A stretch of 64,000 bases of DNA, taken from positions 30,544-94,543 of the forward strand of contig JBDRDJ010000007.1 in the NCBI GenBank assembly GCA_043820815.1. Direction: 5' to 3'. A program made the position numbers and the translations under genes. Shown here in pieces: positions 1 through 64,000 of this stretch. The notes below the pieces were generated by a model. That model searched no databases and was not told the origin of the DNA. It saw only the letters and a list, made by a program, of their open reading frames with translations. Source of the DNA: Candidatus Omnitrophota bacterium (GTDB lineage: Bacteria; Omnitrophota; Gorgyraeia; Duberdicusellales; 4484-171). The first letter of the stretch is position 1, and the number at the start of each line of letters is the position of its first letter.

Positions 1-403
1 CGACAATTTGTGCAGTTACGTGTGTAGGAGTTACAAAATTTAAGTTTTGTGCTCCCTGGCGTTGTAAAGCAAGCATCATCTGGGCAAGTTCCTGAGAATT
101 CACTTCTCTACCTTGGCCTTGATGAGAAATTGTATAATTCTGACAAAAACAGCATTCTAAATTACAATGTGAGAAAAAAATTGTGCCGGAGCCGGTTTTT
201 CCTGTAATCTCAGGTTCTTCACCAAAATGTAAAAATGCGCTGTTAACCTTTGCCGAGCTGCCTGTTTTACAGAAACCGGTTTCCCCTTTTATTCTATCAA
301 CTTTACATTTCCTCGGGCATAAATCGCAAAGCTGCAATCTTGATAGTAAATTCTGCTTAATTTCGGAGAATTTATTATGATTTGAAATTAAATCTTTTAA
401 CAT
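1..403 (-). CDS. Radical SAM protein, PflX/COG1313-like putative activating enzyme. Only the 5' part is present; the gene runs off the window start.
   Basis: Absent from the ORF track because no stop lies in the window. Manual minus-strand translation from the ATG at 403 gives MLKDLISNHNKFSEIKQNLLSRLQLCDLCPRKCKVDR...GSGTIFFSHCNLECCFCQNYTISHQGQG...NLNFVTPTH. CNLECCFC is a Cx3Cx2C radical-SAM cluster motif. The start abuts the rlmN stop at 404. Confidence 0.65.
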   Translation of the reverse strand, partial: MLKDLISNHNKFSEIKQNLLSRLQLCDLCPRKCKVDRIKGETGFCKTGSSAKVNSAFLHFGEEPEITGKTGSGTIFFSHCNLECCFCQNYTISHQGQGREVNSQELAQMMLALQRQGAQNLNFVTPTHVTAQIV

Positions 404-1420
404 TTAATGGTGTATTGCCCTAAGTTGGCCGCAAGCAGCATTTATATCTTGCCCCCTAGAACGGCGCGTTGTAAAAATTATTCCTTTTTTCTTAAGCTCG
501 CTTATGAAAATATTGCTCTCTTTATCATCAGGAAACTTTAAATCTCCGTGATTACAGTTGCAGGGGATGAGATTTAACTTATAACTTACACCCCTTAAAA
601 GTCTTACAAGCTTTAAGGCGTCTTCCCTTTTTGTATTCGCTTTTATCAAAAGATATTCAAAGGTAACCGGGTATTTCTGGCGGCGGCTGAATTCTTTAGC
701 GGCATCAACAACTTTTCTTAGCGGATATATTTTATTAACCGGCATAAGCCTTGAGCGCGTAACATCATCCGCGGCATGCAAAGAAATAGAAAGCTTTACA
801 CGGAGGTTTAATTTAGCTAATTCTATTATCTCGGGTACCAAACCACAGGTTGAAATAGAGATGCGCCTTCTACCAAAATAAAGCCCGTTTGGCTCAATTA
901 ATATCTTGATTGTTTTAATAACGTTATCAAAATTATCGAGCGGCTCTCCGATGCCCATAAAAACAATATTGGTTATTTTATCAGGGCAAACGGAATCAGA
1001 TACTGCCATGTACTGATTTAATATTTCAGAAACTGTTAAGTTTCTAACCAGGCCTCCTTTACCGCTATAACAAAACAAACACGCAAACTTGCATCCTACC
1101 TGGGTAGATACACAAAGGGTGCGGCGTGATTTATTAGGTATTAATACTGTTTCTAACCGCGCCTTGTCTTCTAATTCGAATAAAAACTTAACTGTTTGGT
1201 CGATAGACTTCTCTTTCTTTATTAATTTTGGCATTGAGAAAGAATAATTATCTTTTAAATACTCTCTGTGGTTTCTTGAAATATTTGTCATTAAAAGAGA
1301 ATCTTCGATGCGTTTCTTATATACCCAATTAAAAACCTGCTTATACAAATATTTTGGAAAACTTTTCTCTGAGAAGATTAATTTTAATTCATTTAAAGTA
1401 TAATTCTTTATGTTTTCCAT
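404..1420 (-). CDS. rlmN: 23S rRNA/tRNA adenine-C2 methyltransferase RlmN (radical SAM)
   Basis: 338 aa. Carries the CKFACLFC radical-SAM motif, a MGIGEPL motif and the C-terminal DINAACGQL typical of RlmN/Cfr. Confidence 0.85.
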   Translation of the reverse strand: MENIKNYTLNELKLIFSEKSFPKYLYKQVFNWVYKKRIEDSLLMTNISRNHREYLKDNYSFSMPKLIKKEKSIDQTVKFLFELEDKARLETVLIPNKSRRTLCVSTQVGCKFACLFCYSGKGGLVRNLTVSEILNQYMAVSDSVCPDKITNIVFMGIGEPLDNFDNVIKTIKILIEPNGLYFGRRRISISTCGLVPEIIELAKLNLRVKLSISLHAADDVTRSRLMPVNKIYPLRKVVDAAKEFSRRQKYPVTFEYLLIKANTKREDALKLVRLLRGVSYKLNLIPCNCNHGDLKFPDDKESNIFISELKKKGIIFTTRRSRGQDINAACGQLRAIHH

Positions 1421-1444
1421 TAGATATAATATATTAATGAGTTA

Positions 1445-2470
1445 TTAAAGGGCTGGTTCGATTATTACCTTAAGAGAGTTCTTGCCTTCTGAAACTAGCT
1501 TAAATCCTGAACCGGCATCTTTTAGGCTTATCCTGTGTGTTATCATTTTAGCCACGTTGATTACTTTTCTTTGTATTAACTCCAAAGCTATGGCTGAATC
1601 AAGGGGGCTGCTTGCGTAGGAATGTGTAATTTTTATGCTGTTTTTCCAGAAATCATTGACAGGAAGGGGTAAAGTAACTCCCGGTTCAGTGGGGGCAAAA
1701 CAAAGAATAGTCGCACCTCTGTCTACACATTTTAGTGCCTGGTTAAATGCGGCTTTAGCGCTTGTGCAGATAATTACAAGGTCACAAAGCCTGCCTCCGT
1801 TATCTTTTTTGATCCGAGATGAAATATCTTCGTTTGCATTTATCGCTAAATCTGCGCCGAATTCTCTGGCGTATTTCAGACGGCTTTTATCAATGTCAGT
1901 TACAATTATACGCCCACAACCGGATGCGCGCGCCGACAATAAATGAAGAATTCCCGAAATGCCCGCCCCGAGAATAAGAACATGCTGTCCCGGGGATAAT
2001 TTAGCCTCTCTCTGGCCCCTTACAACACAGCCGAGAGGCTCTATAAATGTTCCTTCTTCAAAAGATACTTCATCGGGGAGTAAAAGTGTCCCTCTCTCGA
2101 CGTTTACTTTCGGAACGCGGATAAATTCAGAGAACCCGCCGGGAAAAAAGTTTGTTGTACGAAGCATTTCGCATGCCGTATGATAACCGTTTAAACAATA
2201 ACGGCAACAATTACAGGGCACATGGTGAGAAATACAAACCCTGTCGCCGGTTTTAAAATTATCGACTCCTTCTGCGATTTCACTGACCACGCCGGCTACC
2301 TCGTGGCCTAAAACAAGAGGCGCTTTCTTAATTCTATACCACTGCATACAATCGCTTCCGCATATACCGCTTGCCATCATCTTAACCAGGATCTCGCCAC
2401 GTTCAATCTTTGGCTTAGGCATTTCTTCGTACCTAACATCATTATTGTTATAATACATTGCAACGTGCAT
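1445..2470 (-). CDS. Zn-dependent alcohol dehydrogenase (MDR family, sorbitol/threonine dehydrogenase-like)
   Basis: 341 aa. Contains GICGSDCMQW and GHEVAGVV catalytic-Zn motifs, a structural-Zn Cys cluster (CNCCRYC) and a GAGISG Rossmann motif. Confidence 0.8.
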   Translation of the reverse strand: MHVAMYYNNNDVRYEEMPKPKIERGEILVKMMASGICGSDCMQWYRIKKAPLVLGHEVAGVVSEIAEGVDNFKTGDRVCISHHVPCNCCRYCLNGYHTACEMLRTTNFFPGGFSEFIRVPKVNVERGTLLLPDEVSFEEGTFIEPLGCVVRGQREAKLSPGQHVLILGAGISGILHLLSARASGCGRIIVTDIDKSRLKYAREFGADLAINANEDISSRIKKDNGGRLCDLVIICTSAKAAFNQALKCVDRGATILCFAPTEPGVTLPLPVNDFWKNSIKITHSYASSPLDSAIALELIQRKVINVAKMITHRISLKDAGSGFKLVSEGKNSLKVIIEPAL

Positions 2471-2489
2471 AAATGCGCTACCTTAATAA

Positions 2490-3281
2490 TTATTTGGTTT
2501 TAGCTGTTTCTGAGAATATTGTACAAGCTTCTCTAACATTCGATCCTTGATGAACAATTGCATTTAGGGCTTTTGCCATTGCAACCGGGTTAGCATTTTG
2601 CCAGACATTTCTTCCTAAATTAATTCCTATTGAACCTTTTTGCATACCGTCATAAACAAATTCGAATACTTCTTTTTCTGAATTGCACTTTGGGCCTCCT
2701 GCCATAACCACAGGAACAGGGCATCCGGAAACTATCTTATCGAAATTTTCGCACCAGTAAGTTTTAACTATCCTTGCCCCCAGCTCGGCAGCAATGCGGC
2801 AGCATAAACCAAGGTATCGGGCATCGCGTTTCTCTAATTCTTTTCCAACTGCTGTTACCGCCATAACAGGAATTGCATAATTCTCGCAAAGGTTTACAAG
2901 ATTGGATAAATTCTCTAAGGTTTGCTTCTCATAATCGCTTCCTATAAAAACAGAAATTCCGGCTGCCGCTGCATTAAGCCGGATTATCTCCTCAATTGAA
3001 GTAGTCAAGACTTCATTAGCTAAATCTTTGCCTGCCATGCTGGTTCCACCGGATACTCTAAGAATTATCGGCTTGCTATTTGCCGGGTCAACACATGAAC
3101 GAAGTACGCCTCTTGTTACAAAAAGCGCATCACAAAAAGGAAGTAGAGGCTTAATTGTTTCTCCCGGCTTTTCTAAACATCTTGTCGGCCCTTGAAAATA
3201 ACCGTGATCAATAGGCAAAAAGAAACAATGCCCGTCAGAGCCCACAACTTGACTTAATCTGTTTTTCATACCCCAATCCAT
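2490..3281 (-). CDS. DhnA-family class I aldolase, LsrF-like (3-hydroxy-5-phosphonooxypentane-2,4-dione thiolase-like)
   Basis: MDWGMKNRLSQV..IDHGYFQGPT..IVKTYW..VVMAGGPK closely parallels E. coli LsrF as I recall it (LDWGMQSRLSRI, FDHGYFQGPT, IIKTYY). I chose the ATG at 3281 because a GGAGGT lies 7-8 nt upstream. The ORF track extends the frame to 3320. Confidence 0.7.
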   Translation of the reverse strand: MDWGMKNRLSQVVGSDGHCFFLPIDHGYFQGPTRCLEKPGETIKPLLPFCDALFVTRGVLRSCVDPANSKPIILRVSGGTSMAGKDLANEVLTTSIEEIIRLNAAAAGISVFIGSDYEKQTLENLSNLVNLCENYAIPVMAVTAVGKELEKRDARYLGLCCRIAAELGARIVKTYWCENFDKIVSGCPVPVVMAGGPKCNSEKEVFEFVYDGMQKGSIGINLGRNVWQNANPVAMAKALNAIVHQGSNVREACTIFSETAKTK

Positions 3282-3297
3282 TTTCTTTACCTCCATA

Positions 3298-4734
3298 TTA
3301 TAGGCCGAACCAGCCTTCAACAGGGCTTTTCTTATGCCCTATTCCAATGTGCTTAGGCTGAACATATTCAAAAAAGCCAAATCTGCCCAAGTTCCTCCCC
3401 CATCCTGATTGCTGCATTCCCCCAAAGGGAATCTGAGGTGTCATCTGGACAAAAGTATTAATCCATACTGTTCCGCAATGAGCCTTCTTTGCAAGAGAAT
3501 CAGCTCTTTTGAGATTAGAGGTCCATATCTGTGCCACCAAACCTGTTGGATTGTCCTCTAAGACTTTCTCAATCTCATCTTCGTCTCTAAACCTTCTGAT
3601 AAGAATAACCGGAGCAAAAAACTCTTCGTAGACCATTTCATTTATCGCTATTACAGTAGGGGGATAAAAATAACCCTTCTTTTTAAGAATCTTACCCCCT
3701 GTTAATACTTTGCCTCCCATTTTTGTTATATTTTTTACTTTCTTGTCTATGTTTAGAAGGTGTTCTTTTGTAACCAGAGATCCCATGCCAATACTGGGAT
3801 CAAATGGATCGCCCACTTTAATCATTTCGGCCTTCTGTATCAGCTCTTTAACAAAAACTTCGTATATATCTTCCTGAATGAGGGCAGCGCTCGTTCCTAT
3901 GCAGATCTGGCCTTGCTTCATAAAAGCCGATGCCAAGATGTTTTCAAGGGCGCTTTTTATGTCGGCATCTGAAAATATTGCGGTTATATTGCACCCTCCG
4001 AGTTCACAGATTATTTTTTTAGGGCTTTGGGCTGTTTGCGAAAAAATTTTCTTTAATGTATCTCTTGAACCGGTAAAAGAAATTAAATCCGCTTCGCTCT
4101 CAGCGAGCCATTTACCGACAGTAGGCCCAGGCCCGGTAACAATATTTATTAATCCCTTGGGGATATCTAATTTATCTAAATGTTTTACTAATTCAAGTAA
4201 TGAAAGAGAGCCGTATTCAGATGGTTTTACAATTAGTGAGTTACCTGCGGCAAGCGCGGCAGCGCAACAAAAGCCGAAAATCATCAACGGCACATTATAA
4301 GGAAGGTACACCGCACACACTCCATACGGATCATAGCTTATACTGCTCACACCGCCTTCGACCTGGATGATTTCGTTTTCAAGTATTTCAAGAAAAGAAG
4401 CATAATAATCAAAGCACTGCGCTGCCAGGGGAATATCTACAAACAAAGACTCCTTTAAAGGTTTTCCTATTTCCTTAGACTCTATTTCTGCAAGAGCAGA
4501 GAGATTATCAAGAATAATACGGGATATTTCTCTTAGGATTTTAGCCCGCTCTTTATACGGTTGAGCTCTCCATTGTTTTTGGGCACCCTTGGCGTATTTA
4601 ACAGCATCATCCAAATCTAATTGTGTTGCTTCAAAAATATGCGCAAAGGATTCTTCGGTTGCAGAATTTACCACTTCAATGGTTTGTTTGCTCTTTCTAA
4701 ATTCGCCGCCTATGTAATATTTGTATTCTTGCAT
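3298..4734 (-). CDS. NAD(P)-dependent aldehyde dehydrogenase
   Basis: 478 aa. Contains ELGG and a QICIGTSA catalytic-Cys region, plus an FTGS Rossmann region and a PFGG C-terminal motif. Confidence 0.85.
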   Translation of the reverse strand: MQEYKYYIGGEFRKSKQTIEVVNSATEESFAHIFEATQLDLDDAVKYAKGAQKQWRAQPYKERAKILREISRIILDNLSALAEIESKEIGKPLKESLFVDIPLAAQCFDYYASFLEILENEIIQVEGGVSSISYDPYGVCAVYLPYNVPLMIFGFCCAAALAAGNSLIVKPSEYGSLSLLELVKHLDKLDIPKGLINIVTGPGPTVGKWLAESEADLISFTGSRDTLKKIFSQTAQSPKKIICELGGCNITAIFSDADIKSALENILASAFMKQGQICIGTSAALIQEDIYEVFVKELIQKAEMIKVGDPFDPSIGMGSLVTKEHLLNIDKKVKNITKMGGKVLTGGKILKKKGYFYPPTVIAINEMVYEEFFAPVILIRRFRDEDEIEKVLEDNPTGLVAQIWTSNLKRADSLAKKAHCGTVWINTFVQMTPQIPFGGMQQSGWGRNLGRFGFFEYVQPKHIGIGHKKSPVEGWFGL

Positions 4735-4744
4735 AATATTTGTT

Positions 4745-4767
4745 ACGGGCAGGGTTTCCCTGCCCGT
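4745..4767 (-). terminator. GC-rich intercistronic hairpin: ACGGGCAGGG-TTT-CCCTGCCCGT, a 10-bp stem
   Basis: Perfect inverted repeat between the aldolase stop (4777) and the ALDH start (4734). No clear U-tract follows, so it may be an mRNA stabiliser or processing site rather than a full terminator. Confidence 0.3.
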
Positions 4768-4776
4768 ACAATAGAT

Positions 4777-5778
4777 TTATTCGACGGGGGCTTGCTCCCA
4801 AAGTTTAAAGGTTCTCACCATTACCGAATACCATTTGCTCATTTTGGAAAAGTCCCCTTTTGCCTTAACCTTACCCTGAGTAAGGGCAACAAACGGATTT
4901 ATCTCTCGATTAAAAACTTTCTTTAAAATATCAATTTGCCCGATAATCACAAACTCTGCCATATCACTGTTATCGGCTTTTACTATCCTGCCTTTTTCAT
5001 AGCAAAAGCGCATAGCGCTCTCGCTATCCTGGTCCTTAACAGCCAATGTGCAAGTTAAATCATGTTTTGCGCCCAAGTCCTGGGCCTCCTTATCATCATT
5101 TATCAGTTCAACCAATCTATCAACATGCTCTTTAGAAAAAACCTTATATTTCATAACATTATTCTCCCTTACTTTATTAACACTATTTTCAGTACTGGGC
5201 TTTAAGTCTTTTGCCTGTTGTCTGTTCAGAAGTAAATTTACCTTTGCCTGTTCCTCTAACAGCTCAATTAAACTAAAAGCTTCTTTAAAATCCTTTCCCA
5301 TGGATACAACGCCATGATTCTTTAAAACGACTATATTGCTTCTCTCTAAAGCTGATATAACCGGTTTCATTTCTGTAACAGCGGGTGTTTCTTGAGGAAT
5401 TGCTTGAATATCGCCTAAATAAAATTTAGCCTCAAATGAAAATATTTCTAATCTATCAAAATAATGGAAAAAAGCGGTTGTATGTGTTGGGTGGGCGTGC
5501 AAAACTACTTTTGTATCTTTAAACTTACTCTGTATGTTTAAATGCATGCTTTTCTCGGCCGTAATACCCGGCTGGCCTTCTAAAATATTGCCTTCTGTGT
5601 CAGTAAGAATAATATCGCTATCCTCTAAGTAGCCAAGATAAGAATCGTGAGCAGTAAGTAAAATATTGCCATTATCCAGCTTGTAAGATACGTTTCCGTT
5701 CTTGGCCGTTGCCAGCCCACGCTGGCTTAAGGCTTTTGACCAATAAATTAGCTCTTTTTTCTCTTTTTCAAAACTCAT
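4777..5778 (-). CDS. Class II aldolase/adducin-family domain (MtnB/FucA/Ald2-like) fused to a C-terminal SCP2-like domain
   Basis: The N-terminal ~200 aa carry GNVSYKL, AEKSMH, VLHAHPTH and LKNHGVVSMG motifs. The C-terminal ~110 aa (..FVALTQGKVKAKGDFSKMSKW..) look like an SCP2 sterol-carrier fold. The start at 5778 (MSFEKEKK) follows an AAGGAG. Confidence 0.7.
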   Translation of the reverse strand: MSFEKEKKELIYWSKALSQRGLATAKNGNVSYKLDNGNILLTAHDSYLGYLEDSDIILTDTEGNILEGQPGITAEKSMHLNIQSKFKDTKVVLHAHPTHTTAFFHYFDRLEIFSFEAKFYLGDIQAIPQETPAVTEMKPVISALERSNIVVLKNHGVVSMGKDFKEAFSLIELLEEQAKVNLLLNRQQAKDLKPSTENSVNKVRENNVMKYKVFSKEHVDRLVELINDDKEAQDLGAKHDLTCTLAVKDQDSESAMRFCYEKGRIVKADNSDMAEFVIIGQIDILKKVFNREINPFVALTQGKVKAKGDFSKMSKWYSVMVRTFKLWEQAPVE

Positions 5779-6250
5779 GTATCTTCTCCTTAATAATATA
5801 CTCATCGTTTGCATTAATTACGTAACTTTCTTTATTCGCCGCGGCAATAAAGCCTCCTGTGTCTAAAGTCGAGGCGTCAATATCGAGTTCGCTTAAGTCA
5901 AAGGCTCCTGCGGCAAAATATTCTAAGCCGACATTATGCATTTTGCAAAGAAGAGAAAAATATAAACTCCCGCACACCCCCAAGAAACCATCATCTTTTT
6001 CCTCTTTATAAAAAAGTATCCCTTTCTTTATCTTGCCTTTATATAATAGCAAACCCAGCATATTATCGCTGCAGTATAGACAATTAATGCCTGACTTCTT
6101 TAATGCCGGAATATTATGGCGCAAGCCTAACATGTAGGGCCTGTTTTCCGGCACTATAACAAGGCCGTTTTCTTCTTTAAGCTTAAGAACCGCCTTATCA
6201 GATACCGGCCCCCAGATTGTAACGCATTCATTAATATCGGCTAATTTCAC
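5768..6250 (-). CDS. Small eIF-2B/MtnA-family-like protein; a degenerate copy of the C-terminal Rossmann-like half
   Basis: 160 aa. VIVPENRPYMLGLRHNIPALKKSGINCLYCSDNM resembles the MtnA segment E(T)RP.lQGarLTa.EL...gI. The GADR/NKIGT region is not conserved. Its start overlaps the upstream stop in ATGA fashion. Confidence 0.4.
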   Translation of the reverse strand: MKLADINECVTIWGPVSDKAVLKLKEENGLVIVPENRPYMLGLRHNIPALKKSGINCLYCSDNMLGLLLYKGKIKKGILFYKEEKDDGFLGVCGSLYFSLLCKMHNVGLEYFAAGAFDLSELDIDASTLDTGGFIAAANKESYVINANDEYIIKEKIHEF

Positions 6251-7182
6251 TGTTTTTCATCCTGCATCTGTAATTTTTCACCCTTTATCGAAAGCACAAT
6301 GGATTCTGTTATAAATTCTTTTTTTGTAATATCAAAACAGGGATAAACCCCGTCAATATCATTATAGTTACATTTTAAATACATAAATAATTCATTTTTG
6401 GGCCTTTCTTCTATATCTATGGAATCAATATCAATATCCCTGGGATACTGGGTTAAAGGGTAAAATGGTATATTGAAATAATTTGCCAAGCGGGAAAGTG
6501 CATAAGTCCCTATTTTATTTATAATATCACCCTTTGTTGCCGCCCTGTCGCAGCCGGTTACCACACAATTAACAAGGTTCTGTTTCATAGAAAAGGCGGC
6601 TTGATTATCACAGATTAACCTGCAGGGTATGTTATTTCTCATCAATTCCCACATGGTAAGCCTCGCCCCCTGAAGATAAGGCCTGGTTTCGCAAACAATA
6701 AAATAAGCTGACTTATTCAATTTCTTAAGTTCCTCATAAAGACAGATAAGCTCTCCGTTTATATTACATATAGTAAGGATATTGGCGGGATTAGGAAGTA
6801 TTTGTGCTAATTTCTTAGCGCGCAGTCTTCTTGAGACATCAAAACCATGCACAAAATAATCAACTGCTTTTTTAACCGGGGTTCCTCTTTCGGTTTGCAG
6901 TTTAATAATATCTCTTAACATATCAAAATCAAAAGTAGGCCTCTCTTTCTTGAACCTAACCGCAATATCATCAATTGAAAAAGTGTTATTAAATAACTCA
7001 CAGCAATAAAAAAATAAAAGGACCTGCCCTAATGAACGAGTTTTCATCCCGCTCAATACCCAAAGAGCTTTATCTAAATCTTTTACTTCAATAAAGTCCT
7101 CTTTAAATGGCAGCTGTGTTTCATCAAGGACATATATGATGTTGTTTTCTAATCGAACCGGGTAAAGAAGTGGACTATCCAT
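6247..7182 (-). CDS. eIF-2B family sugar-phosphate isomerase, MtnA-like (methylthioribose-1-P / 5-deoxyribose-1-P / ribose-1,5-bisP isomerase family)
   Basis: 311 aa. Motifs seen: VLDETQLPFKE near the N-terminus, ETRPYLQGARLTMWEL, and VVTGCDRAATKGDIINKIGTYAL. Confidence 0.6.
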   Translation of the reverse strand: MDSPLLYPVRLENNIIYVLDETQLPFKEDFIEVKDLDKALWVLSGMKTRSLGQVLLFFYCCELFNNTFSIDDIAVRFKKERPTFDFDMLRDIIKLQTERGTPVKKAVDYFVHGFDVSRRLRAKKLAQILPNPANILTICNINGELICLYEELKKLNKSAYFIVCETRPYLQGARLTMWELMRNNIPCRLICDNQAAFSMKQNLVNCVVTGCDRAATKGDIINKIGTYALSRLANYFNIPFYPLTQYPRDIDIDSIDIEERPKNELFMYLKCNYNDIDGVYPCFDITKKEFITESIVLSIKGEKLQMQDEKQ

Positions 7183-7200
7183 TTTTTTAGACCAAAGACC

Positions 7201-8019
7201 TTAGAAGTTTTGCGTGCTAATTTTATTACGATATTCGTTAAGTATATTTACTGTTAATTGGCCGGGAGAACCTGCGCCTATTTTTTTATTATCACATTCA
7301 ACTAAAGGCATAACTTCCATAAGAGAGCTTGTAAGAAAAGCTTCATCAGAAGAAAGCAAATCTTCTTTTATAAACTCGCCCTCAGAAACATTAAAGCCTA
7401 AATTCCTGCAGTTATCAATAACTTTTGCTTTTGTCACCCCGCCAAGTATGCCGCAATCAGATGAGGGAGTAAAGATAGCCCCGTCTTTAATAAAAAATAT
7501 GTTACTGCGGGAACCCTCTTGGATATGGTTTCTTTCATTTAAGTAAATAGTCTCATCCTTCTTTTCTTTTTGAGCTAAAAACCAGGCATGCCTGTTTCTC
7601 GCATAACTTATAGATTTAACAAAATTAAAAGGGTCTTTAGAATACCTTACAAAGGGGGCAAAAATTGCTTTAAACCCTTTTTTGTATGATTCATCATTAT
7701 AATAGTTAAATTCTGACGCATAGATAATTATGCCCGTTGATTTACGCTTCTTAAAAACAGCTATTCTAACATATGCATTGATTAGTTTGTTCTCGGATAA
7801 AAGGTTATTTATACATTTGGTATAGTCTATATCCGGCGGCATTAGCTCAAAGAAATCAATGCCCTGCCTTAGTCGCTTAAGGTGCTCGCTTAAGAAAGAT
7901 ATTTTGGCATTGTATACCCGCAGGGTCTCAAACACGCCCCAGCCAAACAGAAACCCCGGCTCAAGAAGATCTTCAACGCTTTTTTCTTCAACTGTTCTGC
8001 CATTTAAGAATACTTTCAT
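7201..8019 (-). CDS. Class IV (fold type IV) PLP enzyme: branched-chain aminotransferase / aminodeoxychorismate lyase family
   Basis: 272 aa. Contains EGSRSNIFFIKDGAIFTP, ILGGVTKAKVI and DEAFLTSSLMEVMPL. Confidence 0.75.
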   Translation of the reverse strand: MKVFLNGRTVEEKSVEDLLEPGFLFGWGVFETLRVYNAKISFLSEHLKRLRQGIDFFELMPPDIDYTKCINNLLSENKLINAYVRIAVFKKRKSTGIIIYASEFNYYNDESYKKGFKAIFAPFVRYSKDPFNFVKSISYARNRHAWFLAQKEKKDETIYLNERNHIQEGSRSNIFFIKDGAIFTPSSDCGILGGVTKAKVIDNCRNLGFNVSEGEFIKEDLLSSDEAFLTSSLMEVMPLVECDNKKIGAGSPGQLTVNILNEYRNKISTQNF

Positions 8020-8061
8020 AAGGATTATTTTATATTTTTTTATCCCATCTTCAAATGCCCT

Positions 8062-8952
8062 TTACAGATTAAAAATACTAAAGAAATTCTTTGTTGTTAT
8101 TTTTTCTTTAACTTCGCTGCCCAGTTCATCCAGCACGGAAAGGTTGGTTTTTATGTGTGAATTTACCGGGTAGTCAGAACCCCAAAGGATCTTATCTTCG
8201 CCGAATAAATCGATTGCAAGTTTAATATTAGCAATCGATGATCCTGATGTATCAACATAAACGTTTCTTAATATTTCTGTTGGCAACTTTCCCAAGTCTT
8301 TTACTATTTTCCGCCCACGGAGCATTGTGTAAACCCGGTCAAATCTATCTTTAAGAAAGGGTACAACGCCTGCCAAAGAAGAAAAGATAAACTTAATTTT
8401 ATACTTGTCGAATACCCCTTCCATCATAAGAAGCCCCAAAAACATAGAAATATCAAAGCTGTACTCTAAAACAGGCATTAAAAGCGGGTCTTTTACGCGC
8501 TCAAAGCCTATGGGATTTATTGTCTGAGGATGGACAAAAACAGGCATGCTGTAATCTTGAGCCGCTTCAAACAAAGGTATTAATTGATCTATGATGAATT
8601 TACCATTATGGCTCGATGAAAGGCTAAGTGCGCTAAAACTATTATTCTTTAATACGGCAACCTGGTGTTTGATATCAGCTATGTTATCAAAATCAATCAA
8701 TCCGGCAGCGATTACTTTTCTGTTTTCTTTAATAACTTTTTCTAAGGCAGAATGATACAGATTGCAAATATTTGATAAACTGCCTAACTTAAGATGTGCG
8801 TCAGTTGAAGGATAAACCAATAGAGCATGCTCTATACCATGCTCATTTATAAATGCATAGAGCTTTTCCTTATCCGTCCACACGCCTTTATAAAATGCAG
8901 TGTGAACGGATAGTTCTTCAGGGATATAGTGAACATGCGCGTCACATAACAT
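8062..8952 (-). CDS. Amidohydrolase_2 (ACMSD-like metal-dependent hydrolase/decarboxylase) family protein
   Basis: N-terminal CDAHVHYIPEE metal motif and C-terminal LWGSDYP. The start is set at 8952 (MLCDAHVH), 1 nt after the upstream stop. Confidence 0.65.
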   Translation of the reverse strand: MLCDAHVHYIPEELSVHTAFYKGVWTDKEKLYAFINEHGIEHALLVYPSTDAHLKLGSLSNICNLYHSALEKVIKENRKVIAAGLIDFDNIADIKHQVAVLKNNSFSALSLSSSHNGKFIIDQLIPLFEAAQDYSMPVFVHPQTINPIGFERVKDPLLMPVLEYSFDISMFLGLLMMEGVFDKYKIKFIFSSLAGVVPFLKDRFDRVYTMLRGRKIVKDLGKLPTEILRNVYVDTSGSSIANIKLAIDLFGEDKILWGSDYPVNSHIKTNLSVLDELGSEVKEKITTKNFFSIFNL

Positions 8953-8953
8953 T

Positions 8954-10414
8954 TTAAATGTGTTTTTCCCCTTTGACTGCGCCATCTTCCCACTTTTTAA
9001 CCCCGCGCATAACATCTTGGAAACAAAGTTTTGCAAGAGGGTCAAAATTGCTGTGTAATATTCTCTGAACGCGGCCGGGTTTTGAGAAAAATTCTCTCAT
9101 TGACCACGCCCCTAATCTGCCTAAATCCCCGATTGAAAGGTGGTCAGTAGGCATAACCGGATGCAGAAAATCCCATTTAAGAAAATCTATTTCGTTGGGC
9201 TTAATCCAGTTTTTTTTCATGCCTATTCTCCACATAGGCGAGTTAGGCGCAGGTGTTACATAGCCGATCCAAAGGATATCCGGGTCAACTTCGTCGGTAA
9301 ACTCGAAACGTTGTTTTATAATCTGCTCGTTGTCATAGTCAAAACCCATCATAATGTCGGCAACAACGGCAACATCGTATTTCCTTAGGATCTCAACTGT
9401 TTTCTTTATCTGCTCAATGGTAATACCTTTGGCTATTTTCTTAAGCTCCTCGGGTGTTGTAACTTCAATACCGAAAACACCAATGAAGAGCCCTGATTTT
9501 TTCATCAGCGGCAGTATTGCCTCACAGTTAACCCAGTCAATAGCCCTTCCTAACGATACCCACTTAATAGGAATGTCTTTTGCGAGCTTTAAATTGCAGA
9601 ATTCTTCGACTCTCTTAGGATCAACGTTGAAGTTGTCATCCTGGATTACAACAACTTTTACTCCGAATTTCTTATGAAGAAGCTCAAGCTCCTCAATCAC
9701 ACGCTTTGGAGACTTTGCCCTCCACTTTAAGAAATCCTGCGGAGAACGAGGGTCATATTGATCCCATTCATAACAGAATGTACAGGCAGAAGGACAGCCT
9801 CGGGAACTAACCACCTCAACGAACGGTTTCCAGTGAGTGTGGCCGACGTATCTGTCCATGGGAAATAAATCATAAGCCGGAAGAGGCAAACTGTCTAAAT
9901 CTATTAAGAGCGGCCTGTGCGGGCCCATTACGACTTCGCTGCCTTGCCGTGAAGTAACCCCTGCTATATCCTTGGTGTCTTTTCCTTTAGAAAGAGCATC
10001 AACCAAATCATAAAAGGCCTCTTCCTCTCCCATTACAACATAATCGATTGCAGGATTGCTTTTTAATGTCTCCGTCGGCATTGCCGAATACCATAAGCCA
10101 CCCATTATCACTTTAGCTGACGGCAAAACTTCCTTGATTTTCTTTGCCGACTCGTTAAAATAATGAATTATGGCGAACCCTCCGTAAGAGTGAAGCATGT
10201 CGCCTAAGACAACAACACCGGGATTCTTTGACTTAACTCTTTGGACCATAACTTCAAAAGGAATATCTAAGGCGCGGCAATCTAAGACCTCAACATCTTC
10301 GTAGCCTTTTTCCCTTACATAAGCTGCCCAGTGAGCATACATCTGGTTAGGAGCCTTGTGCTCCCCGTGTGTTGCCCATGCGCCGACTTTTGGCATAACA
10401 AACATGATCTTCAT
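8954..10414 (-). CDS. B12-binding-domain radical SAM enzyme
   Basis: 486 aa. The N-terminal domain is cobalamin-binding-like. It is followed by SSRGCPSACTFCYE (Cx4Cx2C). Confidence 0.8.
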   Translation of the reverse strand: MKIMFVMPKVGAWATHGEHKAPNQMYAHWAAYVREKGYEDVEVLDCRALDIPFEVMVQRVKSKNPGVVVLGDMLHSYGGFAIIHYFNESAKKIKEVLPSAKVIMGGLWYSAMPTETLKSNPAIDYVVMGEEEAFYDLVDALSKGKDTKDIAGVTSRQGSEVVMGPHRPLLIDLDSLPLPAYDLFPMDRYVGHTHWKPFVEVVSSRGCPSACTFCYEWDQYDPRSPQDFLKWRAKSPKRVIEELELLHKKFGVKVVVIQDDNFNVDPKRVEEFCNLKLAKDIPIKWVSLGRAIDWVNCEAILPLMKKSGLFIGVFGIEVTTPEELKKIAKGITIEQIKKTVEILRKYDVAVVADIMMGFDYDNEQIIKQRFEFTDEVDPDILWIGYVTPAPNSPMWRIGMKKNWIKPNEIDFLKWDFLHPVMPTDHLSIGDLGRLGAWSMREFFSKPGRVQRILHSNFDPLAKLCFQDVMRGVKKWEDGAVKGEKHI

Positions 10415-10484
10415 CTCGCACCTCCAGTTACATTAGTTTATAAACATATTATTTTACGAAAACCGAACACCGAGAACCGAAAAC

Positions 10485-11246
10485 CTATTTGTCAGGATGG
10501 CTCTGCGCAAAAGGGATTACCGGCTTCTTCCATGGTGTTTTCTGATTTATAACCGCTATCTCCAGCGGGTTAACATTGTCGCTCTGAGTTAAGGCAAAAA
10601 TTACCGTATCAGCGACGCTTTCAGGCTCCATCAGCCTGCTTTGGTCCTCTGATACTTCCTTTAGCTTGCCGGTCAAAGGTGTTCTGGTTACCCCGGGAAA
10701 TATTGATGTTACCTTTATGCCAAAATCCCTCATCTCCCAAAAGAGCCCCTTGGCAAAAGCCCTAAGCGCCACTTTTAGCGACGTATAAACTATAAAGTTA
10801 CGCGGGGGAGGGTCAACCATTACCGAACCGCTTGTAATGTTAATTATATGGCCTGCTCCGTTATCCTTCATGGAATTTACAACCAAACGAGAAAGCATAA
10901 CATAGCTGTAATAATTGGTAAACATAATCTTCTCGATATCTTCCGGCGGCTGCTGCCAGAAAGGGTGCTGGCTGGATATGCCTGCTCCGTTTATAAGGAC
11001 ATCTATTTTTTTAAACTTCTTCAAAGATACCTCAACAAGATTTTCCAAATCAGCCTGTTTTGTAACATCGCATTTAACACAGAATACATCCTGGCTGTTG
11101 GCAAGGCCTTTCTTTAATTCTTCGAGGGCTTCAATCCTGCGGGCGGCAAGAATGAGTTTTACCCTTTCAAGCGAAAGTTTTTTTACAATAGCCTTTCCAA
11201 TGCCGCCGCTTGCCCCGGTTATGATGCAGACTTTACCTTCTATCAT
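10485..11246 (-). CDS. Short-chain dehydrogenase/reductase (candidate ketoreductase)
   Basis: TGASGGIGKA Rossmann motif, NGAG, and a YTSLK Tyr-x3-Lys catalytic motif. The ATG at 11246 overlaps the MFS stop (ATGA). Confidence 0.85.
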   Translation of the reverse strand: MIEGKVCIITGASGGIGKAIVKKLSLERVKLILAARRIEALEELKKGLANSQDVFCVKCDVTKQADLENLVEVSLKKFKKIDVLINGAGISSQHPFWQQPPEDIEKIMFTNYYSYVMLSRLVVNSMKDNGAGHIINITSGSVMVDPPPRNFIVYTSLKVALRAFAKGLFWEMRDFGIKVTSIFPGVTRTPLTGKLKEVSEDQSRLMEPESVADTVIFALTQSDNVNPLEIAVINQKTPWKKPVIPFAQSHPDK

Positions 11247-12379
11247 GATAATGCACTCCTTTCTGATTTTAGTAATCTTGGTAAACAAAATCCTAAAGAT
11301 AATAACCCCAAGAAAACAGATAAAAATAAAATTTTAAACCCCTGCGCCGCGATAATCCCTCCGCAAAAAGCCCCCAGGCCTCCGAAACTGAAACGCAGTG
11401 AACTGTTTAAGCTCGATGCGTCGCGCATAAGCCTGTCAGGAAAATGTGCCAGGTGCGAAGAAAGCCCCACATGGGTTAAAGCCCAGCCCGAACCCCATAA
11501 AACTATGAGAAAAAGAATCAGCTTATAGCTTTTAGTAAATAATAAAAGAAGCGAAAAGGCGCACATAAGCATAAACCCTGAGCGTGCGACTTTAACTAAA
11601 CCAACCCTCTGCCCTAAGAAGCCGCCTAAGAATTCACATACGATTGCGCTTAAGGTGGCGGCGGTAAAAACCATGCTTATTGCCATTTGCTCTAAATAAA
11701 AACCCTGGCTTAGGTACACGCCCAGCCTTTGCTGTAAGCTGTGGTATAAAAAGCTTCCTGCGGCAATTATAGCCAAGAAATAAACCGTTTCTTTATCGCG
11801 CAAGGTGCTTAAATAACTGATTTTTAAGCCGCTTTTTCTAAAATCAAAACAATCCATGTGGGTTAGAACAAAAAGAAAAACAAATAAGCTTAAAAAAGCC
11901 GGTATTAAATATACTGTTCTCCAGTTTAGAAACCCGCTTAAGAAAACACTCACAAGTGTAGATATGGAGGCGGTGCCAAAAAGAATGCCTATATGCTTGG
12001 TTTTATCTTTTGCCGGAACAACCTTTGAAATAGTGATCAGGGTAAGGGGGACAAAACTACACCCAAACACTCCCATAAAAAAGCGAAAAACAAAAGCAAA
12101 ATTAATCGAGGACGACAGGCTGAATAAAAACGATGAGACAGAAAAACCGAGAGTTGATAAAAGAAACAGGCTTTTTATCTGAATAATTCTTGTAAGCGGC
12201 GCCCACAAAAGGGCAATTATTCCGTAAGGAAGCATATAGAGCCAGGTAAGCTTGATTGCATAATCCGGCGCCACATCAAAATATTCAGCTACTTGAGGGA
12301 TTAATGCCGCCATAGCGGCTACACCGAAAGATGCCGTAAAAAACAAAAGGCAAAAAATAAAGAAATTACTCCTGCTCAT
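11243..12379 (-). CDS. MFS transporter
   Basis: ~378 aa with about 12 hydrophobic segments. Start set at MSRSNFF. Confidence 0.7.
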   Translation of the reverse strand: MSRSNFFIFCLLFFTASFGVAAMAALIPQVAEYFDVAPDYAIKLTWLYMLPYGIIALLWAPLTRIIQIKSLFLLSTLGFSVSSFLFSLSSSINFAFVFRFFMGVFGCSFVPLTLITISKVVPAKDKTKHIGILFGTASISTLVSVFLSGFLNWRTVYLIPAFLSLFVFLFVLTHMDCFDFRKSGLKISYLSTLRDKETVYFLAIIAAGSFLYHSLQQRLGVYLSQGFYLEQMAISMVFTAATLSAIVCEFLGGFLGQRVGLVKVARSGFMLMCAFSLLLLFTKSYKLILFLIVLWGSGWALTHVGLSSHLAHFPDRLMRDASSLNSSLRFSFGGLGAFCGGIIAAQGFKILFLSVFLGLLSLGFCLPRLLKSERSALS

Positions 12380-12384
12380 ATCCT

Positions 12385-12825
12385 CTAAACACCGACGCAT
12401 TCTTTCTCAATAATTTCCTTAAACCGCTTTAAATTTTCCACAGAGTGTTTATTTATCAAGCCTTCAACCTGCTCATCGGTGTATTTAGCATTTTTATCCA
12501 TTTTAAAATCCTGAATCCATGTCATCTCTATCCCCCCCTCAACAGGCCGGTATAGCCAGACAATCTTCATATACTCAAAAGGAAACATGGGGCTAAGGCG
12601 CGATGCATAAGCAAAATAATCGTCTTTGAAAAGCAAACGGTAAGATTTCCATGTGTTTCCGTTCTCATGGGTAAGCTTAAAAACCACTTTATTTGCTTCT
12701 TTCTCTGTTACCTCGGATTCCGTATATTCGCTGAAAAATTCCTTCCAGCGGGAGATATCGTTGCTTAAATCGAATACTTTTTCATAAGGTGCATCTATAA
12801 CAATCGAATTAACTGTATGTGCCAT
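12385..12825 (-). CDS. SRPBCC (START/Bet v1-like) polyketide cyclase/dehydrase-family protein
   Basis: ~146 aa. The N-terminus HTVNSIVIDAPYEKVFDLSNDISRWKEFF is typical of the Polyketide_cyc2/SRPBCC fold. A GAAGGAGG RBS lies before the ATG at 12825. Confidence 0.6.
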   Translation of the reverse strand: MAHTVNSIVIDAPYEKVFDLSNDISRWKEFFSEYTESEVTEKEANKVVFKLTHENGNTWKSYRLLFKDDYFAYASRLSPMFPFEYMKIVWLYRPVEGGIEMTWIQDFKMDKNAKYTDEQVEGLINKHSVENLKRFKEIIEKECVGV

Positions 12826-12847
12826 ATAAACCTCCTTCAATGAGCAG

Positions 12848-12930
12848 ATGACTTATGAAAATCAAAAATTTTCATAAGTCATAGGCCAAGGGCCGTCTGC
12901 GAATTGATACTGAGCCCGCCATAAGCGGGC
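12848..12930 (-). other. Two intercistronic stem-loops inside the cluster
   Basis: 12848-12882 is a 15-bp perfect stem (ATGACTTATGAAAAT / ATTTTCATAAGTCAT) with a 5-nt loop. 12914-12930 is GCCCGC-cataa-GCGGGC. Neither is followed by a U-tract. Confidence 0.35.
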
Positions 12931-12937
12931 GAAGTAT

Positions 12938-13741
12938 CTAACTATCTACAATGCCTACCGCTCTCGCCCAGGCAGCGCCGGTTTTCTTAATTCTGACCGG
13001 AAAACACATTACTTTAAACCCGTAATCAGGGAGGCTCTCAAGATTAGCAAGCCTTTCTATATGAATAAATTCTCTGGCTCTTCCGTAAAAATGTGCCGGC
13101 CAGAGAATCTTGGGATTCTTTGTTTTAATAAACTCATTAATCATGAACCGGTAAGGTTTATCGATTCCCATAGTATCAACCCCAAAGATCTTAACCCCCC
13201 TATCAAGTATATAATCAATTGCCGAGGTATCTAATCCCGGGTAATGAGAAAAATACTTAGGGGTTTTGAAAAGTTTATCGCATCCTGTATGTAAAAGAAC
13301 AATGTCCAAGGGCTTTAAAGTATATCTGATTTTACTCAATGAAGATTCGATGTCTATAGATGTTATCAGCTCGCCCGGTTTTTTATTGAATATATCAAGC
13401 TTGACACCATCCTTATAACACCACTCAAGCGGTATTTCTTCGGCGGTTTTAGACGGCCTGCCTTCTGATGTGCTTCCGTAATGATAGGAGTAATCAAGGT
13501 GGGTTCCTATATGAACCGGGCAATGCACTATCTCAAGCGATAAAAATTCCTCATCGGGCAGGTCTTTTTTCTTTATAATTCTTTTTCCCAATAAACGGCT
13601 TATCCGGCCAAGCAATGTTTTTGACATCAAAACTTTGTTTAATTTCTCAACCCCGTCTGAGTGGGAAATCCTTTCAATTTGAAGCTTATGCACTTCAAAC
13701 GCTTCATCGTCAATGGCTAAACTTAAATCTATTAACTTCAT
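12938..13741 (-). CDS. Putative cyclase family protein (PF04199-type, kynurenine formamidase-like fold)
   Basis: 267 aa. HIGTHLDYSYH matches the HxGTHxDxPxH-type motif. Confidence 0.7.
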   Translation of the reverse strand: MKLIDLSLAIDDEAFEVHKLQIERISHSDGVEKLNKVLMSKTLLGRISRLLGKRIIKKKDLPDEEFLSLEIVHCPVHIGTHLDYSYHYGSTSEGRPSKTAEEIPLEWCYKDGVKLDIFNKKPGELITSIDIESSLSKIRYTLKPLDIVLLHTGCDKLFKTPKYFSHYPGLDTSAIDYILDRGVKIFGVDTMGIDKPYRFMINEFIKTKNPKILWPAHFYGRAREFIHIERLANLESLPDYGFKVMCFPVRIKKTGAAWARAVGIVDS

Positions 13742-13989
13742 ATATGCCGCTGAATCGCCCGCTTCTTTTTTTCGATTAGGGCGGCGATTTCAAGGGGAGT
13801 TGACATTTTAGTAATTTCATTTGTTTCAAGTTGAACGCCAAAATGTTTCTTAAGAGACACGGTGAGCTCAACTATCTCGGTTGAATCAACACCAATTGAA
13901 TCATACAGTTTCTGGTTTTCCTTTAACTCTTCTTTTGTTACATCAAGGGTTCTACACATTAATTCAATCGTTTCATCTTTTATGCTCAT
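13738..13989 (-). CDS. Acyl carrier protein
   Basis: 83 aa. GVDSTEIVEL provides the phosphopantetheine-attachment Ser. Confidence 0.75.
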   Translation of the reverse strand: MSIKDETIELMCRTLDVTKEELKENQKLYDSIGVDSTEIVELTVSLKKHFGVQLETNEITKMSTPLEIAALIEKKKRAIQRHI

Positions 13990-14004
13990 TATCTTTCTCC
14001 TTTT

Positions 14005-15240
14005 TTAAGGCTTTTCTACGGCAAGCGCAACGTATATACCGCCTCTGCCTTTAGCAAGAATCAAGGCTTTTTTAATCTCCCGGTTGCGGCAGGTATTTGG
14101 CGTATAATCTAAATCACAATACGGGTCGCTAACTTCATAATTGATTGTGGGTAAAACCGTGCTGTATTTCATAGACAATAATGTCGCCACCAAATCAAGT
14201 GCGGTTTGGGCGCCAAGAAGATTTCCAAACATGCTTTTAGGAGCGCTAAGGGAAATATTCTTTGTTAAAGGACCGAATACATTCTTTATTCCTTGAGTTT
14301 CAATATAGTCGCCCATTTCGGTTGCCTCTGCGTCCAAACAAATATAATCTACATCTTTTTTGTCCCAGCCCGCATCCTTTAAACACTCTATAATTGCATA
14401 TTCAAGGCTCTGGGAATCAGGGCTGCATCTTGAATAATGATAACCATCGCTGGCAAAACCTACGCCTTTTATGAAACCGTATGGTTTTACTCCTCTTTTC
14501 TCTGCATGAGATTCTCTCTCTAAAGTAACCATTGCCGCTCCCTCTCCCAAAACAAAGCCATCCCTGTATAAATCATAAGGCCTGTAGGCTGATTTAGGAG
14601 TCAGGTTCTTCTTTGAGAGGCCTCCGCATGTGTTAGCGCATAAAAGAGCGTATGGTGTAATCGGTGCCTCCATTCCTCCTGCCAGCACATAATCGTTTTT
14701 ACCGTCTTTGATAATTTTTGAACCATACCAAAGAGAAAGAGCCGACGAGGCACGGTCGGCTACTATAGTCTTACTGTAGCCTTTAAAACCGTAATATATT
14801 GTCACCTGGCCTTGAGGCGCAGCGGGAAACCATGCCGAAGCCATATAGGGCGAAATACCCTCTCTTCCTTCGATATACATATCTCTTAACTCTGTTTCCG
14901 CAAACAGCCAGCCGCCCAGGGCATTACCTGTAAATACTCCCACACGGTTCTTATCGATATTATTCTGGTCGATATTCGCGTCTTTTAACGCCTGTTCGCT
15001 TGCCACAAGCGCCATATGAGAAAAAACATCGATTTTCTTAACGAGCCTTCCCGAAAGGTGGGTATAATGGTCCAACTCATGGACATGGCCTGCGATACGG
15101 GAGGGATAAAGCGAAGAATCAAAACGCGTAATCTCATCGATAAAAGAAATCCCTCTTTTTAAATTTGCCCAGAACGTTTCCTTTTTTAAACCGCAGGGCG
15201 AAACCACGCCCACGCCTGTTATTGCCACTCTCTCACTCAT
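14005..15240 (-). CDS. Ketosynthase-beta / chain-length-factor-like protein (KS fold without the catalytic triad)
   Basis: KS-family fold (AITGVGVVSP..). At the active-site position it has VADRASSALS, with no Cys. The His motifs are replaced (LDAEATEMGD; KSMFGNLLGA, where His is Asn). Start chosen at MSERVAITG after an AGGAG. Confidence 0.75.
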   Translation of the reverse strand: MSERVAITGVGVVSPCGLKKETFWANLKRGISFIDEITRFDSSLYPSRIAGHVHELDHYTHLSGRLVKKIDVFSHMALVASEQALKDANIDQNNIDKNRVGVFTGNALGGWLFAETELRDMYIEGREGISPYMASAWFPAAPQGQVTIYYGFKGYSKTIVADRASSALSLWYGSKIIKDGKNDYVLAGGMEAPITPYALLCANTCGGLSKKNLTPKSAYRPYDLYRDGFVLGEGAAMVTLERESHAEKRGVKPYGFIKGVGFASDGYHYSRCSPDSQSLEYAIIECLKDAGWDKKDVDYICLDAEATEMGDYIETQGIKNVFGPLTKNISLSAPKSMFGNLLGAQTALDLVATLLSMKYSTVLPTINYEVSDPYCDLDYTPNTCRNREIKKALILAKGRGGIYVALAVEKP

Positions 15241-15278
15241 TTTTTCTCCTGGCATAATCACAACAAATATAAGCGCGA

Positions 15279-16529
15279 TTATGCCTGCCATTTTTTAAAA
15301 ACAATTGAAGAATGTATCCCGGAAAATCCGCTGCTGGTTTTTAAAATATAATCCGGCATCAATTGCCTCTTTTTATTGGGTATATAGTCTAAGTCGCACT
15401 TTGGGTCTGCCTCTTCCTGATTTATAGTAGGCGGCAGATACCCGTTTTCAAAAATCATACAACAAAGAACACTTTCAACCGCGTTTGCCGCAGCCAGGGG
15501 ATGGCCGATCATCGATTTGATAGAACTGATTGGAATTTTATAAGCGAGTTCACCGAAAACCTGCTTGTAAGCATCTGTTTCAAAGGCATCGTTTTGCCTG
15601 GTTGATGAACCGTGAGCGCTTATGTAATCGATTTTATCTTTCGCGATGCCTGCGTTTTTTATAGCTTCTTCAATACTGCGGGCCATGGGTTCGCCGTTTT
15701 CAGGCAAATCAGTCATATGGTATGCGTTACAGCTTGTGCCGTACCCGATTATTTCTGTATATATATGGGCTCCTCTTTTCTTGGCGTGCTCAAGTTCTTC
15801 GATTATAAGTATTCCCGCACCTTCTGATATAACAAACCCGTCTCTTTTGTTATCAAAAGGCCTGCTTGCTTTATGAGGCTCATCGTTGTTCTTGGCTAAA
15901 ACATTAACGACATCAAACGCCCCAAATGTGATGGGGGTTATAGGCGCCTCCGATGCTCCGGCTATAACAATATCCTGCCTGCCTTCCTGGATAAGCTCAT
16001 ACGCCATGCCTAAAGAATCGGTCCCGGCTGTGCATCCTGTTGAAACAGTGCAGTTAATCCCTTTTGTCCCGTACAGAGCGGATATTTCAGCGCTGGGGGT
16101 GTTAAACATTGCCGCGTCATAAAGATAAGGCCGGCCTTTCCTCGGGTCAATAGGCTTTTTACCCCAGTCGGTTACAAGGAGGAACTCTTCCTCCATAAAC
16201 CGCGTCCCGCATATGGCGTTAGCAAGAAGGACACCGCACCTTCTTAAATCAACCCTGCCCAAATCAAGTTTTGAATCCTCTATTGCCTGTTTTGCGCTGG
16301 CTATGGCGAACTGCACATACCTATCCATGCGCTTATGGCCGCTTATCCCGAACTTCAAGGGGTCAAAATCTAAATCCTGCGAGGCAATCTTGGAAATAAA
16401 AAGGCTTACATCAAAATTGGTAACGCGCTGTATAGCGGATTTTCCTTCTATTAAATTATTGTAGAAAGTTTTTTTATCTTCCCCTGCCCCGCATATTACA
16501 CCAATGCCCGTTATTACGGCTCTCCTCAT
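15279..16529 (-). CDS. Ketosynthase-alpha (beta-ketoacyl-ACP synthase, type II PKS/FabF family)
   Basis: 416 aa. Active-site VSTGCTAGTDSLG, then SAHGSSTRQND and KSMIGHPLAAA give a complete Cys-His-His triad. Confidence 0.85.
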   Translation of the reverse strand: MRRAVITGIGVICGAGEDKKTFYNNLIEGKSAIQRVTNFDVSLFISKIASQDLDFDPLKFGISGHKRMDRYVQFAIASAKQAIEDSKLDLGRVDLRRCGVLLANAICGTRFMEEEFLLVTDWGKKPIDPRKGRPYLYDAAMFNTPSAEISALYGTKGINCTVSTGCTAGTDSLGMAYELIQEGRQDIVIAGASEAPITPITFGAFDVVNVLAKNNDEPHKASRPFDNKRDGFVISEGAGILIIEELEHAKKRGAHIYTEIIGYGTSCNAYHMTDLPENGEPMARSIEEAIKNAGIAKDKIDYISAHGSSTRQNDAFETDAYKQVFGELAYKIPISSIKSMIGHPLAAANAVESVLCCMIFENGYLPPTINQEEADPKCDLDYIPNKKRQLMPDYILKTSSGFSGIHSSIVFKKWQA

Positions 16530-17156
16530 TTATATCCTCCGTATTTTGAATTTGATGTTACCGCCGTCAGGACAAGTTATCCCTGTTTTGCAAACCGGAT
16601 TTTCTTCAAAAGAAAACTCCGCGCCGAAATTAAGAGCAAATAATACCGGGAATAAAATACTGTACGCGGCTCCGCAAAAAGCATCCGGGGTGCGAAGGCC
16701 GGTAACTTGAAATTTATCGCCCTGCTTATAACCGAAAAAGCAATGCCCGCAAACCTCCTGGACTTCAATCTCTAATCTCTTAGGATTTGGTTTGGGGGTC
16801 TCAAGCTTAGGCTTCCTTACAACATCTCCGTTATCGTCTAAGGCCTCTATTTTGAATGTCAGTTTTCCGTTATCAGGACAAGTTGTTGTTATTGATTTAG
16901 TATTCTCCATAAACTTAAATTCAGCACCGAAAGTAAGCGCGTATAGGCATGGAAATGCCGATTTCACAATACCTGAGCAAAAATGTTTAGGCGGATGGGT
17001 AAAATCATCAAGGATAAATTCATCGCCGGTTTTGTAATTATGATAACAGTAGCCGTCTTGCTTTATAACCGTCATTTTAAACTTAGGGAATCTTATACGC
17101 GGCCTGCTTTTATATACCTCCAAGCCTTCTTTGCAGCGTTTATTTTCTTGATTCAT
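16530..17156 (-). CDS. Tandem-duplicated Cys-rich small-domain protein; resembles the TIGR04076-type domain from memory
   Basis: 208 aa with two ~80-aa internal repeats sharing G.C..YK.GD.F......P..FC......FP.L.AL.FGAEF.F.EN......TCPD.G...FKI. The stop directly abuts the KS-alpha start. Confidence 0.5.
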   Translation of the reverse strand: MNQENKRCKEGLEVYKSRPRIRFPKFKMTVIKQDGYCYHNYKTGDEFILDDFTHPPKHFCSGIVKSAFPCLYALTFGAEFKFMENTKSITTTCPDNGKLTFKIEALDDNGDVVRKPKLETPKPNPKRLEIEVQEVCGHCFFGYKQGDKFQVTGLRTPDAFCGAAYSILFPVLFALNFGAEFSFEENPVCKTGITCPDGGNIKFKIRRI

Positions 17157-17182
17157 TTTGCCTCCTTCTTTTCAGGCAATAA

Positions 17183-18199
17183 TTATCCGTTTGCATTCGC
17201 GAGGATTTCTTTGAATCCAGAAATAAGTTCATCTTTAGAAAAGAATTCTCCTTTATCCTCGACTTGATGGACAAAATCAACAATTCTTTCGTTTAAAGGC
17301 GCTTCTAAATTATTATTTTTTGCCAAAGACACAATTTCGCCGTTTATATAATCTATTTCGCTTTTTTTGCCGCGCTTTATGCTTTGAAGAATCGAGCCGT
17401 ACAAAGGAGCCTTGCTCAGTGATTTCATAATATTAGAAAATAAGGCCGCCGCTTCGGGAGTATTCCTTGAGATTAATCCCTCAAGCCTTTCTTTCGGATA
17501 AGAGGGCAGGCTCTCTAATTTGATATTGCTGTGATTTATAACATGCATGGCTTCCTTGTTAAGTTCTATCGCTATTTTTGCAGCCTCTAAATCGCTGAAT
17601 GCTTCCTGCATGGGAATGCCTAACACGGCGGGGATGCAGTTGTTTAAATTTATAAACAATTTTAAGTACTTTGCCCCCTTTATAGAATCGATTATTATTG
17701 TATTCGCTACTGCCGCTAAAATATTGTGCACTTGGCCGATGCCCTCAACCTGACTGCCGAAAACATTGCCTAAGAGAAGGTCCCCTTCGAAATTGTGCAC
17801 AACTTTCCTGGGGGGGCAGAACGTAGCTCCGAACATAACAATTCCGGTGATTATCCTTTCTTTGGGAAAAAACTTATTAAGTATGTATTCTGCCCTTATA
17901 CCGTTTTGTGTCGTTAAGGCAACTGCGTCTTTTAAATACTCGATGTTTTTTTTAACCACAGCCTCAACGGAATCTATTTTTGTACAAACAATTGCTAAAT
18001 CAACTTTTTCTCTCAGCTCCGTGCCAACCTTTGCTTTCAGGCTTAAGCTCCCCCTAGCACCTTCTATGGAGAGGCCTTTTAAATCAATGGGTTCGAGCTG
18101 ATAATCTTTAACGATACCGGTTACATCATATCCTTTATCAAGAAGGTATCCTAAAAAAATACCGCCGATTGCTCCGCATCCAAGCACTGCTATCTTCAT
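17183..18199 (-). CDS. Ketopantoate reductase (ApbA/PanE) family NAD(P)-oxidoreductase
   Basis: 338 aa. N-terminal MKIAVLGCGAIGG Rossmann motif. Length and architecture fit the KPR family. Confidence 0.7.
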   Translation of the reverse strand: MKIAVLGCGAIGGIFLGYLLDKGYDVTGIVKDYQLEPIDLKGLSIEGARGSLSLKAKVGTELREKVDLAIVCTKIDSVEAVVKKNIEYLKDAVALTTQNGIRAEYILNKFFPKERIITGIVMFGATFCPPRKVVHNFEGDLLLGNVFGSQVEGIGQVHNILAAVANTIIIDSIKGAKYLKLFINLNNCIPAVLGIPMQEAFSDLEAAKIAIELNKEAMHVINHSNIKLESLPSYPKERLEGLISRNTPEAAALFSNIMKSLSKAPLYGSILQSIKRGKKSEIDYINGEIVSLAKNNNLEAPLNERIVDFVHQVEDKGEFFSKDELISGFKEILANANG

Positions 18200-18244
18200 G
18201 GCTATTTCTTTGTTCTGTTAAAAATATGAGGGGATATGTCCACT

Positions 18245-18691
18245 TTAAGTTTTCTCAATATGATTTTTCAAAGCATTAAGAACCATGCTTATGTTTTTAA
18301 TATGGAGTTTTCTGAAAAATAACTTCCAAAGAATCATGTCAAATAGGTTTTTTATTTCACAATCAAGAGTATACTCAACCCTGTTAACATGGTTTTCTAT
18401 ATTTTTTACATTCTGCTCTTCAAAGCCTTCGAAAATACCGTCCAAAAATACCCTGCGTATATGCAGGCCGCTGCAATCTATTGTTTTTATTCTCGAATGC
18501 CACTTAGGGCCAAAGGGAAGTTTTACGGTTTGTAAATAAGTTGCGCCTTGTTCGATTCTTGTACCCATATTCTTAAATACCATCGGGCACGACTTTGGCC
18601 ACCAGGGGCTCTCTCCCCAGAAAACGAGTTCATTAAATACCAGTTCTTTACCGGCACGAATTATAATATCCTGTTTTATTACCTCTTTCAT
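18245..18691 (-). CDS. Hypothetical protein, possibly SRPBCC-like
   Basis: 148 aa. The size and N-terminus (IIIRAGKELVFNELVFWG) are weakly reminiscent of an SRPBCC fold. No firm motif. Confidence 0.3.
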   Translation of the reverse strand: MKEVIKQDIIIRAGKELVFNELVFWGESPWWPKSCPMVFKNMGTRIEQGATYLQTVKLPFGPKWHSRIKTIDCSGLHIRRVFLDGIFEGFEEQNVKNIENHVNRVEYTLDCEIKNLFDMILWKLFFRKLHIKNISMVLNALKNHIEKT

Positions 18692-18951
18692 GATTTTATA
18701 TATTTAGCGTAGTCAATATTAAGTTGTGTAAAAAGACGCTTCATCATATCGCGAAAAGCAGGAGGGACCTCTTTAAAAAAAGTCTCGATTAAAACTTCCT
18801 GGCTAACTTCCCCCAGCCCTTTTTTTTCCGCAAGGGCCTCAGAAGACTCTTTTACCAATTTTTCAGCAATGCTTCTGTGAAATTGAGGCAGCTCATTTAT
18901 TACCTTATCAAAAGTTTCTTTAGCTTCTTTCTGCCAAGTAATTTCACCCAT
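18688..18951 (-). CDS. Small hypothetical protein, PCP_red-like (weak)
   Basis: 87 aa. ITWQKEAKETFDKVINELPQFHRSIAEKLVKESSEALAEKKG resembles the W..EA......P.F.R...k pattern of the PCP_red domain. Translationally coupled on both sides. Confidence 0.3.
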   Translation of the reverse strand: MGEITWQKEAKETFDKVINELPQFHRSIAEKLVKESSEALAEKKGLGEVSQEVLIETFFKEVPPAFRDMMKRLFTQLNIDYAKYIKS

Positions 18952-19696
18952 GATTTACTCCTTGAAGTTCGCCGGCCGCCTCAAATGCCGCCTTTATCAT
19001 CTTCATCTCGGATTCAAAGAATCTGAAATCGGTAAACCCTAATTCACCGGTAATAATATTATCGGAAACACTTAAAACAACTGCGACTTTCTTCTTGTAA
19101 ATATTGGCTACCGTAACAAAAGGGCTTGTTACCATATCAACGGCAATCGCTCCTCTTTCAATATAAGGATTGACAATCTCTTTGGTTTCTCTAAAAAGAG
19201 CGTCTGTTGTCCAAACACCTCCGCAATGCGCGGTTGAAACCTTTTTAAAAATAGCGGCGAGTTCTTGAGTTAAACTTTTATCAACTTCGGGTTTAAAACT
19301 ATCGTCTACATAATACCTTGTTGCCCCGTCTCCGCGCAAGATAGAATCGGCAATTATAAAATCTCCTATCTGTATATCTTTTCTTAAGGCGCCGCAAGAA
19401 CCTATTCTGATCAGAGTGTTAACACCTGCGGTGCAGATAAGCTCGGTAACAAAAGCTGAATCGGGCGCGTAGAAACCGCCGTTGCCGACTGTCACCCTCT
19501 TCCCTTTATATGTACCTGTCCAAAAAGTATACCCCAGGAAAGTGAAGTTTTTAACGGCGTTTTCAAGCTCACCAACGCACATTTTAGCGCGTTGAGGCTG
19601 GCCGCTTATTATGGCAATGTCGGCAAAATCTCCTTCTTTAAATTGCAGTGAATCGAGTAAATCTTTAGGTTTTAAGTGCACGTCTCTTTGCATCAT
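18944..19696 (-). CDS. Nucleoside phosphorylase family (PNP_UDP_1) protein
   Basis: 250 aa. RIGSCGAL..IGDFIIADS..RGDGATRYY and AVDMV..VLSVSD segments parallel DeoD/Udp/MTA-phosphorylase-type enzymes. Confidence 0.65.
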   Translation of the reverse strand: MMQRDVHLKPKDLLDSLQFKEGDFADIAIISGQPQRAKMCVGELENAVKNFTFLGYTFWTGTYKGKRVTVGNGGFYAPDSAFVTELICTAGVNTLIRIGSCGALRKDIQIGDFIIADSILRGDGATRYYVDDSFKPEVDKSLTQELAAIFKKVSTAHCGGVWTTDALFRETKEIVNPYIERGAIAVDMVTSPFVTVANIYKKKVAVVLSVSDNIITGELGFTDFRFFESEMKMIKAAFEAAGELQGVNHG

Positions 19697-19711
19697 GGCT
19701 GAACCTCCTGC

Positions 19712-21256
19712 TTAGCGGGTTGTGCCTGCATTGCGGCCAGGCAAAGACTGTTGGCTGTTGGCTAATTTGGCTTTATCCACCTTTCCTGTTCTATTTTTTG
19801 GTAAATTATCTAAAAACTCGAAGTAATGAGGTATTTTAAAATGCGCAAGATGGATTTTAAGAAAGTTTTTTAATTCATCTAAGGTGATTGTTTGATTATC
19901 TTTGGCAACTATAAAGGCCTTGGGAACCTCTCCGCGCATTCTGTCAGGTATGCCTATTACCGCGGCTTCTTTAACTTTTGAAAACTTATGAATTTTCTCC
20001 TCTACTTCTGCCGAGAAAACAATCTCTCCGGCAACTTTTATCATATCCTTTTTCCTTCCCGCTATATAATAAAACCCTTCGCTGTCACACCTTGCTATAT
20101 CGCCGGTTTTAAACCAGCCGTCTTGGGTTAAAGATTCATTTGTTAAATCAGCTGCTTTGTAATACCCTGGAGTTATTGCTGCCCCTTTTACCCAAAGCTC
20201 ACCCTGGCCTTGGCCTTCTATAGAATCTCCTGAATCATTTACTATTTTGGCCTGCGTGCTATAGCCGAATTTTCCGATACTTGAAAGCTTTGTTTCATCA
20301 TGAGGAGAAAAAGTATTGGGCGCGGCGGTTTCGGTCATGCCCCAGCCGTTTAAAACGCGCGCCTCGGGACAGGCAAGGTGGAATTTCTGCAATAGGGCAG
20401 GTGATGAAGGAGCGCCGAACACAACCGCGTAGCGCAAAGAAGAAAGGTCAAACCTCTCATATTCTTTTAGTGAAAGAATCGCCATATACATTGCGGGGAC
20501 TATACAGAAAACTGATACTTTAAATCTCTCTATGCTCTTTAAAAATTCAAAAGGATTAAACCTCTCCATAAGGACAAGCTTTGACCCAAACTTAAGCATA
20601 AGAAGAATGTAATCAAGGCCTCCCACATGGGAAAAAGGAACCCCGCCGCATAGAAATATATCATTATCGGTAACCGACAAGAAATGGTTTATGGTATCAG
20701 GCGGGTTATCGAGATGGGCATGAGTTAATATTACCCCTTTTGGTTTTCCGGTTGAGCCTGATGTGTAAAAAATTGATGAAAAGTCACCTGCGCCTGCTTC
20801 AACAGCAGGTTCAGTAACATTTCCGTTTTCAATTACCTCATCCAAAAAAATAAAATTTCCTGTTTTTTCTTTAGCTACAACTATATTCTTGAGACCCGGG
20901 CAATTATTGATAATATTATCGAAATTTATACCTTTGCGCGGCTGGGCAATTAATATTTTTGCCTCGCTGTGGTTTATAAAATGTATTATCTCTTCTTCGG
21001 TTAACATAAAATCTAGAGGAACAACCACAGCCCCGGCACAATATATCCCTAAAAGGCTGTTAATTGCCTGGCCTGTATTTGACATAAAAACAGCAGTTTT
21101 GTCTCCTTTTTCTATACCTGAATCAAGAAGGTAATTAGCTATTTTAAAAGAATTGTTTTTAATTTCATTAAAAGAAATTTCAATGCCATTAAAAACAATT
21201 GCGGTTTTATCCTTATATTTACCGGCCTGTTCCAATAACAGATTTTTTACATTCAT
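19712..21256 (-). CDS. AMP-dependent synthetase/ligase (acyl/aryl-CoA or -ACP ligase)
   Basis: 514 aa. Contains FYTSGSTGKPKGV, GWGMTE, WFKTGDIA and PKNRTGKVDK. Confidence 0.85.
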   Translation of the reverse strand: MNVKNLLLEQAGKYKDKTAIVFNGIEISFNEIKNNSFKIANYLLDSGIEKGDKTAVFMSNTGQAINSLLGIYCAGAVVVPLDFMLTEEEIIHFINHSEAKILIAQPRKGINFDNIINNCPGLKNIVVAKEKTGNFIFLDEVIENGNVTEPAVEAGAGDFSSIFYTSGSTGKPKGVILTHAHLDNPPDTINHFLSVTDNDIFLCGGVPFSHVGGLDYILLMLKFGSKLVLMERFNPFEFLKSIERFKVSVFCIVPAMYMAILSLKEYERFDLSSLRYAVVFGAPSSPALLQKFHLACPEARVLNGWGMTETAAPNTFSPHDETKLSSIGKFGYSTQAKIVNDSGDSIEGQGQGELWVKGAAITPGYYKAADLTNESLTQDGWFKTGDIARCDSEGFYYIAGRKKDMIKVAGEIVFSAEVEEKIHKFSKVKEAAVIGIPDRMRGEVPKAFIVAKDNQTITLDELKNFLKIHLAHFKIPHYFEFLDNLPKNRTGKVDKAKLANSQQSLPGRNAGTTR

Positions 21257-21338
21257 AAATTTCTCCTAAATCCACAAACTTTAGGCAGAACTAAACAAAC
21301 AGTCCTAATTTTTTTAGGGGAAAGTAGTAAAATTTAAT

Positions 21339-21373
21339 TAGTAAAATTTTACTATTTTTGCCTATTTCGTCAA
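21339..21373 (-). promoter_or_regulatory. Sigma70-like promoter overlapped by a 16-bp perfect palindrome (candidate operator), upstream of the AMP-ligase/PKS array
   Basis: The minus strand reads TTGACG (21373-21368), a 16-nt spacer, then TAAAAT (21351-21346). The palindrome TAGTAAAATTTTACTA spans 21339-21354 and covers the -10 box. An extra half-site, TAGTAAAATTT, lies at 21325-21335. Confidence 0.45.
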
Positions 21374-21427
21374 GTAATATATTATACGGGAGTTTCCCCA
21401 TTTTTTAAATCTAAGAAACTCCCGATT

Positions 21428-21501
21428 GATTACTGAGATTGGGGAAAGATTACTGAGATTAAAATTATTCTTATTTTACAGCACTTTTAATCTCTGTAAT
21501 C
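21428..21501. repeat. 13-mer repeats: GATTACTGAGATT twice in direct orientation (20-bp period) plus one inverted copy
   Basis: Direct copies at 21428-21440 and 21448-21460 are identical. 21489-21501 (AATCTCTGTAATC) is the reverse complement with 1 mismatch. Confidence 0.6.
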
Positions 21502-21688
21502 TGTCTTAAGTCTTTGTAATCATGGATATTCCCCAAAATACAGGGATTCAGATATTATTTTTCTTAACTGTTTATGGTTAAACTCTTTATGAAAAACAAT
21601 ATATTAATTTTGGGGAATGTCCAAATATATTATATAGCAGGGGCGGCCCGCCCGTTAAGGTACACATTACCGTTATTTTGGGTTAATA

Positions 21689-24600
21689 TCAGTTGAAAAG
21701 GGAAGTTAAATCGCCTAGGGTTTTAACCGGTTTGATTTCAATTATTCGGAAGGTGAAACCTTCGAAATCCTCAATATCAAAAGGCATAATAAACTCGGAA
21801 GCTTGAGGTATATCTGCGGCACCTATGGGGCCTCTGCGAACCTCTAAATCGAGGTTCGCAGAGTTTAGATCAATGCCGCCGGGATGGTTACCTTCTCTAT
21901 CAGGCGAGACGCCAGCTTCTCTCCCGGCGGCTTGTGCCGGCGAAGATGTTTGCATTTTTTCTCTAATTTGCCTGTTTTCGCGCTCAAGATGCGCTATCGC
22001 ATTAATTGCTTCTGGGTGCCTATTTCTGAACGCCTCCCCCATGGCCGAAAGAGGCACATTTCCCATTCCACTCTGTAACTCAGCGATATCTTCTTTCAAT
22101 CTATCTATTAGCATAGTATTAAACGCTAACCTGAATGCGGTTTCAAAACCTGCTTGTTTAACAAAAGAAGGGTACAGCCTTAACCCTTTTCTATCTCTCC
22201 AGGAAAATCCCTGATCGGCAGGCCCGATATGCACTTGGCTATCTAATTCTATCCTGACCCCTATTTCGCGGCGCACATCTTCTGATATTATCCCACCATC
22301 CTCGGCTTGATCTAAAACTGCCTTAACCTGCCTTTCTTCTTCTGCATTTAATTGCCTGCTAATTATAGCGCGGGCTGTATCGCCGGATATCTCATTAAGC
22401 ATATCTATATGTTTTTGAACATGCAGCTCTACCTTTTCGAAGTCCTCATCTGCAAAACCAAACAAGAATTGGGAATCCGACCATACTTCAGCATAATGCT
22501 TAAGTCCTGAAGTTATGCTTCTTTGTCCATACCCTAAGAGTTCTCCTTGTTTTTCTGCTTTAAATATCTTTTCAAGAAGTTCATAGATATCTTCATAATT
22601 ACTTCCAAATTGCTCATAAAAAGGGTCCTCTAATATTCTCTCCACTTTTTGCCTGTTAAAAATCAGCATCTTACCGTCTTCTAAAAATTTCCGATCCGGG
22701 CTTAAAAGTTGAGGGTCAGCTGCGGCTGAATCTATCAATTTATTAACCACCCTTATGTTTTGTTTATCAGAATTATCGAGCAAAAACGCCGGCTTAACTC
22801 CTGACAAAACCAGGGCTACTTGAAGAACAAAAGGGTTGTTTTGATTTCGCCTGACAAAATTCTTAAGCTTCTCGGCGTCTTCTTCTGATAAGACAGAGCT
22901 GGATACATTACTCTTTAATAAGCCTAATTCTCTAAGCTTTGAAAGGGCTTCCTCATCTTTAAGGTTTATCCATTGTCCAGATTTCTCGGTATAAAAAACA
23001 TCGAGCCTTCTGTTTTCGTCTATCGCCGCAATAAATGAAATTATTGCCAGCTTGTCCCCTTTATCTTTATCTATATCTTCATCTGAAGGCTCTGAATCCG
23101 TTCCGAGAGGATGAGTATGCCCACTATAGTTTGTTATATCATGTAATGAACTTGTCATTGCAATTACATCATCATTCCGCTGTAAATTCTCAGGAATCGA
23201 AGGCCTGCCATTTGAAATGCAAATAATATTTACTTCCTCATGCGGAATTATCCTTATGCTTCTTTCTCCTTTATAACTCAAAAGGCCTCTTAACTCGCTT
23301 TCATTAATTGCCTCAACTACAAATTGTAATCCCGGAGGCGCATTATTACAATACATCTTAAACTGATTATATGAAATAGTGCGGCTTTTTAATATTTGTA
23401 AATATACTTTTTTTGCTGTTTCTGACTCATCAACCGCCGCCGCTATGCCGTAGACGGCTTGATGCAAAGCCTTAGCCCCTTCATCTGTTTCATCAATAAC
23501 AGTAAATAAAGGCAGGCCCAACTGTAACATAGCAAGAAATCTACCTAATTCTTCTTCGTTGAAGAACTCGGAGTCTTCGCTTATATCCTTTAAAGAAACT
23601 AAAAATTCCTCGGCTTTTTTATTAACCTCTTGATTATGGGGATTAAAATTATTATCCCATAAACTTCTAAGCAATCCTGCTGCGTTAGCTAATGCTTGAT
23701 TCTTAAAGGTAAAGCTGTCGACGCCTGTATTAGGGCGTAATTTTGATAATGCAAAACTTGTAAAATCCTGCGAAAGGTAACTGCTTAGAGCCTGTTCAAT
23801 AGAACGTTGTTCCAATCTAAGGCTCCCGTTTTCTAGGCCTTCGGTGCCGGCAATAAAATAGAAATCACTTTTAGATACAAATCTAACTAACTTCTCTCTT
23901 GAATTATATTTGTCCCTTAAATAATTCTCAATAAAGGCAAAAGAAAAATCAATCCATAAGTATTCTTCCTGTGAAATATTATATATATCTTTGGCTAAGC
24001 GTGAGATAATCTCATCATAGGAATATCCGGAGAGGTTACCGCTCTGCATAATACCAAGTTCATCATAGAAATCCACGATTATTTGAGAAGGGCCCTCTAT
24101 GGTTTCAATATACGCCGGGCTTATTCCTAAATCATCGGCGGAATTTGAAAGGTTTCTTGCAACCTCCTTTAGCTTCTCGCCTCCTCTTAAAACCCATTGA
24201 TCTAATATTCCCCCCTCTGAATAAAATAAATCGCGCGCTTTTAGCAATGCTTTAACAAGCTCATCTTCTGTGCCTAAACCTTCCACATCAAAAAGCTCAT
24301 CATAAACCTCTTTGATTTCATCATAAAGAGCTTTTATCTTCTCATCTTTAAGGCGAGTTTCTATGAGCTCCTTTTCCTCGTCAAATAAAGGCATTGGGCC
24401 TTTGTTGGTTATGGGTGAGCTTGATTTTACAGCCAACCTATCCTCGCTGGAGGCAGGCGAGGAAACCATGTTTGTACTTTGAAGCTCTACTTTGGTCTTA
24501 AAGATACTTCCAACAGGATTAAGCAATTGTTGGTTTGGGCTTATGCTTGATGAACTCACTATATTAAAAGATAAAGCTGTAAAATCGCAGCCTCCGGAAT

Positions 24601-25735
24601 AATATCTTCTGTTTATTTGTTTTTGTGTTTGAGGCTCTGTGTCGGTTCTTATATAGTCATAAACGCCTTTTTTGTATGCTTCTAAATATGTGTTATAAAT
24701 CTTCTCCCTGACCTTTTTATCCTCAACATCCACGCCTTTAACTTTGCATTTGTCGATATACAAATTTGATAGCACGTTTCGGTGTTCGGTTAGAATATAT
24801 GTGGGCTCTTTGAGGCGGCGCTTGAACCAAACTGCCAGGATCAGGGAATTGTAAACCTGCCTGAGCTGTGCAAAATTCTTCCCCGCATTAACCTCCTTCT
24901 CAACCGCAGGGACTATAATTTCCCTCATCACATCGGAAGCAAACTCATTTACTCGTTCTGCGGAATGCGACCAAAGGGAACCCCGAGTACCCCCGAGGAG
25001 CGGGGTGCGGAATGCGCTATTTGTTAGTTGAAATTTGTCATTGGTCATTTGGGCATTATTTAATGCTAAATAATCCTCTTCAAGCATGACTTTCAAATTG
25101 CTCTCTAAAACATAAGCGCTGTTTCCGTCTTCATAAACGACTGCTTTACCGGGCACAATCCATATTTTGTTAAAAGTATTTATGGGGATATTAGTTGTGC
25201 CGTAGGCAATTTGAGCACGCCTGTAGATCTCCTCCCAGAATTTCTTACCCAGCGGGCTCTCAGGATAGGTAACCGATGAAAGAAGTTGTTTTAAAACATA
25301 ATCCTGGGACAAGAGGCCTTTGCCCATCTCGGTTACGCCCAAATCATCGGTTGTGATTCTATCTTTTTCATAGGGGGATAGATTAACCCAGAGGTCTTTA
25401 TCTGGAATTGTTAATGCGGCAAGAAAGTATTTAATAAGCTGCGATGTTTCTCTTCTTAAACTTTCACTTTCAATTTGAGAATCTCCGCTATCTAAGAGAA
25501 AAACGAATTTGAAAGGATCGTCGGAATAAAGCGTGATTCCCCGTATTAAAGAAGGGGTAAATTGTTCGCTTAAAGGAATAAGCGCCTTGGGCTCTGGTAA
25601 AAATGCCGCATAGGCAGGAATTTTAGATTTATTTAGATAAATAACCGCGCTTGATAAGATAAAAGAAACGCACAGAAAGATAACTATTGCTTTAAATGAT
25701 ATCGAGGCCTTTTCTCGCGATAATAAGATAAACAT
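21689..25735 (-). CDS. Giant (1348 aa) membrane-anchored hypothetical protein with an internal JAB/MPN-like metalloprotease motif
   Basis: Uninterrupted 4-kb ORF. N-terminal hydrophobic anchor (AIVIFLCVSFILSSAVIYL). GHTHPLGTDSEPSDED is encoded at 23075-23122. The C-terminal tail reads PGGIDLNSANLDLEVRRG..FEGFTFRIIEIKPV. I recognise no other domain. Confidence 0.8.
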   Translation of the reverse strand: MFILLSREKASISFKAIVIFLCVSFILSSAVIYLNKSKIPAYAAFLPEPKALIPLSEQFTPSLIRGITLYSDDPFKFVFLLDSGDSQIESESLRRETSQLIKYFLAALTIPDKDLWVNLSPYEKDRITTDDLGVTEMGKGLLSQDYVLKQLLSSVTYPESPLGKKFWEEIYRRAQIAYGTTNIPINTFNKIWIVPGKAVVYEDGNSAYVLESNLKVMLEEDYLALNNAQMTNDKFQLTNSAFRTPLLGGTRGSLWSHSAERVNEFASDVMREIIVPAVEKEVNAGKNFAQLRQVYNSLILAVWFKRRLKEPTYILTEHRNVLSNLYIDKCKVKGVDVEDKKVREKIYNTYLEAYKKGVYDYIRTDTEPQTQKQINRRYYSGGCDFTALSFNIVSSSSISPNQQLLNPVGSIFKTKVELQSTNMVSSPASSEDRLAVKSSSPITNKGPMPLFDEEKELIETRLKDEKIKALYDEIKEVYDELFDVEGLGTEDELVKALLKARDLFYSEGGILDQWVLRGGEKLKEVARNLSNSADDLGISPAYIETIEGPSQIIVDFYDELGIMQSGNLSGYSYDEIISRLAKDIYNISQEEYLWIDFSFAFIENYLRDKYNSREKLVRFVSKSDFYFIAGTEGLENGSLRLEQRSIEQALSSYLSQDFTSFALSKLRPNTGVDSFTFKNQALANAAGLLRSLWDNNFNPHNQEVNKKAEEFLVSLKDISEDSEFFNEEELGRFLAMLQLGLPLFTVIDETDEGAKALHQAVYGIAAAVDESETAKKVYLQILKSRTISYNQFKMYCNNAPPGLQFVVEAINESELRGLLSYKGERSIRIIPHEEVNIICISNGRPSIPENLQRNDDVIAMTSSLHDITNYSGHTHPLGTDSEPSDEDIDKDKGDKLAIISFIAAIDENRRLDVFYTEKSGQWINLKDEEALSKLRELGLLKSNVSSSVLSEEDAEKLKNFVRRNQNNPFVLQVALVLSGVKPAFLLDNSDKQNIRVVNKLIDSAAADPQLLSPDRKFLEDGKMLIFNRQKVERILEDPFYEQFGSNYEDIYELLEKIFKAEKQGELLGYGQRSITSGLKHYAEVWSDSQFLFGFADEDFEKVELHVQKHIDMLNEISGDTARAIISRQLNAEEERQVKAVLDQAEDGGIISEDVRREIGVRIELDSQVHIGPADQGFSWRDRKGLRLYPSFVKQAGFETAFRLAFNTMLIDRLKEDIAELQSGMGNVPLSAMGEAFRNRHPEAINAIAHLERENRQIREKMQTSSPAQAAGREAGVSPDREGNHPGGIDLNSANLDLEVRRGPIGAADIPQASEFIMPFDIEDFEGFTFRIIEIKPVKTLGDLTSLFN

Positions 25736-25835
25736 TAATTTAACCCTTAATAATATAGTATGTTAGATATATTAGATATAGGTAAGAAGGTAACCATATA
25801 AATGTAACATATATGGGACAAAAAAACCTTATAAA

Positions 25836-27002
25836 TCAATGTTTTTCCGAAAACGTTTTCATCTTAGAGAAAAGGGCGAGGCATTCAAGGTGGCGGGTGT
25901 GGGGAAAAAAATCAAAAGGTTCTATAAAGTTAACTTGATATGCATCAGTTAATCCTTTTAAGTCACGGAAAAGAGCATCGACATTGCATGATGAGTAGAT
26001 TATTTTCTTGGGATTAAGGCGCATTACCGCCCGGATTATTTTATTTGAAAGGCCGCTTCTTGGCGGGTTTATAACCACTAAATCGGTATTTTTGTAAAAT
26101 GTCCCCTGGGTATTAAGAAATTTTCTTACATCCGCAACGAAAAAAGAAATATTTTCTGTATTATTTATCTTTGCATTCTCCCAGGCCATATCAATTATTT
26201 CACTGCTCACCTCAACTCCCCATACAAACTTTGCCTGTTTTGAAAGATAAAGGCCGATTGAACCGGCACCGCAGAAAAGGTCAAGCACTGATTTACTATC
26301 GTCTAAGTCAGCATACTCTTTTATTTTATTATAGAAACCCACTGTTGCTTTTGGGTTAACCTGAGAGAAAGTATCAATGCTGATTTTAAAAGCCATATCG
26401 CCTAATTTTTCTAAAATCCAGGCCTCTCCATAAAGAAGCTCTTTTTCCTCAAAAACAACCGCATCAGATAAAGAATCGCTTGTAATAAGATAAATTGATT
26501 TAATTGCGCTTTTAAGTTTTAGAGGCGCCAGCACCTTAATAAACCCCTCTTTATCAAAACTGTTTTGCGAACTGACAGTTATCCCGACCATAGTTTCATT
26601 AGTAAATTTTGTCTGGCGCAGTATTAAATACCTTAGAAAGCCTTTATGTGAATATTTGTTATAAACTTCATAACTTCTCTCTTTAGAGAATTTTTTTACG
26701 GTATCTAAAATCAGCCCTGTATCAGGCGAGAAAATAAGGCACTCTTCAATATCAACCAGCTTTCCTTTTTTTAATTTGCTGTATAAACCGCATAAAATAT
26801 TACCGTTTGAAGAAAAACTAAACTCCATTTTGTTCCGGTAATACCATTCTTCTGAAGGGTTAATTGGTTTAATATCAGTTTTTATATCGCAGGCAGACAT
26901 TAAATTCTTAACCTTATCCAGCTTATGAATGAGCTGCTCTTTATAGGGGATATCTTGGTAGCTGCACCCCCCGCAATCTCCGAAATGTTTACATAGTTTC
27001 AT
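25836..27002 (-). CDS. 23S rRNA (uracil-C5)-methyltransferase, RlmD/RumA (TrmA) family
   Basis: 388 aa. CKHFGDCGGCSYQ Fe-S motif, a DLFCGAGSIG SAM motif, then SCNVDALFRDL and FDFFPHTRHLECLALF. Confidence 0.8.
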   Translation of the reverse strand: MKLCKHFGDCGGCSYQDIPYKEQLIHKLDKVKNLMSACDIKTDIKPINPSEEWYYRNKMEFSFSSNGNILCGLYSKLKKGKLVDIEECLIFSPDTGLILDTVKKFSKERSYEVYNKYSHKGFLRYLILRQTKFTNETMVGITVSSQNSFDKEGFIKVLAPLKLKSAIKSIYLITSDSLSDAVVFEEKELLYGEAWILEKLGDMAFKISIDTFSQVNPKATVGFYNKIKEYADLDDSKSVLDLFCGAGSIGLYLSKQAKFVWGVEVSSEIIDMAWENAKINNTENISFFVADVRKFLNTQGTFYKNTDLVVINPPRSGLSNKIIRAVMRLNPKKIIYSSCNVDALFRDLKGLTDAYQVNFIEPFDFFPHTRHLECLALFSKMKTFSEKH

Positions 27003-27043
27003 AGATTTATTCTCTTATTATTCGCATATATTATCTCGTTTTT

Positions 27044-27153
27044 AATGACGAAGCCAGAATGACTAATGAAGAATTAATGACTAAATGTGTAAATGTCGAA
27101 ATCACTTCGGCATTTGTCATTCTTAATTAATTAGTCATTCCTCATTCGTCATT
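27044..27153. repeat. 110-bp palindromic repeat element, copy 1 (MITE/REP-like)
   Basis: Bounded by perfect 9-bp inverted termini AATGACGAA / TTCGTCATT. The arms are rich in AATGAC/GTCATT hexamers and a TTAATTAA core. It is the same length as the copy at 34551-34660, with arms about 85-90% identical. Confidence 0.75.
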
Positions 27154-27159
27154 AGTCAT

Positions 27160-27657
27160 TTATCTATATACCATAAGGTTTTTTAGGGGTTTGCGTTTTC
27201 CGGATTTTGATATTTGTGCAGGTTTACCCAAAGCAATAACCGCCTCGAGCTCTAAGTTTCTAGGTGTTTTTAGCAATTTATAAATTTCCTTTCTCTTATT
27301 TAGTATTTCACCCAGCCAGCAAGCACCTAATCCTTTGGAATGAATAACTAAAAGTATATTTTGAATACACGCCCCTATTGCCAAAAGGTCCTTTTCGCAG
27401 TTATACGAAGTTTCTTTATTAAGGAAGATAAGAATTGTCTTATTACAATCTTTAACGATATGAGAATAATGTGTGTAACCAGCCAAAGAATCCTTTTGTT
27501 CTTCCCCAAGAACCATAAACTGCCATGGCTGATTATTGAGCCCTGAAGGCGCCCATCTTCCCGCTTCTAAAATATCGTTAATATCGGAATCTGAAACGCT
27601 ATCTTTCTTAAATTTCCTAACCGACCTTCGCTCTTTTATTAATTGTAATAAATCCAT
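27160..27657 (-). CDS. Nitroreductase family protein
   Basis: MDLLQLIKERRSVRKF is a typical nitroreductase N-terminus, followed by RWAPSGLNNQPW. The ORF-track extension to 27750 overlaps era and the heptamer repeat, so I reject it. Confidence 0.8.
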   Translation of the reverse strand: MDLLQLIKERRSVRKFKKDSVSDSDINDILEAGRWAPSGLNNQPWQFMVLGEEQKDSLAGYTHYSHIVKDCNKTILIFLNKETSYNCEKDLLAIGACIQNILLVIHSKGLGACWLGEILNKRKEIYKLLKTPRNLELEAVIALGKPAQISKSGKRKPLKNLMVYR

Positions 27658-27672
27658 GGGTTGCCTCTTTTT

Positions 27673-27700
27673 TGCCATTTGCCATTTGCTATTTGCCATT
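27673..27700. repeat. Heptanucleotide tandem repeat TGCCATT x4 (one unit is TGCTATT), intergenic
   Basis: Read directly from the sequence. It lies between the era stop (27699) and the nitroreductase start (27657). The same heptamer, reverse-complemented, recurs inside carA at 42766-42800. Confidence 0.8.
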
Positions 27701-28610
27701 AGGCCCACCAATACCCCAGCTCTTTTAATACCCTTGGGCTCTTTTGCCAATCACTCAAAACTTTAACGCGTATATCGATATAAACTTTTTTATTAACTAT
27801 AGTTTCGATTTCTTTTCTGGATTCGATGCCGACTTGCTTTATGAAATTTCCTTTTTCGCCGATTACTATTTTCTTTTGAGATACTCTGTTTACGTATATA
27901 ACGGCTTCGACAACGGTGACCTTGTCTTTATCTTCTATATTTTCTATCTCAACCGCCAGAGAATGCGGAACTTCCTTTTTTAACTTTAAAAATAATTTCT
28001 CTCTTATAATTTCGGCGGCTCGAAACTTAAGAGGAAAATCGGTAAGCGTTTCTTTATCGTAGAATGGATGCTGGTTAGGTAAATTATCAACAATGGCATT
28101 TTGCAATGAACCCATATTCTGGCCGGTCTTTGCCGAAATAGGAAAGTAATATACTAAAGTATCTTTTATGTTTCTGTTTTTTATAATATTGCTCCAATGG
28201 TTTATATAATCGTTTATGTAAGGAGCGCCTAAATCAATTTTGTTCAGTGCCATTATTATTTTAATCCTCTGCGACGCCAAAAGATCCATTGCTTTTCCTT
28301 CTTCTTTGCCTATTTTTCTCGAAACATCAACGACATAAATAAGCAAATCACACCCTTCTATCGATTTTTTTGCAATTGTGTTAAGATGCCTGGCAAGGTC
28401 ATCTTTAAAAGAATGAATGCCGGGGGTATCGACAAAAACAATTTGGGCGCCGTTAAGATTTAGTATTCCCTTTATCTGATAACGTGTTGTCTGAGGGATT
28501 GCCGATACGATACTTATCTTATTGCCCACCAGATAGTTAAGGATAGAAGACTTTCCCACATTCGGCCTTCCCAGCATACAGACAAACCCCGATTTAAAAT
28601 TTTCTTGCAT
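27699..28610 (-). CDS. era: GTPase Era
   Basis: 303 aa. G1 GRPNVGKSS, G3 DTPG, G4 NKID, plus a C-terminal KH domain. Confidence 0.9.
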   Translation of the reverse strand: MQENFKSGFVCMLGRPNVGKSSILNYLVGNKISIVSAIPQTTRYQIKGILNLNGAQIVFVDTPGIHSFKDDLARHLNTIAKKSIEGCDLLIYVVDVSRKIGKEEGKAMDLLASQRIKIIMALNKIDLGAPYINDYINHWSNIIKNRNIKDTLVYYFPISAKTGQNMGSLQNAIVDNLPNQHPFYDKETLTDFPLKFRAAEIIREKLFLKLKKEVPHSLAVEIENIEDKDKVTVVEAVIYVNRVSQKKIVIGEKGNFIKQVGIESRKEIETIVNKKVYIDIRVKVLSDWQKSPRVLKELGYWWA

Positions 28611-28615
28611 AGTTA

Positions 28616-29741
28616 TTAATTAAGCCGGAAATCTAATTCCTTTACGTAATCTTCTAAAATATTAACACCCTTTATCAGATTTTTTATTTTTACATATTCG
28701 TTTTTTGCATGGGCACATCCTTTTGAACCAAAACCAAATGCAAAAGCATCAATTCCTTTATCTTTTAAAAAGTTTATAACCGTTGCTCCAAAGCTTGGCT
28801 TTAATATTGGATTAATTCTATTCTTTTTCAAAACAGATGAAAGTATCTTTAAATGAAATAAGTTTTTATCAATTTCTATCGGGTCCTGGCAGGCGAGCAC
28901 TTTTATTCTAAAGCCTATTTTATGCTTGGTTATTATCTTTTTTATATCGCCTATTATCCTTTGCTTATCCATGGAGGGCAGATATCGGATATCTAAATCA
29001 AAAAAAAGCGTAACCGGCGACTATATTCACTTTATCTCCACCCTCAAATCTACCGACGTTAAGGGTGGGTTTTTTTAACAGCTTGTGGGTTTCATATTTA
29101 AATTTACGTTTTTTAATTTCATATAATATCTCGACACCCTTTTCAACCGCGCTGATGCCTCTTTCGGGATAGGCCCCGTGGGCCTCTTTGCCGAAGAGTT
29201 CAACGTGTAAATGAAGAAGGCCTTTCTGGGCTACAATAATGTCAAACTCATCAGCATCTAAAACAACTCCGTAATCAATGCCCCGTAAGTATTTCATCAA
29301 AGGTATTGTTCCGTAACGGCTTCCGGTTTCCTCATCGGAGGTAAAAGCAAATATTAAATCTAAATTTTTTAAGGGCTCTTTGCTTTTTAATTTCTCTATC
29401 AATGAAAGAACAACAGCCACATTAGATTTACAATCTGTTGCCCCGCGCCCGTAAATATTGCCTTTGTAAAGTTTTCCTGAGAGAGGAGGAAATTTCCAAT
29501 TTCCTGTTGCCGGCACCGTATCTAGGTGGGGTGTTAATAAAAGTTTTTTCTTACAATTATCCGATTTAAGCTGACAAATCAAGTTTGGCCTTGATTTCTT
29601 AAATTCATATACTTTAAACTCAACATTAATGGCTTTAAGAAATTTCTGTATAAATGCGGCGATCTCCCTTTCATCTCCGGGTGGATTTTGCGAATCTATC
29701 CTTACCAGTTCTTGCAGTAAATTAACAGCGTCCATTTTCAT
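28616..29741 (-). pseudogene. M20-family metallopeptidase (ArgE/DapE-like) split by a 1-nt frameshift in an A8/T8 run
   Basis: ORFs 28998-29741 (N-terminal, LVRIDSQNPPG..) and 28616-28972 (C-terminal) belong to one gene. Removing one base from the run at 29000-29007 joins ..NIVAGYAFF to DLDIRYLPSMDKQRIIG.. in frame. Confidence 0.75.
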
Positions 29742-29790
29742 AAATAAAATATTTCAACGGACAAGGCTATGCCTTGTCCTTACAGGATTT

Positions 29791-30180
29791 TTATTTTGTC
29801 CATTCTGCTTGAATGCTTTTGTTTAATTTATCTATAAAAACGTTAAACTTTGGATGCTTTCTCACGTTTTCTAAGTCTTTGTCTTTGAGCATGTAAACAA
29901 TATCGTCATAACCTAAAAGCACGGCTTTCTTGAGCTGGGCTAAGGCTTCATCGGTTTTCCCCAGTAAAGAAAGGCTGCAGGCAAGGTTATAATAAACAAT
30001 GGGGCAATCGGGTTTTAACCGGGTGAGCTTTTTATCAACCTCGAGGCCTTCATCGTAAAAACCCTTGCGCGTATAAGTGTCGCCCAAGGAAATCAACACC
30101 TGAATGAAATCAGGCCGCTCTTTAAGAATACTTTCGTAAAATTTTATCTCGAAATCTTTTTTCTTTTCTCTTTTCTTCAT
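29791..30180 (-). CDS. TPR-repeat protein
   Basis: 129 aa with TPR-like helices (GDTYTRKGFYDEGLEV, YYNLACSLSLLGKTDEALAQLKKAV). Confidence 0.65.
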   Translation of the reverse strand: MKKREKKKDFEIKFYESILKERPDFIQVLISLGDTYTRKGFYDEGLEVDKKLTRLKPDCPIVYYNLACSLSLLGKTDEALAQLKKAVLLGYDDIVYMLKDKDLENVRKHPKFNVFIDKLNKSIQAEWTK

Positions 30181-30186
30181 TGTATT

Positions 30187-32521
30187 TTACTTATCGACCT
30201 TTTCAAGAATAACTCTTTCTCGCAACAGGTAGAAAACTTTCTCTAAGCTGTTTTTAAACTCCGGATAATCATCTTTTTCTACAAACCTCTCATTAACTGA
30301 AAATTCCCGGTGAATTTTGACATTATCGTCATCATTATCATACCTTAATGTATATTTAAACCACTTTGTGTTTACTTCTTTATTTTTGGGCAGATGAGCA
30401 ATCTTTATATTGCCGGGCAGGTTAACTGTTATTTTTGATATTTTGTTAAAAATGCCGTTAAAGTCAACCGGGAAATTCCTGCTTTCTTTACTCGCATAGG
30501 CAGTATCTATATCTATGTCGCTTATTGCAGGAAGTATCCGCAAATTACCCGCGGGATTTAATATCTTTCTTGCCTCGAATTTATAGCGTAACTCAGGAAT
30601 TTTATCAAAATCATCCGGGTCCGTAAACGCATAATCAATAAGCCAGGAGTGCGGGCTGATTTCTACCATACGCGCCTGTATATTCTCCTTAATAAGATTG
30701 GGGTGGGTATTCTTTAAATAATGCCTGTAATAAGCGGCGTAATTTCCATAAGTGGTTACAGTCCGGTTTATTTTTCCGTTTTCGTCTTCATCTATATTAA
30801 TAACGGTATCATATATAATTTTATTATTTCTTAAAAGAGGTGTTCTTTCGATTCTTGGCCCATCGTCGAATAATACCAAAACATCTGTTTCTTGATCATC
30901 AAGAGGAATGTCGCCGAATGCGGTGGTTTGCGTTGTCGCATCCATAAAGACGAGTTTTTCATCGTGTAAAAGAACAGCTATTGCATGGTTGAAATTAACT
31001 GCCGGAAAATCATCATGTATTGCATAGACACTGCGTGTGGGAATTAAAACAGGGTAAGCTTTTAATCCGGCCTCTCTCAACATGGCAACAAGAAGGGTTG
31101 CCTTATCCTTGCAATCTCCGTAACGGTTTAAAAACACATCATTGGCATAATGGGGTTCATAGCCGCTTTCGCCGTACTCAACCGCTACATAACGGATATC
31201 TTTAGCGCAAAATTCATATATTTTTTTTTGCCTTCTCAATATCACCGCGGCATCCTTTTGTAATCCCGGATACAAAATCCTTTATTCCATTATTAAGCCC
31301 GATTTTATCGTAAAAAAGCTTCCACCACCAATTATAAATCTCATCCCATGAGTTAAAGCTTGATATAAAAATTGCCGGGTTTACCTGCCAGTGAGGAGGC
31401 ATTTTCTTCTCAGGGATAATGGGATCTAAGCCGTCAAACGCCCATGAGTAAGATATCGTTTTATTTTGTTCTGTAATTGCAGGGGTTAAATTTAACCCTT
31501 TGGCATATTCTTGATTTATATATTTAAGGTTAATTTTTCTGCCTTGAGGAACTGTTAATTTCAACCGCGCCCTGGCTAAGGGAAAACGTTCTCTTAAACG
31601 GTAGATAAAAGATAAATCCCTTTCGTTTAAGAGTTTTGAAGAATACACTTTTACTTTATATTCAATTATTGACCCGACCTCAACCGAAGGCATGGAAATT
31701 ATATATACCCTGGCATTTGAGTAAAGCGGAAAATTTAAGTATTTGCTTACGTCACGCGTGTTTTCGCGGCCGGCGTAAACGACTTTTGAATCTCCCGTAA
31801 TTGTACGGGCAAATTCCAGCTCTACCCTTTCATGGCTGGAATCATAGCCTATTTCTACTTCTGCCAAGTTTTTACCTTTATAATTCAATATCTTTTCTGC
31901 TACATAAAAGGTCGCGACAGAAGTGTTATCTTCGTTTATAACGGTTTCTTCATCAACAGAAAGCACAACCGCCTCTTCGTCTTTTATGCTCGAAATAAAA
32001 TCTTTATGTGTATTTAATAACTGCCTGACCTCTTCGGGAAAACCTTCTTCTATTTTTATCCCAATGCCCTGGATGCGTTTATTGCCGAGTTCTTTAAAGG
32101 GCTGTTTTAATTTCTTATATATTTTTAAGGCACGCGGAAATTGGCTTTTCTCCTCCAGCGTCCGCGCAAAGAAATACATAAACTCATCATCGTTAATTTC
32201 ACTTAACTGCTCAAATACAGATAATGCAAGATCGTAATCCTTAAGTTTAAACAGGGCTTTGGCTAAAATAATGTTTTCTTCTTTGCCTTTAACACCGGAT
32301 AAGAGTTCTTTTACTCTTTCGAAATCGTTAAACCGGTAAAAAAACCGGGCGGCCTCAAGGCGCAGTTTTTTATCGCCGGGGTTATTATCAATCTGTTTAA
32401 GGTAGCTTAAAGAAACATCATCATACAGGCCGGGAAGCTGATTTTGGTTTAAAACCGAGGTACAGCCGCTTAATAAACTAAAAGCTAAAGGCAAAAGGCT
32501 AAAAATTATATATCTTTTCAT
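30187..32521 (-). pseudogene. Lipoprotein with TPR/DUF3857-like N-terminus and a transglutaminase-like core, split by a 1-nt frameshift in an A9/T9 run
   Basis: The N-terminal ORF has a lipobox (LLSGC). The C-terminal ORF has YGDCKDKATLLVAMLREAG (transglutaminase Cys). Removing one base from the run at 31221-31229 turns ..GDIEKAKKNI* into ..EKAKKIYEFCAKDIRYVAVEYG.. and fuses the two ORFs. Confidence 0.7.
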
Positions 32522-32539
32522 ATTATCTTTTTAACAATT

Positions 32540-32830
32540 TTAGACGAGGAGGCCAAGGGCATCTTTGACAGGCTGGCCGGTGTATATGCCTAATTTTTTT
32601 GCGGAAGATGTTACGGAGAAAACTTTCGCTTTTAAGGCCTCATTAATTGTAGAAACACCCGTGATCATGGCCGCTGTATCTTTGAATTTCTCGGCAACTT
32701 TTAAATTAAGGTAACCGCACATAATATAGCCGCGGCTTCCCCTTAATACAATAAGGCTTTTATCCTGCATTCTCATGCACAGTGCCTGGATATATTTCCT
32801 GCCGATTTTGATTCTTTTTGTTTTTAACAT
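32540..32830 (-). CDS. DUF1805 (YunC-like) domain protein
   Basis: 96 aa. LIVLRGSRGYIMCGYLNL..AEKF is typical of DUF1805. Confidence 0.55.
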   Translation of the reverse strand: MLKTKRIKIGRKYIQALCMRMQDKSLIVLRGSRGYIMCGYLNLKVAEKFKDTAAMITGVSTINEALKAKVFSVTSSAKKLGIYTGQPVKDALGLLV

Positions 32831-33978
32831 TAAAGATTAGAGAGGAATTGCTCGATCCGGATTATTGCTTTCTTCAGGTTGTCAAAGGTATTCGCATAAG
32901 AAATTCGTATATATGATGAAAATTCTTTGCCGAATGCGCATCCGGGAACAACAGCGACTTTCTTATCAAACAAGAGCTTTTTTGCAAAATCGAGAGCTTT
33001 GATTTTAAATTTCTTCAAAGACGAAAAACAATAGAAAGCGCCTTTGGGCATAACAGTTGATAGCCCGAGCCTGTTTAATTCTTTTACCATAAAATCGCGC
33101 CTGCGCCTGTATTCGGTTTTCATTTGGGATACTTCTTTTGTTGCTTTTAAGCCCTCACATGCGGCTACCTGGGATATAATAGCACTGCATAGCGCCGAGT
33201 AGGAGTGGATTTTGGTCATTGCCGAAATTACTTTATTATTAGCGCAGGCATAGCCTACCCTGAAACCGGTCATGGCGTGCCCTTTGGAAAACCCGTTTAG
33301 CAGGATTGTCCTTTCTCTTGCTCTCTTATCTAAAGAAGCAAAAGGATAATGGCTGCCATGGTAAACAAGCTCATCATAAACCTCGTCGCTGATTACAATT
33401 ATCTCTTTGCGCGATAAAACTCTCCATATTTCTTTAAGTTCCTCTTTATCGTATGTCACTCCCGTAGGATTAGAGGGAAAATTCATTACAACCGCTTTGG
33501 GGTTATTCTTGGTAAGCTCATAAAGCTCCCTTGGTTTTATCTTGAATCCGTTTTCTTCTTTGGTTACATAAAACAAAGGCTTTGCGCCGCAAACATAAAC
33601 CAATGCCGGATAAGCAACATAATGGGGGCTTACGATGATTACTTTATCGCCGGGGTTTAATACGGCCCGAAGAGCCAGGTCATAGCCTTCGCTGACTCCT
33701 GAGGTAATAAGAATTTCATCGGCTGGGTTATAATTTAGCGCGTATTTACTTTTTAAGTGCTCTGATATGCCTTTTCGCAGGATGAAAAGCCCCTGATTAG
33801 ATGTGTACGACGTTAAACCCTCTTCAAGAGCTGTAATAGCTTTCTCCCTTATCCTCCATGGGCTTATAAAATCAGGCTCTCCCACACCTAAGGATACAAC
33901 ATCAGGCATTCCCAATACGAGGTCGAAAAACTCCCGTATGCCCGATGGTGCTAATTGTTCTACGCGTTTTGCGATCAT
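32830..33978 (-). CDS. Class I/II PLP-dependent aminotransferase (aspartate/aromatic type)
   Basis: 382 aa. LGVGEPDF, NPTG, and SKGHAMTGFRVGY (PLP-binding Lys). Confidence 0.85.
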   Translation of the reverse strand: MIAKRVEQLAPSGIREFFDLVLGMPDVVSLGVGEPDFISPWRIREKAITALEEGLTSYTSNQGLFILRKGISEHLKSKYALNYNPADEILITSGVSEGYDLALRAVLNPGDKVIIVSPHYVAYPALVYVCGAKPLFYVTKEENGFKIKPRELYELTKNNPKAVVMNFPSNPTGVTYDKEELKEIWRVLSRKEIIVISDEVYDELVYHGSHYPFASLDKRARERTILLNGFSKGHAMTGFRVGYACANNKVISAMTKIHSYSALCSAIISQVAACEGLKATKEVSQMKTEYRRRRDFMVKELNRLGLSTVMPKGAFYCFSSLKKFKIKALDFAKKLLFDKKVAVVPGCAFGKEFSSYIRISYANTFDNLKKAIIRIEQFLSNL

Positions 33979-34001
33979 TTTAAAATATTATTACTTATAA
34001 C

Positions 34002-34026
34002 GGGCAGGGGCGAGCCCTGCCCCTGC
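34002..34026 (-). terminator. GC-rich hairpin immediately after the lrp stop (GGGCAGGG / CCCTGCCC core)
   Basis: GGGCAGGG (34002-34009) pairs with CCCTGCCC (34015-34022). A tandem CCCTGC gives an alternative register. It has the same core as the hairpin at 4745-4767. Confidence 0.4.
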
Positions 34027-34027
34027 G

Positions 34028-34510
34028 TTAGTAGGTTATTGCCAATCTTTTGCTCTTTTCCTCTTTAACCATAATAACGCCGTCTTCTTTGTATTTCTTA
34101 AGCATAAAATGAGAAACCGTGCCTTTTATGTGGCTTAAAGGCGCTAACTTCTCAGATACGAAATTAGCAACTGTGTGGATGTCTTTACCCTCAACAATTA
34201 AAAGAAGGTCATAGGTACCTGAAATAAGATAACAGCTCTTTACCTCAGGAAACCTGTATATGCGCTCGGCAACATTGTCAAAACCAACATCCTTTTGAGG
34301 CGTAACTTTAACTTCGATAAGAGCGAATACGTTCTTTAAATCCGTTATTTTATCGCGGTTAATAACTGTCTTGTATTTTACAATAACCCCTTTTTTCTCA
34401 TAATTTTTGATTAATCTTTCAATTTCCTTCTTGCTTTTGCCTGTAAGTTTTTGCATTTCATCAAGCGTTACCCTTGCGTTATTCTCCAGAATCTCCAAAA
34501 TATCATCCAT
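34028..34510 (-). CDS. Lrp/AsnC-family transcriptional regulator
   Basis: 160 aa with an N-terminal HTH (ARVTLDEMQKLTGKSKKEIERLIKNYEKKGVI) and a C-terminal RAM/AsnC domain. Confidence 0.85.
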   Translation of the reverse strand: MDDILEILENNARVTLDEMQKLTGKSKKEIERLIKNYEKKGVIVKYKTVINRDKITDLKNVFALIEVKVTPQKDVGFDNVAERIYRFPEVKSCYLISGTYDLLLIVEGKDIHTVANFVSEKLAPLSHIKGTVSHFMLKKYKEDGVIMVKEEKSKRLAITY

Positions 34511-34550
34511 ATTTACCCCCTTGATTTATATTAGTTAAGTTACGGATTTT

Positions 34551-34660
34551 AATGACGAAACCAGAATGTCGAGTGACGAATTAATGATTAAACGGGAAAA
34601 GAAGAATTTATTTCGACATTGGGTCATTCTTAATTAATTCGTCATTACTCATTCGTCATT
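34551..34660. repeat. 110-bp palindromic repeat element, copy 2
   Basis: Same termini (AATGACGAA / TTCGTCATT), same 110-bp length and same orientation as 27044-27153. The central ~25 bp have diverged. Confidence 0.75.
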
Positions 34661-34732
34661 AGACATTATAACACATATTCTATTGTAAATAATAAGGCAG
34701 GTATTGTAAAGGAAATTTCGTAAAGGCCAAGT

Positions 34733-35353
34733 TTATGAATCTGTTTTCCATTGGTTGAAGCCGATTGACTGATATCCGTAGCGGACTACAACATCGCTTA
34801 AGGTTTCCACTTTTCTCTGCTTTAAGATATCGGTGAAATTAAGGAAAGCTTTGTATGCTACAAAGGCATCCTCCATTGCCCGGTGCAGGCCACCAACCGG
34901 CTCTACATTAAGAAAACGGGCAATTTCTCCCAAGTTATACCTGGGCAAACTCAGCAATGACCGGGCCATGAGAAGAACGTCTATTACCGGCTGGTTAGGG
35001 GCTGCAGAGCCTATTCTATTTAATTCTCCCTGTAAAAAAGACATATCAAACTTTGCATTGTAAACACAGATAACAGAGTTATTGAGAAAAGACAGCAGGC
35101 TGTCTGCCCGCTGTTCAAAATAGGGGGCACCTTTTACATCTTTATCAGAAATTCTATGTATGCGGTAAGCACCTTCGGGGATAGGCTTCTTAGGGTTTAT
35201 TAAACTGTGATATTTATCGACAATGCGGCGATTCCTTACCTTAAACGCGCCTATTTCGCAAATGGCATCACCAAGGGCAACATTGAGGCCGGTAGTTTCA
35301 AGGTCGAGAAATACCAGGTCGTAATCGTTTATGTTGTTTGACAAATCCATCAC
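34733..35353 (-). CDS. DnaQ-like 3'-5' exonuclease (DNA polymerase III epsilon family)
   Basis: 206 aa. Exo I FLDLETTGL, Exo II VYNAKFDMSFL, Exo III HRAMEDA. Confidence 0.8.
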   Translation of the reverse strand: MMDLSNNINDYDLVFLDLETTGLNVALGDAICEIGAFKVRNRRIVDKYHSLINPKKPIPEGAYRIHRISDKDVKGAPYFEQRADSLLSFLNNSVICVYNAKFDMSFLQGELNRIGSAAPNQPVIDVLLMARSLLSLPRYNLGEIARFLNVEPVGGLHRAMEDAFVAYKAFLNFTDILKQRKVETLSDVVVRYGYQSIGFNQWKTDS

Positions 35354-35760
35354 ACAATTAATTTAACCACGATTTTGCGCTGGCGGGGGCGTGTGTCAAA
35401 ATCACAGAGAACAACCTGCTGCCAGGTGCCTAAATCAAGTTTTCCTTTTGTCACAGAAACAAAAAAACCGGTTTTTAAAAAAGAGCTGCGAAGATGCGAA
35501 TGGCCGTTATCATCGGACCATGTGGCATTATGTGCGTAATCTCCCCTATAAGGAAACACTTCCTCGAACATAGCTCTTAAATCTTTAACAAGCCCCGGTT
35601 CATACTCCATGGTAGTTAATCCCGCAGTTGATCCGATAACAGATAAAAAAAGAATTCCATCGCTTATACCCTCATCTTCAATAATTGAGGCTAGATAAGG
35701 AGTTATATCAACAATATCGGTATTTCCTTTTGTTTCTAGGTTTATGTATTTGGTCTGCAC
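35350..35760 (-). CDS. YjbQ/UPF0047 family protein (secondary thiamine-phosphate synthase type)
   Basis: 136 aa. Contains NGHSHLRSSFL and GTWQ motifs. Confidence 0.7.
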   Translation of the reverse strand: MQTKYINLETKGNTDIVDITPYLASIIEDEGISDGILFLSVIGSTAGLTTMEYEPGLVKDLRAMFEEVFPYRGDYAHNATWSDDNGHSHLRSSFLKTGFFVSVTKGKLDLGTWQQVVLCDFDTRPRQRKIVVKLIV

Positions 35761-35764
35761 TCTT

Positions 35765-36085
35765 TCACCTCACAACGCTGCCAGAAGAAATTTCTTTTTC
35801 TGTTGTAAGAATTACAACTTTGCCCTCGCCTTGGGCGGCAAGAAGCATGCCTTGAGATTCAACGCCGCGCACAGCTCTTGGCTCTAAGTTTGCTATCACA
35901 ACAACCGTCTTTCCTTTTAGCTCATCGGGGCTATAGTAAGCTTTTATCCCGGCAACGAGCTGAATTTCTTTTTCCCCGATATTTACTTTTAATACATAAA
36001 GCTTATCGGCATTTGAATGCTCATTCACCTCTAAAATCTTACCAGTACGCAGTTCCAACTTCTTAAAATCATCAAATGTAATCAT
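35765..36085 (-). CDS. tRNA-binding domain protein (CsaA / MetRS C-terminal EMAP-like)
   Basis: 106 aa. FKKLELRTGKILEV..ADKLYVLKVNIG.. ..RGVESQGMLLAA. Confidence 0.75.
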   Translation of the reverse strand: MITFDDFKKLELRTGKILEVNEHSNADKLYVLKVNIGEKEIQLVAGIKAYYSPDELKGKTVVVIANLEPRAVRGVESQGMLLAAQGEGKVVILTTEKEISSGSVVR

Positions 36086-36171
36086 AAATAACCCCTTTCT
36101 TTAAGGTAATTATTTATTTTAACAATTATTGGATATATGGCAAATCTTTATTTCCCAACCGCGAAATCTTG

Positions 36172-37773
36172 CTATTTGCTATTAAAGGCGTGAGAGATAA
36201 ATTCGCGAAATAGCGGATGCGCTTTATCGGGCTTGGATTTAAATTCGGGATGGAACTGGCAGGCAACAAACCAGGGATGATTTTCTAACTCGACCAGTTC
36301 AACTAAGTTTTCCTTAGGGTTGATACCGGAAAAAACCATGCCATGTTTTGCCATGGTATCACGGTAGGAATTATTAAATTCGTAGCGGTGGCGGTGACGT
36401 TCATGAATTTTCTCTTTTTTATACGCAGCATACGCTTTTGTCTGCTTTCCCAATGCACATTCATAAGCGCCAAGGCGCATTGACGCCCCTTTTATTTTTG
36501 TCTTTTTCTGCTCCTCAAGAAGGCTGATTACCGGGTATCTTGTATTCTTATTAAATTCGGTAGAATTAGCGCCTTTTAGGCCGCAGGCGCCTCTTGCAAA
36601 CTCAATAACTGCCGCCTGAAGCCCTAAGCATATGCCGAAAAAAGGTATGTTGTTTTCTCTGGCAAATCTAACGGCTTGTATTTTTCCCTCTATGCCGCGT
36701 GCCCCAAAGCCTCCAGGGACTAATATGCCTTTTACCCCTTTTAAATATTTTTCTGCGCTATGTTTTTCAATGTCTTCCGAGTCAACCTTCTTTAGTATCA
36801 GTTTAGCGCTATTGGCAATTGCTCCATGCGTTAAAGCCTCGTAAATAGATTTGTAGGCGTCCTGTAAGGTTATATACTTACCTACAACTGCTATTGAGAT
36901 TTCTTTTTTTGGAGAACGTAATTTTGCAAGAACCTTTTTATCCCATTCGGATAAATTACCTTCGGGGCATTTTAGGTTAAGCAGGCGCACAATCAGTTTA
37001 TCCAGACCTTCTCTTTTAAAATTAAACGGGACTTCATAAATACTTTTTACATCGATTGCCGGAATCACCGCCTCAGCATCAACATTACAGAATAAAGCGA
37101 TTTTATCGCGTGCCTCTTTGGCAAGAACCTTTTCCGTGCGGCAAAGTATAATATCGGGAATAATACCTATTTCGCGAAGCGTCCCAACGCTGTGTTGAGT
37201 CGGTTTAGTCTTAATCTCACCCGCTGATTTTATAAAAGGAACCAGGGTAACATGAATGTTTAGAGCATAATCTTTACCAAGTTCGAGCTTTAACTGCCTT
37301 ATTGATTCTAAGAAAGGCAGGCCTTCAATATCGCCTACGGTTCCTCCTATCTCAACTATTACAACATCAATCTTCTGGTTGTAAGAAACTCTCTTGATTC
37401 TGTTTTTTATTTCGTTGGTAATATGAGGAATTATCTGAACTGTCTTGCCCAGGTAATCGCCCTTTCTTTCTTTTGATATAACCGAATAGTAAACTTTTCC
37501 CGTTGTTATATTGTTATCTTTGGTAAGTTTGGCATTGGTAAAACGCTGGTAATGGCCCAAATCAAGGTCTGTTTCTGCTCCATCATCAGTAACATACACC
37601 TCTCCGTGCTGAAAAGGGTTCATTGTGCCGGGGTCGACATTTATATAAGGGTCGCACTTTACAATCGTTATCTTCAATCCCCGTGCCTCAAGAAGCTTGC
37701 CTATTGAGGCTGAAGCAATTCCTTTTCCAAGGCTTGAAACAACGCCGCCGGTTACAAATATGTATTTTGCCAT
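36172..37773 (-). CDS. pyrG: CTP synthase
   Basis: [19 protein letters not shown]-terminus; glutaminase domain GICLGLQ..HRHRYE. Start set at 37773, 1 nt after the purF stop. The longer ORF-track start overlaps purF. Confidence 0.93.
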
Positions 37774-37774
37774 T

Positions 37775-39154
37775 TCACTTTTTCCTTTTTTTCTCAAGCA
37801 TCCTTTTTGAAAACCTTTTGGGAGGAGTTTCCGGGTATTTCCCGCTAAAGCATGCATGGCAAAACTCATGCTTTCTTTTTCCCATGCAGGAGAGCAGGCC
37901 TTCAAGGCTTAAATACTTTAAGCTGTCTAAACCGATAAAATCTCTGACTGCCTCAACTGTGCGGCTTGAAGCAATGAGCTCTCTTTTTGTAGGAAAGTCG
38001 ATTCCGTAATAACAGGGGTTTTTTATCGGCGGGCAGCTTACGCCCATGTGTATTTTTTTGGCCCCTGCCTCACGCAAGGCTCTTGAGCGAGCACGGCAGG
38101 TAGTCCCTCTTACTATAGAATCCTCTATAACAATAACGTTTTTATCTTTTAAAACATTCCTGACGGGGTTAAGCTTTACTCTTACTCTGAAATCCCGCAC
38201 GTACTGTGCGGGCTGGATAAAAGTTCTTCCCACATAGTGGTTTCTTATCATGCCTGTTTCATAAGGAATCTTTGACTGCTCGGCAAAACCTAAGGCTGCT
38301 GATACCCCTGAATCAGGTATAGGCATTACAAAATCAGCCTTGACAGGAAACTCTTCTGCCAAGCGCCTGCCTAAACGCTTACGAACACTGTATACATTGT
38401 CACCAAAAATGTCGCTGTCGGGACGGGCAAAATAAATATATTCAAAAATACAAAGAGCGTGCCTTTTTTCCTCAACCGGTTTGACTGAATCAAGTTTTCC
38501 TTTTTCAATAAAAACAATTTCTCCCGGAAGAACATCACGGATATATTCTGCGCACATTAAATCCAAGGCACAGGTTTCGCTGGCCAAAACATAAGCATTG
38601 TCTAACTTGCCGACGCATAAAGGCCTAAAACCAAAAGGGTCACGCGCACCGATAAGGACATCTTTATAAAGCATAACTAAAGAGTAGGCGCCTTTGAGTT
38701 TCAAAAGGGCATCTATTGTATTCTGGCGGTAGCCGTTGTGTGAACCTGCCAGAAGATGAGCAATAATTTCAGAATCCATTGTAGTCTGGAATATTGAACC
38801 GGTTTCTTCCATTGAATCGCGTAAAGTTACGCTATTGGTGAGATTCCCGTTATGGGCGATTGCAATATCGCCTTTTTTGTGATTTACAAGAAACGGCTGG
38901 ATGTTTTTGATATGGCTTGAACCGGTTGTAGAATAACGCACATGCCCCACGGCGCAGCTGCCCCGAAGTGACTTTATGGATTTCTCGTTGAAAACCTCAT
39001 TGACAAGGCCCATTCCCTTATGATAATGAAGCTTTGTCTTGCCGCTTACAGCAATGCCTGCGCTTTCCTCGCCTCTATGCTGCAAAGCATATAAGCCAAG
39101 ATAAGTTAAGCGGGCTGCATCATTATGTCCGATTACTCCGCAAATTCCACACAT
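37775..39154 (-). CDS. purF: Amidophosphoribosyltransferase
   Basis: MCGICGV N-terminal nucleophile, a PRTase motif ([13 protein letters not shown]) and C-terminal Cys ligands. Confidence 0.93.
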
Positions 39155-39224
39155 AGTTAAATTTTTTGCTTAAATAATCAATCACCAAAATACAGTATCT
39201 TGGTTATTTTAAAAATTGTGAAAA

Positions 39225-42200
39225 TTAATCTTTAGTGTATTCTTGAATCGACCTTACCGTCATGCCGCTTTCTTTAACCGCCTCCATTCCGTTTACTGCT
39301 GCCTGAGCTCCTTGTACTGTTGTAATGCATGGCACACCGTACATAGTAGCCATGCTTCGTATTGCCTTCATGTCCGACTGGCCCTTTTTACCCGATGGTG
39401 TATTAATAATTAGGTGAAGGTTTGAGGCTTTAAGGTATTCTAAAATATTTTTTCCTTTTTCTCCGATTTTAACAACCAGTTCGGAAGATATATTGTTTGA
39501 GGCAAGGGCTTTATTCGTGCCTCTGGTTGCAATTAATTTAAACCCCATATCGTAAAGTTTTTTTGCGATAAACACAATGTTCCTCTTATCGTCGTTTTTA
39601 ACGCTTATAAAAATATTACCTTCTTTAGGCAAACTTTGGCCTGCGGCAACTTGCGATTTAAAAAAAGCCTCTCCAAAATTGCGGCCAATGCCCATAACCT
39701 CGCCGGTTGATTTCATCTCAGGGCCTAAGATAATATCGACTCCCGAAAACCTTGAGAAAGGTAAAACTGATTCTTTTACTGCAACATGCTTAGGCATAGA
39801 CTCTTTTAATAACCCTGCCTCGGAAAGCGTTTTGCCTGCCATAACTTTTGCCGCTATCTTTGCTAAAGGAACACCCGTTGTTTTACTCACAAAGGGAACT
39901 GTGCGCGAGGCGCGGGGATTTACTTCAAGCACATATACCACATCTTTCTTAACGGCGAACTGGATATTAATAAGGCCTTTGACTTCTAATTCTTTTGAAA
40001 GCACTAATGTCTTTTTGCGTATGGCGTCAATAATCTCGTCGCTTAATGTATGGGGGGGAAGAACGCAAGCCGAATCTCCCGAATGCACTCCTGCTTCCTC
40101 AACGTGCTCCATAATGCCTGCGATAATTGTATCTTTTCCGTCGGAAATTGCATCAACGTCAACCTCAACCGCATCTTCCAAAAATTTATCAATAAGCACG
40201 GGGTGCTCGCTCGATACCTCCTGCGCGGCATCCATAAATTCATCCAAAGAATTATCATCGTAAACTATTCTCATTGCCCTTCCGCCTAAAACATAAGACG
40301 GCCTGACCAAAACCGGATATCCGATTCTTTTTGCGATTTTCTTTGCTTCTTTGCGTGAATTAGCCGACCCGTTCGGCGGCTGATCAATTTTCAGCTTCTT
40401 TATAAGGCGTGCAAACTTCTCTCTGTCTTCTGCCCGGTCAATTGAATCAACTGAAGTCCCGATAATCGGGACACCTGAATTTTTAAGCCTTTTTGCTAAA
40501 TTAAGCGGGGTCTGGCCTCCGAATTGGACTATTACGCCGTTTGGCTTTTCTTTATCGACGATGTTCATCACATCTTCAAAAGTAAGCGGCTCAAAATACA
40601 GCTTATCAGAAGTATCGTAATCGGTCGATACTGTTTCCGGATTTGAATTAACCATAATGGTCTCAAAACCTATTTCCTTTAAAGCAAAGGAAGCATGGCA
40701 GCAGCAGTAATCAAATTCAATACCCTGGCCTATTCTGTTAGGGCCGCCGCCTAAAATCATGATTTTCTTTTTATCCGATACCCGCGACTCATCTTCGGTT
40801 TCATAGGTCGAATAATAATAAGGCGTGTAAGCTTCAAACTCTGCCGCGCAGGTATCAACAAGTTTATAAGTTGCCTCCATTCCCTTTTCTTTTCTTAATC
40901 TTCTTATCTCCTCTTCATCTTTACCGGTTAAATCAGCAATTTGCTTATCGCTGAATCCGTATTGTTTAGCGCGCAGCAGCGATTCGTCTGACATCTGATC
41001 TTTCGATATTTGATTTTCGAGTTCAACAATTTGTAAAATATTATCCAGAAACCAGGAGTCTATGCCGGTAAGATTATATATTTTTTCGATTGAATAACCT
41101 TTCTGAAAAGCATATTTAATGTAGAATATCCTTGAAGCATTTGGCTCTCTTAACCTGAGTTCTATTTTTTCATCAGAAATCTCTTTATAATCCAATTTAT
41201 TATCTAAACCATTGTGGCCGATTTCAAGGCCGCGCAAACCCTTTTGCAAGGCTTCTTTAAACGTGCGGCCTATGGCCATGGTTTCACCCACTGATTTCAT
41301 AGAAATTCCCAGAATGTCTTTTGCTTCAGGAAATTTCTCAAAGGTAAAGCGCGGTATTTTTACCACACAATAATCTATGGCCGGTTCAAAAGATGCCGGT
41401 GTCTCTTTAGTGATATCGTTTTGTATCTCGTCGAGCGTATAACCTACCGCGAGTTTTGCGGCAAATTTAGCGATGGGAAAACCGGTTGCTTTTGAGGCAA
41501 GAGCGGAAGAACGGGAAACACGCGGGTTCATCTCAATAACAACCATTCTTCCTGTTTTAGGGTCCACGGCAAACTGTATATTAGAGCCTCCGGTTTCAAC
41601 CCCTATTTCGCGTATAATAGCGGTGGCGGCATCGCGCATTTTCTGATACTCAATATCAGTCAGTGTCTGGGCAGGGGCAACTGTAATCGAATCTCCGGTA
41701 TGAATCCCCATGGGATCAAGATTTTCAATGGAACAGACAATAACCACGTTATCTTTTTTGTCCCGCATCACTTCAAGCTCGTATTCTTTCCATCCGATAA
41801 CCGATTCCTCAACGAGAATCTCGGAAATCATGCTGTTTTTTAAACCTAAATCGGCTACTTTCTCAAACTCTTCTTCTGTGGCAACAATCCCTCCGCCGGT
41901 TCCTCCGAGCGTGAAACTTGAACGGACAATTAAAGGTAAACCTATTTCTTTCATGGCGCAGCGCGCCTCATCCATATTATATGCAAGGGCGCTTTTAGGC
42001 AAATCAAGGCCTATTTTCTGCATTGCTTTCTTAAAGTCTTTCCTGTCTTCTGCTTTTTTTATAGTCTGGTAATTTGCGCCTAACATGCGCACGCCGTGTT
42101 TATCCAATATTCCCATCTCATGAGCCTTCATTGCCGTATTTAAGCCGGTCTGGCCGCCCAGAGTGGGCAGAATTGCATCCGGCTTTTCTTTCTCTATGAT

Positions 42201-42428
42201 TTTATCCAAAACTTCCGGAGTTATAGGCTCGATGTATGTGCTGTCTGCGATTTCAGGGTCAGTCATAATCGTTGCGGGATTGGAATTTACAAGAATTACC
42301 CTGTAGCCTTCCTCTTTTAAGGCTTTGCAGGCCTGGGTGCCGGAATAATCAAATTCGCAGGCCTGGCTAATAACAATTGGGCCGGAGCCGATTATTAATA
42401 TACTTTTTATGTCTGTTCTTTTAGGCAT
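39225..42428 (-). CDS. carB: Carbamoyl-phosphate synthase large subunit (copy 1, coupled to carA)
   Basis: 1067 aa with duplicated ATP-grasp halves and a C-terminal MGS-like domain. The start overlaps the carA stop. Confidence 0.95.
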
Positions 42429-43533
42429 TTTTTTTCATAAGGTTAATAAATTCGCCAAAAAGATAGCGGGCGTCGTGGGGCCCTGGTGCTGATTCCGGGT
42501 GAAACTGCACGGAGAATATTGGTAATTTTTTATGCCGGATTCCTTCTAATGTCTGGTCGTTTAGATTTACATGAGTAATTTCAAAGTCATCTTTGGGCAA
42601 AGAATCCATATCTACGCAAAACCCATGATTCTGAGAAGTGATTGAAACCTTATTTGTATTCAAATCCTTAACAGGGTGATTTGCTCCGTGGTGGCCGAAT
42701 TTAAGCTTGTAAGTCTTTCCGCCTAAAGCAAGGCCGAGTATCTGGTGGCCAAGGCATATACCCATAATGGCAAATGGCAAATGGCTAATGGCTAATGGTT
42801 TAATTAATTCCTTAACGGTTTCAATTGCACAGGTTACAGCGGCGGGGTCGCCGGGGCCATTTGATAAAAGAATTCCATCAGGATTCAGCCCTAATATTTC
42901 TTTAGCGCTTGTTTTTACAGGAACTACGGTTACATGACAGTTAAGACGTGAGAGTTCTCTTAAAATGTTTAGTTTAACCCCGCAATCAAGCACTACAACT
43001 TTATGATCACCTTTATCATTATAATTGTATGGTTTATCTATAGTAACTTCTTTAACCAAATCCACGCCCAGAAGGCCTTTAGAGTTACGGACTTGCTCAA
43101 TTAAAGCTTTATCATCAACATCGTCTGTTGAGATTGCTGCTTTCATAGCCCCCTGCAAGCGAATTCGTCTTGTAAGGGCCCGGGTATCAATGCCTTCAAT
43201 TCCTACTATATTATTCTCTTTAAGGTATTCTCCCAACCCCTTCTTAGAACGCCAGTTACTGGCGATGCGGCTTGCTTCTTTTACAACAAACCCTTCTAAG
43301 AAAAGCTTTCTCGATTCAACGTCTTCGGGGTTTACTCCGTAGTTTCCGATTAAAGGGTAGGTCATAGTTACAATCTGGCCTTTATAGGAAGGGTCAGTTA
43401 GAATCTCCTGATAACCGGCCATGCTGGTATTAAATATTACTTCGCCGAAGCTTATCCCTTCTGCGCCAAAGCTTAAACCTTTAAACACAGCTCCATCCTC
43501 AAGAACTAATTTTGCTCGTTTAATTTTATCCAT
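42421..43533 (-). CDS. carA: Carbamoyl-phosphate synthase small (glutaminase) subunit
   Basis: 370 aa. GICLGHQ catalytic Cys, [11 protein letters not shown], and FHPE. Confidence 0.93.
42766..42800. repeat. Heptanucleotide tandem repeat AATGGC(A/T) x5 inside carA, translated in frame
   Basis: AATGGCA AATGGCA AATGGCT AATGGCT AATGGTT. On the coding strand this encodes [12 protein letters not shown], ending 10 nt upstream of the catalytic Cys codon (42754-42756). Confidence 0.85.
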
Positions 43534-43568
43534 AAATACAGGCGGGTTAAGAAGCCTTAAAAATGAGT

Positions 43569-43649
43569 AAAGCGCCCCCTCTACTTACAATGTAGTAGAA
43601 AAGACGCCTTTGTCATCAATGACTATACCAGAAAACACCCTTCTGTCAA
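43569..43649 (-). promoter_or_regulatory. Predicted promoter plus terminator-like leader hairpin upstream of carA
   Basis: Minus strand: TTGACA (43649-43644), a 16-nt spacer, TATAGT (43627-43622). The following RNA is AAGGCGUCUUUUCUACUACAUUGUAAGUAGAGGGGGCGCUUUACUCAUUUUUAAGG (hairpin 43610-43569). It could equally be the terminator of the upstream DUF1846 gene. Confidence 0.4.
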
Positions 43650-43658
43650 CAAAAGTTA

Positions 43659-45194
43659 TTACGCTATAAATAAGCTTTTACTGGAGAAATTGGGCTCGCT
43701 TGTAAGGTTAACTCCCAGCCTGCGCAGGCCCGCTTCATCACCCGGTGTGGGAATATGGGTTGTATGAACCTCGCAGCCTTTAAGCTCGCTTAAGCTTTGC
43801 ATGGCAAGCTGGGCCGAAGGATTAGCCTGTGCGCTTATGCTAAGAGCTATTAGGGTTTCCTCCAGGTCAAGGCTGACTGTCTTATAACAAAGAATATCTT
43901 TTTTTAAAGCCCCGATTGAATCAATAACACTGGGCGAGAGAACATGTATTTTATCGGGAATGCCGGATAGCTTCTTAATCGCATTAAGGACCAAACTTGC
44001 GGTTGCGTGCACAAAAGGAGAGTTTTTTCCTGTAACGATTGAACCGTCGGCAAGTTCAATGGCTGCCCCGCAGAAAATACCTTCATGGCCTTTGCCTTTC
44101 TTTTGCGCCTCATCAGCCGCTAAACGCGCCGGCTCAACAACCGGCCTGTTGCCGGGTTTCATGCCTAACTCTTCCATAATAAGCTCGGCACGCTGAACAG
44201 TTTCTTTATTTACAAAGCCCATTGCGTACTCACACATATAGCGGAAATACCTGCGGATAACTTCCTGCTTTGCCGCTTCTTTTACTATCTCGTGAGAAAT
44301 TATGCCGAATCCCGCCCTGTTTACACCCATATCAGTTGGGGATTTGTAATGAGAATCTGAACCAGTAATTTTCTCAAGTATCCTTTTAACTACCGGGAAT
44401 ATTTCTACATCCCGGTTGTAATTTACTGTGCTTTCTTGGTATGCCTCAAGATGAAAAGAATCGATCATATTAAAATCCCTTATATCGGCCGTGGCTGACT
44501 CATAGGCCACATTAACCGGATGCTTAAGCGGTATATTCCATATAGGAAATGTTTCAAATTTTGCATATCCGGCTTCTGTTCCCTTTTTATATTCATGATA
44601 AAGCTGGCTAAGACAAGTGGCTAACTTTCCGCTGCCCGGGCCGGGGCCGGTTACGATTACAAGGGGATTTTTTGTTTCAATATAATTATTGGCTCCGTAG
44701 CCTTGGTCGCTTACGATAAGGTCAACGTCAGTTGGGTAGCCCTTTGTGAAACAATGAGTATAAACTTTTATTTTACGGCGTTCGAGTTTATTTTTAAATA
44801 TAGCGGCTGAGGGCTGGCCTTCAAAACGGGTAATCACAACCGCTGTTACTTCTATGCCAAACTCCCTTAAGTCATCGATAAGCTTAAGAGAATCAACGTC
44901 ATAAGTAATCCCAAAATCAGCGCGTACTTTTCTGCGCTCGATATCGCCGGCGTAAATACACAGAATGATATCCGCTTTATCTTTTAAGGTTTGAAGCAGC
45001 CTCATCTTAACATTAGGGTCAAAGCCGGGAAGAACTCTGGAAGCATGATAATCAAAAAGAAGTTTGCCTCCAAACTCAAGATAAAGCTTGTTGTTAAACT
45101 TCTTTACTCTTTCCAGGATTGCCTGGGTTTGCTCTTTTAAATACTTTTCGTTATCAAAACCTATCTTCTTATCTATGCAAGACCCTTGCCCCAT
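43659..45194 (-). CDS. DUF1846 (UPF0371) family protein
   Basis: 511 aa. The N-terminus [18 protein letters not shown]....[24 protein letters not shown] is as I recall for UPF0371. The start lies 23 nt after the second carB stop. Confidence 0.65.
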
Positions 45195-45217
45195 AATAAC
45201 CTCCGATTATTGAGTAA

Positions 45218-48200
45218 TTAATGCCGCTTACTTGTGCGTAACCTATCCTTATAATAATCCTGCAAAGATGTAGGCGTGATTTTGCTTTTTTTAACTTCTT
45301 CTATTCCCTCAACGCTGGCCTGTGCCGCGGCAATAGAAGTAATATAAGGAACTTTTTGCTGTATTGCCATCATTCTTATGTAGCTGTCATCATATTTGCT
45401 GCTTGAACCCACAGGGGTATTGATTACAAGATGAATCTCTTTGTTTTTTATTGCATCAACGATGTTCGGCCTGCCTTCATGAAGCTTTTTTATGTATTCG
45501 CAAGGTATTCCGTGCTGCGAAAGAAAATCACATGTGCCTTCTGTTGCATAAATTTTAAATCCGAGTTTTTTAATCCTTTGAGCTATGGCCAAAACGTGCT
45601 TTTTGTCTTTATCGGTAACAGTCAAAAGCACGTTGCCTTCCAAGGGAAGCTTTAACCCGGCTGCCTCCTGGGCTTTATAGAAAGCTAACCCAAAAGTTTC
45701 CGCCATGCCCATAACTTCTCCTGTTGCCCTCATCTCAGGGCCAAGTAAAGGGTCAACCTCAGGAAACATGTTAAAAGGGAAAACCGCTTCTTTTACTCCT
45801 ACATACGGGAGCTCGCCGGCAACAAGCTCAGGGAAATCTTTAATTTTTTTGCCCAGCATAAGTTTCGTTGCAACGCGCGCAATAGGAATACCTGTCACTT
45901 TTGAAACAAGAGGAACCGTTCTTGATGCTCTGGGATTGGCTTCAAGTATGTAAACCTTATTGTCGCAGATTGCATACTGGATGTTTATCAGGCCAACCAC
46001 TTTTAATTCTTTTGCGATGCGCTTGGTATAATCAATTATTGTGTCTAAATGCTCTTTTTTTATTGTGTGTGTGGGTATCGCGCATGCCGAATCTCCTGAG
46101 TGCACTCCCGCAAGCTCGATATGCTCCATTACACCGGCAACAAAAACATCCGCGCCGTCACAAAGGGCATCGACTTCAGCCTCAACCGCCTGCTCTAAAA
46201 ACCTGTCAATAAGCATGGGGTATTCGGGGCTTACCTGGATAGCCTCTTTAGCGTACTTTTGAAGCGCCTTTTCGTCATAGACTATCTCCATGCCGCGCCC
46301 CCCGAGAACAAAAGACGGCCTGACTATAAGAGGGTATCCTATTTTGTTTGCTATTTTTACTGCCTCTTCCAAAGAGCGGGCTGTTGAACTTTCCGGTTGG
46401 AGAATATCGATATCTATCATTCTCTTTCTGAAATACTCCCGGTCTTCGGCTAACCGTATGCTTTCGGGAGAAGTGCCTAATATTTTTACACCGTTGTCTT
46501 TTAATTCCTGGGCGATATTTAAAGGGGTCTGGCCGCCGAATTGAACAATTACTCCTTGCGGTTTTTCCTTCTCGTAAATTGAAAGGACATCTTCAACGGT
46601 CAGGGGTTCAAAATACAGTTTATTTGAAGTGTCGTAGTCGGTTGATACTGTTTCGGGGTTACAGTTTACCATAATCGACTCATACCCTTCGTCGCGAAGG
46701 GCAAAGGCCGCATGGACACAGGTGTAATCAAACTCTATACCCTGGCCTATTCTGTTGGGGCCGCCGCCTAAAATCATGATTTTTTTGTTTTTAGAAACCT
46801 CCACCTTATCTTTACCTATATAGGTAGAATAATAATAAGAGGCATTCTCAACGCCGCTTACGGGAACTATATCGTAACAATTTATTTTTTTGAGTTTCTT
46901 CCTTTTTTCCCGAACTTGTGGCTCTTCTGTTTTAAAAACCTCTGCCAGATACTTATCGGAAAATCCCCACTCTTTAGCTTTAATCAATTTTTCCGTTGGC
47001 AATTTATCCCACGGATATTTAATAATCTCCTCTTCAAAATCAACCAATTCCTTCATCTCGCTGATAAACCATCTGCCGATGTAAGTCACTTTATAGAGCT
47101 CATCAACTGCCGCCCCTCTTCTTAAAGCCTCATACATTAAGAAAATCCTTTCGCTTGATGGGTAAGATAGCCGGCTTTTAAGCTCAAAATCGGTTAAAGC
47201 CTTAAATTTAGGAACGCCTAAACCATATCTTTTTATCTCAAGAGACCGTATGGATTTTTGAAAAGCCTCTTTAAAAGTTTTTCCAATGCTCATTACTTCA
47301 CCCACCGCCCTCATCTGAGTCCCGAGCATATCTTTTGCTTTGGGAAATTTCTCAAAAGCCCAGCGGGCAAACTTAATAACAACGTAATCACCCCACGGTT
47401 CATATTTCTCCAGAGTTCCTTTTCTCCAGTAAGGCATTTCATCCATGGTTAATCCGGCGGCGAGTTTTGTTGAAATTCGCGCAATTGGAAACCCCGTTGC
47501 TTTTGAGGCAAGGGCAGATGAACGCGATGTTCTGGGGTTAATCTCGATCACAACCATTCTGTCATCTTCTGGATTGTGCGCAAACTGGATATTTGTGCCC
47601 CCTGTTACGCCTATTGCTTCAACAATCTTATAAGAAAGTTTCTGCATTTTTTCCTGTAATTTCTTAGGAACCGTAAGCATCGGCGCACAGCAGAAACTAT
47701 CCCCGGTATGAACCCCCATTGCATCTATATTTTCGATAAAGCAAACGGTAATTTTCTGGTTTTTAGCGTCGCGCACAACCTCAAGTTCAAGCTCCTCCCA
47801 GCCGATAACCGCTTCTTCCACAAGAACCTGATTAACAATACTCGCGGCAAGGCCTCTTGTCGCAATTATTCTCAATTCTTCGACATTATAAGCAATGCCC
47901 CCGCCGGTTCCCCCCAAAGTATAAGCGGGCCTTAAAACAACGGGATACTTAATCCTCTCGGCTATAGCTTCAGCCTCCTCAACCGAATGGCTGATTTCAG
48001 AACGGGCAATAGGAATATCGAGCTTTTTCATTGCTTCTTTAAAAACAAGGCGGTCTTCTCCCCGCTCAATAGCATCGGCTTTTACTCCAATAACCTCAAC
48101 GCCGTACTTATCAAGCACTCCTGATTTATAAAGGCTTGAGGCAAGATTGAGCCCGGTTTGGCCTCCTAAATTAGGAAGAAGGGCATCGGGGCGCTCTTTT

Positions 48201-48436
48201 TCAATTATTTTCTCAACGCTCTCGGGAGTCAGCGGCTCAATATAAGTTTTATCGGCCGTTGAGGGATCGGTCATAATGGTTGCGGGGTTAGAATTAACAA
48301 GTACTATTTCATACCCTTCTTCCCTAAGAGCCTTACAGGCCTGCGTGCCTGAGTAATCAAACTCACAAGCCTGGCCAATTATGATTGGCCCTGAACCGAT
48401 AATCAAAATTTTGTGAATATCTTCTCTTCTTGGCAT
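45218..48436 (-). CDS. carB: Carbamoyl-phosphate synthase large subunit paralog (copy 2, no adjacent carA)
   Basis: ~1072 aa, full-length (both ATP-grasp halves plus an MGS-like domain). Roughly 60% identical to copy 1 by eye. Start chosen at [17 protein letters not shown] after a GGGAGG. Confidence 0.9.
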   Translation of the reverse strand: MPRREDIHKILIIGSGPIIIGQACEFDYSGTQACKALREEGYEIVLVNSNPATIMTDPSTADKTYIEPLTPESVEKIIEKERPDALLPNLGGQTGLNLASSLYKSGVLDKYGVEVIGVKADAIERGEDRLVFKEAMKKLDIPIARSEISHSVEEAEAIAERIKYPVVLRPAYTLGGTGGGIAYNVEELRIIATRGLAASIVNQVLVEEAVIGWEELELEVVRDAKNQKITVCFIENIDAMGVHTGDSFCCAPMLTVPKKLQEKMQKLSYKIVEAIGVTGGTNIQFAHNPEDDRMVVIEINPRTSRSSALASKATGFPIARISTKLAAGLTMDEMPYWRKGTLEKYEPWGDYVVIKFARWAFEKFPKAKDMLGTQMRAVGEVMSIGKTFKEAFQKSIRSLEIKRYGLGVPKFKALTDFELKSRLSYPSSERIFLMYEALRRGAAVDELYKVTYIGRWFISEMKELVDFEEEIIKYPWDKLPTEKLIKAKEWGFSDKYLAEVFKTEEPQVREKRKKLKKINCYDIVPVSGVENASYYYSTYIGKDKVEVSKNKKIMILGGGPNRIGQGIEFDYTCVHAAFALRDEGYESIMVNCNPETVSTDYDTSNKLYFEPLTVEDVLSIYEKEKPQGVIVQFGGQTPLNIAQELKDNGVKILGTSPESIRLAEDREYFRKRMIDIDILQPESSTARSLEEAVKIANKIGYPLIVRPSFVLGGRGMEIVYDEKALQKYAKEAIQVSPEYPMLIDRFLEQAVEAEVDALCDGADVFVAGVMEHIELAGVHSGDSACAIPTHTIKKEHLDTIIDYTKRIAKELKVVGLINIQYAICDNKVYILEANPRASRTVPLVSKVTGIPIARVATKLMLGKKIKDFPELVAGELPYVGVKEAVFPFNMFPEVDPLLGPEMRATGEVMGMAETFGLAFYKAQEAAGLKLPLEGNVLLTVTDKDKKHVLAIAQRIKKLGFKIYATEGTCDFLSQHGIPCEYIKKLHEGRPNIVDAIKNKEIHLVINTPVGSSSKYDDSYIRMMAIQQKVPYITSIAAAQASVEGIEEVKKSKITPTSLQDYYKDRLRTSKRH

Positions 48437-48506
48437 AAAACCTCCCTGAGCACGCGGCTTATGGAGCAAATGAAATGAGCGGACATAAGTCATGCCCTCA
48501 AACAAA

Positions 48507-48616
48507 AACAGCGCCCCCTTGCAATGTTATCGCAAAAAGGCGCTGTTAATACAATCTATGTGCATAATTACTCAATCAATTTTGTTGATTATCCGATATT
48601 TTGGCAGATTAGTCAA
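48507..48616 (-). promoter_or_regulatory. Predicted promoter plus terminator-like leader hairpin upstream of carB copy 2
   Basis: Minus strand: TTGACT (48616-48611), a 17-nt spacer, GATAAT (48593-48588). The following RNA is AACAGCGCCUUUUUGCGAUAACAUUGCAAGGGGGCGCUGUUUUUGUUUGAG, with a 9-bp outer stem (48547-48539 / 48515-48507) and a U-tract. Confidence 0.4.
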
Positions 48617-48746
48617 GCATAAAAAGAAAGGAAACTGGAAAACCCCTGTTATGCTTGAAAAAGACAAACGCATAAACAGGGCATTAATAAACCGGTAAAC
48701 AGCTAGGGCAGTTAAAAAGGGTTGATGGCGGATATGGAATACGGTT

Positions 48747-50114
<1,368 letters not shown>

Positions 50115-50132
50115 TTAACTATTAATGTAAAA

Positions 50133-52350
<2,218 letters not shown>

Positions 52351-52410
52351 TTTTTCCTCTATAAAAAATTTCCGAAGTCCGCCATAGCAGCATCTTTGGT
52401 GGTAGATGGC

Positions 52411-52526
52411 AGGACAAAGGCGGCTTAAAACGCCCCTAAATAAAAAAATCTTCCCTTTTTGGGGGAAGAACTTCTTTGTCCTCTCCTAAGACAAGTAATT
52501 ATATAGATTTTCTAAAAACGAGTCAA
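52411..52526 (-). promoter_or_regulatory. Sigma70-like promoter and structured leader with an intrinsic-terminator-like hairpin upstream of the nfnA-nfnB-gdhA array
   Basis: Minus strand: TTGACT (52526-52521), a 17-nt spacer, TATAAT (52503-52498). The hairpin is CUUCCC-ccaaaaa-GGGAAG (52468-52450), followed by A + U7 (52449-52442). A 9-bp long-range helix, AGGACAAAG (52482-52474) with CUUUGUCCU (52419-52411), encloses it. Confidence 0.45.
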
Positions 52527-52775
52527 GTCTTTTATTATTTTCCGTATTTGGCGGGCAGGCGGTATTGGCACGGAATGCCGCCGCGGCAAGGCCAAAGGAA
52601 ACGAGCCGGTTTATACTTCTGCTTTTTCAGGGATCGCATAAAAACGTTTTCAGGCCGAAATACCTTTATAAAATAAGGGATATTTCATTTTCATATTTTA
52701 TATATAATATTTTGGCTTGAAAAAGTCTTTTTAATTATGTTATCCTTTATATAGAGAGAGAAAGGGGGAGGACAT

Positions 52776-53144
52776 ATGAAGAAAAAGCCGCGTGAATTAA
52801 TGACGGACGAGCGCAGGAAAAAGGCAAGAGTGCCCGAAAACCTAAGCGTGATCCACTGTTCGCATCAATACCTTTTAAAAACCAATGCTCTAACAAGGGA
52901 TATTTCTGAAGACGGGATATGCATTCTTACCCCTTATAAAATTGACATCGGCGAAACAATGGAATTGGAAATATACCTTTCCGAAACTGAAGAAGCTGTT
53001 AAAGCAAAAGGAACAGTCGTGCGCAGAAACGGAACCGACGATATCAAGCTTCCATATCTCTTAGGGATAAAGTTTACAAAAATAGACCCCGATGCCTATG
53101 AAAAAATCTGTGCCCACATCCGCTTCTATATGCTTAAAGCGTAA
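52776..53144 (+). CDS. PilZ domain protein (c-di-GMP receptor type)
   Basis: 122 aa with RRKKAR (RxxxR) and DISEDGI (DxSxxG) motifs. A strong RBS (AAGGGGGAGG) precedes the start. Confidence 0.75.
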   Translation: MKKKPRELMTDERRKKARVPENLSVIHCSHQYLLKTNALTRDISEDGICILTPYKIDIGETMELEIYLSETEEAVKAKGTVVRRNGTDDIKLPYLLGIKFTKIDPDAYEKICAHIRFYMLKA

Positions 53145-53151
53145 TGGTTTT

Positions 53152-53694
53152 TCATTTCAGATACGCTCTTAGAATCTTTTGACCCATTACCGGCTTATCA
53201 CCGGGGCCGGTTTCGGTATTTTCTATTTTCTCAACCACACCATAACCCGATACAACTTCTCCAAAAATTGTATGTTTCATATTAAGCCATGGGGTTTTAG
53301 CGGTTGTTATAAAAAATTGGCTTCCGTTGGTATTAGGGCCTGCGTTTGCCATGGCTAAAAGCCCCGGCTTATTAAACCCAATTTCCGGGCTTACTTCATC
53401 TTCAAAAGCCGCTCCCCATATGGAATTACCGCCGCGGCCTGTTCCTGTCGGGTCGCCTCCCTGAATCATAAAGCCTTTAATCACCCGGTGAAAAATTATC
53501 CCGTTATAATAACCTTTTTCAATGAGCCCTTTAAAGTTCTCGCATGTTTTCGGCGCTGCATCAGGCATAAGTTTAATCTCAATCATGCCTTGAGTTGTTT
53601 CTAACACGGCAACAGGCTTACCCTGGCCGTTCTCTGCTGAGACACTTCCTGCAAAAAAAGAAAACAAAAAAAACATAAGAAATAACTTCGTCAT
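53152..53694 (-). CDS. Cyclophilin-type peptidyl-prolyl cis-trans isomerase, secreted
   Basis: 180 aa with a signal peptide, then [15 protein letters not shown] and GSQFFIT. Confidence 0.9.
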
Positions 53695-53749
53695 TTAAAC
53701 CTCCCACAATACAGTTTTGTTAATAAATCCTGAATTAAATAATGGTGCT

Positions 53750-54226
53750 TTAGGTATTTTCTGCTTCAACCTTATCAAGCATATCCTCTAATCTTTTCCG
53801 GTGTTCCAAGAAAGCATCTTTTAGCGCGCGCAGTAAATCCTTTAGCTGGCCGCTGTCCGCTTCATAAATTTCATAGAAGTTGCTTTCAATGGAATTGTTC
53901 TCAATATCCATTGCTGCTTTTAGTGCCTCTGTCAGAGAGATTTCATGGTTTATTAAACGCCTCGCCTGAAGGCGCGCGCATTCAATGGAGGCAAGAATGG
54001 CTTCCTGTTTAAAGCGGCCTTTATCAAACTCTAAATTACCTTTATCGATTTCGGGATAAATTCTGCGTATCCAGCTTGCATGCACCAGTTCTTCCTTGCA
54101 AAGCGTTTCAAAAAATTCCCAATATTTTGGGTATTTTTCACAGCACACTTTGTACAATTGGCTTGCCGCTTCTTCGTTCTGAGCTAAAAGCTCCATTGTT
54201 TCTCTTTGATCGTGCTCTAAACTCAT
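53750..54226 (-). CDS. Hypothetical helical-bundle protein, possibly ferritin-like
   Basis: ~158 aa, predicted all-helical. Contains EELVH and DIENNSIE segments, which is weak diiron-like patterning. Start chosen at MSLEHDQ after a GGGGGCGG. Confidence 0.35.
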   Translation of the reverse strand: MSLEHDQRETMELLAQNEEAASQLYKVCCEKYPKYWEFFETLCKEELVHASWIRRIYPEIDKGNLEFDKGRFKQEAILASIECARLQARRLINHEISLTEALKAAMDIENNSIESNFYEIYEADSGQLKDLLRALKDAFLEHRKRLEDMLDKVEAENT

Positions 54227-54314
54227 AACCGCCCCCATTAAAAAATCAAAAATCAAGTATCAAAATCTAATCTTTACCTACAAGCCTATGTAATGCATAC
54301 AAGGCTATAAATGT

Positions 54315-54380
54315 TTACTTTTTCTTCTTAGATTTTGCTTTTGTAGTCTTCTTTTTCTTGCTTGAGCATCCGCACTTCAT
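54315..54380 (-). CDS. Candidate micro-ORF: 21-aa Cys/Lys-rich peptide MKCGCSSKKKKTTKAKSKKKK
   Basis: ATG at 54380 is preceded by GGAGGGAAGATAA. The stop is TAA at 54315-54317. It lies between the hepT stop and the ferritin-like gene and is not in the ORF track because it is too short. Confidence 0.25.
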   Translation of the reverse strand: MKCGCSSKKKKTTKAKSKKKK

Positions 54381-54393
54381 TTATCTTCCCTCC

Positions 54394-54726
54394 TTAAAGT
54401 TTCACGGCTTTTTTAAGTTGTTCTTTTAGCCGTGGCAACTCTACTTTTACAACATTCCAAACTATCTCATAATCTACACCGAAATATTCGTGAATAAGCC
54501 TATTTCTCATATCTACTATATCACGCCACTGGATGCCCGGCAATTTCTTCCTAAGTGCTGGGGATATTTTTGATGCAGCTTCGCCTATGATTTCCAGATT
54601 TCTCACAACAGCGTCCTTTTTCTCCTCGTTTTCTAGGAATTTGTCAAAAGATAAACCTTTTGTATAGCGGTTTATTTTCTTTATCGCTTCCAATATGTGT
54701 TGTAGATATATTTTATTTTCCCTCAA
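54394..54726 (-). CDS. hepT: HEPN-domain (DUF86) toxin of a type VII HepT/MntA toxin-antitoxin pair
   Basis: 110 aa. The RNRLIHEY motif is the Rx4H HEPN motif. Overlaps the upstream MNT gene by 14 nt. Confidence 0.8.
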   Translation of the reverse strand: MRENKIYLQHILEAIKKINRYTKGLSFDKFLENEEKKDAVVRNLEIIGEAASKISPALRKKLPGIQWRDIVDMRNRLIHEYFGVDYEIVWNVVKVELPRLKEQLKKAVKL

Positions 54727-55006
54727 TATATTCTGCCTCTTTTAAAATATACGGTTTAAGAAATTTATCAAGAGAAGAAAAGGTAAGCAAATCAACCTTT
54801 CTTCCCAGCATCTTTTCCAGCTCTCTTGCCAGATATATAAAATTTTTAAAAGTCGGTTTCTCAAATTTTACGATTATATCTATATCGCTGTCTTTTTTTA
54901 GCTGTCCTCTTACACATGACCCAAATATTGCGAACTTCTTTATAGTGTATTTGGAAAATATGTAATTATTATCCTTTATTATTTTTATTATTTCTTTCTT
55001 AGACAT
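54713..55006 (-). CDS. mntA: Minimal nucleotidyltransferase (MNT) antitoxin
   Basis: 97 aa. FGSCVRGQLKKDSDIDI is the GSx2RGx5SDxD motif. Confidence 0.8.
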   Translation of the reverse strand: MSKKEIIKIIKDNNYIFSKYTIKKFAIFGSCVRGQLKKDSDIDIIVKFEKPTFKNFIYLARELEKMLGRKVDLLTFSSLDKFLKPYILKEAEYIEGK

Positions 55007-55059
55007 AGTAATTTTATTTTACTCGGCAGGGGTTGGTATGACAAGCTATTTCTTTTTAG

Positions 55060-55099
55060 CACGAATTTCCACAAATTATAGACGAATTACCACGAATAA
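55060..55099. repeat. 40-bp exact repeat, copy A (contains a TATAAT box on the minus strand)
   Basis: CACGAATTTCCACAAATTATAGACGAATTACCACGAATAA is identical to 59951-59990. Confidence 0.9.
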
Positions 55100-55274
55100 A
55101 AGTTGACCCGAATGATTATTTTATCGGAAGTCATATGGCAACATAGCATTGTTTAGTCGTGGTCTTGAAAAATTTGGCGGGAATTTTTTAAGAGAAGAAA
55201 TCGGTTTTTACATAGAAGAATTAAACTTTTGTGCTTTTATGAATGTTGTATAATGTTTCTTATTTTCCTTAACC

Positions 55275-56114
55275 TTATCTTTTTCTGCAACTCCAATAAA
55301 TTTGATCGCATCCAAGAGTAAAACATACAGCTACTGCATCATATTTGTCCGGACACTCAGGAGGGGAATACCCCATGCATTGGTTGGGAGGTCCAAATTT
55401 AAGAGGGGCTCCTCCACACAAAGTACCCGATGGCACTTGTGCCTCAAGCGCATTTACCCATACGTTACTGTCATTGCAAAACTGCAATTGGCCTGTGTTA
55501 TACCTTACGGTGCCTGCCTGGGTTTCCGAATCGCATGCATTCGGGGAACCTATGGGTTTATCAGGAACGTTTCCTATCTTGACCCCTCCATTAGCAGTAA
55601 GCCTTACCCCTGCTGGATAATCGACTGTTCCAATACTAACAGCACTATCGACGTATACATATCCATCTTTATCAATACGCATGCGTTCGTCTGTCCCGGC
55701 TCCATTCCAACCTGTCCAAAAAGTCATCACACCGCCATTTGTTCCGCCGGAAGGTAAATTGCCTGCTCCGGCAACTAAATCTAAATCTCCTGCTTTTCCT
55801 ATAAAAGCATTTCCGTGCAAGTCAATAGCTGCTCCCTGGCTGTTATTGCCTGTGTCCTGGTTTCCTGCGGTAATACGCAGTCTCTGGTCAAAATTATTAT
55901 CAGTGTCCAAAAACCCTATAATTCCTGACTGGGGCGGGTTTTTCTCATCAACGTCAAAAAAAAGCCTGTTAGTCACCAGTTCCTTATACACCCCGTAAGG
56001 CGCGGGGTAATAAGTGGTTAGGGTTATTTTCTCATCTTTCTGAGCTGTGCATAAAAAAGGCGTACTTACAACCAATAAAGCAAAAGCCGCGCATAACAAA
56101 ACTTTTCTTTTCAT
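55275..56114 (-). CDS. Secreted hypothetical protein with tail-fibre-like motifs and a Cys-rich C-terminus
   Basis: Signal peptide MKRKVLLCAAFALLVVS. Also TDERMRIDKDGYVYVDSAVSIGT and AGTVRYNTGQLQFCNDSNVW motifs, and 8 Cys in the last ~90 aa. The gene looks more GC-rich than its neighbours by eye. Confidence 0.6.
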   Translation of the reverse strand: MKRKVLLCAAFALLVVSTPFLCTAQKDEKITLTTYYPAPYGVYKELVTNRLFFDVDEKNPPQSGIIGFLDTDNNFDQRLRITAGNQDTGNNSQGAAIDLHGNAFIGKAGDLDLVAGAGNLPSGGTNGGVMTFWTGWNGAGTDERMRIDKDGYVYVDSAVSIGTVDYPAGVRLTANGGVKIGNVPDKPIGSPNACDSETQAGTVRYNTGQLQFCNDSNVWVNALEAQVPSGTLCGGAPLKFGPPNQCMGYSPPECPDKYDAVAVCFTLGCDQIYWSCRKR

Positions 56115-56258
56115 AACAACCCCCCGCCACAGAAAAATCAATTATTAAAAATTAAGAAACTTATATGAAAGAAAACGCTTTCTTAATGTGCGAGGATGAT
56201 GTGGCCTACCATATAAATATAACATACTTTACAGGCAATTTGCAAGGGAAGAAAAGAG

Positions 56259-56323
56259 AAAAGGGGTCACACCTATTTTTAGTGGATTTGAAGGAATTCA
56301 GAAAAATAGGTGTGACCCCTTTT
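56259..56323 (-). terminator. 22-bp perfect inverted repeat (21-nt loop) overlapping the macro-domain gene stop
   Basis: AAAAGGGGTCACACCTATTTTT (56259-56280) pairs with AAAAATAGGTGTGACCCCTTTT (56302-56323). On the minus strand it is followed by CUCUUUUCUUCCC. Confidence 0.6.
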
Positions 56324-56843
56324 CCTCCAAAATCTTTGAGAAAACTTCGCAGGCTTTATCCCCAAAGAGAACAAAGCGGATAAGCTTTACATTCTTAAGC
56401 TCAGGGATTTTTTTAATAACAGCGCCAAGGGCAGCTTCTGCCCCTTCTTTAAGGGGATAGCCGAATATACCGCAGGATATGGCGCAAAAAGCAATTGACT
56501 CTAACTTATTCTCGTCAGCAAGTTTTAACGCGTTTTTATAACAGCTGGAAAGCAGTTCTCTTTCCGGTTTATCTCTTCCGTAAACCGGGCCAAGGCAGTG
56601 AATTACATGCTTGTTAGGCAGATTATAAGCTCCTGTGATAACCGCTTCTCCCGGCTTAATCGGGCCCAATGGAATACACTCTTTTTCCAGTTCCGGGCCG
56701 GCTGTGCGATGGATTGCTCCGGCAACCCCGCCTCCCATTCTTAGCTGGGCATTTGCGGCATTAACAACCGTATCGCAATCGAGCTGGTTAGCGATATTTC
56801 CTTTGACACATTCGATGGTTACACCTTGCACGATTTTCTTCAT
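56298..56843 (-). CDS. Macro domain protein (ADP-ribose binding / O-acetyl-ADP-ribose deacetylase type)
   Basis: 181 aa. Contains VVNAANAQLRMGGGVAGAI and AISCGIFGYP. Confidence 0.85.
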   Translation of the reverse strand: MKKIVQGVTIECVKGNIANQLDCDTVVNAANAQLRMGGGVAGAIHRTAGPELEKECIPLGPIKPGEAVITGAYNLPNKHVIHCLGPVYGRDKPERELLSSCYKNALKLADENKLESIAFCAISCGIFGYPLKEGAEAALGAVIKKIPELKNVKLIRFVLFGDKACEVFSKILEEKGSHLFF

Positions 56844-56895
56844 AACGCAATTATTCTATCACAAAAAAACGATTTATGTTATAATTTGGCGGACG

Positions 56896-57453
56896 ATGAA
56901 AGAACAAGAGCTTATCCAGCGGTGCCTTAATAAAGACCTTTTGGCCTGGAATATATTTATTGATAAGTATTCCAAACTTATATACTGGGCAATAAAGAAA
57001 CGCCTTACCAAGTTCGGTTTTCAGTTTAACCAGGATGATATAAATACTATCTTTCAGGAAGTATTCGTGGTTATTTTGGAAAAAAACAAGCTGTCTCAGC
57101 TAGACAATGCCGAGTTTCTGCCGGGCTGGCTTGCCATGATTGCGTCTAACAAAGCTTCTGATTTTTTGCGCGAAAGCGCTCTGAAAGATAAATATTTTGT
57201 TTCTGACATAGAGCCGTTCCAAAATGTTTATCTTTCAGAAAATTCATCAAATAGCCAGCTTAACTATGTTATTAAAGAAATAATAAACACCCTCTCAAAT
57301 AAAGAAAAAATAATAATCTCTCTAAACCTTCTCGAAGGGAGAACCCATAGGGAAATCGCCCATGCTCTAAGTCTTTCTGTAAATACTGTGTCCACAGTGA
57401 TTGCCAGAACCAAGCAGAAACTGAAAAAAGAGCTCAAAGAGATAGGTTTTTAA
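56896..57453 (+). CDS. ECF-type sigma-70 family RNA polymerase sigma factor
   Basis: 185 aa starting MKEQELIQRC. Region 2 (LIYWAIKKRL..DDINTIFQEVFVVI) and a region 4 HTH (THREIAHALSLSVNTVSTVIARTKQKL). The ORF-track extension back to 56635 is antisense to the macro gene and is rejected. Confidence 0.8.
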   Translation: MKEQELIQRCLNKDLLAWNIFIDKYSKLIYWAIKKRLTKFGFQFNQDDINTIFQEVFVVILEKNKLSQLDNAEFLPGWLAMIASNKASDFLRESALKDKYFVSDIEPFQNVYLSENSSNSQLNYVIKEIINTLSNKEKIIISLNLLEGRTHREIAHALSLSVNTVSTVIARTKQKLKKELKEIGF

Positions 57454-57491
57454 AGCATTTTTATTTTTGCTTCGCCAAAAATAAAAATAGA

Positions 57492-57520
57492 TGAAAGAAA
57501 AGACGAGCCTTATACGTCTA
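57492..57520 (+). promoter_or_regulatory. ECF-type promoter-like motif 1: TGAAAGAA-N15-CGTCTA
   Basis: TGAAAGAA at 57492-57499 and CGTCTA at 57515-57520, 17 nt upstream of the anti-sigma ATG. It matches the motif at 58102-58130 with identical spacing. Confidence 0.45.
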
Positions 57521-57536
57521 TTATAATGGAGGGGTA

Positions 57537-58085
57537 ATGGATAAAATTGATGAATTATTGAAGCAATACTTAAAGGCTAACAGTTTCCCCGATAAAGCCT
57601 TAAAAACGCCTCTTTGCCCTGACGAAACTATTTTATCCGGTTACATGCAGAAAAATATCAGCAATGAGGAGTGTGAAATTATAGAAGCCCATATTGCCGG
57701 CTGCGGTTTTTGTCTAAGCCAGCTTAGCCTATGGCTTGAGGCCTCTAAGGTAAGCGTAAAAAAGCTGGAGAAAACGCCCCGGACAATGGTAAATAATACA
57801 AAAACCCGCCTTAATATGGAAAATAGCGTAAGGCAGACAAAGCCAATAAAACGCCATTCTTTTGGTATTTGTGCGCTGATATTTTTTATTATTTCTTTCT
57901 TTATACACCGTTATTTTATGCAATTTTTAGCGGCAGCCTTGATTTTAGGCATGCGCTGGGTATTTGACAGTGAAGGCGGCCGCACGCTTATCATGGTCAT
58001 TGACTCCTGGCGAAGGCACTCGCGCGATGATGACGATGAAATCTCCCGCCGCCTGAAAGACAGGCATACCTCATTTCATCAGTAA
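57537..58085 (+). CDS. Anti-sigma factor (zf-HC2 type, single-pass membrane protein)
   Basis: 182 aa. HIAGCGFC is the Hx3Cx2C motif. One or two hydrophobic segments (FGICALIFFIISFFI, FLAAALILGM). Lies immediately downstream of the ECF sigma gene. Confidence 0.6.
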   Translation: MDKIDELLKQYLKANSFPDKALKTPLCPDETILSGYMQKNISNEECEIIEAHIAGCGFCLSQLSLWLEASKVSVKKLEKTPRTMVNNTKTRLNMENSVRQTKPIKRHSFGICALIFFIISFFIHRYFMQFLAAALILGMRWVFDSEGGRTLIMVIDSWRRHSRDDDDEISRRLKDRHTSFHQ

Positions 58086-58101
58086 AAAAATGTAAAATTT
58101 T

Positions 58102-58130
58102 TGAAAGAATTTGGCCTCCTTATCCGTCTA
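58102..58130 (+). promoter_or_regulatory. ECF-type promoter-like motif 2: TGAAAGAA-N15-CGTCTA
   Basis: TGAAAGAA at 58102-58109 and CGTCTA at 58125-58130, upstream of the spoVG-like gene. The shared extended context is CCTTAT(A/C)CGTCTATTATA. Confidence 0.45.
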
Positions 58131-58230
58131 TTATATAAGGAGGTGGGAAGTGGGAAAAATAATGTTTACTGGTTAGGGTGGAGATTTGCTTTTAAATCAG
58201 TGTGTTATATTTAAGAAAGGGGTGATTACC

Positions 58231-58488
58231 ATGATGTTGGATTTCAAAGTGGTTAGAATCTTTAAATTTAACGGAAAATCAGCGACAAAAGCCATGTGCG
58301 ATATTTCAATCAATGACGATTTCATAGTAAAAGGGTTTCGAATCGTTGAAGGCAAGAAAGGGCTGTTCGTAAGCCCGCCTCAGGATGAAGGGAAAGACGG
58401 AAAATGGTATAGCCGGGCATTCCCTGTATCTGAGCAAACAAAGGAAGCGTTATCCTCGACAATTCTTTCTGCCTATGGCGGCAGTTAA
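58231..58488 (+). CDS. spoVG: SpoVG family protein
   Basis: ~85 aa. VVRIFKFNGKSATKAMCDISINDDFIVKGFRIVEGKKGLFVSPP parallels the SpoVG N-terminal domain. An AAAGGGGTGA RBS precedes the ATG at 58231. Confidence 0.7.
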   Translation: MMLDFKVVRIFKFNGKSATKAMCDISINDDFIVKGFRIVEGKKGLFVSPPQDEGKDGKWYSRAFPVSEQTKEALSSTILSAYGGS

Positions 58489-58496
58489 AGATTTGC

Positions 58497-59948
58497 CTAC
58501 AAAAACGGCAGGCTGCTTTCTTCCATAAGGTAGGTGTCGATATGATAAGCGGCGCGGCGGCCTTCGGCAATTGCCCAAACAACAAGGGATTGGCCGCGCC
58601 GGCAGTCTCCGGCGCTGAATATGCCTTTTTTTGATGTCATGTAGCCCTGATTGGTTTTTATATTTCCTCTCTCATCCAGCTCTAAACCCAAATCAGAAAT
58701 TAATCCTGATTTTTCCGGGCCGAGAAATCCTACTGCAAGAATTACTAAATCTGCTTCTATCTCAAACTCTGAGCCAGGAATTTCTTTCATAACGGGGCAG
58801 GTTTTATTTTTTGCCGGATAAACAAATTCTACTTTAACACAAGAAAGCTTTTTAACACAGCCTTGCTCGCCTATAAACTTTTTTGTAAGGACTGCCCAAC
58901 GGCGCAAGACTCCTTCCTGGTGGCTGCTGGTTGTTTTAAGGAGCAAAGGATATAACGGCCAGGGTTGATGGCTGGCCCTGCATTCAGGAGGCTGCGATAA
59001 GACTTCGATTTGAACAACACAAGATGCCCCCTGCCGGTTAGCGGTCCCCACACAGTCGCTTCCCGTATCCCCTCCTCCTATTACGACAACTTTTTTTCCT
59101 TTAGCCTCGATTACCTCTTCGCCGCAAATATCTTCGCCGCTAACCTTACGGTTGTTCTGGGTTAGATAGTCCATGGCAAAGTGAATGCCTTTTAAATCCC
59201 GGCCTTCAATTTTTAAATCTCTTGGCGTGCGGGAGCCGCTGGCAATTACAATTGCATCGAATTCTTTTTCCAAATCTTGATATTTAATATTTTCTCCTAC
59301 GCCGGCTTGGCACTTAAATTCAACGCCTTCTTGCTGTAATAAGCTGATGCGCCTTTCGATAATTTCTTTTTCGAGTTTAAAGTCAGGTATTCCATAGCGC
59401 AAAATACCCCCTGGCTTTTTATCTTTTTCAAAAACAACCACCCTGTGGCCGGCTTTATTGAGCTGGCCTGCCGCAGAAAGCCCTGCCGGGCCGGAGCCGG
59501 CAACCGCGACTTTCTTTCCTGTTCTTACGCTCGGCGCAAGGGGCTTAATCAGACCCCTGCTAAAAGCATATTCAATGGCTGATAATTCGTTTTCTCTTAT
59601 GGTAACAGGGTCGTCGTTTATCCCTAAAACACAGCCATATTCGCAAAGCCCGGGGCAAACTCTACCGGTTATCTCGGGCAGATTATTTGTTGCCTCAAGC
59701 AAAGAAAGCGCTTTTTTCCATTGGCCATTCATCACCGAATCATTCCACTCAGGAATATAGTTTCCAACCGGGCAGGCCCAGTGGCAGAAAGGGACTCCGC
59801 AATCCATACAGCGCGAAGCCTGTTGTTTTGAATCTCCCTCTTGCCTTGGCAGGCAGACATCTCTATAATCTGCCGCGCGTTCGCACACAGGGCGATACTC
59901 TTCGCTTTTGCGCTTAATTTTCAGGAATGCTTTTATGTCTTTATTCAT
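58497..59948 (-). CDS. gltD: Glutamate synthase (NADPH) small subunit
   Basis: ~483 aa. [10 protein letters not shown] Fe-S region, [11 protein letters not shown] and [13 protein letters not shown] dinucleotide folds. ATG chosen at 59948 (MNKDIKAF); the track's GTG at 59963 falls inside the 40-bp repeat. Confidence 0.9.
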
Positions 59949-59950
59949 AA

Positions 59951-59990
59951 CACGAATTTCCACAAATTATAGACGAATTACCACGAATAA
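59951..59990. repeat. 40-bp exact repeat, copy B (between the gltB stop and the gltD start)
   Basis: Identical to 55060-55099. Confidence 0.9.
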
Positions 59991-60007
59991 TATTTTTATA
60001 ACATGTA

Positions 60008-63000
60008 TCAGCCGTCAGAAGATTCCATTAAATCAAATTCTTCGCTGATTTTTTTGCCTTCAAAAATACGCTTGTATTCAATAGGTATAACTTTAACAAA
60101 TTTTACAAATTCATTATCAAAATTATCAACAATGTTCTTGGCAGCGAGGCTATGAGTATATTTATAATGATTATTTATAAGGTTATATATCGCCTGCTTA
60201 TCGTCTTTGGCGGGGCGCTCTAAATTAACCATGCCCAAGTTGCATTTTGCCCCAAAGGTGCCCTGTTCATCATAAATATAAGCAATGCCTCCGCTCATGC
60301 CCGCGGCAAAATTACGCCCGGTTTTTCCTAAAATTACAACCCTGCCTCCGGTCATGTATTCGCAGCCGTGATCTCCTACTCCTTCAACTACGGCATACAA
60401 ACCAGAGTTACGTATGCAAAACCTTTCGCCGGCCACACCCTTAATATACGCCTCGCCGCATATTGCCCCGTAGAAAGCGGTATTGCCGATAATTACGTTA
60501 TCCTGCGGGTTATAAGAGGTTTTTTTATCGGGGTAAACGATAATTTTGCCGCCGCTAATACCCTTTCCCACATAATCATTGGCCATGCCTTCCAGCTCAA
60601 AGGTTATGCCTTTTGCAAGCCAAGCCCCAAAACTCTGGCCGCAAACACCTTTAAATTTAAAATTTATCGTATCCTCTGAAAGCCCCTCTTCGCCAAAGCG
60701 CTTTACAACCTCCCCGCTTAGCATTGCTCCGGTTGTGCGGTTTACATTATTAATTGAAACTTCCCTGCGCACGGGTTCCAGCCTCTTTAGCGAAGGTTCA
60801 GCCATCTTAATTAATTTTATATCTAAAACATCTTCGATCCCATGGTCTTGTTTCTCTTGACAAAATACCGCTGTGTTTTTTGGCGCCTTTGGTTTATAGA
60901 GTATCCTGGAATAATCAATCCCTTTTGCCTTCCATGGAACAATACTATAATTCTTTTCAAGTAAATCGGCCCTGCCAACAAGCTCATTTATTGACCTTAT
61001 ACCCAGCGAAGCCATTGTTTCCCTAATGTCCCTTGCTATAAACTTAAAATAATTTATAACGTGCTCAACCGAACCTGTAAACCTTTTCTCGAGCAAAGTG
61101 TCCTGGGTTGCAACGCCCACGGAACAATTATTTAAGTGGCAGTGCCTCAGCATTACGCAACCCATAACAACAAGGGCTGCGGTTGAAATACCGTATTCCT
61201 CTGCGCCAAGCATTGCTGCGATTGCTATATCTCTTGCCGTGCGTATCTGCCCGTCGGTTTGAAGCACGACCCGCGAGCGCAAGCCATTTAAAACAAGGGT
61301 CTGGTGCGCCTCTGAAAGGCCAAGCTCCCAGGGAAGGCCGGCGTAATAAATAGAGCTTAAGGGAGACGCGCCGGTTCCTCCGTCAGAGCCGGAAATTAAA
61401 ATCATATCGGCATGGCCTTTGGCAACGCCTGCGGCAATGGTCCCAACGCCTGCCTCTGAAACCAGCTTAACGCTTATGCGGGCGTTAGGATTTGTATTTT
61501 TTAAATCAAAGATGAGCTGGGCTAAGTCTTCTATTGAATAGATATCGTGGTGCGGCGGAGGGGAAATTAAAGTAACCCCTGGAGTTGTATAGCGTGTTTT
61601 TGCAATTGTCAGGCTTACTTTATGCCCGGGAAGCTGGCCGCCTTCACCGGGCTTTGCTCCCTGGGCTATTTTTATCTGCAGCTCATCGGCATTAACGAGA
61701 TAGTTTGTTGTTACTCCAAACCTTCCTGAAGCGACTTGCTTTATCGCGCTTCGCCTGGAATCTCCGTTAGGAAGTTTTATAAACCGTTCTGTATCCTCGC
61801 CGCCTTCGCCTGTGTTTGATTTTCCTCCTAAACGGTTCATTGCCAAAGCTAAAGTTTGATGGGCGGCCCCTGATATTGAACCAAAACTCATTGCTCCTGT
61901 TGCGAAACGTTTAAATATTTCTTTATCCGGTTCTACCTGGTCAAGAGGAATAGATTTTGTTTTTTTAAAGGTTAGCAGACTCCTTAAAGTTGCGGGATTC
62001 GCTGACTGGTCATTTATAAGGGCGCTGAACTCTTTATACCGGCTGTAATCGTTACGCCTTGCTGCGTCTTGAAGCGCGGCTATACTTTCGGGGTTCCAAA
62101 GATGAAATTTACCGTCTCTTCTGTACTTATATTTCCCTCCTGTTGGGAGCAAAAGCTTGCCTGCCTTAGGATGTTTAAATGCCTCTTTGTGGCGCATGCG
62201 CGCTTCTTCTTCCAAGACGCCAAAGCCTGCCCCGCCAATACGGGAGGCGGTTTTGGGGAAACACTTCTCGATTACATCCATGCTTAAGCCCAGGGCTTCG
62301 AAAATCTGAGCGCCCCTGTAGCTTGAAATAGTCGATATCCCCATTTTTGAGAGAATTTTAAGAATGCCTCTGCTTAAGGCTTTTAAATAATTTGCTTTGG
62401 CCTCCTCAAAGTCTAAATCAACCTGGTTATCTTTAATGCTGTAACCTATAGCTTCATACGCAAGATAGGGGTTAACGCAATCTGCGCCGTAGCCAAAGAG
62501 CAATGCGAAATGGTGGACTTCGCGCGGCTCCCCTGACTCAACAATAATGCCTATTTGCGTTCGCAAAGCCCTCTCAACAAGATAGTGGTGCACTGCCGCG
62601 GCCGCAAGAAGCGCCGGAAGAACAAATTTGTCTTTGCTAACGCCCCTGTCAGTTAAAATAATAAAAGAATGGTTTTCTCCAATTACCGCCTCTGCCTCTT
62701 TGCATATCCGGTCTATATTATCTATAAAAATAATTCCCTTATCTGTGCCCTCGGATTGTTCTTTTTTGCCTATGTCACATAATATTGAAATGGTTTTAGC
62801 AGAAAACCCCCTTGTGCGTATATGCTTAATTTTCTCAAGATCTTCGTTGGTAAGTATTGGGTTGTGAACGCTCAATTTATGGCAGTGTTTTGGGGTTTCT
62901 TCCAAAATATTCATCTGGGGCCCTACAAAACTTTGCATACTCATAACGCAATCTTCTCTAATAGAGTCTATTGGGGGATTTGTAACCTGGGCAAAAAGCT

Positions 63001-64000
63001 GCTTGAAATAATCATAGAGGAGCTCATCTTTTTGAGAAAAAACCGCCAAAGGTATATCGCAGCCCATAGAACCGGTTGGCTCATGCCCTGTTTGTGCCAT
63101 GGGTAAAATAATTGTTTTTAAATCTTCCCTTGTATAATCAAATGCTTTAAACAGAGGCAGCAGGTCATGTTTTATTTCTTGCTCAGTCTTTACGGTTGTT
63201 AACTCTGAAAGCTCGACCATGTTCTCTTTTATCCATGCTGCATAGGGCTTTGCCGTTGCAACTTTTTCTTTTAATTCTTCATCGCTTACAATTCTTCCTT
63301 GATCTGTATCTATATAAAGCATTTTTCCCGGCTCAAGGCGCAGAGACCTCTCAATGTTTTCTGGCTCGATGCCTAAAACTCCGGCCTCGGAAGACATAAC
63401 AACCATACCGTCTTTAGTTATAATATAACGTGCCGGGCGAAGGCCGTTTCTGTCGAGAACAGCCCCAACATTTACGCCATCAGTAAAAGCTATTGCCGCC
63501 GGCCCATCCCAGGGCTCGCAGAAACAACCATGGTACTTATAAAAACTCTTGAGGCCTTCCGGTAATAGAGGGTCGCTCTCCCAGGCAGCCGGTATAAGCA
63601 TCATCATCGCATGGTAAAGCGGCCTTCCTCCTAACGCTAAAAGTTCAAAAGCATTGTCGATAGTTGCGGAATCACTTTGCCCGGGGGTAAGAATAGGCTT
63701 AATTTTTTCTATATCATCGCCGAATAGATCGCTTTTTAATAAGCCTTCCCGCGCACGCATCCAGTTTATATTGCCTCGCAAAGTATTTATTTCTCCATTG
63801 TGAGCAAGAAAACGAAAAGGCTGTGCCAAATCCCATGTAGGAAAAGTATTTGTGCTGTACCTGGAATGAACAAGCGTTATGGCACTTTCTAAGCGGTGGT
63901 CTTTTAACTCGGGGAAAAATTCATCGAGCTGATGAGGCATAAGCAGGCCTTTATATATAAAAGTCCGGCTCGATAAATTTGTTATATAAAAAAATGATTT
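60008..64000 (-). CDS. gltB: Glutamate synthase large subunit. The N-terminal ~200 aa lie beyond the window end.
   Basis: The frame stays open to position 64000 (..KSFFYITNLSSRTFIYKGLLMPHQLDEFF..), matching the FYI.SLS..T.vYKG region of GltB. Central FMN/Fe-S and C-terminal GXGXG domains are present. Confidence 0.93.
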   Translation of the reverse strand, partial: KSFFYITNLSSRTFIYKGLLMPHQLDEFFPELKDHRLESAITLVHSRYSTNTFPTWDLAQPFRFLAHNGEINTLRGNINWMRAREGLLKSDLFGDDIEKIKPILTPGQSDSATIDNAFELLALGGRPLYHAMMMLIPAAWESDPLLPEGLKSFYKYHGCFCEPWDGPAAIAFTDGVNVGAVLDRNGLRPARYIITKDGMVVMSSEAGVLGIEPENIERSLRLEPGKMLYIDTDQGRIVSDEELKEKVATAKPYAAWIKENMVELSELTTVKTEQEIKHDLLPLFKAFDYTREDLKTIILPMAQTGHEPTGSMGCDIPLAVFSQKDELLYDYFKQLFAQVTNPPIDSIREDCVMSMQSFVGPQMNILEETPKHCHKLSVHNPILTNEDLEKIKHIRTRGFSAKTISILCDIGKKEQSEGTDKGIIFIDNIDRICKEAEAVIGENHSFIILTDRGVSKDKFVLPALLAAAAVHHYLVERALRTQIGIIVESGEPREVHHFALLFGYGADCVNPYLAYEAIGYSIKDNQVDLDFEEAKANYLKALSRGILKILSKMGISTISSYRGAQIFEALGLSMDVIEKCFPKTASRIGGAGFGVLEEEARMRHKEAFKHPKAGKLLLPTGGKYKYRRDGKFHLWNPESIAALQDAARRNDYSRYKEFSALINDQSANPATLRSLLTFKKTKSIPLDQVEPDKEIFKRFATGAMSFGSISGAAHQTLALAMNRLGGKSNTGEGGEDTERFIKLPNGDSRRSAIKQVASGRFGVTTNYLVNADELQIKIAQGAKPGEGGQLPGHKVSLTIAKTRYTTPGVTLISPPPHHDIYSIEDLAQLIFDLKNTNPNARISVKLVSEAGVGTIAAGVAKGHADMILISGSDGGTGASPLSSIYYAGLPWELGLSEAHQTLVLNGLRSRVVLQTDGQIRTARDIAIAAMLGAEEYGISTAALVVMGCVMLRHCHLNNCSVGVATQDTLLEKRFTGSVEHVINYFKFIARDIRETMASLGIRSINELVGRADLLEKNYSIVPWKAKGIDYSRILYKPKAPKNTAVFCQEKQDHGIEDVLDIKLIKMAEPSLKRLEPVRREVSINNVNRTTGAMLSGEVVKRFGEEGLSEDTINFKFKGVCGQSFGAWLAKGITFELEGMANDYVGKGISGGKIIVYPDKKTSYNPQDNVIIGNTAFYGAICGEAYIKGVAGERFCIRNSGLYAVVEGVGDHGCEYMTGGRVVILGKTGRNFAAGMSGGIAYIYDEQGTFGAKCNLGMVNLERPAKDDKQAIYNLINNHYKYTHSLAAKNIVDNFDNEFVKFVKVIPIEYKRIFEGKKISEEFDLMESSDG

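Follow-up and report, generated by a model that had tools for sequence, protein, structure and literature searches.

A heptanucleotide repeat array within the glutaminase domain of an Omnitrophota carbamoyl-phosphate synthase small subunit

The carA gene of a Candidatus Omnitrophota bacterium carries five tandem heptanucleotides that are translated in frame shortly before the codon of the catalytic cysteine. We consider it probable (at roughly 0.6) that this array is a fixed, tolerated and frame-preserving insertion that came from the genome's own family of STRR-like heptanucleotide repeats (GCCATTW / AATGGCW), and we regard the carA copy as fixed because it preserves the reading frame. As judged from the sequence comparisons and a structural model, the array is real but probably a harmless passenger that serves hardly any function, if one at all. 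All positions refer to the analyzed stretch of 64,000 nucleotides, which is called the window in the following.

The heptamer array in carA

The relevant features at the carA locus are as follows.

42421..43533, minus strand: carA, glutamine-hydrolysing carbamoyl-phosphate synthase small subunit, an intact open reading frame of 370 aa
39225..42428, minus strand: carB, large subunit of 1067 aa (open reading frame; Pfam CPSase_L_D1/D2/D3 and MGS), directly downstream of carA in the same operon
45218..48505: second carB paralogue near carA (Pfam)
42765..42799, minus strand: tandem array of five heptamers (Tandem Repeats Finder, direct reading, pattern search)
42763..42801, minus strand: codons K245 to M257, the peptide written by the array (translation), including the net gain of 7 aa over ...LIGKLPIF
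42754-42756, minus strand: TGC codon of the catalytic nucleophile Cys260 (GIC260LGHQ; from the sequence; pairs with Cys269 in the E. coli CarA alignment)

On the coding (minus) strand, the array consists of the units ACCATTA GCCATTA GCCATTT GCCATTT GCCATTA, the first of which has one mismatch, corresponding to TAATGGC AAATGGC AAATGGC TAATGGC TAATGGT on the plus strand of 42765-42799. Tandem Repeats Finder reported a period of 7 with 4.7 copies, 96% matches and the consensus AATGGCA for 42766-42798. With three variant positions in the tract, the longest perfect stretch spans about 2.9 units. As the array is still 96% regular, it is either young or homogenised, and residual slippage may occur. 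When the window was searched for GCCATTWGCCATTW with at most one mismatch, seven matches were found in comparison to 0.26 expected, and none of 100 shuffled sequences gave as many. Tandem Repeats Finder, direct reading and translation thus all confirmed the five-unit, in-frame array in the glutaminase domain that an earlier note on this DNA had described; its proximity to the cysteine codon was also correct, but the last repeat base, with the array upstream on the coding strand, is separated from the TGC codon of Cys260 by 8 nt and not by about 10 nt.

The stretch K245-M257 encoded by the array is followed by GIC260LGHQ, and the insert ends three residues before the nucleophile. AISHLPF represents one period of the encoded 7-aa peptide repeat. 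Unit 3 must be GCCATTT, since GCCATTA at this position would read CAT TAG. At both edges, the array merges seamlessly into native codons (AAA CC... and ...ATT ATG GGT). In an alignment of 55 sequences, three nearly invariant adjoining positions were altered, with the canonical K, P, and F replaced by P246, A255, and M257. The array is therefore not a clean insertion, and some functional cost is possible. We detected no inverted partner within 400 nt of the array, no foreign flanks or target-site duplication next to it, and no hairpin or RNA structure at the array itself (local RNA fold z = +0.32).

CarA and its operon

Judged by its domains, its alignment and its model, the insert-bearing protein is a bona fide CarA. 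It is 100% identical to P0001, an NCBI protein from an Omnitrophota metagenome-assembled genome (MAG), for which precomputed Pfam assignments list CPSase_sm_chain (PF00988) and GATase (PF00117). E. coli CarA (1BXR_B) aligned over the full length with E = 2e-108, and the structure comparison of 1CS0_B with the CarA model gave a TM of 0.90. In the 55-sequence alignment, which includes the window protein, C260, H345, and E347 occupy invariant columns, and all 110 invariant columns are kept in the window CarA. The motifs GICLGHQ and HPE, which carry the Cys-His-Glu catalytic triad, are complete. The start of carB overlaps the carA stop by 8 nt. At the level of the sequence, the insert has disrupted neither the open reading frame nor the catalytic triad nor the operon structure. 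The nearest CarA relatives share 72-74% aa identity; a local query of the protein database found no CarA fragment of the same species and none with at least 80% identity, the best match being at 72%.

Loop length and structural model

Between GPGDP and GICLGHQ, the window CarA has 27 aa. Most other sequences have 20 aa here, namely 117 of 120 protein homologues and 74 of 80 genome loci. The net gain at this loop is therefore 7 aa, equal to 21 nt or three units. The earlier note had proposed an excess of about this size, and it held with 7 aa relative to the closest relatives and 6 aa relative to E. coli CarA. Its expectation that removal of three units restores the canonical length was likewise borne out by comparison with ELIGKLPIFGIC. 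It had also suggested an alignment with orthologues and a structure model, both of which we carried out. According to the alignment, the insertion is lineage-specific, as it is absent from the sister sequences P0074 and P0105 and from the nearest locus, L001.

The insertion site is the connection from the helix that follows GPGDP to the beta-strand that enters the nucleophile elbow. A minority of CarA proteins differ in loop length at this site, by +1 to +9 aa, with longer loops encoded by non-repetitive DNA in L026 and L035 (both +6), P0135 (+7), P0154 (+9), and P0240 (+5); no heptamer periodicity could be recognised at the loop of P0135, P0154, and P0240. Such non-repetitive loops of +5 to +9 aa indicate that the CarA loop before the nucleophile elbow tolerates insertions across lineages, as far as sequences can tell. 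Similar-length loops from non-repetitive DNA in distant taxa had been named in the earlier note as an argument against a repeat expansion; the five cases weakly support this argument and do not show that the window insert is ancestral. A split carA in L083/L084 was considered as a candidate heptamer frameshift and rejected, as there is no period-7 array at this position.

AlphaFold (AF2) modeled the extra residues as an extension of a helix plus a short loop with a pLDDT of about 90. In this prediction of CarA alone, without CarB, helix 234-249 is extended and followed by loop 250-254, and strand 255-259 and helix 261-269 are preserved despite the insert. The mean pLDDT was 84.6, with about 90 over residues 241-260, although this confidence may be optimistic for the insert because only one other row of the alignment has one.

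An independent insert in a second Omnitrophota lineage

The same carA site received an independent insert of 7 aa, made from a different heptamer, in L081/P0019. Its units are TATCAAC CATCAAC TATAAAC TATAAAC, which give the peptide YQPSTIN in P0019. In L009, whose CarA is 79% identical, the insert has decayed by substitutions and has the same length and frame as in L081. The two assemblies are independent, with L081 from ENA and L009 from GenBank. Because substitutions accumulated while length and frame stayed, this insert behaves, on the sequence level, as a fixed fossil and not as a maintained switch. P0115, the nearest relative of P0019, has a loop of +1 (LLSTKIPIF). This loop might be what is left of the YQPSTIN insert after contraction, but no trace of a heptamer was recognised in the DNA of P0115.

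The heptamer family in the window

The carA unit is not confined to carA, and the following related features were found.

27671-27701, plus strand: intergenic sister array (Tandem Repeats Finder period 7, 4.3 copies; sequence; pattern matches)
27040..27160, minus strand: hairpin element of about 120 nt whose arms are inverted AATGAC[N] heptamer arrays (direct repeat families D6 and D7)
34547..34667, minus strand: second, more diverged heptamer-built hairpin element (D6 and D7, 83-93% identical to the first copy)

The sister array, which the earlier note had already placed at about 27673-27700, is real. On the plus strand, it reads GCCATTT GCCATTT GCTATTT GCCATTA and thus has the unit of carA, from which it is 15 kb away, in the opposite orientation relative to transcription. 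Its last unit contains the TAA stop of an era-like GTPase gene, and the array ends 14 nt before the ribosome binding site and ATG (27657) of a nitroreductase gene; both genes were named by Pfam. The AATGAC[N] units of the hairpin element at 27040..27160 differ from the carA unit AATGGC[W] by one mismatch, and we therefore assign this element to the same heptamer family. A search for tandem AATGRCN gave 17 matches versus 1.3 expected. The first hairpin element has an RNA fold of -39 kcal/mol (z = -6.3) and the second a fold with z = -2.3, and one of the hairpin elements has TTAATTAATT directly beside its heptamer arm.

When arrays of at least three copies with at most one mismatch were counted in the window, there were three at period 7 and none at periods 8-15, and 30 Markov shuffles of the window contained no such period-7 array. 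Four of the six period-7 arrays in the window are intergenic, with the carA copy as the exception; the arrays 27671-27701, 10457-10485, and 54241-54265 are intergenic and lie near stop codons or just upstream of starts, and the array 30155-30176 is at the 5' end of an open reading frame. Within these 64 kb of the genome, the family of the carA unit recurs at several loci in both orientations. Single heptamers of the carA-array sequence were not over-represented outside arrays, and no Rfam family was found in the whole window.

The suggestion of the earlier note that a common repeat family has invaded a core gene was thus supported in part, namely by the identical unit at 27671-27701, the AATGAC[N] hairpins, and the sharing of units within genomes described below. 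The missing inverted partner and the sequence adjoining the array speak against one detail of it. The adjoining sequence had been taken for the core of a repeat element of about 110 nt, but TTAATTAA is GAA TTA ATT AAA and encodes the conserved residues E-L-I-K, so it is no evidence of an element insertion. TTAATTAATT at carA as the core of this element was rejected for a similar reason, as relatives have TTA ATT or TTA ATC at this position.

Heptamer arrays in other genomes

Period 7 was the dominant tandem period across 80 carA loci (29 of 49 arrays), the other loci coming from MAGs of Methylomirabilota, Nitrospirota, Planctomycetota, and Elusimicrobiota. A unit was shared, with at most one mismatch, by 8 of 37 pairs of arrays within a locus in comparison to 13 of 743 pairs between loci, and none of 5000 permutations reached this level. 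The same test repeated on 120 metagenome contigs gave sharing in 23 of 131 far pairs versus 3.3%, again with no permutation as high (0 of 2000). According to these sequence comparisons, each genome favours its own heptamer units.

In-frame heptamer arrays were found in the carA linker of L009, L043, L057, L066, L073, and L078, and in carB of L010, L019, L042, and L043. Complete inverted heptamer pairs are translated within the carA linker of L073 and within carB of L019. A metagenome scan for (GCCATTT)3 yielded at least 120 unrelated contigs with GC contents of 0.27-0.69, this organism not being among them, and the GCCATTT unit is, by its sequence matches, widespread among metagenomes. When metagenomes were scanned for both flanks of the carA array with a gap of 7-37 nt, there were no matches of any length.

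Origin of the insertion

In our preferred reading, the carA array would have arisen by slipped-strand or template-switch amplification of a heptamer that, in one frame, gives the native Leu-Pro codons TTG CCA. Selection on the essential gene would have eliminated variants with a stop codon as well as net changes other than three units. The seven extra residues would add about 1.5 helical turns and a short surface loop, with Cys260, His345, and Glu347 staying in place, and the array would be expected to decay by point mutation as the insert of the P0019/L009 lineage did. Further aspects count against the passenger reading, in addition to the altered neighbouring positions and the regularity of the array. 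The nearest relative has only 72-74% aa identity, a stepwise path of +1, +1, +1 slippage would include two frameshifted null intermediates, and slippage by +3 in a single step, starting from two units, would be difficult mechanically.

A possible, though in our view clearly less probable, alternative is that the array did not grow from native codons but was copied into carA from the dispersed AATGRCN family by a mobile heptamer-array element or by template switch. The native TTAATTAA was possibly used as microhomology in such an event, which would resemble Rickettsia palindromic elements (RPEs) landing in frame in genes. An import agrees with the identity of the carA unit to the array 15 kb away, its single mismatch to the units of the two hairpin elements, and the position of TTAATTAATT directly beside the heptamer arm in one of these elements. 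Moreover, independent local slippage does not predict the sharing of units within genomes, which was highly significant in two independent data sets, and translated inverted heptamer pairs such as those in the carA linker of L073 and in carB of L019 are impossible to obtain by slippage of native sequence. The lack of over-representation of single heptamers outside arrays points in the same direction, as it suggests that the tandem form itself is what propagates. At carA, however, an inverted partner, foreign flanks and a target-site duplication are all absent, and TTAATTAA is explained by conserved E-L-I-K codons that relatives also have. The array edges are seamless with native codons, one frame giving the native Leu-Pro, and arrays of this kind have no known transposase or comparable agent, a mechanism not being evident according to PMC4679880.

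A more far-reaching version appears less probable still. According to this version, a genome-specific process, such as mobile heptamer-array or hairpin elements or a templated addition or copying of repeats, would place one unit at numerous loci, coding DNA among them, and selection for the frame would turn these events into quanta of 7 aa. The carA insert would then be an imported AATGRCN copy. The recurrent heptamer-built inserts in carA and carB loops of MAGs from Omnitrophota, Methylomirabilota, Nitrospirota, Planctomycetota, and Elusimicrobiota would point to a so far undescribed but widespread source of loop insertions in proteins of uncultivated bacteria.

That the tract is maintained as a contingency locus, i.e., as the slipped-strand on/off switch of carA that the earlier note had considered, comparable to AAGACTC in neuO of E. 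coli, is improbable. It is a coding tract with 96% regularity and a unit length not divisible by three, and adding or removing one or two units would abolish the glutaminase domain because a 7-nt unit in a coding region shifts the frame. In neuO, a translated heptanucleotide tract is ON only if the copy number is divisible by 3 (PMC13001214), and the second carB paralogue at 45218..48505 might buffer the loss of carA. However, there are only five units, which are interrupted and reach about 2.9 consecutive perfect copies at best, in comparison to 3-53 and commonly about 20 in neuO (PMC13001214). In addition, carA serves housekeeping biosynthesis (arginine, pyrimidine) and does not belong to the genes for surface or host-interaction functions. 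In L081/L009, the comparable insert kept its length while gaining substitutions, the other in-frame arrays in carA and carB of many lineages occupy surface loops that are variable, as passengers would be expected to do, and the metagenome flank scan revealed no allele of another length (0 matches of any length).

Although the source is a metagenome-assembled genome, a mis-assembled or mis-sequenced unit number in a real gene with a canonical loop is very improbable. Reads are much longer than the 35 nt of the array, and the array keeps the frame exactly without the stop codon that uniform GCCATTA units would produce. Moreover, the same kind of insert is present in two independent assemblies of another lineage (L081, L009), and comparable in-frame arrays are present in many unrelated assemblies.

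On its own, the carA case is a curiosity, in which an essential enzyme apparently tolerates a repeat-encoded insert of 7 aa at a distance of three residues from the nucleophile. More generally, the case is of value as a clean example of heptanucleotide repeats making protein length variation in 7-aa quanta. Heptanucleotide repeats have reportedly been known since 2007 as the most over-represented class of long simple sequence repeats (SSRs) in bacteria, and, to our knowledge, there is as yet no explanation of how they originate. In several uncultivated phyla, the surface loops of carA and carB products repeatedly contain in-frame inserts built from heptamers. Two independent events affected the same carA loop, and among the translated inserts are some that consist of a complete inverted pair of heptamers. 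If these patterns go back to a dedicated mechanism of dispersal, indels in core proteins would have a general source that has been overlooked, and STRR-type repeats would be explained as well. For annotation, heptamer arrays within conserved genes should be treated as real features and not as assembly errors or pseudogenes.

Comparison with known systems

Heptameric SSRs are over-represented in many bacterial genomes, where they are mostly intergenic, often have about four units and sometimes form inverted pairs (PMC4692102, PMC4679880). With reference to Mrazek et al. 2007 and Mazel et al. 1990, these two papers name as prokaryotic heptanucleotide long SSRs the cyanobacterial STRR, the GGGAATC-type of Xanthomonas and Nostoc, and TAACTGA of Beggiatoaceae. 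Repeats of this kind resemble the window family in their tandem 7-nt units with typically about 3-6 copies, in genome-specific preferred units that are dispersed in either orientation, some of them paired as inverted copies that could fold into stem-loops, in their mostly intergenic positions near stop codons or just upstream of starts, and in the absence of an enrichment of single heptamer copies. In contrast, the host here belongs to the Omnitrophota, the unit is neither G-rich nor TAACTGA, and the carA copy is within a catalytic domain, three residues before the nucleophile. Heptamer repeats reported inside open reading frames were at the very start or end of proteins or in hypothetical proteins (PMC4679880).

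The neuO tract of the E. coli K1 prophage CUS-3, (5'-AAGACTC-3')n, has 3-53 and often about 20 units (PMC13001214). Like the carA array, it is a translated heptamer tract in which the full-length protein is made only in three-unit (7 aa) quanta. Unlike the five imperfect units of carA, the neuO tract is long, perfect, polymorphic and phase-variable and is positioned at the 5' end of its gene, and the neuO product modifies the capsule, whereas carA encodes a housekeeping enzyme.

The RPEs, said to have been described by Ogata et al. in 2000, are selfish repeats inserted in frame in protein-coding genes. They are palindromic units of 100-150 nt and not tandem heptamers. In both cases, a dispersed non-coding repeat family has some copies in frame in conserved genes, adding surface peptide without destroying the protein, and the window family includes hairpin elements of about 120 nt, with whole inverted pairs being translated in L073 and L019. 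The carA copy differs from the RPEs in being a simple direct array of 35 nt without a palindrome.

Finally, the usual lineage-specific indels in loops of class I glutamine amidotransferase domains affect the same helix-to-strand connection before the nucleophile elbow; in contrast to these, the DNA of the window insert and of the L081/L009 insert still shows its 7-nt tandem origin.

A heptanucleotide array is translated in frame within carA

The product of the gene that contains the array is 100% identical to the carbamoyl-phosphate synthase small subunit of a Candidatus Omnitrophota MAG and can be aligned with E. coli CarA over its full length (E = 2e-108). The features concerned are:

42421..43533, minus strand: carA, ORF of 370 aa, contains the array
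42765-42799, read on the plus strand: heptamer array
42754-42756, minus strand: TGC codon of Cys260
39225..42428: carB, ORF downstream of carA, 8-nt overlap

Direct reading of the plus strand gives TAATGGC AAATGGC AAATGGC TAATGGC TAATGGT, and Tandem Repeats Finder reports a period of 7, 4.7 copies, and 96% matches. With at most one mismatch, GCCATTWGCCATTW occurs seven times in the window versus 0.26 times expected, and none of 100 shuffles scored as high; period-7 arrays of at least three copies with at most one mismatch occur three times in the window versus not at all in 30 Markov shuffles. The repeat in carA is therefore real and non-random, which confirms the five-unit tandem described in the earlier note. 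By the same thresholds, no arrays with periods of 8-15 were detected in the window.

On the coding strand, the array reads ACCATTA GCCATTA GCCATTT GCCATTT GCCATTA. Its codons AAA CCA TTA GCC ATT AGC CAT TTG CCA TTT GCC ATT ATG encode K245 to residue 257 and are directly followed by GGT ATA TGC (G-I-C260), so that the array indeed lies in frame close to the catalytic cysteine codon. In one of the repeat frames, TTG CCA restores a Leu-Pro similar to the native one. The seventh base of unit 3 must be a T because GCCATTA at this position would result in CAT TAG and thus a stop; judging from the codons, the unit variants appear to be limited by coding.

Seven additional residues precede the nucleophile

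The segment from GPGDP to G-I-C-L-G-H/Q-Q comprises 27 aa in the window. Of the 120 best homologues among 5.8 billion proteins, 117 share a length of 20 aa, one has 21 aa, and one other has 27 aa; in 74 of 80 GTDB species genomes, the segment is likewise 20 aa long. The excess is exactly 7 aa, corresponding to 21 nt or three units (6 aa in comparison to E. coli CarA), and deletion of three units results in a peptide as long as the canonical ELIGKLPIFGIC, as had been estimated. The insertion is also lineage-specific, as the closest sequences, which are only 72-74% identical and include the homologue P0027, the locus L001, and the neighbour-joining sisters P0074 and P0105, do not have the extra residues. 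The canonical K, P, and F at three nearly invariant neighbouring positions are P246, A255, and M257 in the window protein; the array did not simply slot in.

In an alignment of 55 sequences, the window protein retains each of the 110 invariant columns, including C260, H345, and E347. AlphaFold2 generated a model with a mean pLDDT of 84.6 and a pTM of 0.87, whose superposition on E. coli CarA gave a TM of 0.90. In this model, residues 234-249 form one helix that now runs through K245-I249, followed by the 5-residue loop SHLPF, a strand (255-259, AIMGI), the cysteine, and a helix (261-269). With a pLDDT of about 90 across residues 241-260, the prediction of CarA alone accommodates the extra residues near the cysteine, a point raised in the earlier note, and CarA with the insert is, as far as a prediction can tell, still plausible as a protein. 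The seven residues would lengthen a surface helix and loop.

An insertion of 7 aa at the same place was found in P0019 (locus L081) and in locus L009, with LIYQPSTINYKLPIM and LIYQSSTANYKLPIM, respectively. The L081 insert (TATCAAC CATCAAC TATAAAC TATAAAC) is a heptamer array different from that of the window, and the L009 insert (TATCAAT CATCAAC TGCCAAT TATAAAC) has decayed with frame and length kept. The CarA proteins of L081 and L009 share 79% identity with one another and about 70-72% with the window protein, from which they are well separated in the neighbour-joining tree, among many insert-free sequences. From this separation and the different heptamer, it follows that the inserts of the window and of L081/L009 are independent events. 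The loop is a tolerant site that was struck twice by heptamer inserts. Non-repetitive inserts occur at the same loop in L026 and L035 (+6), P0135 (+7), P0154 (+9), P0240 (+5), and P0145 (+6). In the L009 CarA, there are two further insertions, one of 8 aa in the GATase domain and one of 38 aa in the linker (3493-3640) with ACCAGAA ACCAGAA GACAGAC heptamers.

Heptamer families in the window

Three further features contain related units:

27671-27701: intergenic array, unit identical to that of carA, inverted versus the carA copy relative to transcription
27040-27160: hairpin element of about 120 nt, fold -39 kcal/mol, z = -6.3
34547-34667: hairpin element of about 120 nt, more decayed copy, fold z = -2.3

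The TAA stop of an era-like gene falls within the last unit of the intergenic array, whose end is 14 nt away from the RBS and ATG of the next gene, which encodes a nitroreductase. The arms of both hairpin elements are inverted arrays of AATGACT, AATGACG, and AATGAGG, one mismatch from the carA unit. These arms surround a core containing TTAATTAATT, and each element closely follows the 3' end of a minus-strand gene; the elements look like MITE/REP-like elements made of heptamers, or they may be terminators. Tandem AATGRCN pairs occur 17 times in the window versus 1.3 expected, and single heptamer copies are not enriched outside arrays in the window. The suggested common repeat family in a core gene is supported by the unit, which recurs in the intergenic twin and, with one mismatch, in the hairpin elements, but not by the adjoining TTAATTAA, which was ruled out as a sign of import, as it represents the conserved native E-L-I-K codons.

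Among the arrays with other, unrelated units, one (10457-10485) begins at a stop codon, the TAG of an SDR gene, and another (54241-54265) is located directly upstream of the RBS and ATG near 54224. Together with 27671-27701, their placement at operon junctions is like that reported for TAACTGA and GGGAATC repeats. A further period-7 array (30155-30176), with 3.1 copies of TCTTTTC, is located at the very 5' end of ORF 29791..30180(-) and may either encode an N-terminus rich in Lys, Glu, and Arg or precede the true start codon. The window also has a 56-nt repeat (55049-55104 and 59940-59995, copies 89% identical) that is itself composed of sub-repeats of the ACGAATT(T/A)CCAC type, whose periods are about 10 and 21. 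A full-length second carB paralogue (45218..48505, minus strand, 1095 aa, all CPSase_L domains) is located two genes upstream of carA, with a DUF1846 gene (43659..45194) in between; segments of this paralogue are 71-75% identical to carB in nucleotides; the sister lineage (L207) has a second carB near carA as well.

Heptamer arrays in other genomes

In 80 carA loci and the window (558 kb), 29 of 49 tandem arrays have period 7. Those within coding regions include:

L057: (CAATTCG)4, in frame, carA interdomain linker
L078: (GTTCCAC)4.3, in frame, carA interdomain linker
L066: (ACCAACA)4.6, in frame, carA interdomain linker
L043, L009, L073: in frame, carA interdomain linker (variable)
L010, L019, L042, L043: inside carB

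Of the 13 carB insertions that are specific to a lineage, six showed their strongest autocorrelation at lag 7. Arrays of one unit in both forward and reverse-complement orientation are translated in the carA linker of L073, a Methylomirabilota MAG (3547-3685, GAGCCGA x8 / CTCGGCT x4, in frame), and in carB of L019, an Omnitrophota MAG (5513-5599, ATAGTCC / GGACTAT-type, in frame); these inserts are complete heptamer elements, capable of forming hairpins, in coding DNA.

Within a locus, 8 of 37 array pairs shared their unit (in any rotation and on either strand, with at most one mismatch), compared with 13 of 743 pairs between loci, and 0 of 5000 permutations scored as high. In an independent set of 120 metagenome contigs retrieved with (GCCATTT)3, from which the target unit and pairs less than 500 nt apart were excluded, sharing was 23/131 versus 3.3% (0 of 2000 permutations as high). 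Heptamer arrays thus form genome-specific families.

The carA-carB spacer of L005, another Omnitrophota MAG, is filled by a 21.6-copy ATAGCTC array (1935-2085), by far the longest among the carA loci. L088 (WNGD01006053.1), a metagenome contig with 58% GC from an unrelated organism, has four inverted pairs of AAATGAC / CATTTGT arrays (295-396, 4365-4474, 5497-5590, and 11450-11579) that share the design, and almost the unit, of the window hairpin elements. In L083 (244-1313) and L084, two independent JGI contigs, carA consists of two ORFs (N-domain, 188 aa; GATase, 168 aa) with a 4-nt overlap at the interdomain linker, which may represent either a genuinely split gene or a frameshift; no heptamer array is present at this split.

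Origin of the array and comparison with known repeats

The carA array is probably a fixed, frame-preserving copy of the GCCATTW / AATGGCW family. Heptamers would be amplified via slippage or template switching, and selection on the essential gene would let through only three-unit net changes without stops. The path of expansion is uncertain. Copying from another family member would agree with the identical unit at 27671, the within-genome unit sharing, and the translated inverted pairs of L073 and L019; however, the junctions with native codons are seamless, and neither a palindrome nor foreign flanks are found at the carA array. In the case of slippage in place, a stepwise path requires two null intermediates, and it is awkward to assume that a short seed gained 21 nt at once. 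That a process dedicated to dispersing such arrays creates loop insertions of 7 aa across uncultivated phyla is rather improbable. Changes of one or two units would frameshift carA, as in neuO, which also has heptamer units and is ON only at copy numbers divisible by three (PMC13001214). A slipped-strand on/off switch of carA is unlikely, as the carA tract has five interrupted units in a housekeeping gene, the L081/L009 insert decayed at constant length, and comparable arrays occur in variable loops of many lineages.

Such heptamer repeats are not known to have been described before in Omnitrophota, and a second, independent heptamer insert exists at the same carA loop. Earlier intragenic copies were located in hypothetical proteins or at the termini of proteins (PMC4679880, section 15), whereas the carA copy is found three residues from the nucleophile, within the catalytic domain of an enzyme of core metabolism. 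In forming genome-specific families, the arrays of the window and the carA loci resemble the cyanobacterial STRR, the Xanthomonas GGGAATC, and the Beggiatoaceae TAACTGA repeats (PMC4692102, PMC4679880).

Follow-up and report, generated by a model that had tools for sequence, protein, structure and literature searches.

The hairpin that precedes carA in the stretch of Candidatus Omnitrophota DNA that we analysed (64 kb, hereafter the window) is probably the terminator half of an antitermination switch of the ANTAR type, which would gate the carA-carB1 unit. We call it hairpin B, and the hairpin in the leader of the second carB gene (carB2) hairpin A. Hairpin B is most likely part of an Omnitrophota regulon for nitrogen assimilation, and neither a new riboswitch nor an attenuator of the pyrimidine/arginine type.

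In the mechanism that we propose, the carA RNA, whether it begins at the promoter that follows the DUF1846 gene or is read through from that gene, would have two mutually exclusive folds. In the first, a 17-bp terminator forms and transcription stops ahead of carA. In the second, a weak hexaloop hairpin (P2) takes nine bases of the 5' arm of this terminator. A GAF-ANTAR protein, whose GAF domain would sense the nitrogen state, may bind the hexaloop with its A at position 1 and G at position 4 and keep P2 closed; the terminator would then be blocked, and transcription would proceed into carA-carB1. The folding energies suggest that a protein is needed for P2 to compete with the terminator, since P2 alone is worth only -1.9 kcal/mol, versus -21.7 kcal/mol for terminator B.

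From gltB to pyrG, the window contains a cluster of genes for nitrogen-assimilating and glutamine-using enzymes on the minus strand (Table 1). The two car loci had been described as unlinked in the original prediction; they are in fact neighbours on one strand, separated by 5 kb within this gene cluster. Collections hold no close relative of the MAG from which the window comes: the best non-self identities are 72% for carA, 79% for carB2 and 81% for DUF1846.

Table 1. Features of the window, and elements consisting of a box and a terminator in related loci. Positions are those of the window; related loci are given by their labels.
Feature	Position or locus	Strand	Remarks
gltB	63940-60008	-	
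gltD	59963-58497	-	several other genes between gltD and the PyrK-like gene
Third leader, whole	52526-52442	-	divergent intergenic region ahead of the PyrK-like, GltD-like and gdhA genes
Third-leader promoter, TTGACT-17-TATAAT	52526-52498	-	11/12
Third-leader P2 box, GGAC-AAAGAA-GUUC	52481-52468	-	four pairs; A1 and G4 in AAAGAA
Third-leader terminator, UCUUCCC-CCAAAAA-GGGAAGA then U7	52469-52449	-	
PyrK-like gene	52350-51550	-	
GltD-like gene	51495-50133	-	split over three frames
gdhA	50096-48747	-	
Terminator-like hairpin of gdhA itself, CCCUGUUUAUGC...GCAUAACAGGGG	48681-48639	-	U-rich tail; upstream of the carB2 promoter
carB2-leader promoter, TTGACT-N17-GATAAT	48616-48588	-	10/12
P1-like hairpin of copy A, AUGCA-CAUAGAU-UGUAU	48565-48549	-	other register GCAC-AUAGAUU-GUAU; in the minimum-free-energy fold
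Terminator hairpin A	48547-48507 (to 48497 with U-tract)	-	19 bp, U-tract UUUUUGUUUG; -27.3 kcal/mol
carB2 (second carB)	48436-45218	-	downstream of hairpin A
DUF1846 gene	45194-43659	-	downstream of hairpin A
Putative sigma-70-like promoter of copy B, TTGACA-N16-(TG)gTATAGT	43649-43622	-	directly 3' of the DUF1846 stop (43659)
Candidate P1 of copy B, CAGAA-GGGUGUU-UUCUG	43645-43629	-	overlaps -35 and spacer; weak
P2 box of copy B, UGAC-AAAGGC-GUCU	43615-43602	-	hexaloop, A at 1, G at 4
Terminator hairpin B	43610-43569	-	17 bp, loop ACAUUGUA; -21.7 kcal/mol
Interrupted U-tract, ACUCAUUUUU	43568-43559	-	3' of hairpin B, whose stem ends in UUU
carA	43533-42421	-	would be gated by hairpin B in the proposed model
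carB1	42428-39225	-	with carA, the unit behind hairpin B
purF	39154-37775	-	
pyrG	37905-36172	-	
Box and terminator upstream of carB2	L004		
Box and terminator upstream of guaA-like genes	L004, L005		
Box and terminator upstream of PyrK-like gene	L005		
Box and terminator upstream of purF	L013, L033		
Variant box GGGC-AAUGAU-GUCC on carA-leader terminator	L017		read by eye
Box and terminator upstream of gdhA	L152		
Box and terminator upstream of GAF-ANTAR/gltB/carA operons	L154-L161		up to three tandem copies
Box and terminator upstream of glnA	L159		

The promoter that had been predicted right after the DUF1846 stop is indeed found there. It agrees with the consensus at 11 of 12 positions, has an extended -10 element, and would start transcription near position 43616. 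Hairpin B starts 48 nt past the DUF1846 stop, and the ATG of carA lies 35 nt beyond the hairpin. These 35 nt hold no credible promoter (the sole match of the scan, TTAACC-16-TAAAAT, scores 9/12 and has its -10 inside the coding region), so that every carA transcript must cross hairpin B. The stem itself is present as described, but the UUUU and GGG blocks, which had been listed as separate elements, pair with each other as G-U pairs, which makes a continuous stem of 17 bp. With three to four G-U pairs, this stem is specific to the minus strand; on the opposite strand these pairs are A-C mismatches, which is why we reject the reading of the hairpins as DNA-level operators. A stable stem-loop followed by an interrupted U-tract, hairpin B is, according to these predictions, a promoter-proximal intrinsic terminator.

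It may be that hairpin B is a plain, partly leaky terminator of the carB2-DUF1846 unit, which keeps the expression of carA-carB1 reduced and constant; the promoter and the box would then be incidental. A distance of 48 nt from the DUF1846 stop is a normal position for a terminator, the interrupted U-tract suggests partial efficiency, tblastn detects no ANTAR gene within the window, and the promoter scan overall gives no enrichment in the window compared to shuffled sequences. However, we consider this explanation unlikely: the copy-B promoter, with its extended -10, is one of only four promoter-like sites that score 11/12 in the whole window, and both the third leader and the leaders of the relatives, described below, also argue against it.

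In support of the antitermination switch, the P2 box and the 5' arm of terminator B have nine nucleotides in common (43610-43602). When P2 is enforced in the folding, terminator B loses its basal 10 bp, and what is left is a 7-bp apical hairpin located about 20 nt from the U-tract. Other features speak against the switch: the box begins only 7 nt after the end of the predicted -10, its stem has three standard pairs with a U-U as the outermost pair, and a search of the window with a dual-hairpin model (referred to as R2) gives no canonical upstream hairpin (P1) for copy B. The candidate P1 listed in Table 1 overlaps the -35 element and the spacer of the promoter, and could therefore exist only in RNA that reads through from DUF1846; it is present in the minimum-free-energy fold of this read-through RNA.

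The third leader, ahead of the PyrK-like gene, has the same design and, from its sequence, would be the second clear member of the regulon in the window. Its box and its terminator overlap by 2 nt only. We built a covariance model of the box (R1) from the relatives only, with no window sequence. The third-leader box is its best match in the window (17.4 bits, E 0.073, which is marginal taken alone) and the copy-B box, whose U-U outer pair is penalised, is the fourth (12.4 bits, E 1.5, also marginal taken alone). R2 matches the third leader with an E value of 0.004, but the P1 that it models spans a 34-nt insert across the promoter and is not credible as a hairpin. When both strands of the window (128 kb) are searched with a broad pattern of the box, four matches are obtained; two of the four coincide exactly with the 5' edge of a terminator, namely those behind the two minus-strand intergenic promoters scoring 11/12. 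The chance of this coincidence between box, terminator and promoter is about 2e-5, according to a rough estimate. The fact that the same design occurs at 52481, in a divergent region where no upstream gene would need terminating, is hard to reconcile with a plain terminator.

The same box is found in related Omnitrophota loci. A pattern search over all these loci gives at least 17 distinct leader elements in which the box is associated with a terminator (Table 1). These leaders look regulated, and the box stands in the same register on the terminator as in copy B, contrary to what is expected if the box of hairpin B were incidental. In the relatives, the hexaloop and the 3' part of the stem (AAAGRCGUYC) are also the start of the intrinsic terminator (...GAACGYCUUUUUU), so that the two structures overlap by about 10 nt. 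The loop has G at position 4 in 15 of 15 boxes, and A at position 1 in 13 of them (G in the other two). R1 was built before the last three loci (L159-L161) were fetched; it then matched these ahead of glnA and of the GAF-ANTAR gene, with E values of 3e-4 to 0.01, each match being located on a terminator. The P2 stem is 98% paired in the relatives, and its covariation rests on essentially one event.

The relatives also have a P1 hairpin 4-16 nt before the box, typically GCAC-AAAGUUA-GUGC, with a loop of 6-7 nt (often 7) in which A1 and G4 are mostly present. P1 shows compensatory changes at three pairs and is 94% paired, versus 26-41% in slid controls; none of 500 shuffles reaches the observed percentage of paired positions, the number of both-side changes or the covariation score. 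The purF leader of L033 apparently has P2 only, like copy B and the third leader in the window.

A look-up of carA homologues shows that in several lineages the operon of carA also encodes a GAF-ANTAR protein, as well as a protein with a glutamate-synthase domain. The leaders of these GAF-ANTAR operons consist of a promoter followed by up to three tandem terminators, with the 14-nt box at the 5' edge of each (GGAC-AAAGGC-GUUC, GGAU-AAAGAC-GUCC or GAAC-AAUGGC-GUUC). The GAF-ANTAR gene (Pfam PF03861) is directly downstream of the elements, and in seven loci one to three copies of the box stand immediately ahead of it, as is expected under autoregulation. The protein is at least 83% identical among the top 120 clusters, several of which are named Omnitrophica or Omnitrophota. 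It is plausible, on the basis of these sequences, that the present genome also encodes such a regulator.

The genes that follow the box in the relatives (glnA, gltB, gdhA, purF, guaA-like genes, carA, carB2 and the GAF-ANTAR gene) point to a signal that reflects the general nitrogen or glutamine status, and is not specific to pyrimidines or arginine. Further copies of the motif had been anticipated ahead of car or pyr genes in relatives: the sequence blocks common to hairpins A and B do not recur there, but the hexaloop box, which the original prediction had overlooked, does, ahead of carA, carB2 and the PyrK-like gene.

The targets of ANTAR proteins are defined by hexanucleotide loops, with A as the first and G as the fourth nucleotide, on short stems, the second stem-loop overlapping a terminator; in the eut leaders the linker between the two hairpins has 5-12 nt, and the targets mostly precede genes of nitrogen metabolism, including those for the synthesis of glutamate, glutamine and arginine (Ramesh et al. 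2012, PMC3369931). A later study redefined the minimal binding unit, which then consists of one hexaloop (Walshe et al. 2022, PMC8934654). Copy B shares the hexaloop, A1 and G4, and the overlap with the terminator with the known targets (eut/EutV of Enterococcus faecalis, nasF/NasR, ami/AmiR), and the relatives also share the second upstream hairpin, the nitrogen-metabolism genes and the adjacent gene for an ANTAR-domain protein. There are differences. Known ANTAR regulators have a receiver, NIT or AmiR_N domain, whereas the likely regulator here has a GAF sensor. The published consensus is loose, whereas the present box is longer and more conserved (GRAC-AAAGRC-GUYC). With respect to the dual-hairpin design, the P1 loops of the relatives often have 7 nt, and copy B, the third leader and L033 apparently have P2 only. 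Last, the Omnitrophota set includes genes for carbamoyl-phosphate synthetase, purF, guaA and gdhA, unlike the known targets.

Some of these differences could mean that the box is read by another RNA-binding factor, or is itself a small ligand-sensing RNA, the neighbouring GAF-ANTAR genes being merely co-regulated. Such a reading would account for a box that is longer and better conserved than the ANTAR consensus, and for the single-hairpin versions of the window; the binding of the GAF-ANTAR protein is, for its part, deduced from this adjacency and from the features of the box. It is nevertheless quite unlikely: the relatives display every testable feature of published ANTAR targets, the box occurs in one to three copies immediately ahead of the GAF-ANTAR gene itself, and a 14-nt hairpin is too small to form a ligand pocket. 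A search against Rfam 15 gives no match at the gathering score in the whole window, and none in 13 related loci. The original prediction was thus right that the motif fits no known riboswitch class, but there is no need to suppose a new one, since its features fit those of an ANTAR target (PMC3369931).

As of 2012, no GAF-ANTAR protein had been characterised (PMC3369931), and we found in the open-access literature neither a characterised one nor a paper on such a circuit in Omnitrophota. Essentially nothing has been described of gene regulation in the Omnitrophota, a phylum without cultures. The circuit proposed here is concrete and testable: a GAF-ANTAR protein with strong conservation would act, through a well-defined 14-nt box that is fused in the RNA to terminators, on a coherent set of genes for nitrogen-assimilating and glutamine-using enzymes. 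GAF-ANTAR is a common architecture, and the protein/RNA pairs make it possible to examine in vitro, with no culture, the ligand of the GAF domain and antitermination by single versus dual hexaloops. Regarding annotation, the strong hairpins within this gene cluster should probably be read as regulatory gates and not as the ends of operons.

The genes for carbamoyl-phosphate synthetase are under attenuation of the pyrimidine or arginine type in Bacillus and in enterics, and the pyr operon of Bacillus subtilis, which includes the pyrimidine-specific carbamoyl-phosphate synthetase, is controlled by PyrR attenuators. The switch proposed here resembles the latter, which are found in leaders and intercistronic regions, in that a protein would decide whether a terminator or an alternative fold forms ahead of carbamoyl-phosphate synthetase genes. 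However, PyrR promotes termination by stabilising an anti-antiterminator, recognises a UCCAGAGAGG-like loop and responds to UMP/UTP, whereas the gene set here points to nitrogen status.

That one of the known mechanisms (PyrR, UTP-sensitive pausing with a leader peptide, or reiterative transcription) operates at the present car genes seems to us extremely unlikely. In favour of it, a short open reading frame overlaps each hairpin (MTKASFLLHCK* for B, MHIDCINSAFLR* for A), and both 5' arms have a U-run. However, the two reading frames are dissimilar and are not in register with each other over the shared sequence, so that we attribute them to chance, and neither predicted start has the G-run or T-run of reiterative transcription of the pyrG type or carAB-P1 type. 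The absence of a PyrR box, already noted in the original prediction, is confirmed: even at E values up to 10, the Rfam matches in leaders A and B are sub-threshold hits to unrelated miRNA, snoRNA and sRNA families, and none is a PyrR site. Besides, the regulon of the relatives is one of general nitrogen assimilation. The idea that the two car units are attenuated in response to a common effector thus stands in part. Both hairpins are predicted to be promoter-proximal terminators that the car transcripts must cross, and a protein, one of the effectors proposed there, is the likeliest for B, but A is devoid of an intact box and a pyrimidine or arginine signal finds no support in the gene set of the relatives.

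Hairpin A is a textbook intrinsic terminator, with a G+C-rich stem and a clean U-tract. It lies 34 nt past the predicted start of the carB2-leader promoter and 70 nt ahead of carB2. It could have been simply the 3' end of gdhA, with no promoter between them; however, gdhA has its own terminator, which precedes the predicted carB2 promoter, so hairpin A is a leader structure and not merely the end of gdhA. Both hairpins A and B differ from plain intrinsic terminators in that they lie past promoters and directly before essential biosynthetic genes, and B also carries the hexaloop box. In copy A no intact P2 box is found: AACAGCGCC stands at the place of the ACAAAGGCGUC of copy B, and neither R1 nor R2 matches. 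From its sequence, hairpin A looks like a paralogous or degenerate relative of hairpin B in which the P2 box is broken; it would be either a constitutive leaky attenuator or subject to a control of a kind that is not visible in the sequence. By eye, there is no convincing match to ARG-box-like palindromes near its promoter.

The likeness between the two hairpins had been proposed on the basis of two blocks, ACAUUG(C/U)AAG and a second one, common to both leaders. This observation holds: exact GGGGGCGCT and exact ACATTGYAAG each occur twice in the window, in hairpins A and B. A local alignment of A and B scores 33, while 3974 random windows give a mean of 14.7 (sd 3.0) and a maximum of 30; for a pair specified in advance, the likeness is beyond chance, but it is not overwhelming. 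The loop had also been described as conserved: ACAUUG does form the loop of hairpin B, but in hairpin A it is mostly part of the 3' arm. As a recognition element, ACAUUGYAAG and GGGGGCGCU are not conserved, since the shared blocks are absent from 151 related loci (1.96 Mb), even when mismatches are allowed, including the orthologous carB2 and carA leaders.

These blocks, together with the U-run paired to the G-run, could be where a factor or an RNA specific to the lineage acts to control both CPSase units, as in the idea of the original prediction. The alignment score, above all those of the random-window comparisons, and the restriction of the exact blocks to these two hairpins in the window speak for this possibility, which we consider very unlikely: the blocks have no counterpart in the related loci, ACAUUG does not have the same structural position in A as in B, the score barely exceeds the maximum of the null distribution, and the common descent of two terminators suffices to explain the likeness. 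Within the ANTAR model, common descent would also be the only explanation for the likeness in the loop and the 3' arm. It is also rather improbable that the blocks found only in A and B form a second, lineage-specific layer of control over both CPSase units, which would be superimposed on P2-only switches read by a phylum-wide GAF-ANTAR sensor coordinating GS, GOGAT, GDH, CPSase, PurF and GuaA.

Last, we note that the leader of carB2 has other features in common with those of the relatives: the spacer of its promoter is A-rich, like that of the promoters of the related leaders L004, L005 and L033 (compared by eye), and its P1-like hairpin resembles the typical P1 of the relatives.

In the window, the top match of the covariance model of the box, which was built from relatives only, is a third promoter-proximal terminator leader carrying this 14-nt hexaloop hairpin of the ANTAR-target type. 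The leader is placed in a divergent intergenic region, upstream of the PyrK-like, GltD-like and gdhA genes. In several box elements of the relatives, a conserved sequence (GGTTACCAAA...GATTTTTTACTTTAYTA) is found ahead of P1, the hairpin upstream of the box, and it may be a promoter or a DNA operator common to the box regulon. In the GAF-ANTAR operons of three related loci, a small conserved Cys-rich ORF lies between a glutamate-synthase domain gene and carA.

The GAF-ANTAR protein itself has 7716 homologues at E below 1e-20. Among the top 120 clusters (P0121-P0240, each clustered at 90%) it retains 83-100% identity, while the adjoining carA shows only about 70% identity between the same lineages. 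The conservation of the GAF-ANTAR protein is unusually high.

Coordinates of the features in the window and in related loci (L numbers)
Feature	Position	Strand	Description
Terminator-like hairpin closing gdhA, upstream of the carB2 promoter	48639-48681	-	stem of about 11 bp with a 15-nt loop, then a U-rich tail
carB2 leaders of two relatives	L007 5260-5390; L047 185-315		promoter, hairpin CCCAUGAGAUUNUCAAUGGGA, then UUUUCG
Third promoter-proximal terminator	52442-52526	-	hexaloop box GGAC-AAAGAA-GUUC
GltD-like gene	50133-51495	-	Fer4_20 + Pyr_redox_2; broken into three ORFs in different frames
carB2	45218-48436	-	found with the DUF1846 gene
DUF1846 gene	43659-45194	-	found with carB2
Intergenic repeat pair 1	55049-55104; 59940-59995		89% identity; includes TTCGTGGTAATTCGTCTATAATTTGTGGAAATTCGTG
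Intergenic repeat pair 2	27040-27160; 34547-34667		83-93% identity; AATGACNA-like short repeats
Small conserved Cys-rich ORF	L154 4849-5004; L158 4850-5004; L159 12750-12896		about 50 aa, ...GLCSTCVNDEGCTFPRKFPVLQCEEF...
Conserved sequence GGTTACCAAA...GATTTTTTACTTTAYTA	L159 2060-2100 and 9550-9590; L160 395-425

The carB2 gene belongs to a separate, stand-alone carB clade: its identity is 53% with carB1 and 62-80% with the orthologues from other loci. In the window and in ten related loci (L004, L005, L007, L009, L012, L017, L022, L029, L044 and L084), carA never adjoins carB2, and the DUF1846 gene is repeatedly found beside carB2 or a few kb away, in either order. This recurrent proximity suggests that DUF1846 is functionally connected to a CarB-like ATP-grasp enzyme.

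Upstream of carB2, the hairpin that closes gdhA was overlooked by the terminator scan because its loop is large. The interval between hairpin A, the terminator before carB2, and the gene itself (48436-48505, minus strand) has ATGACTTATGTC...CTCCATAA in common with the carB2 leader of L012 (about 14090-14160); in the window, this stretch is in frame with carB2, as a 19-codon extension starting at an upstream ATG. The carB2 leaders of L007 and L047 differ in design from the box family: both contain a 35-codon upstream ORF, of the same length and in the same frame, which starts within the hairpin and ends at TAAGGAG directly ahead of carB2. It is possible that these two leaders encode a leader peptide.

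The three ORFs of the GltD-like gene (51495-50617, 50647-50462 and 50465-50133) correspond to consecutive portions of the Pyr_redox_2 profile; either the gene is a pseudogene with frameshifts, or the assembly contains errors here. The start of gltB (63940-60008) falls partway inside the GATase_2 domain.

Last, one copy of the TTCGTGGTAATTCGTCTATAATTTGTGGAAATTCGTG-containing repeat is positioned between gltB and gltD, and the AATGACNA-like repeats precede genes for a tRNA methyltransferase and an AsnC-family regulator. Both pairs are possibly shared operator or promoter modules.
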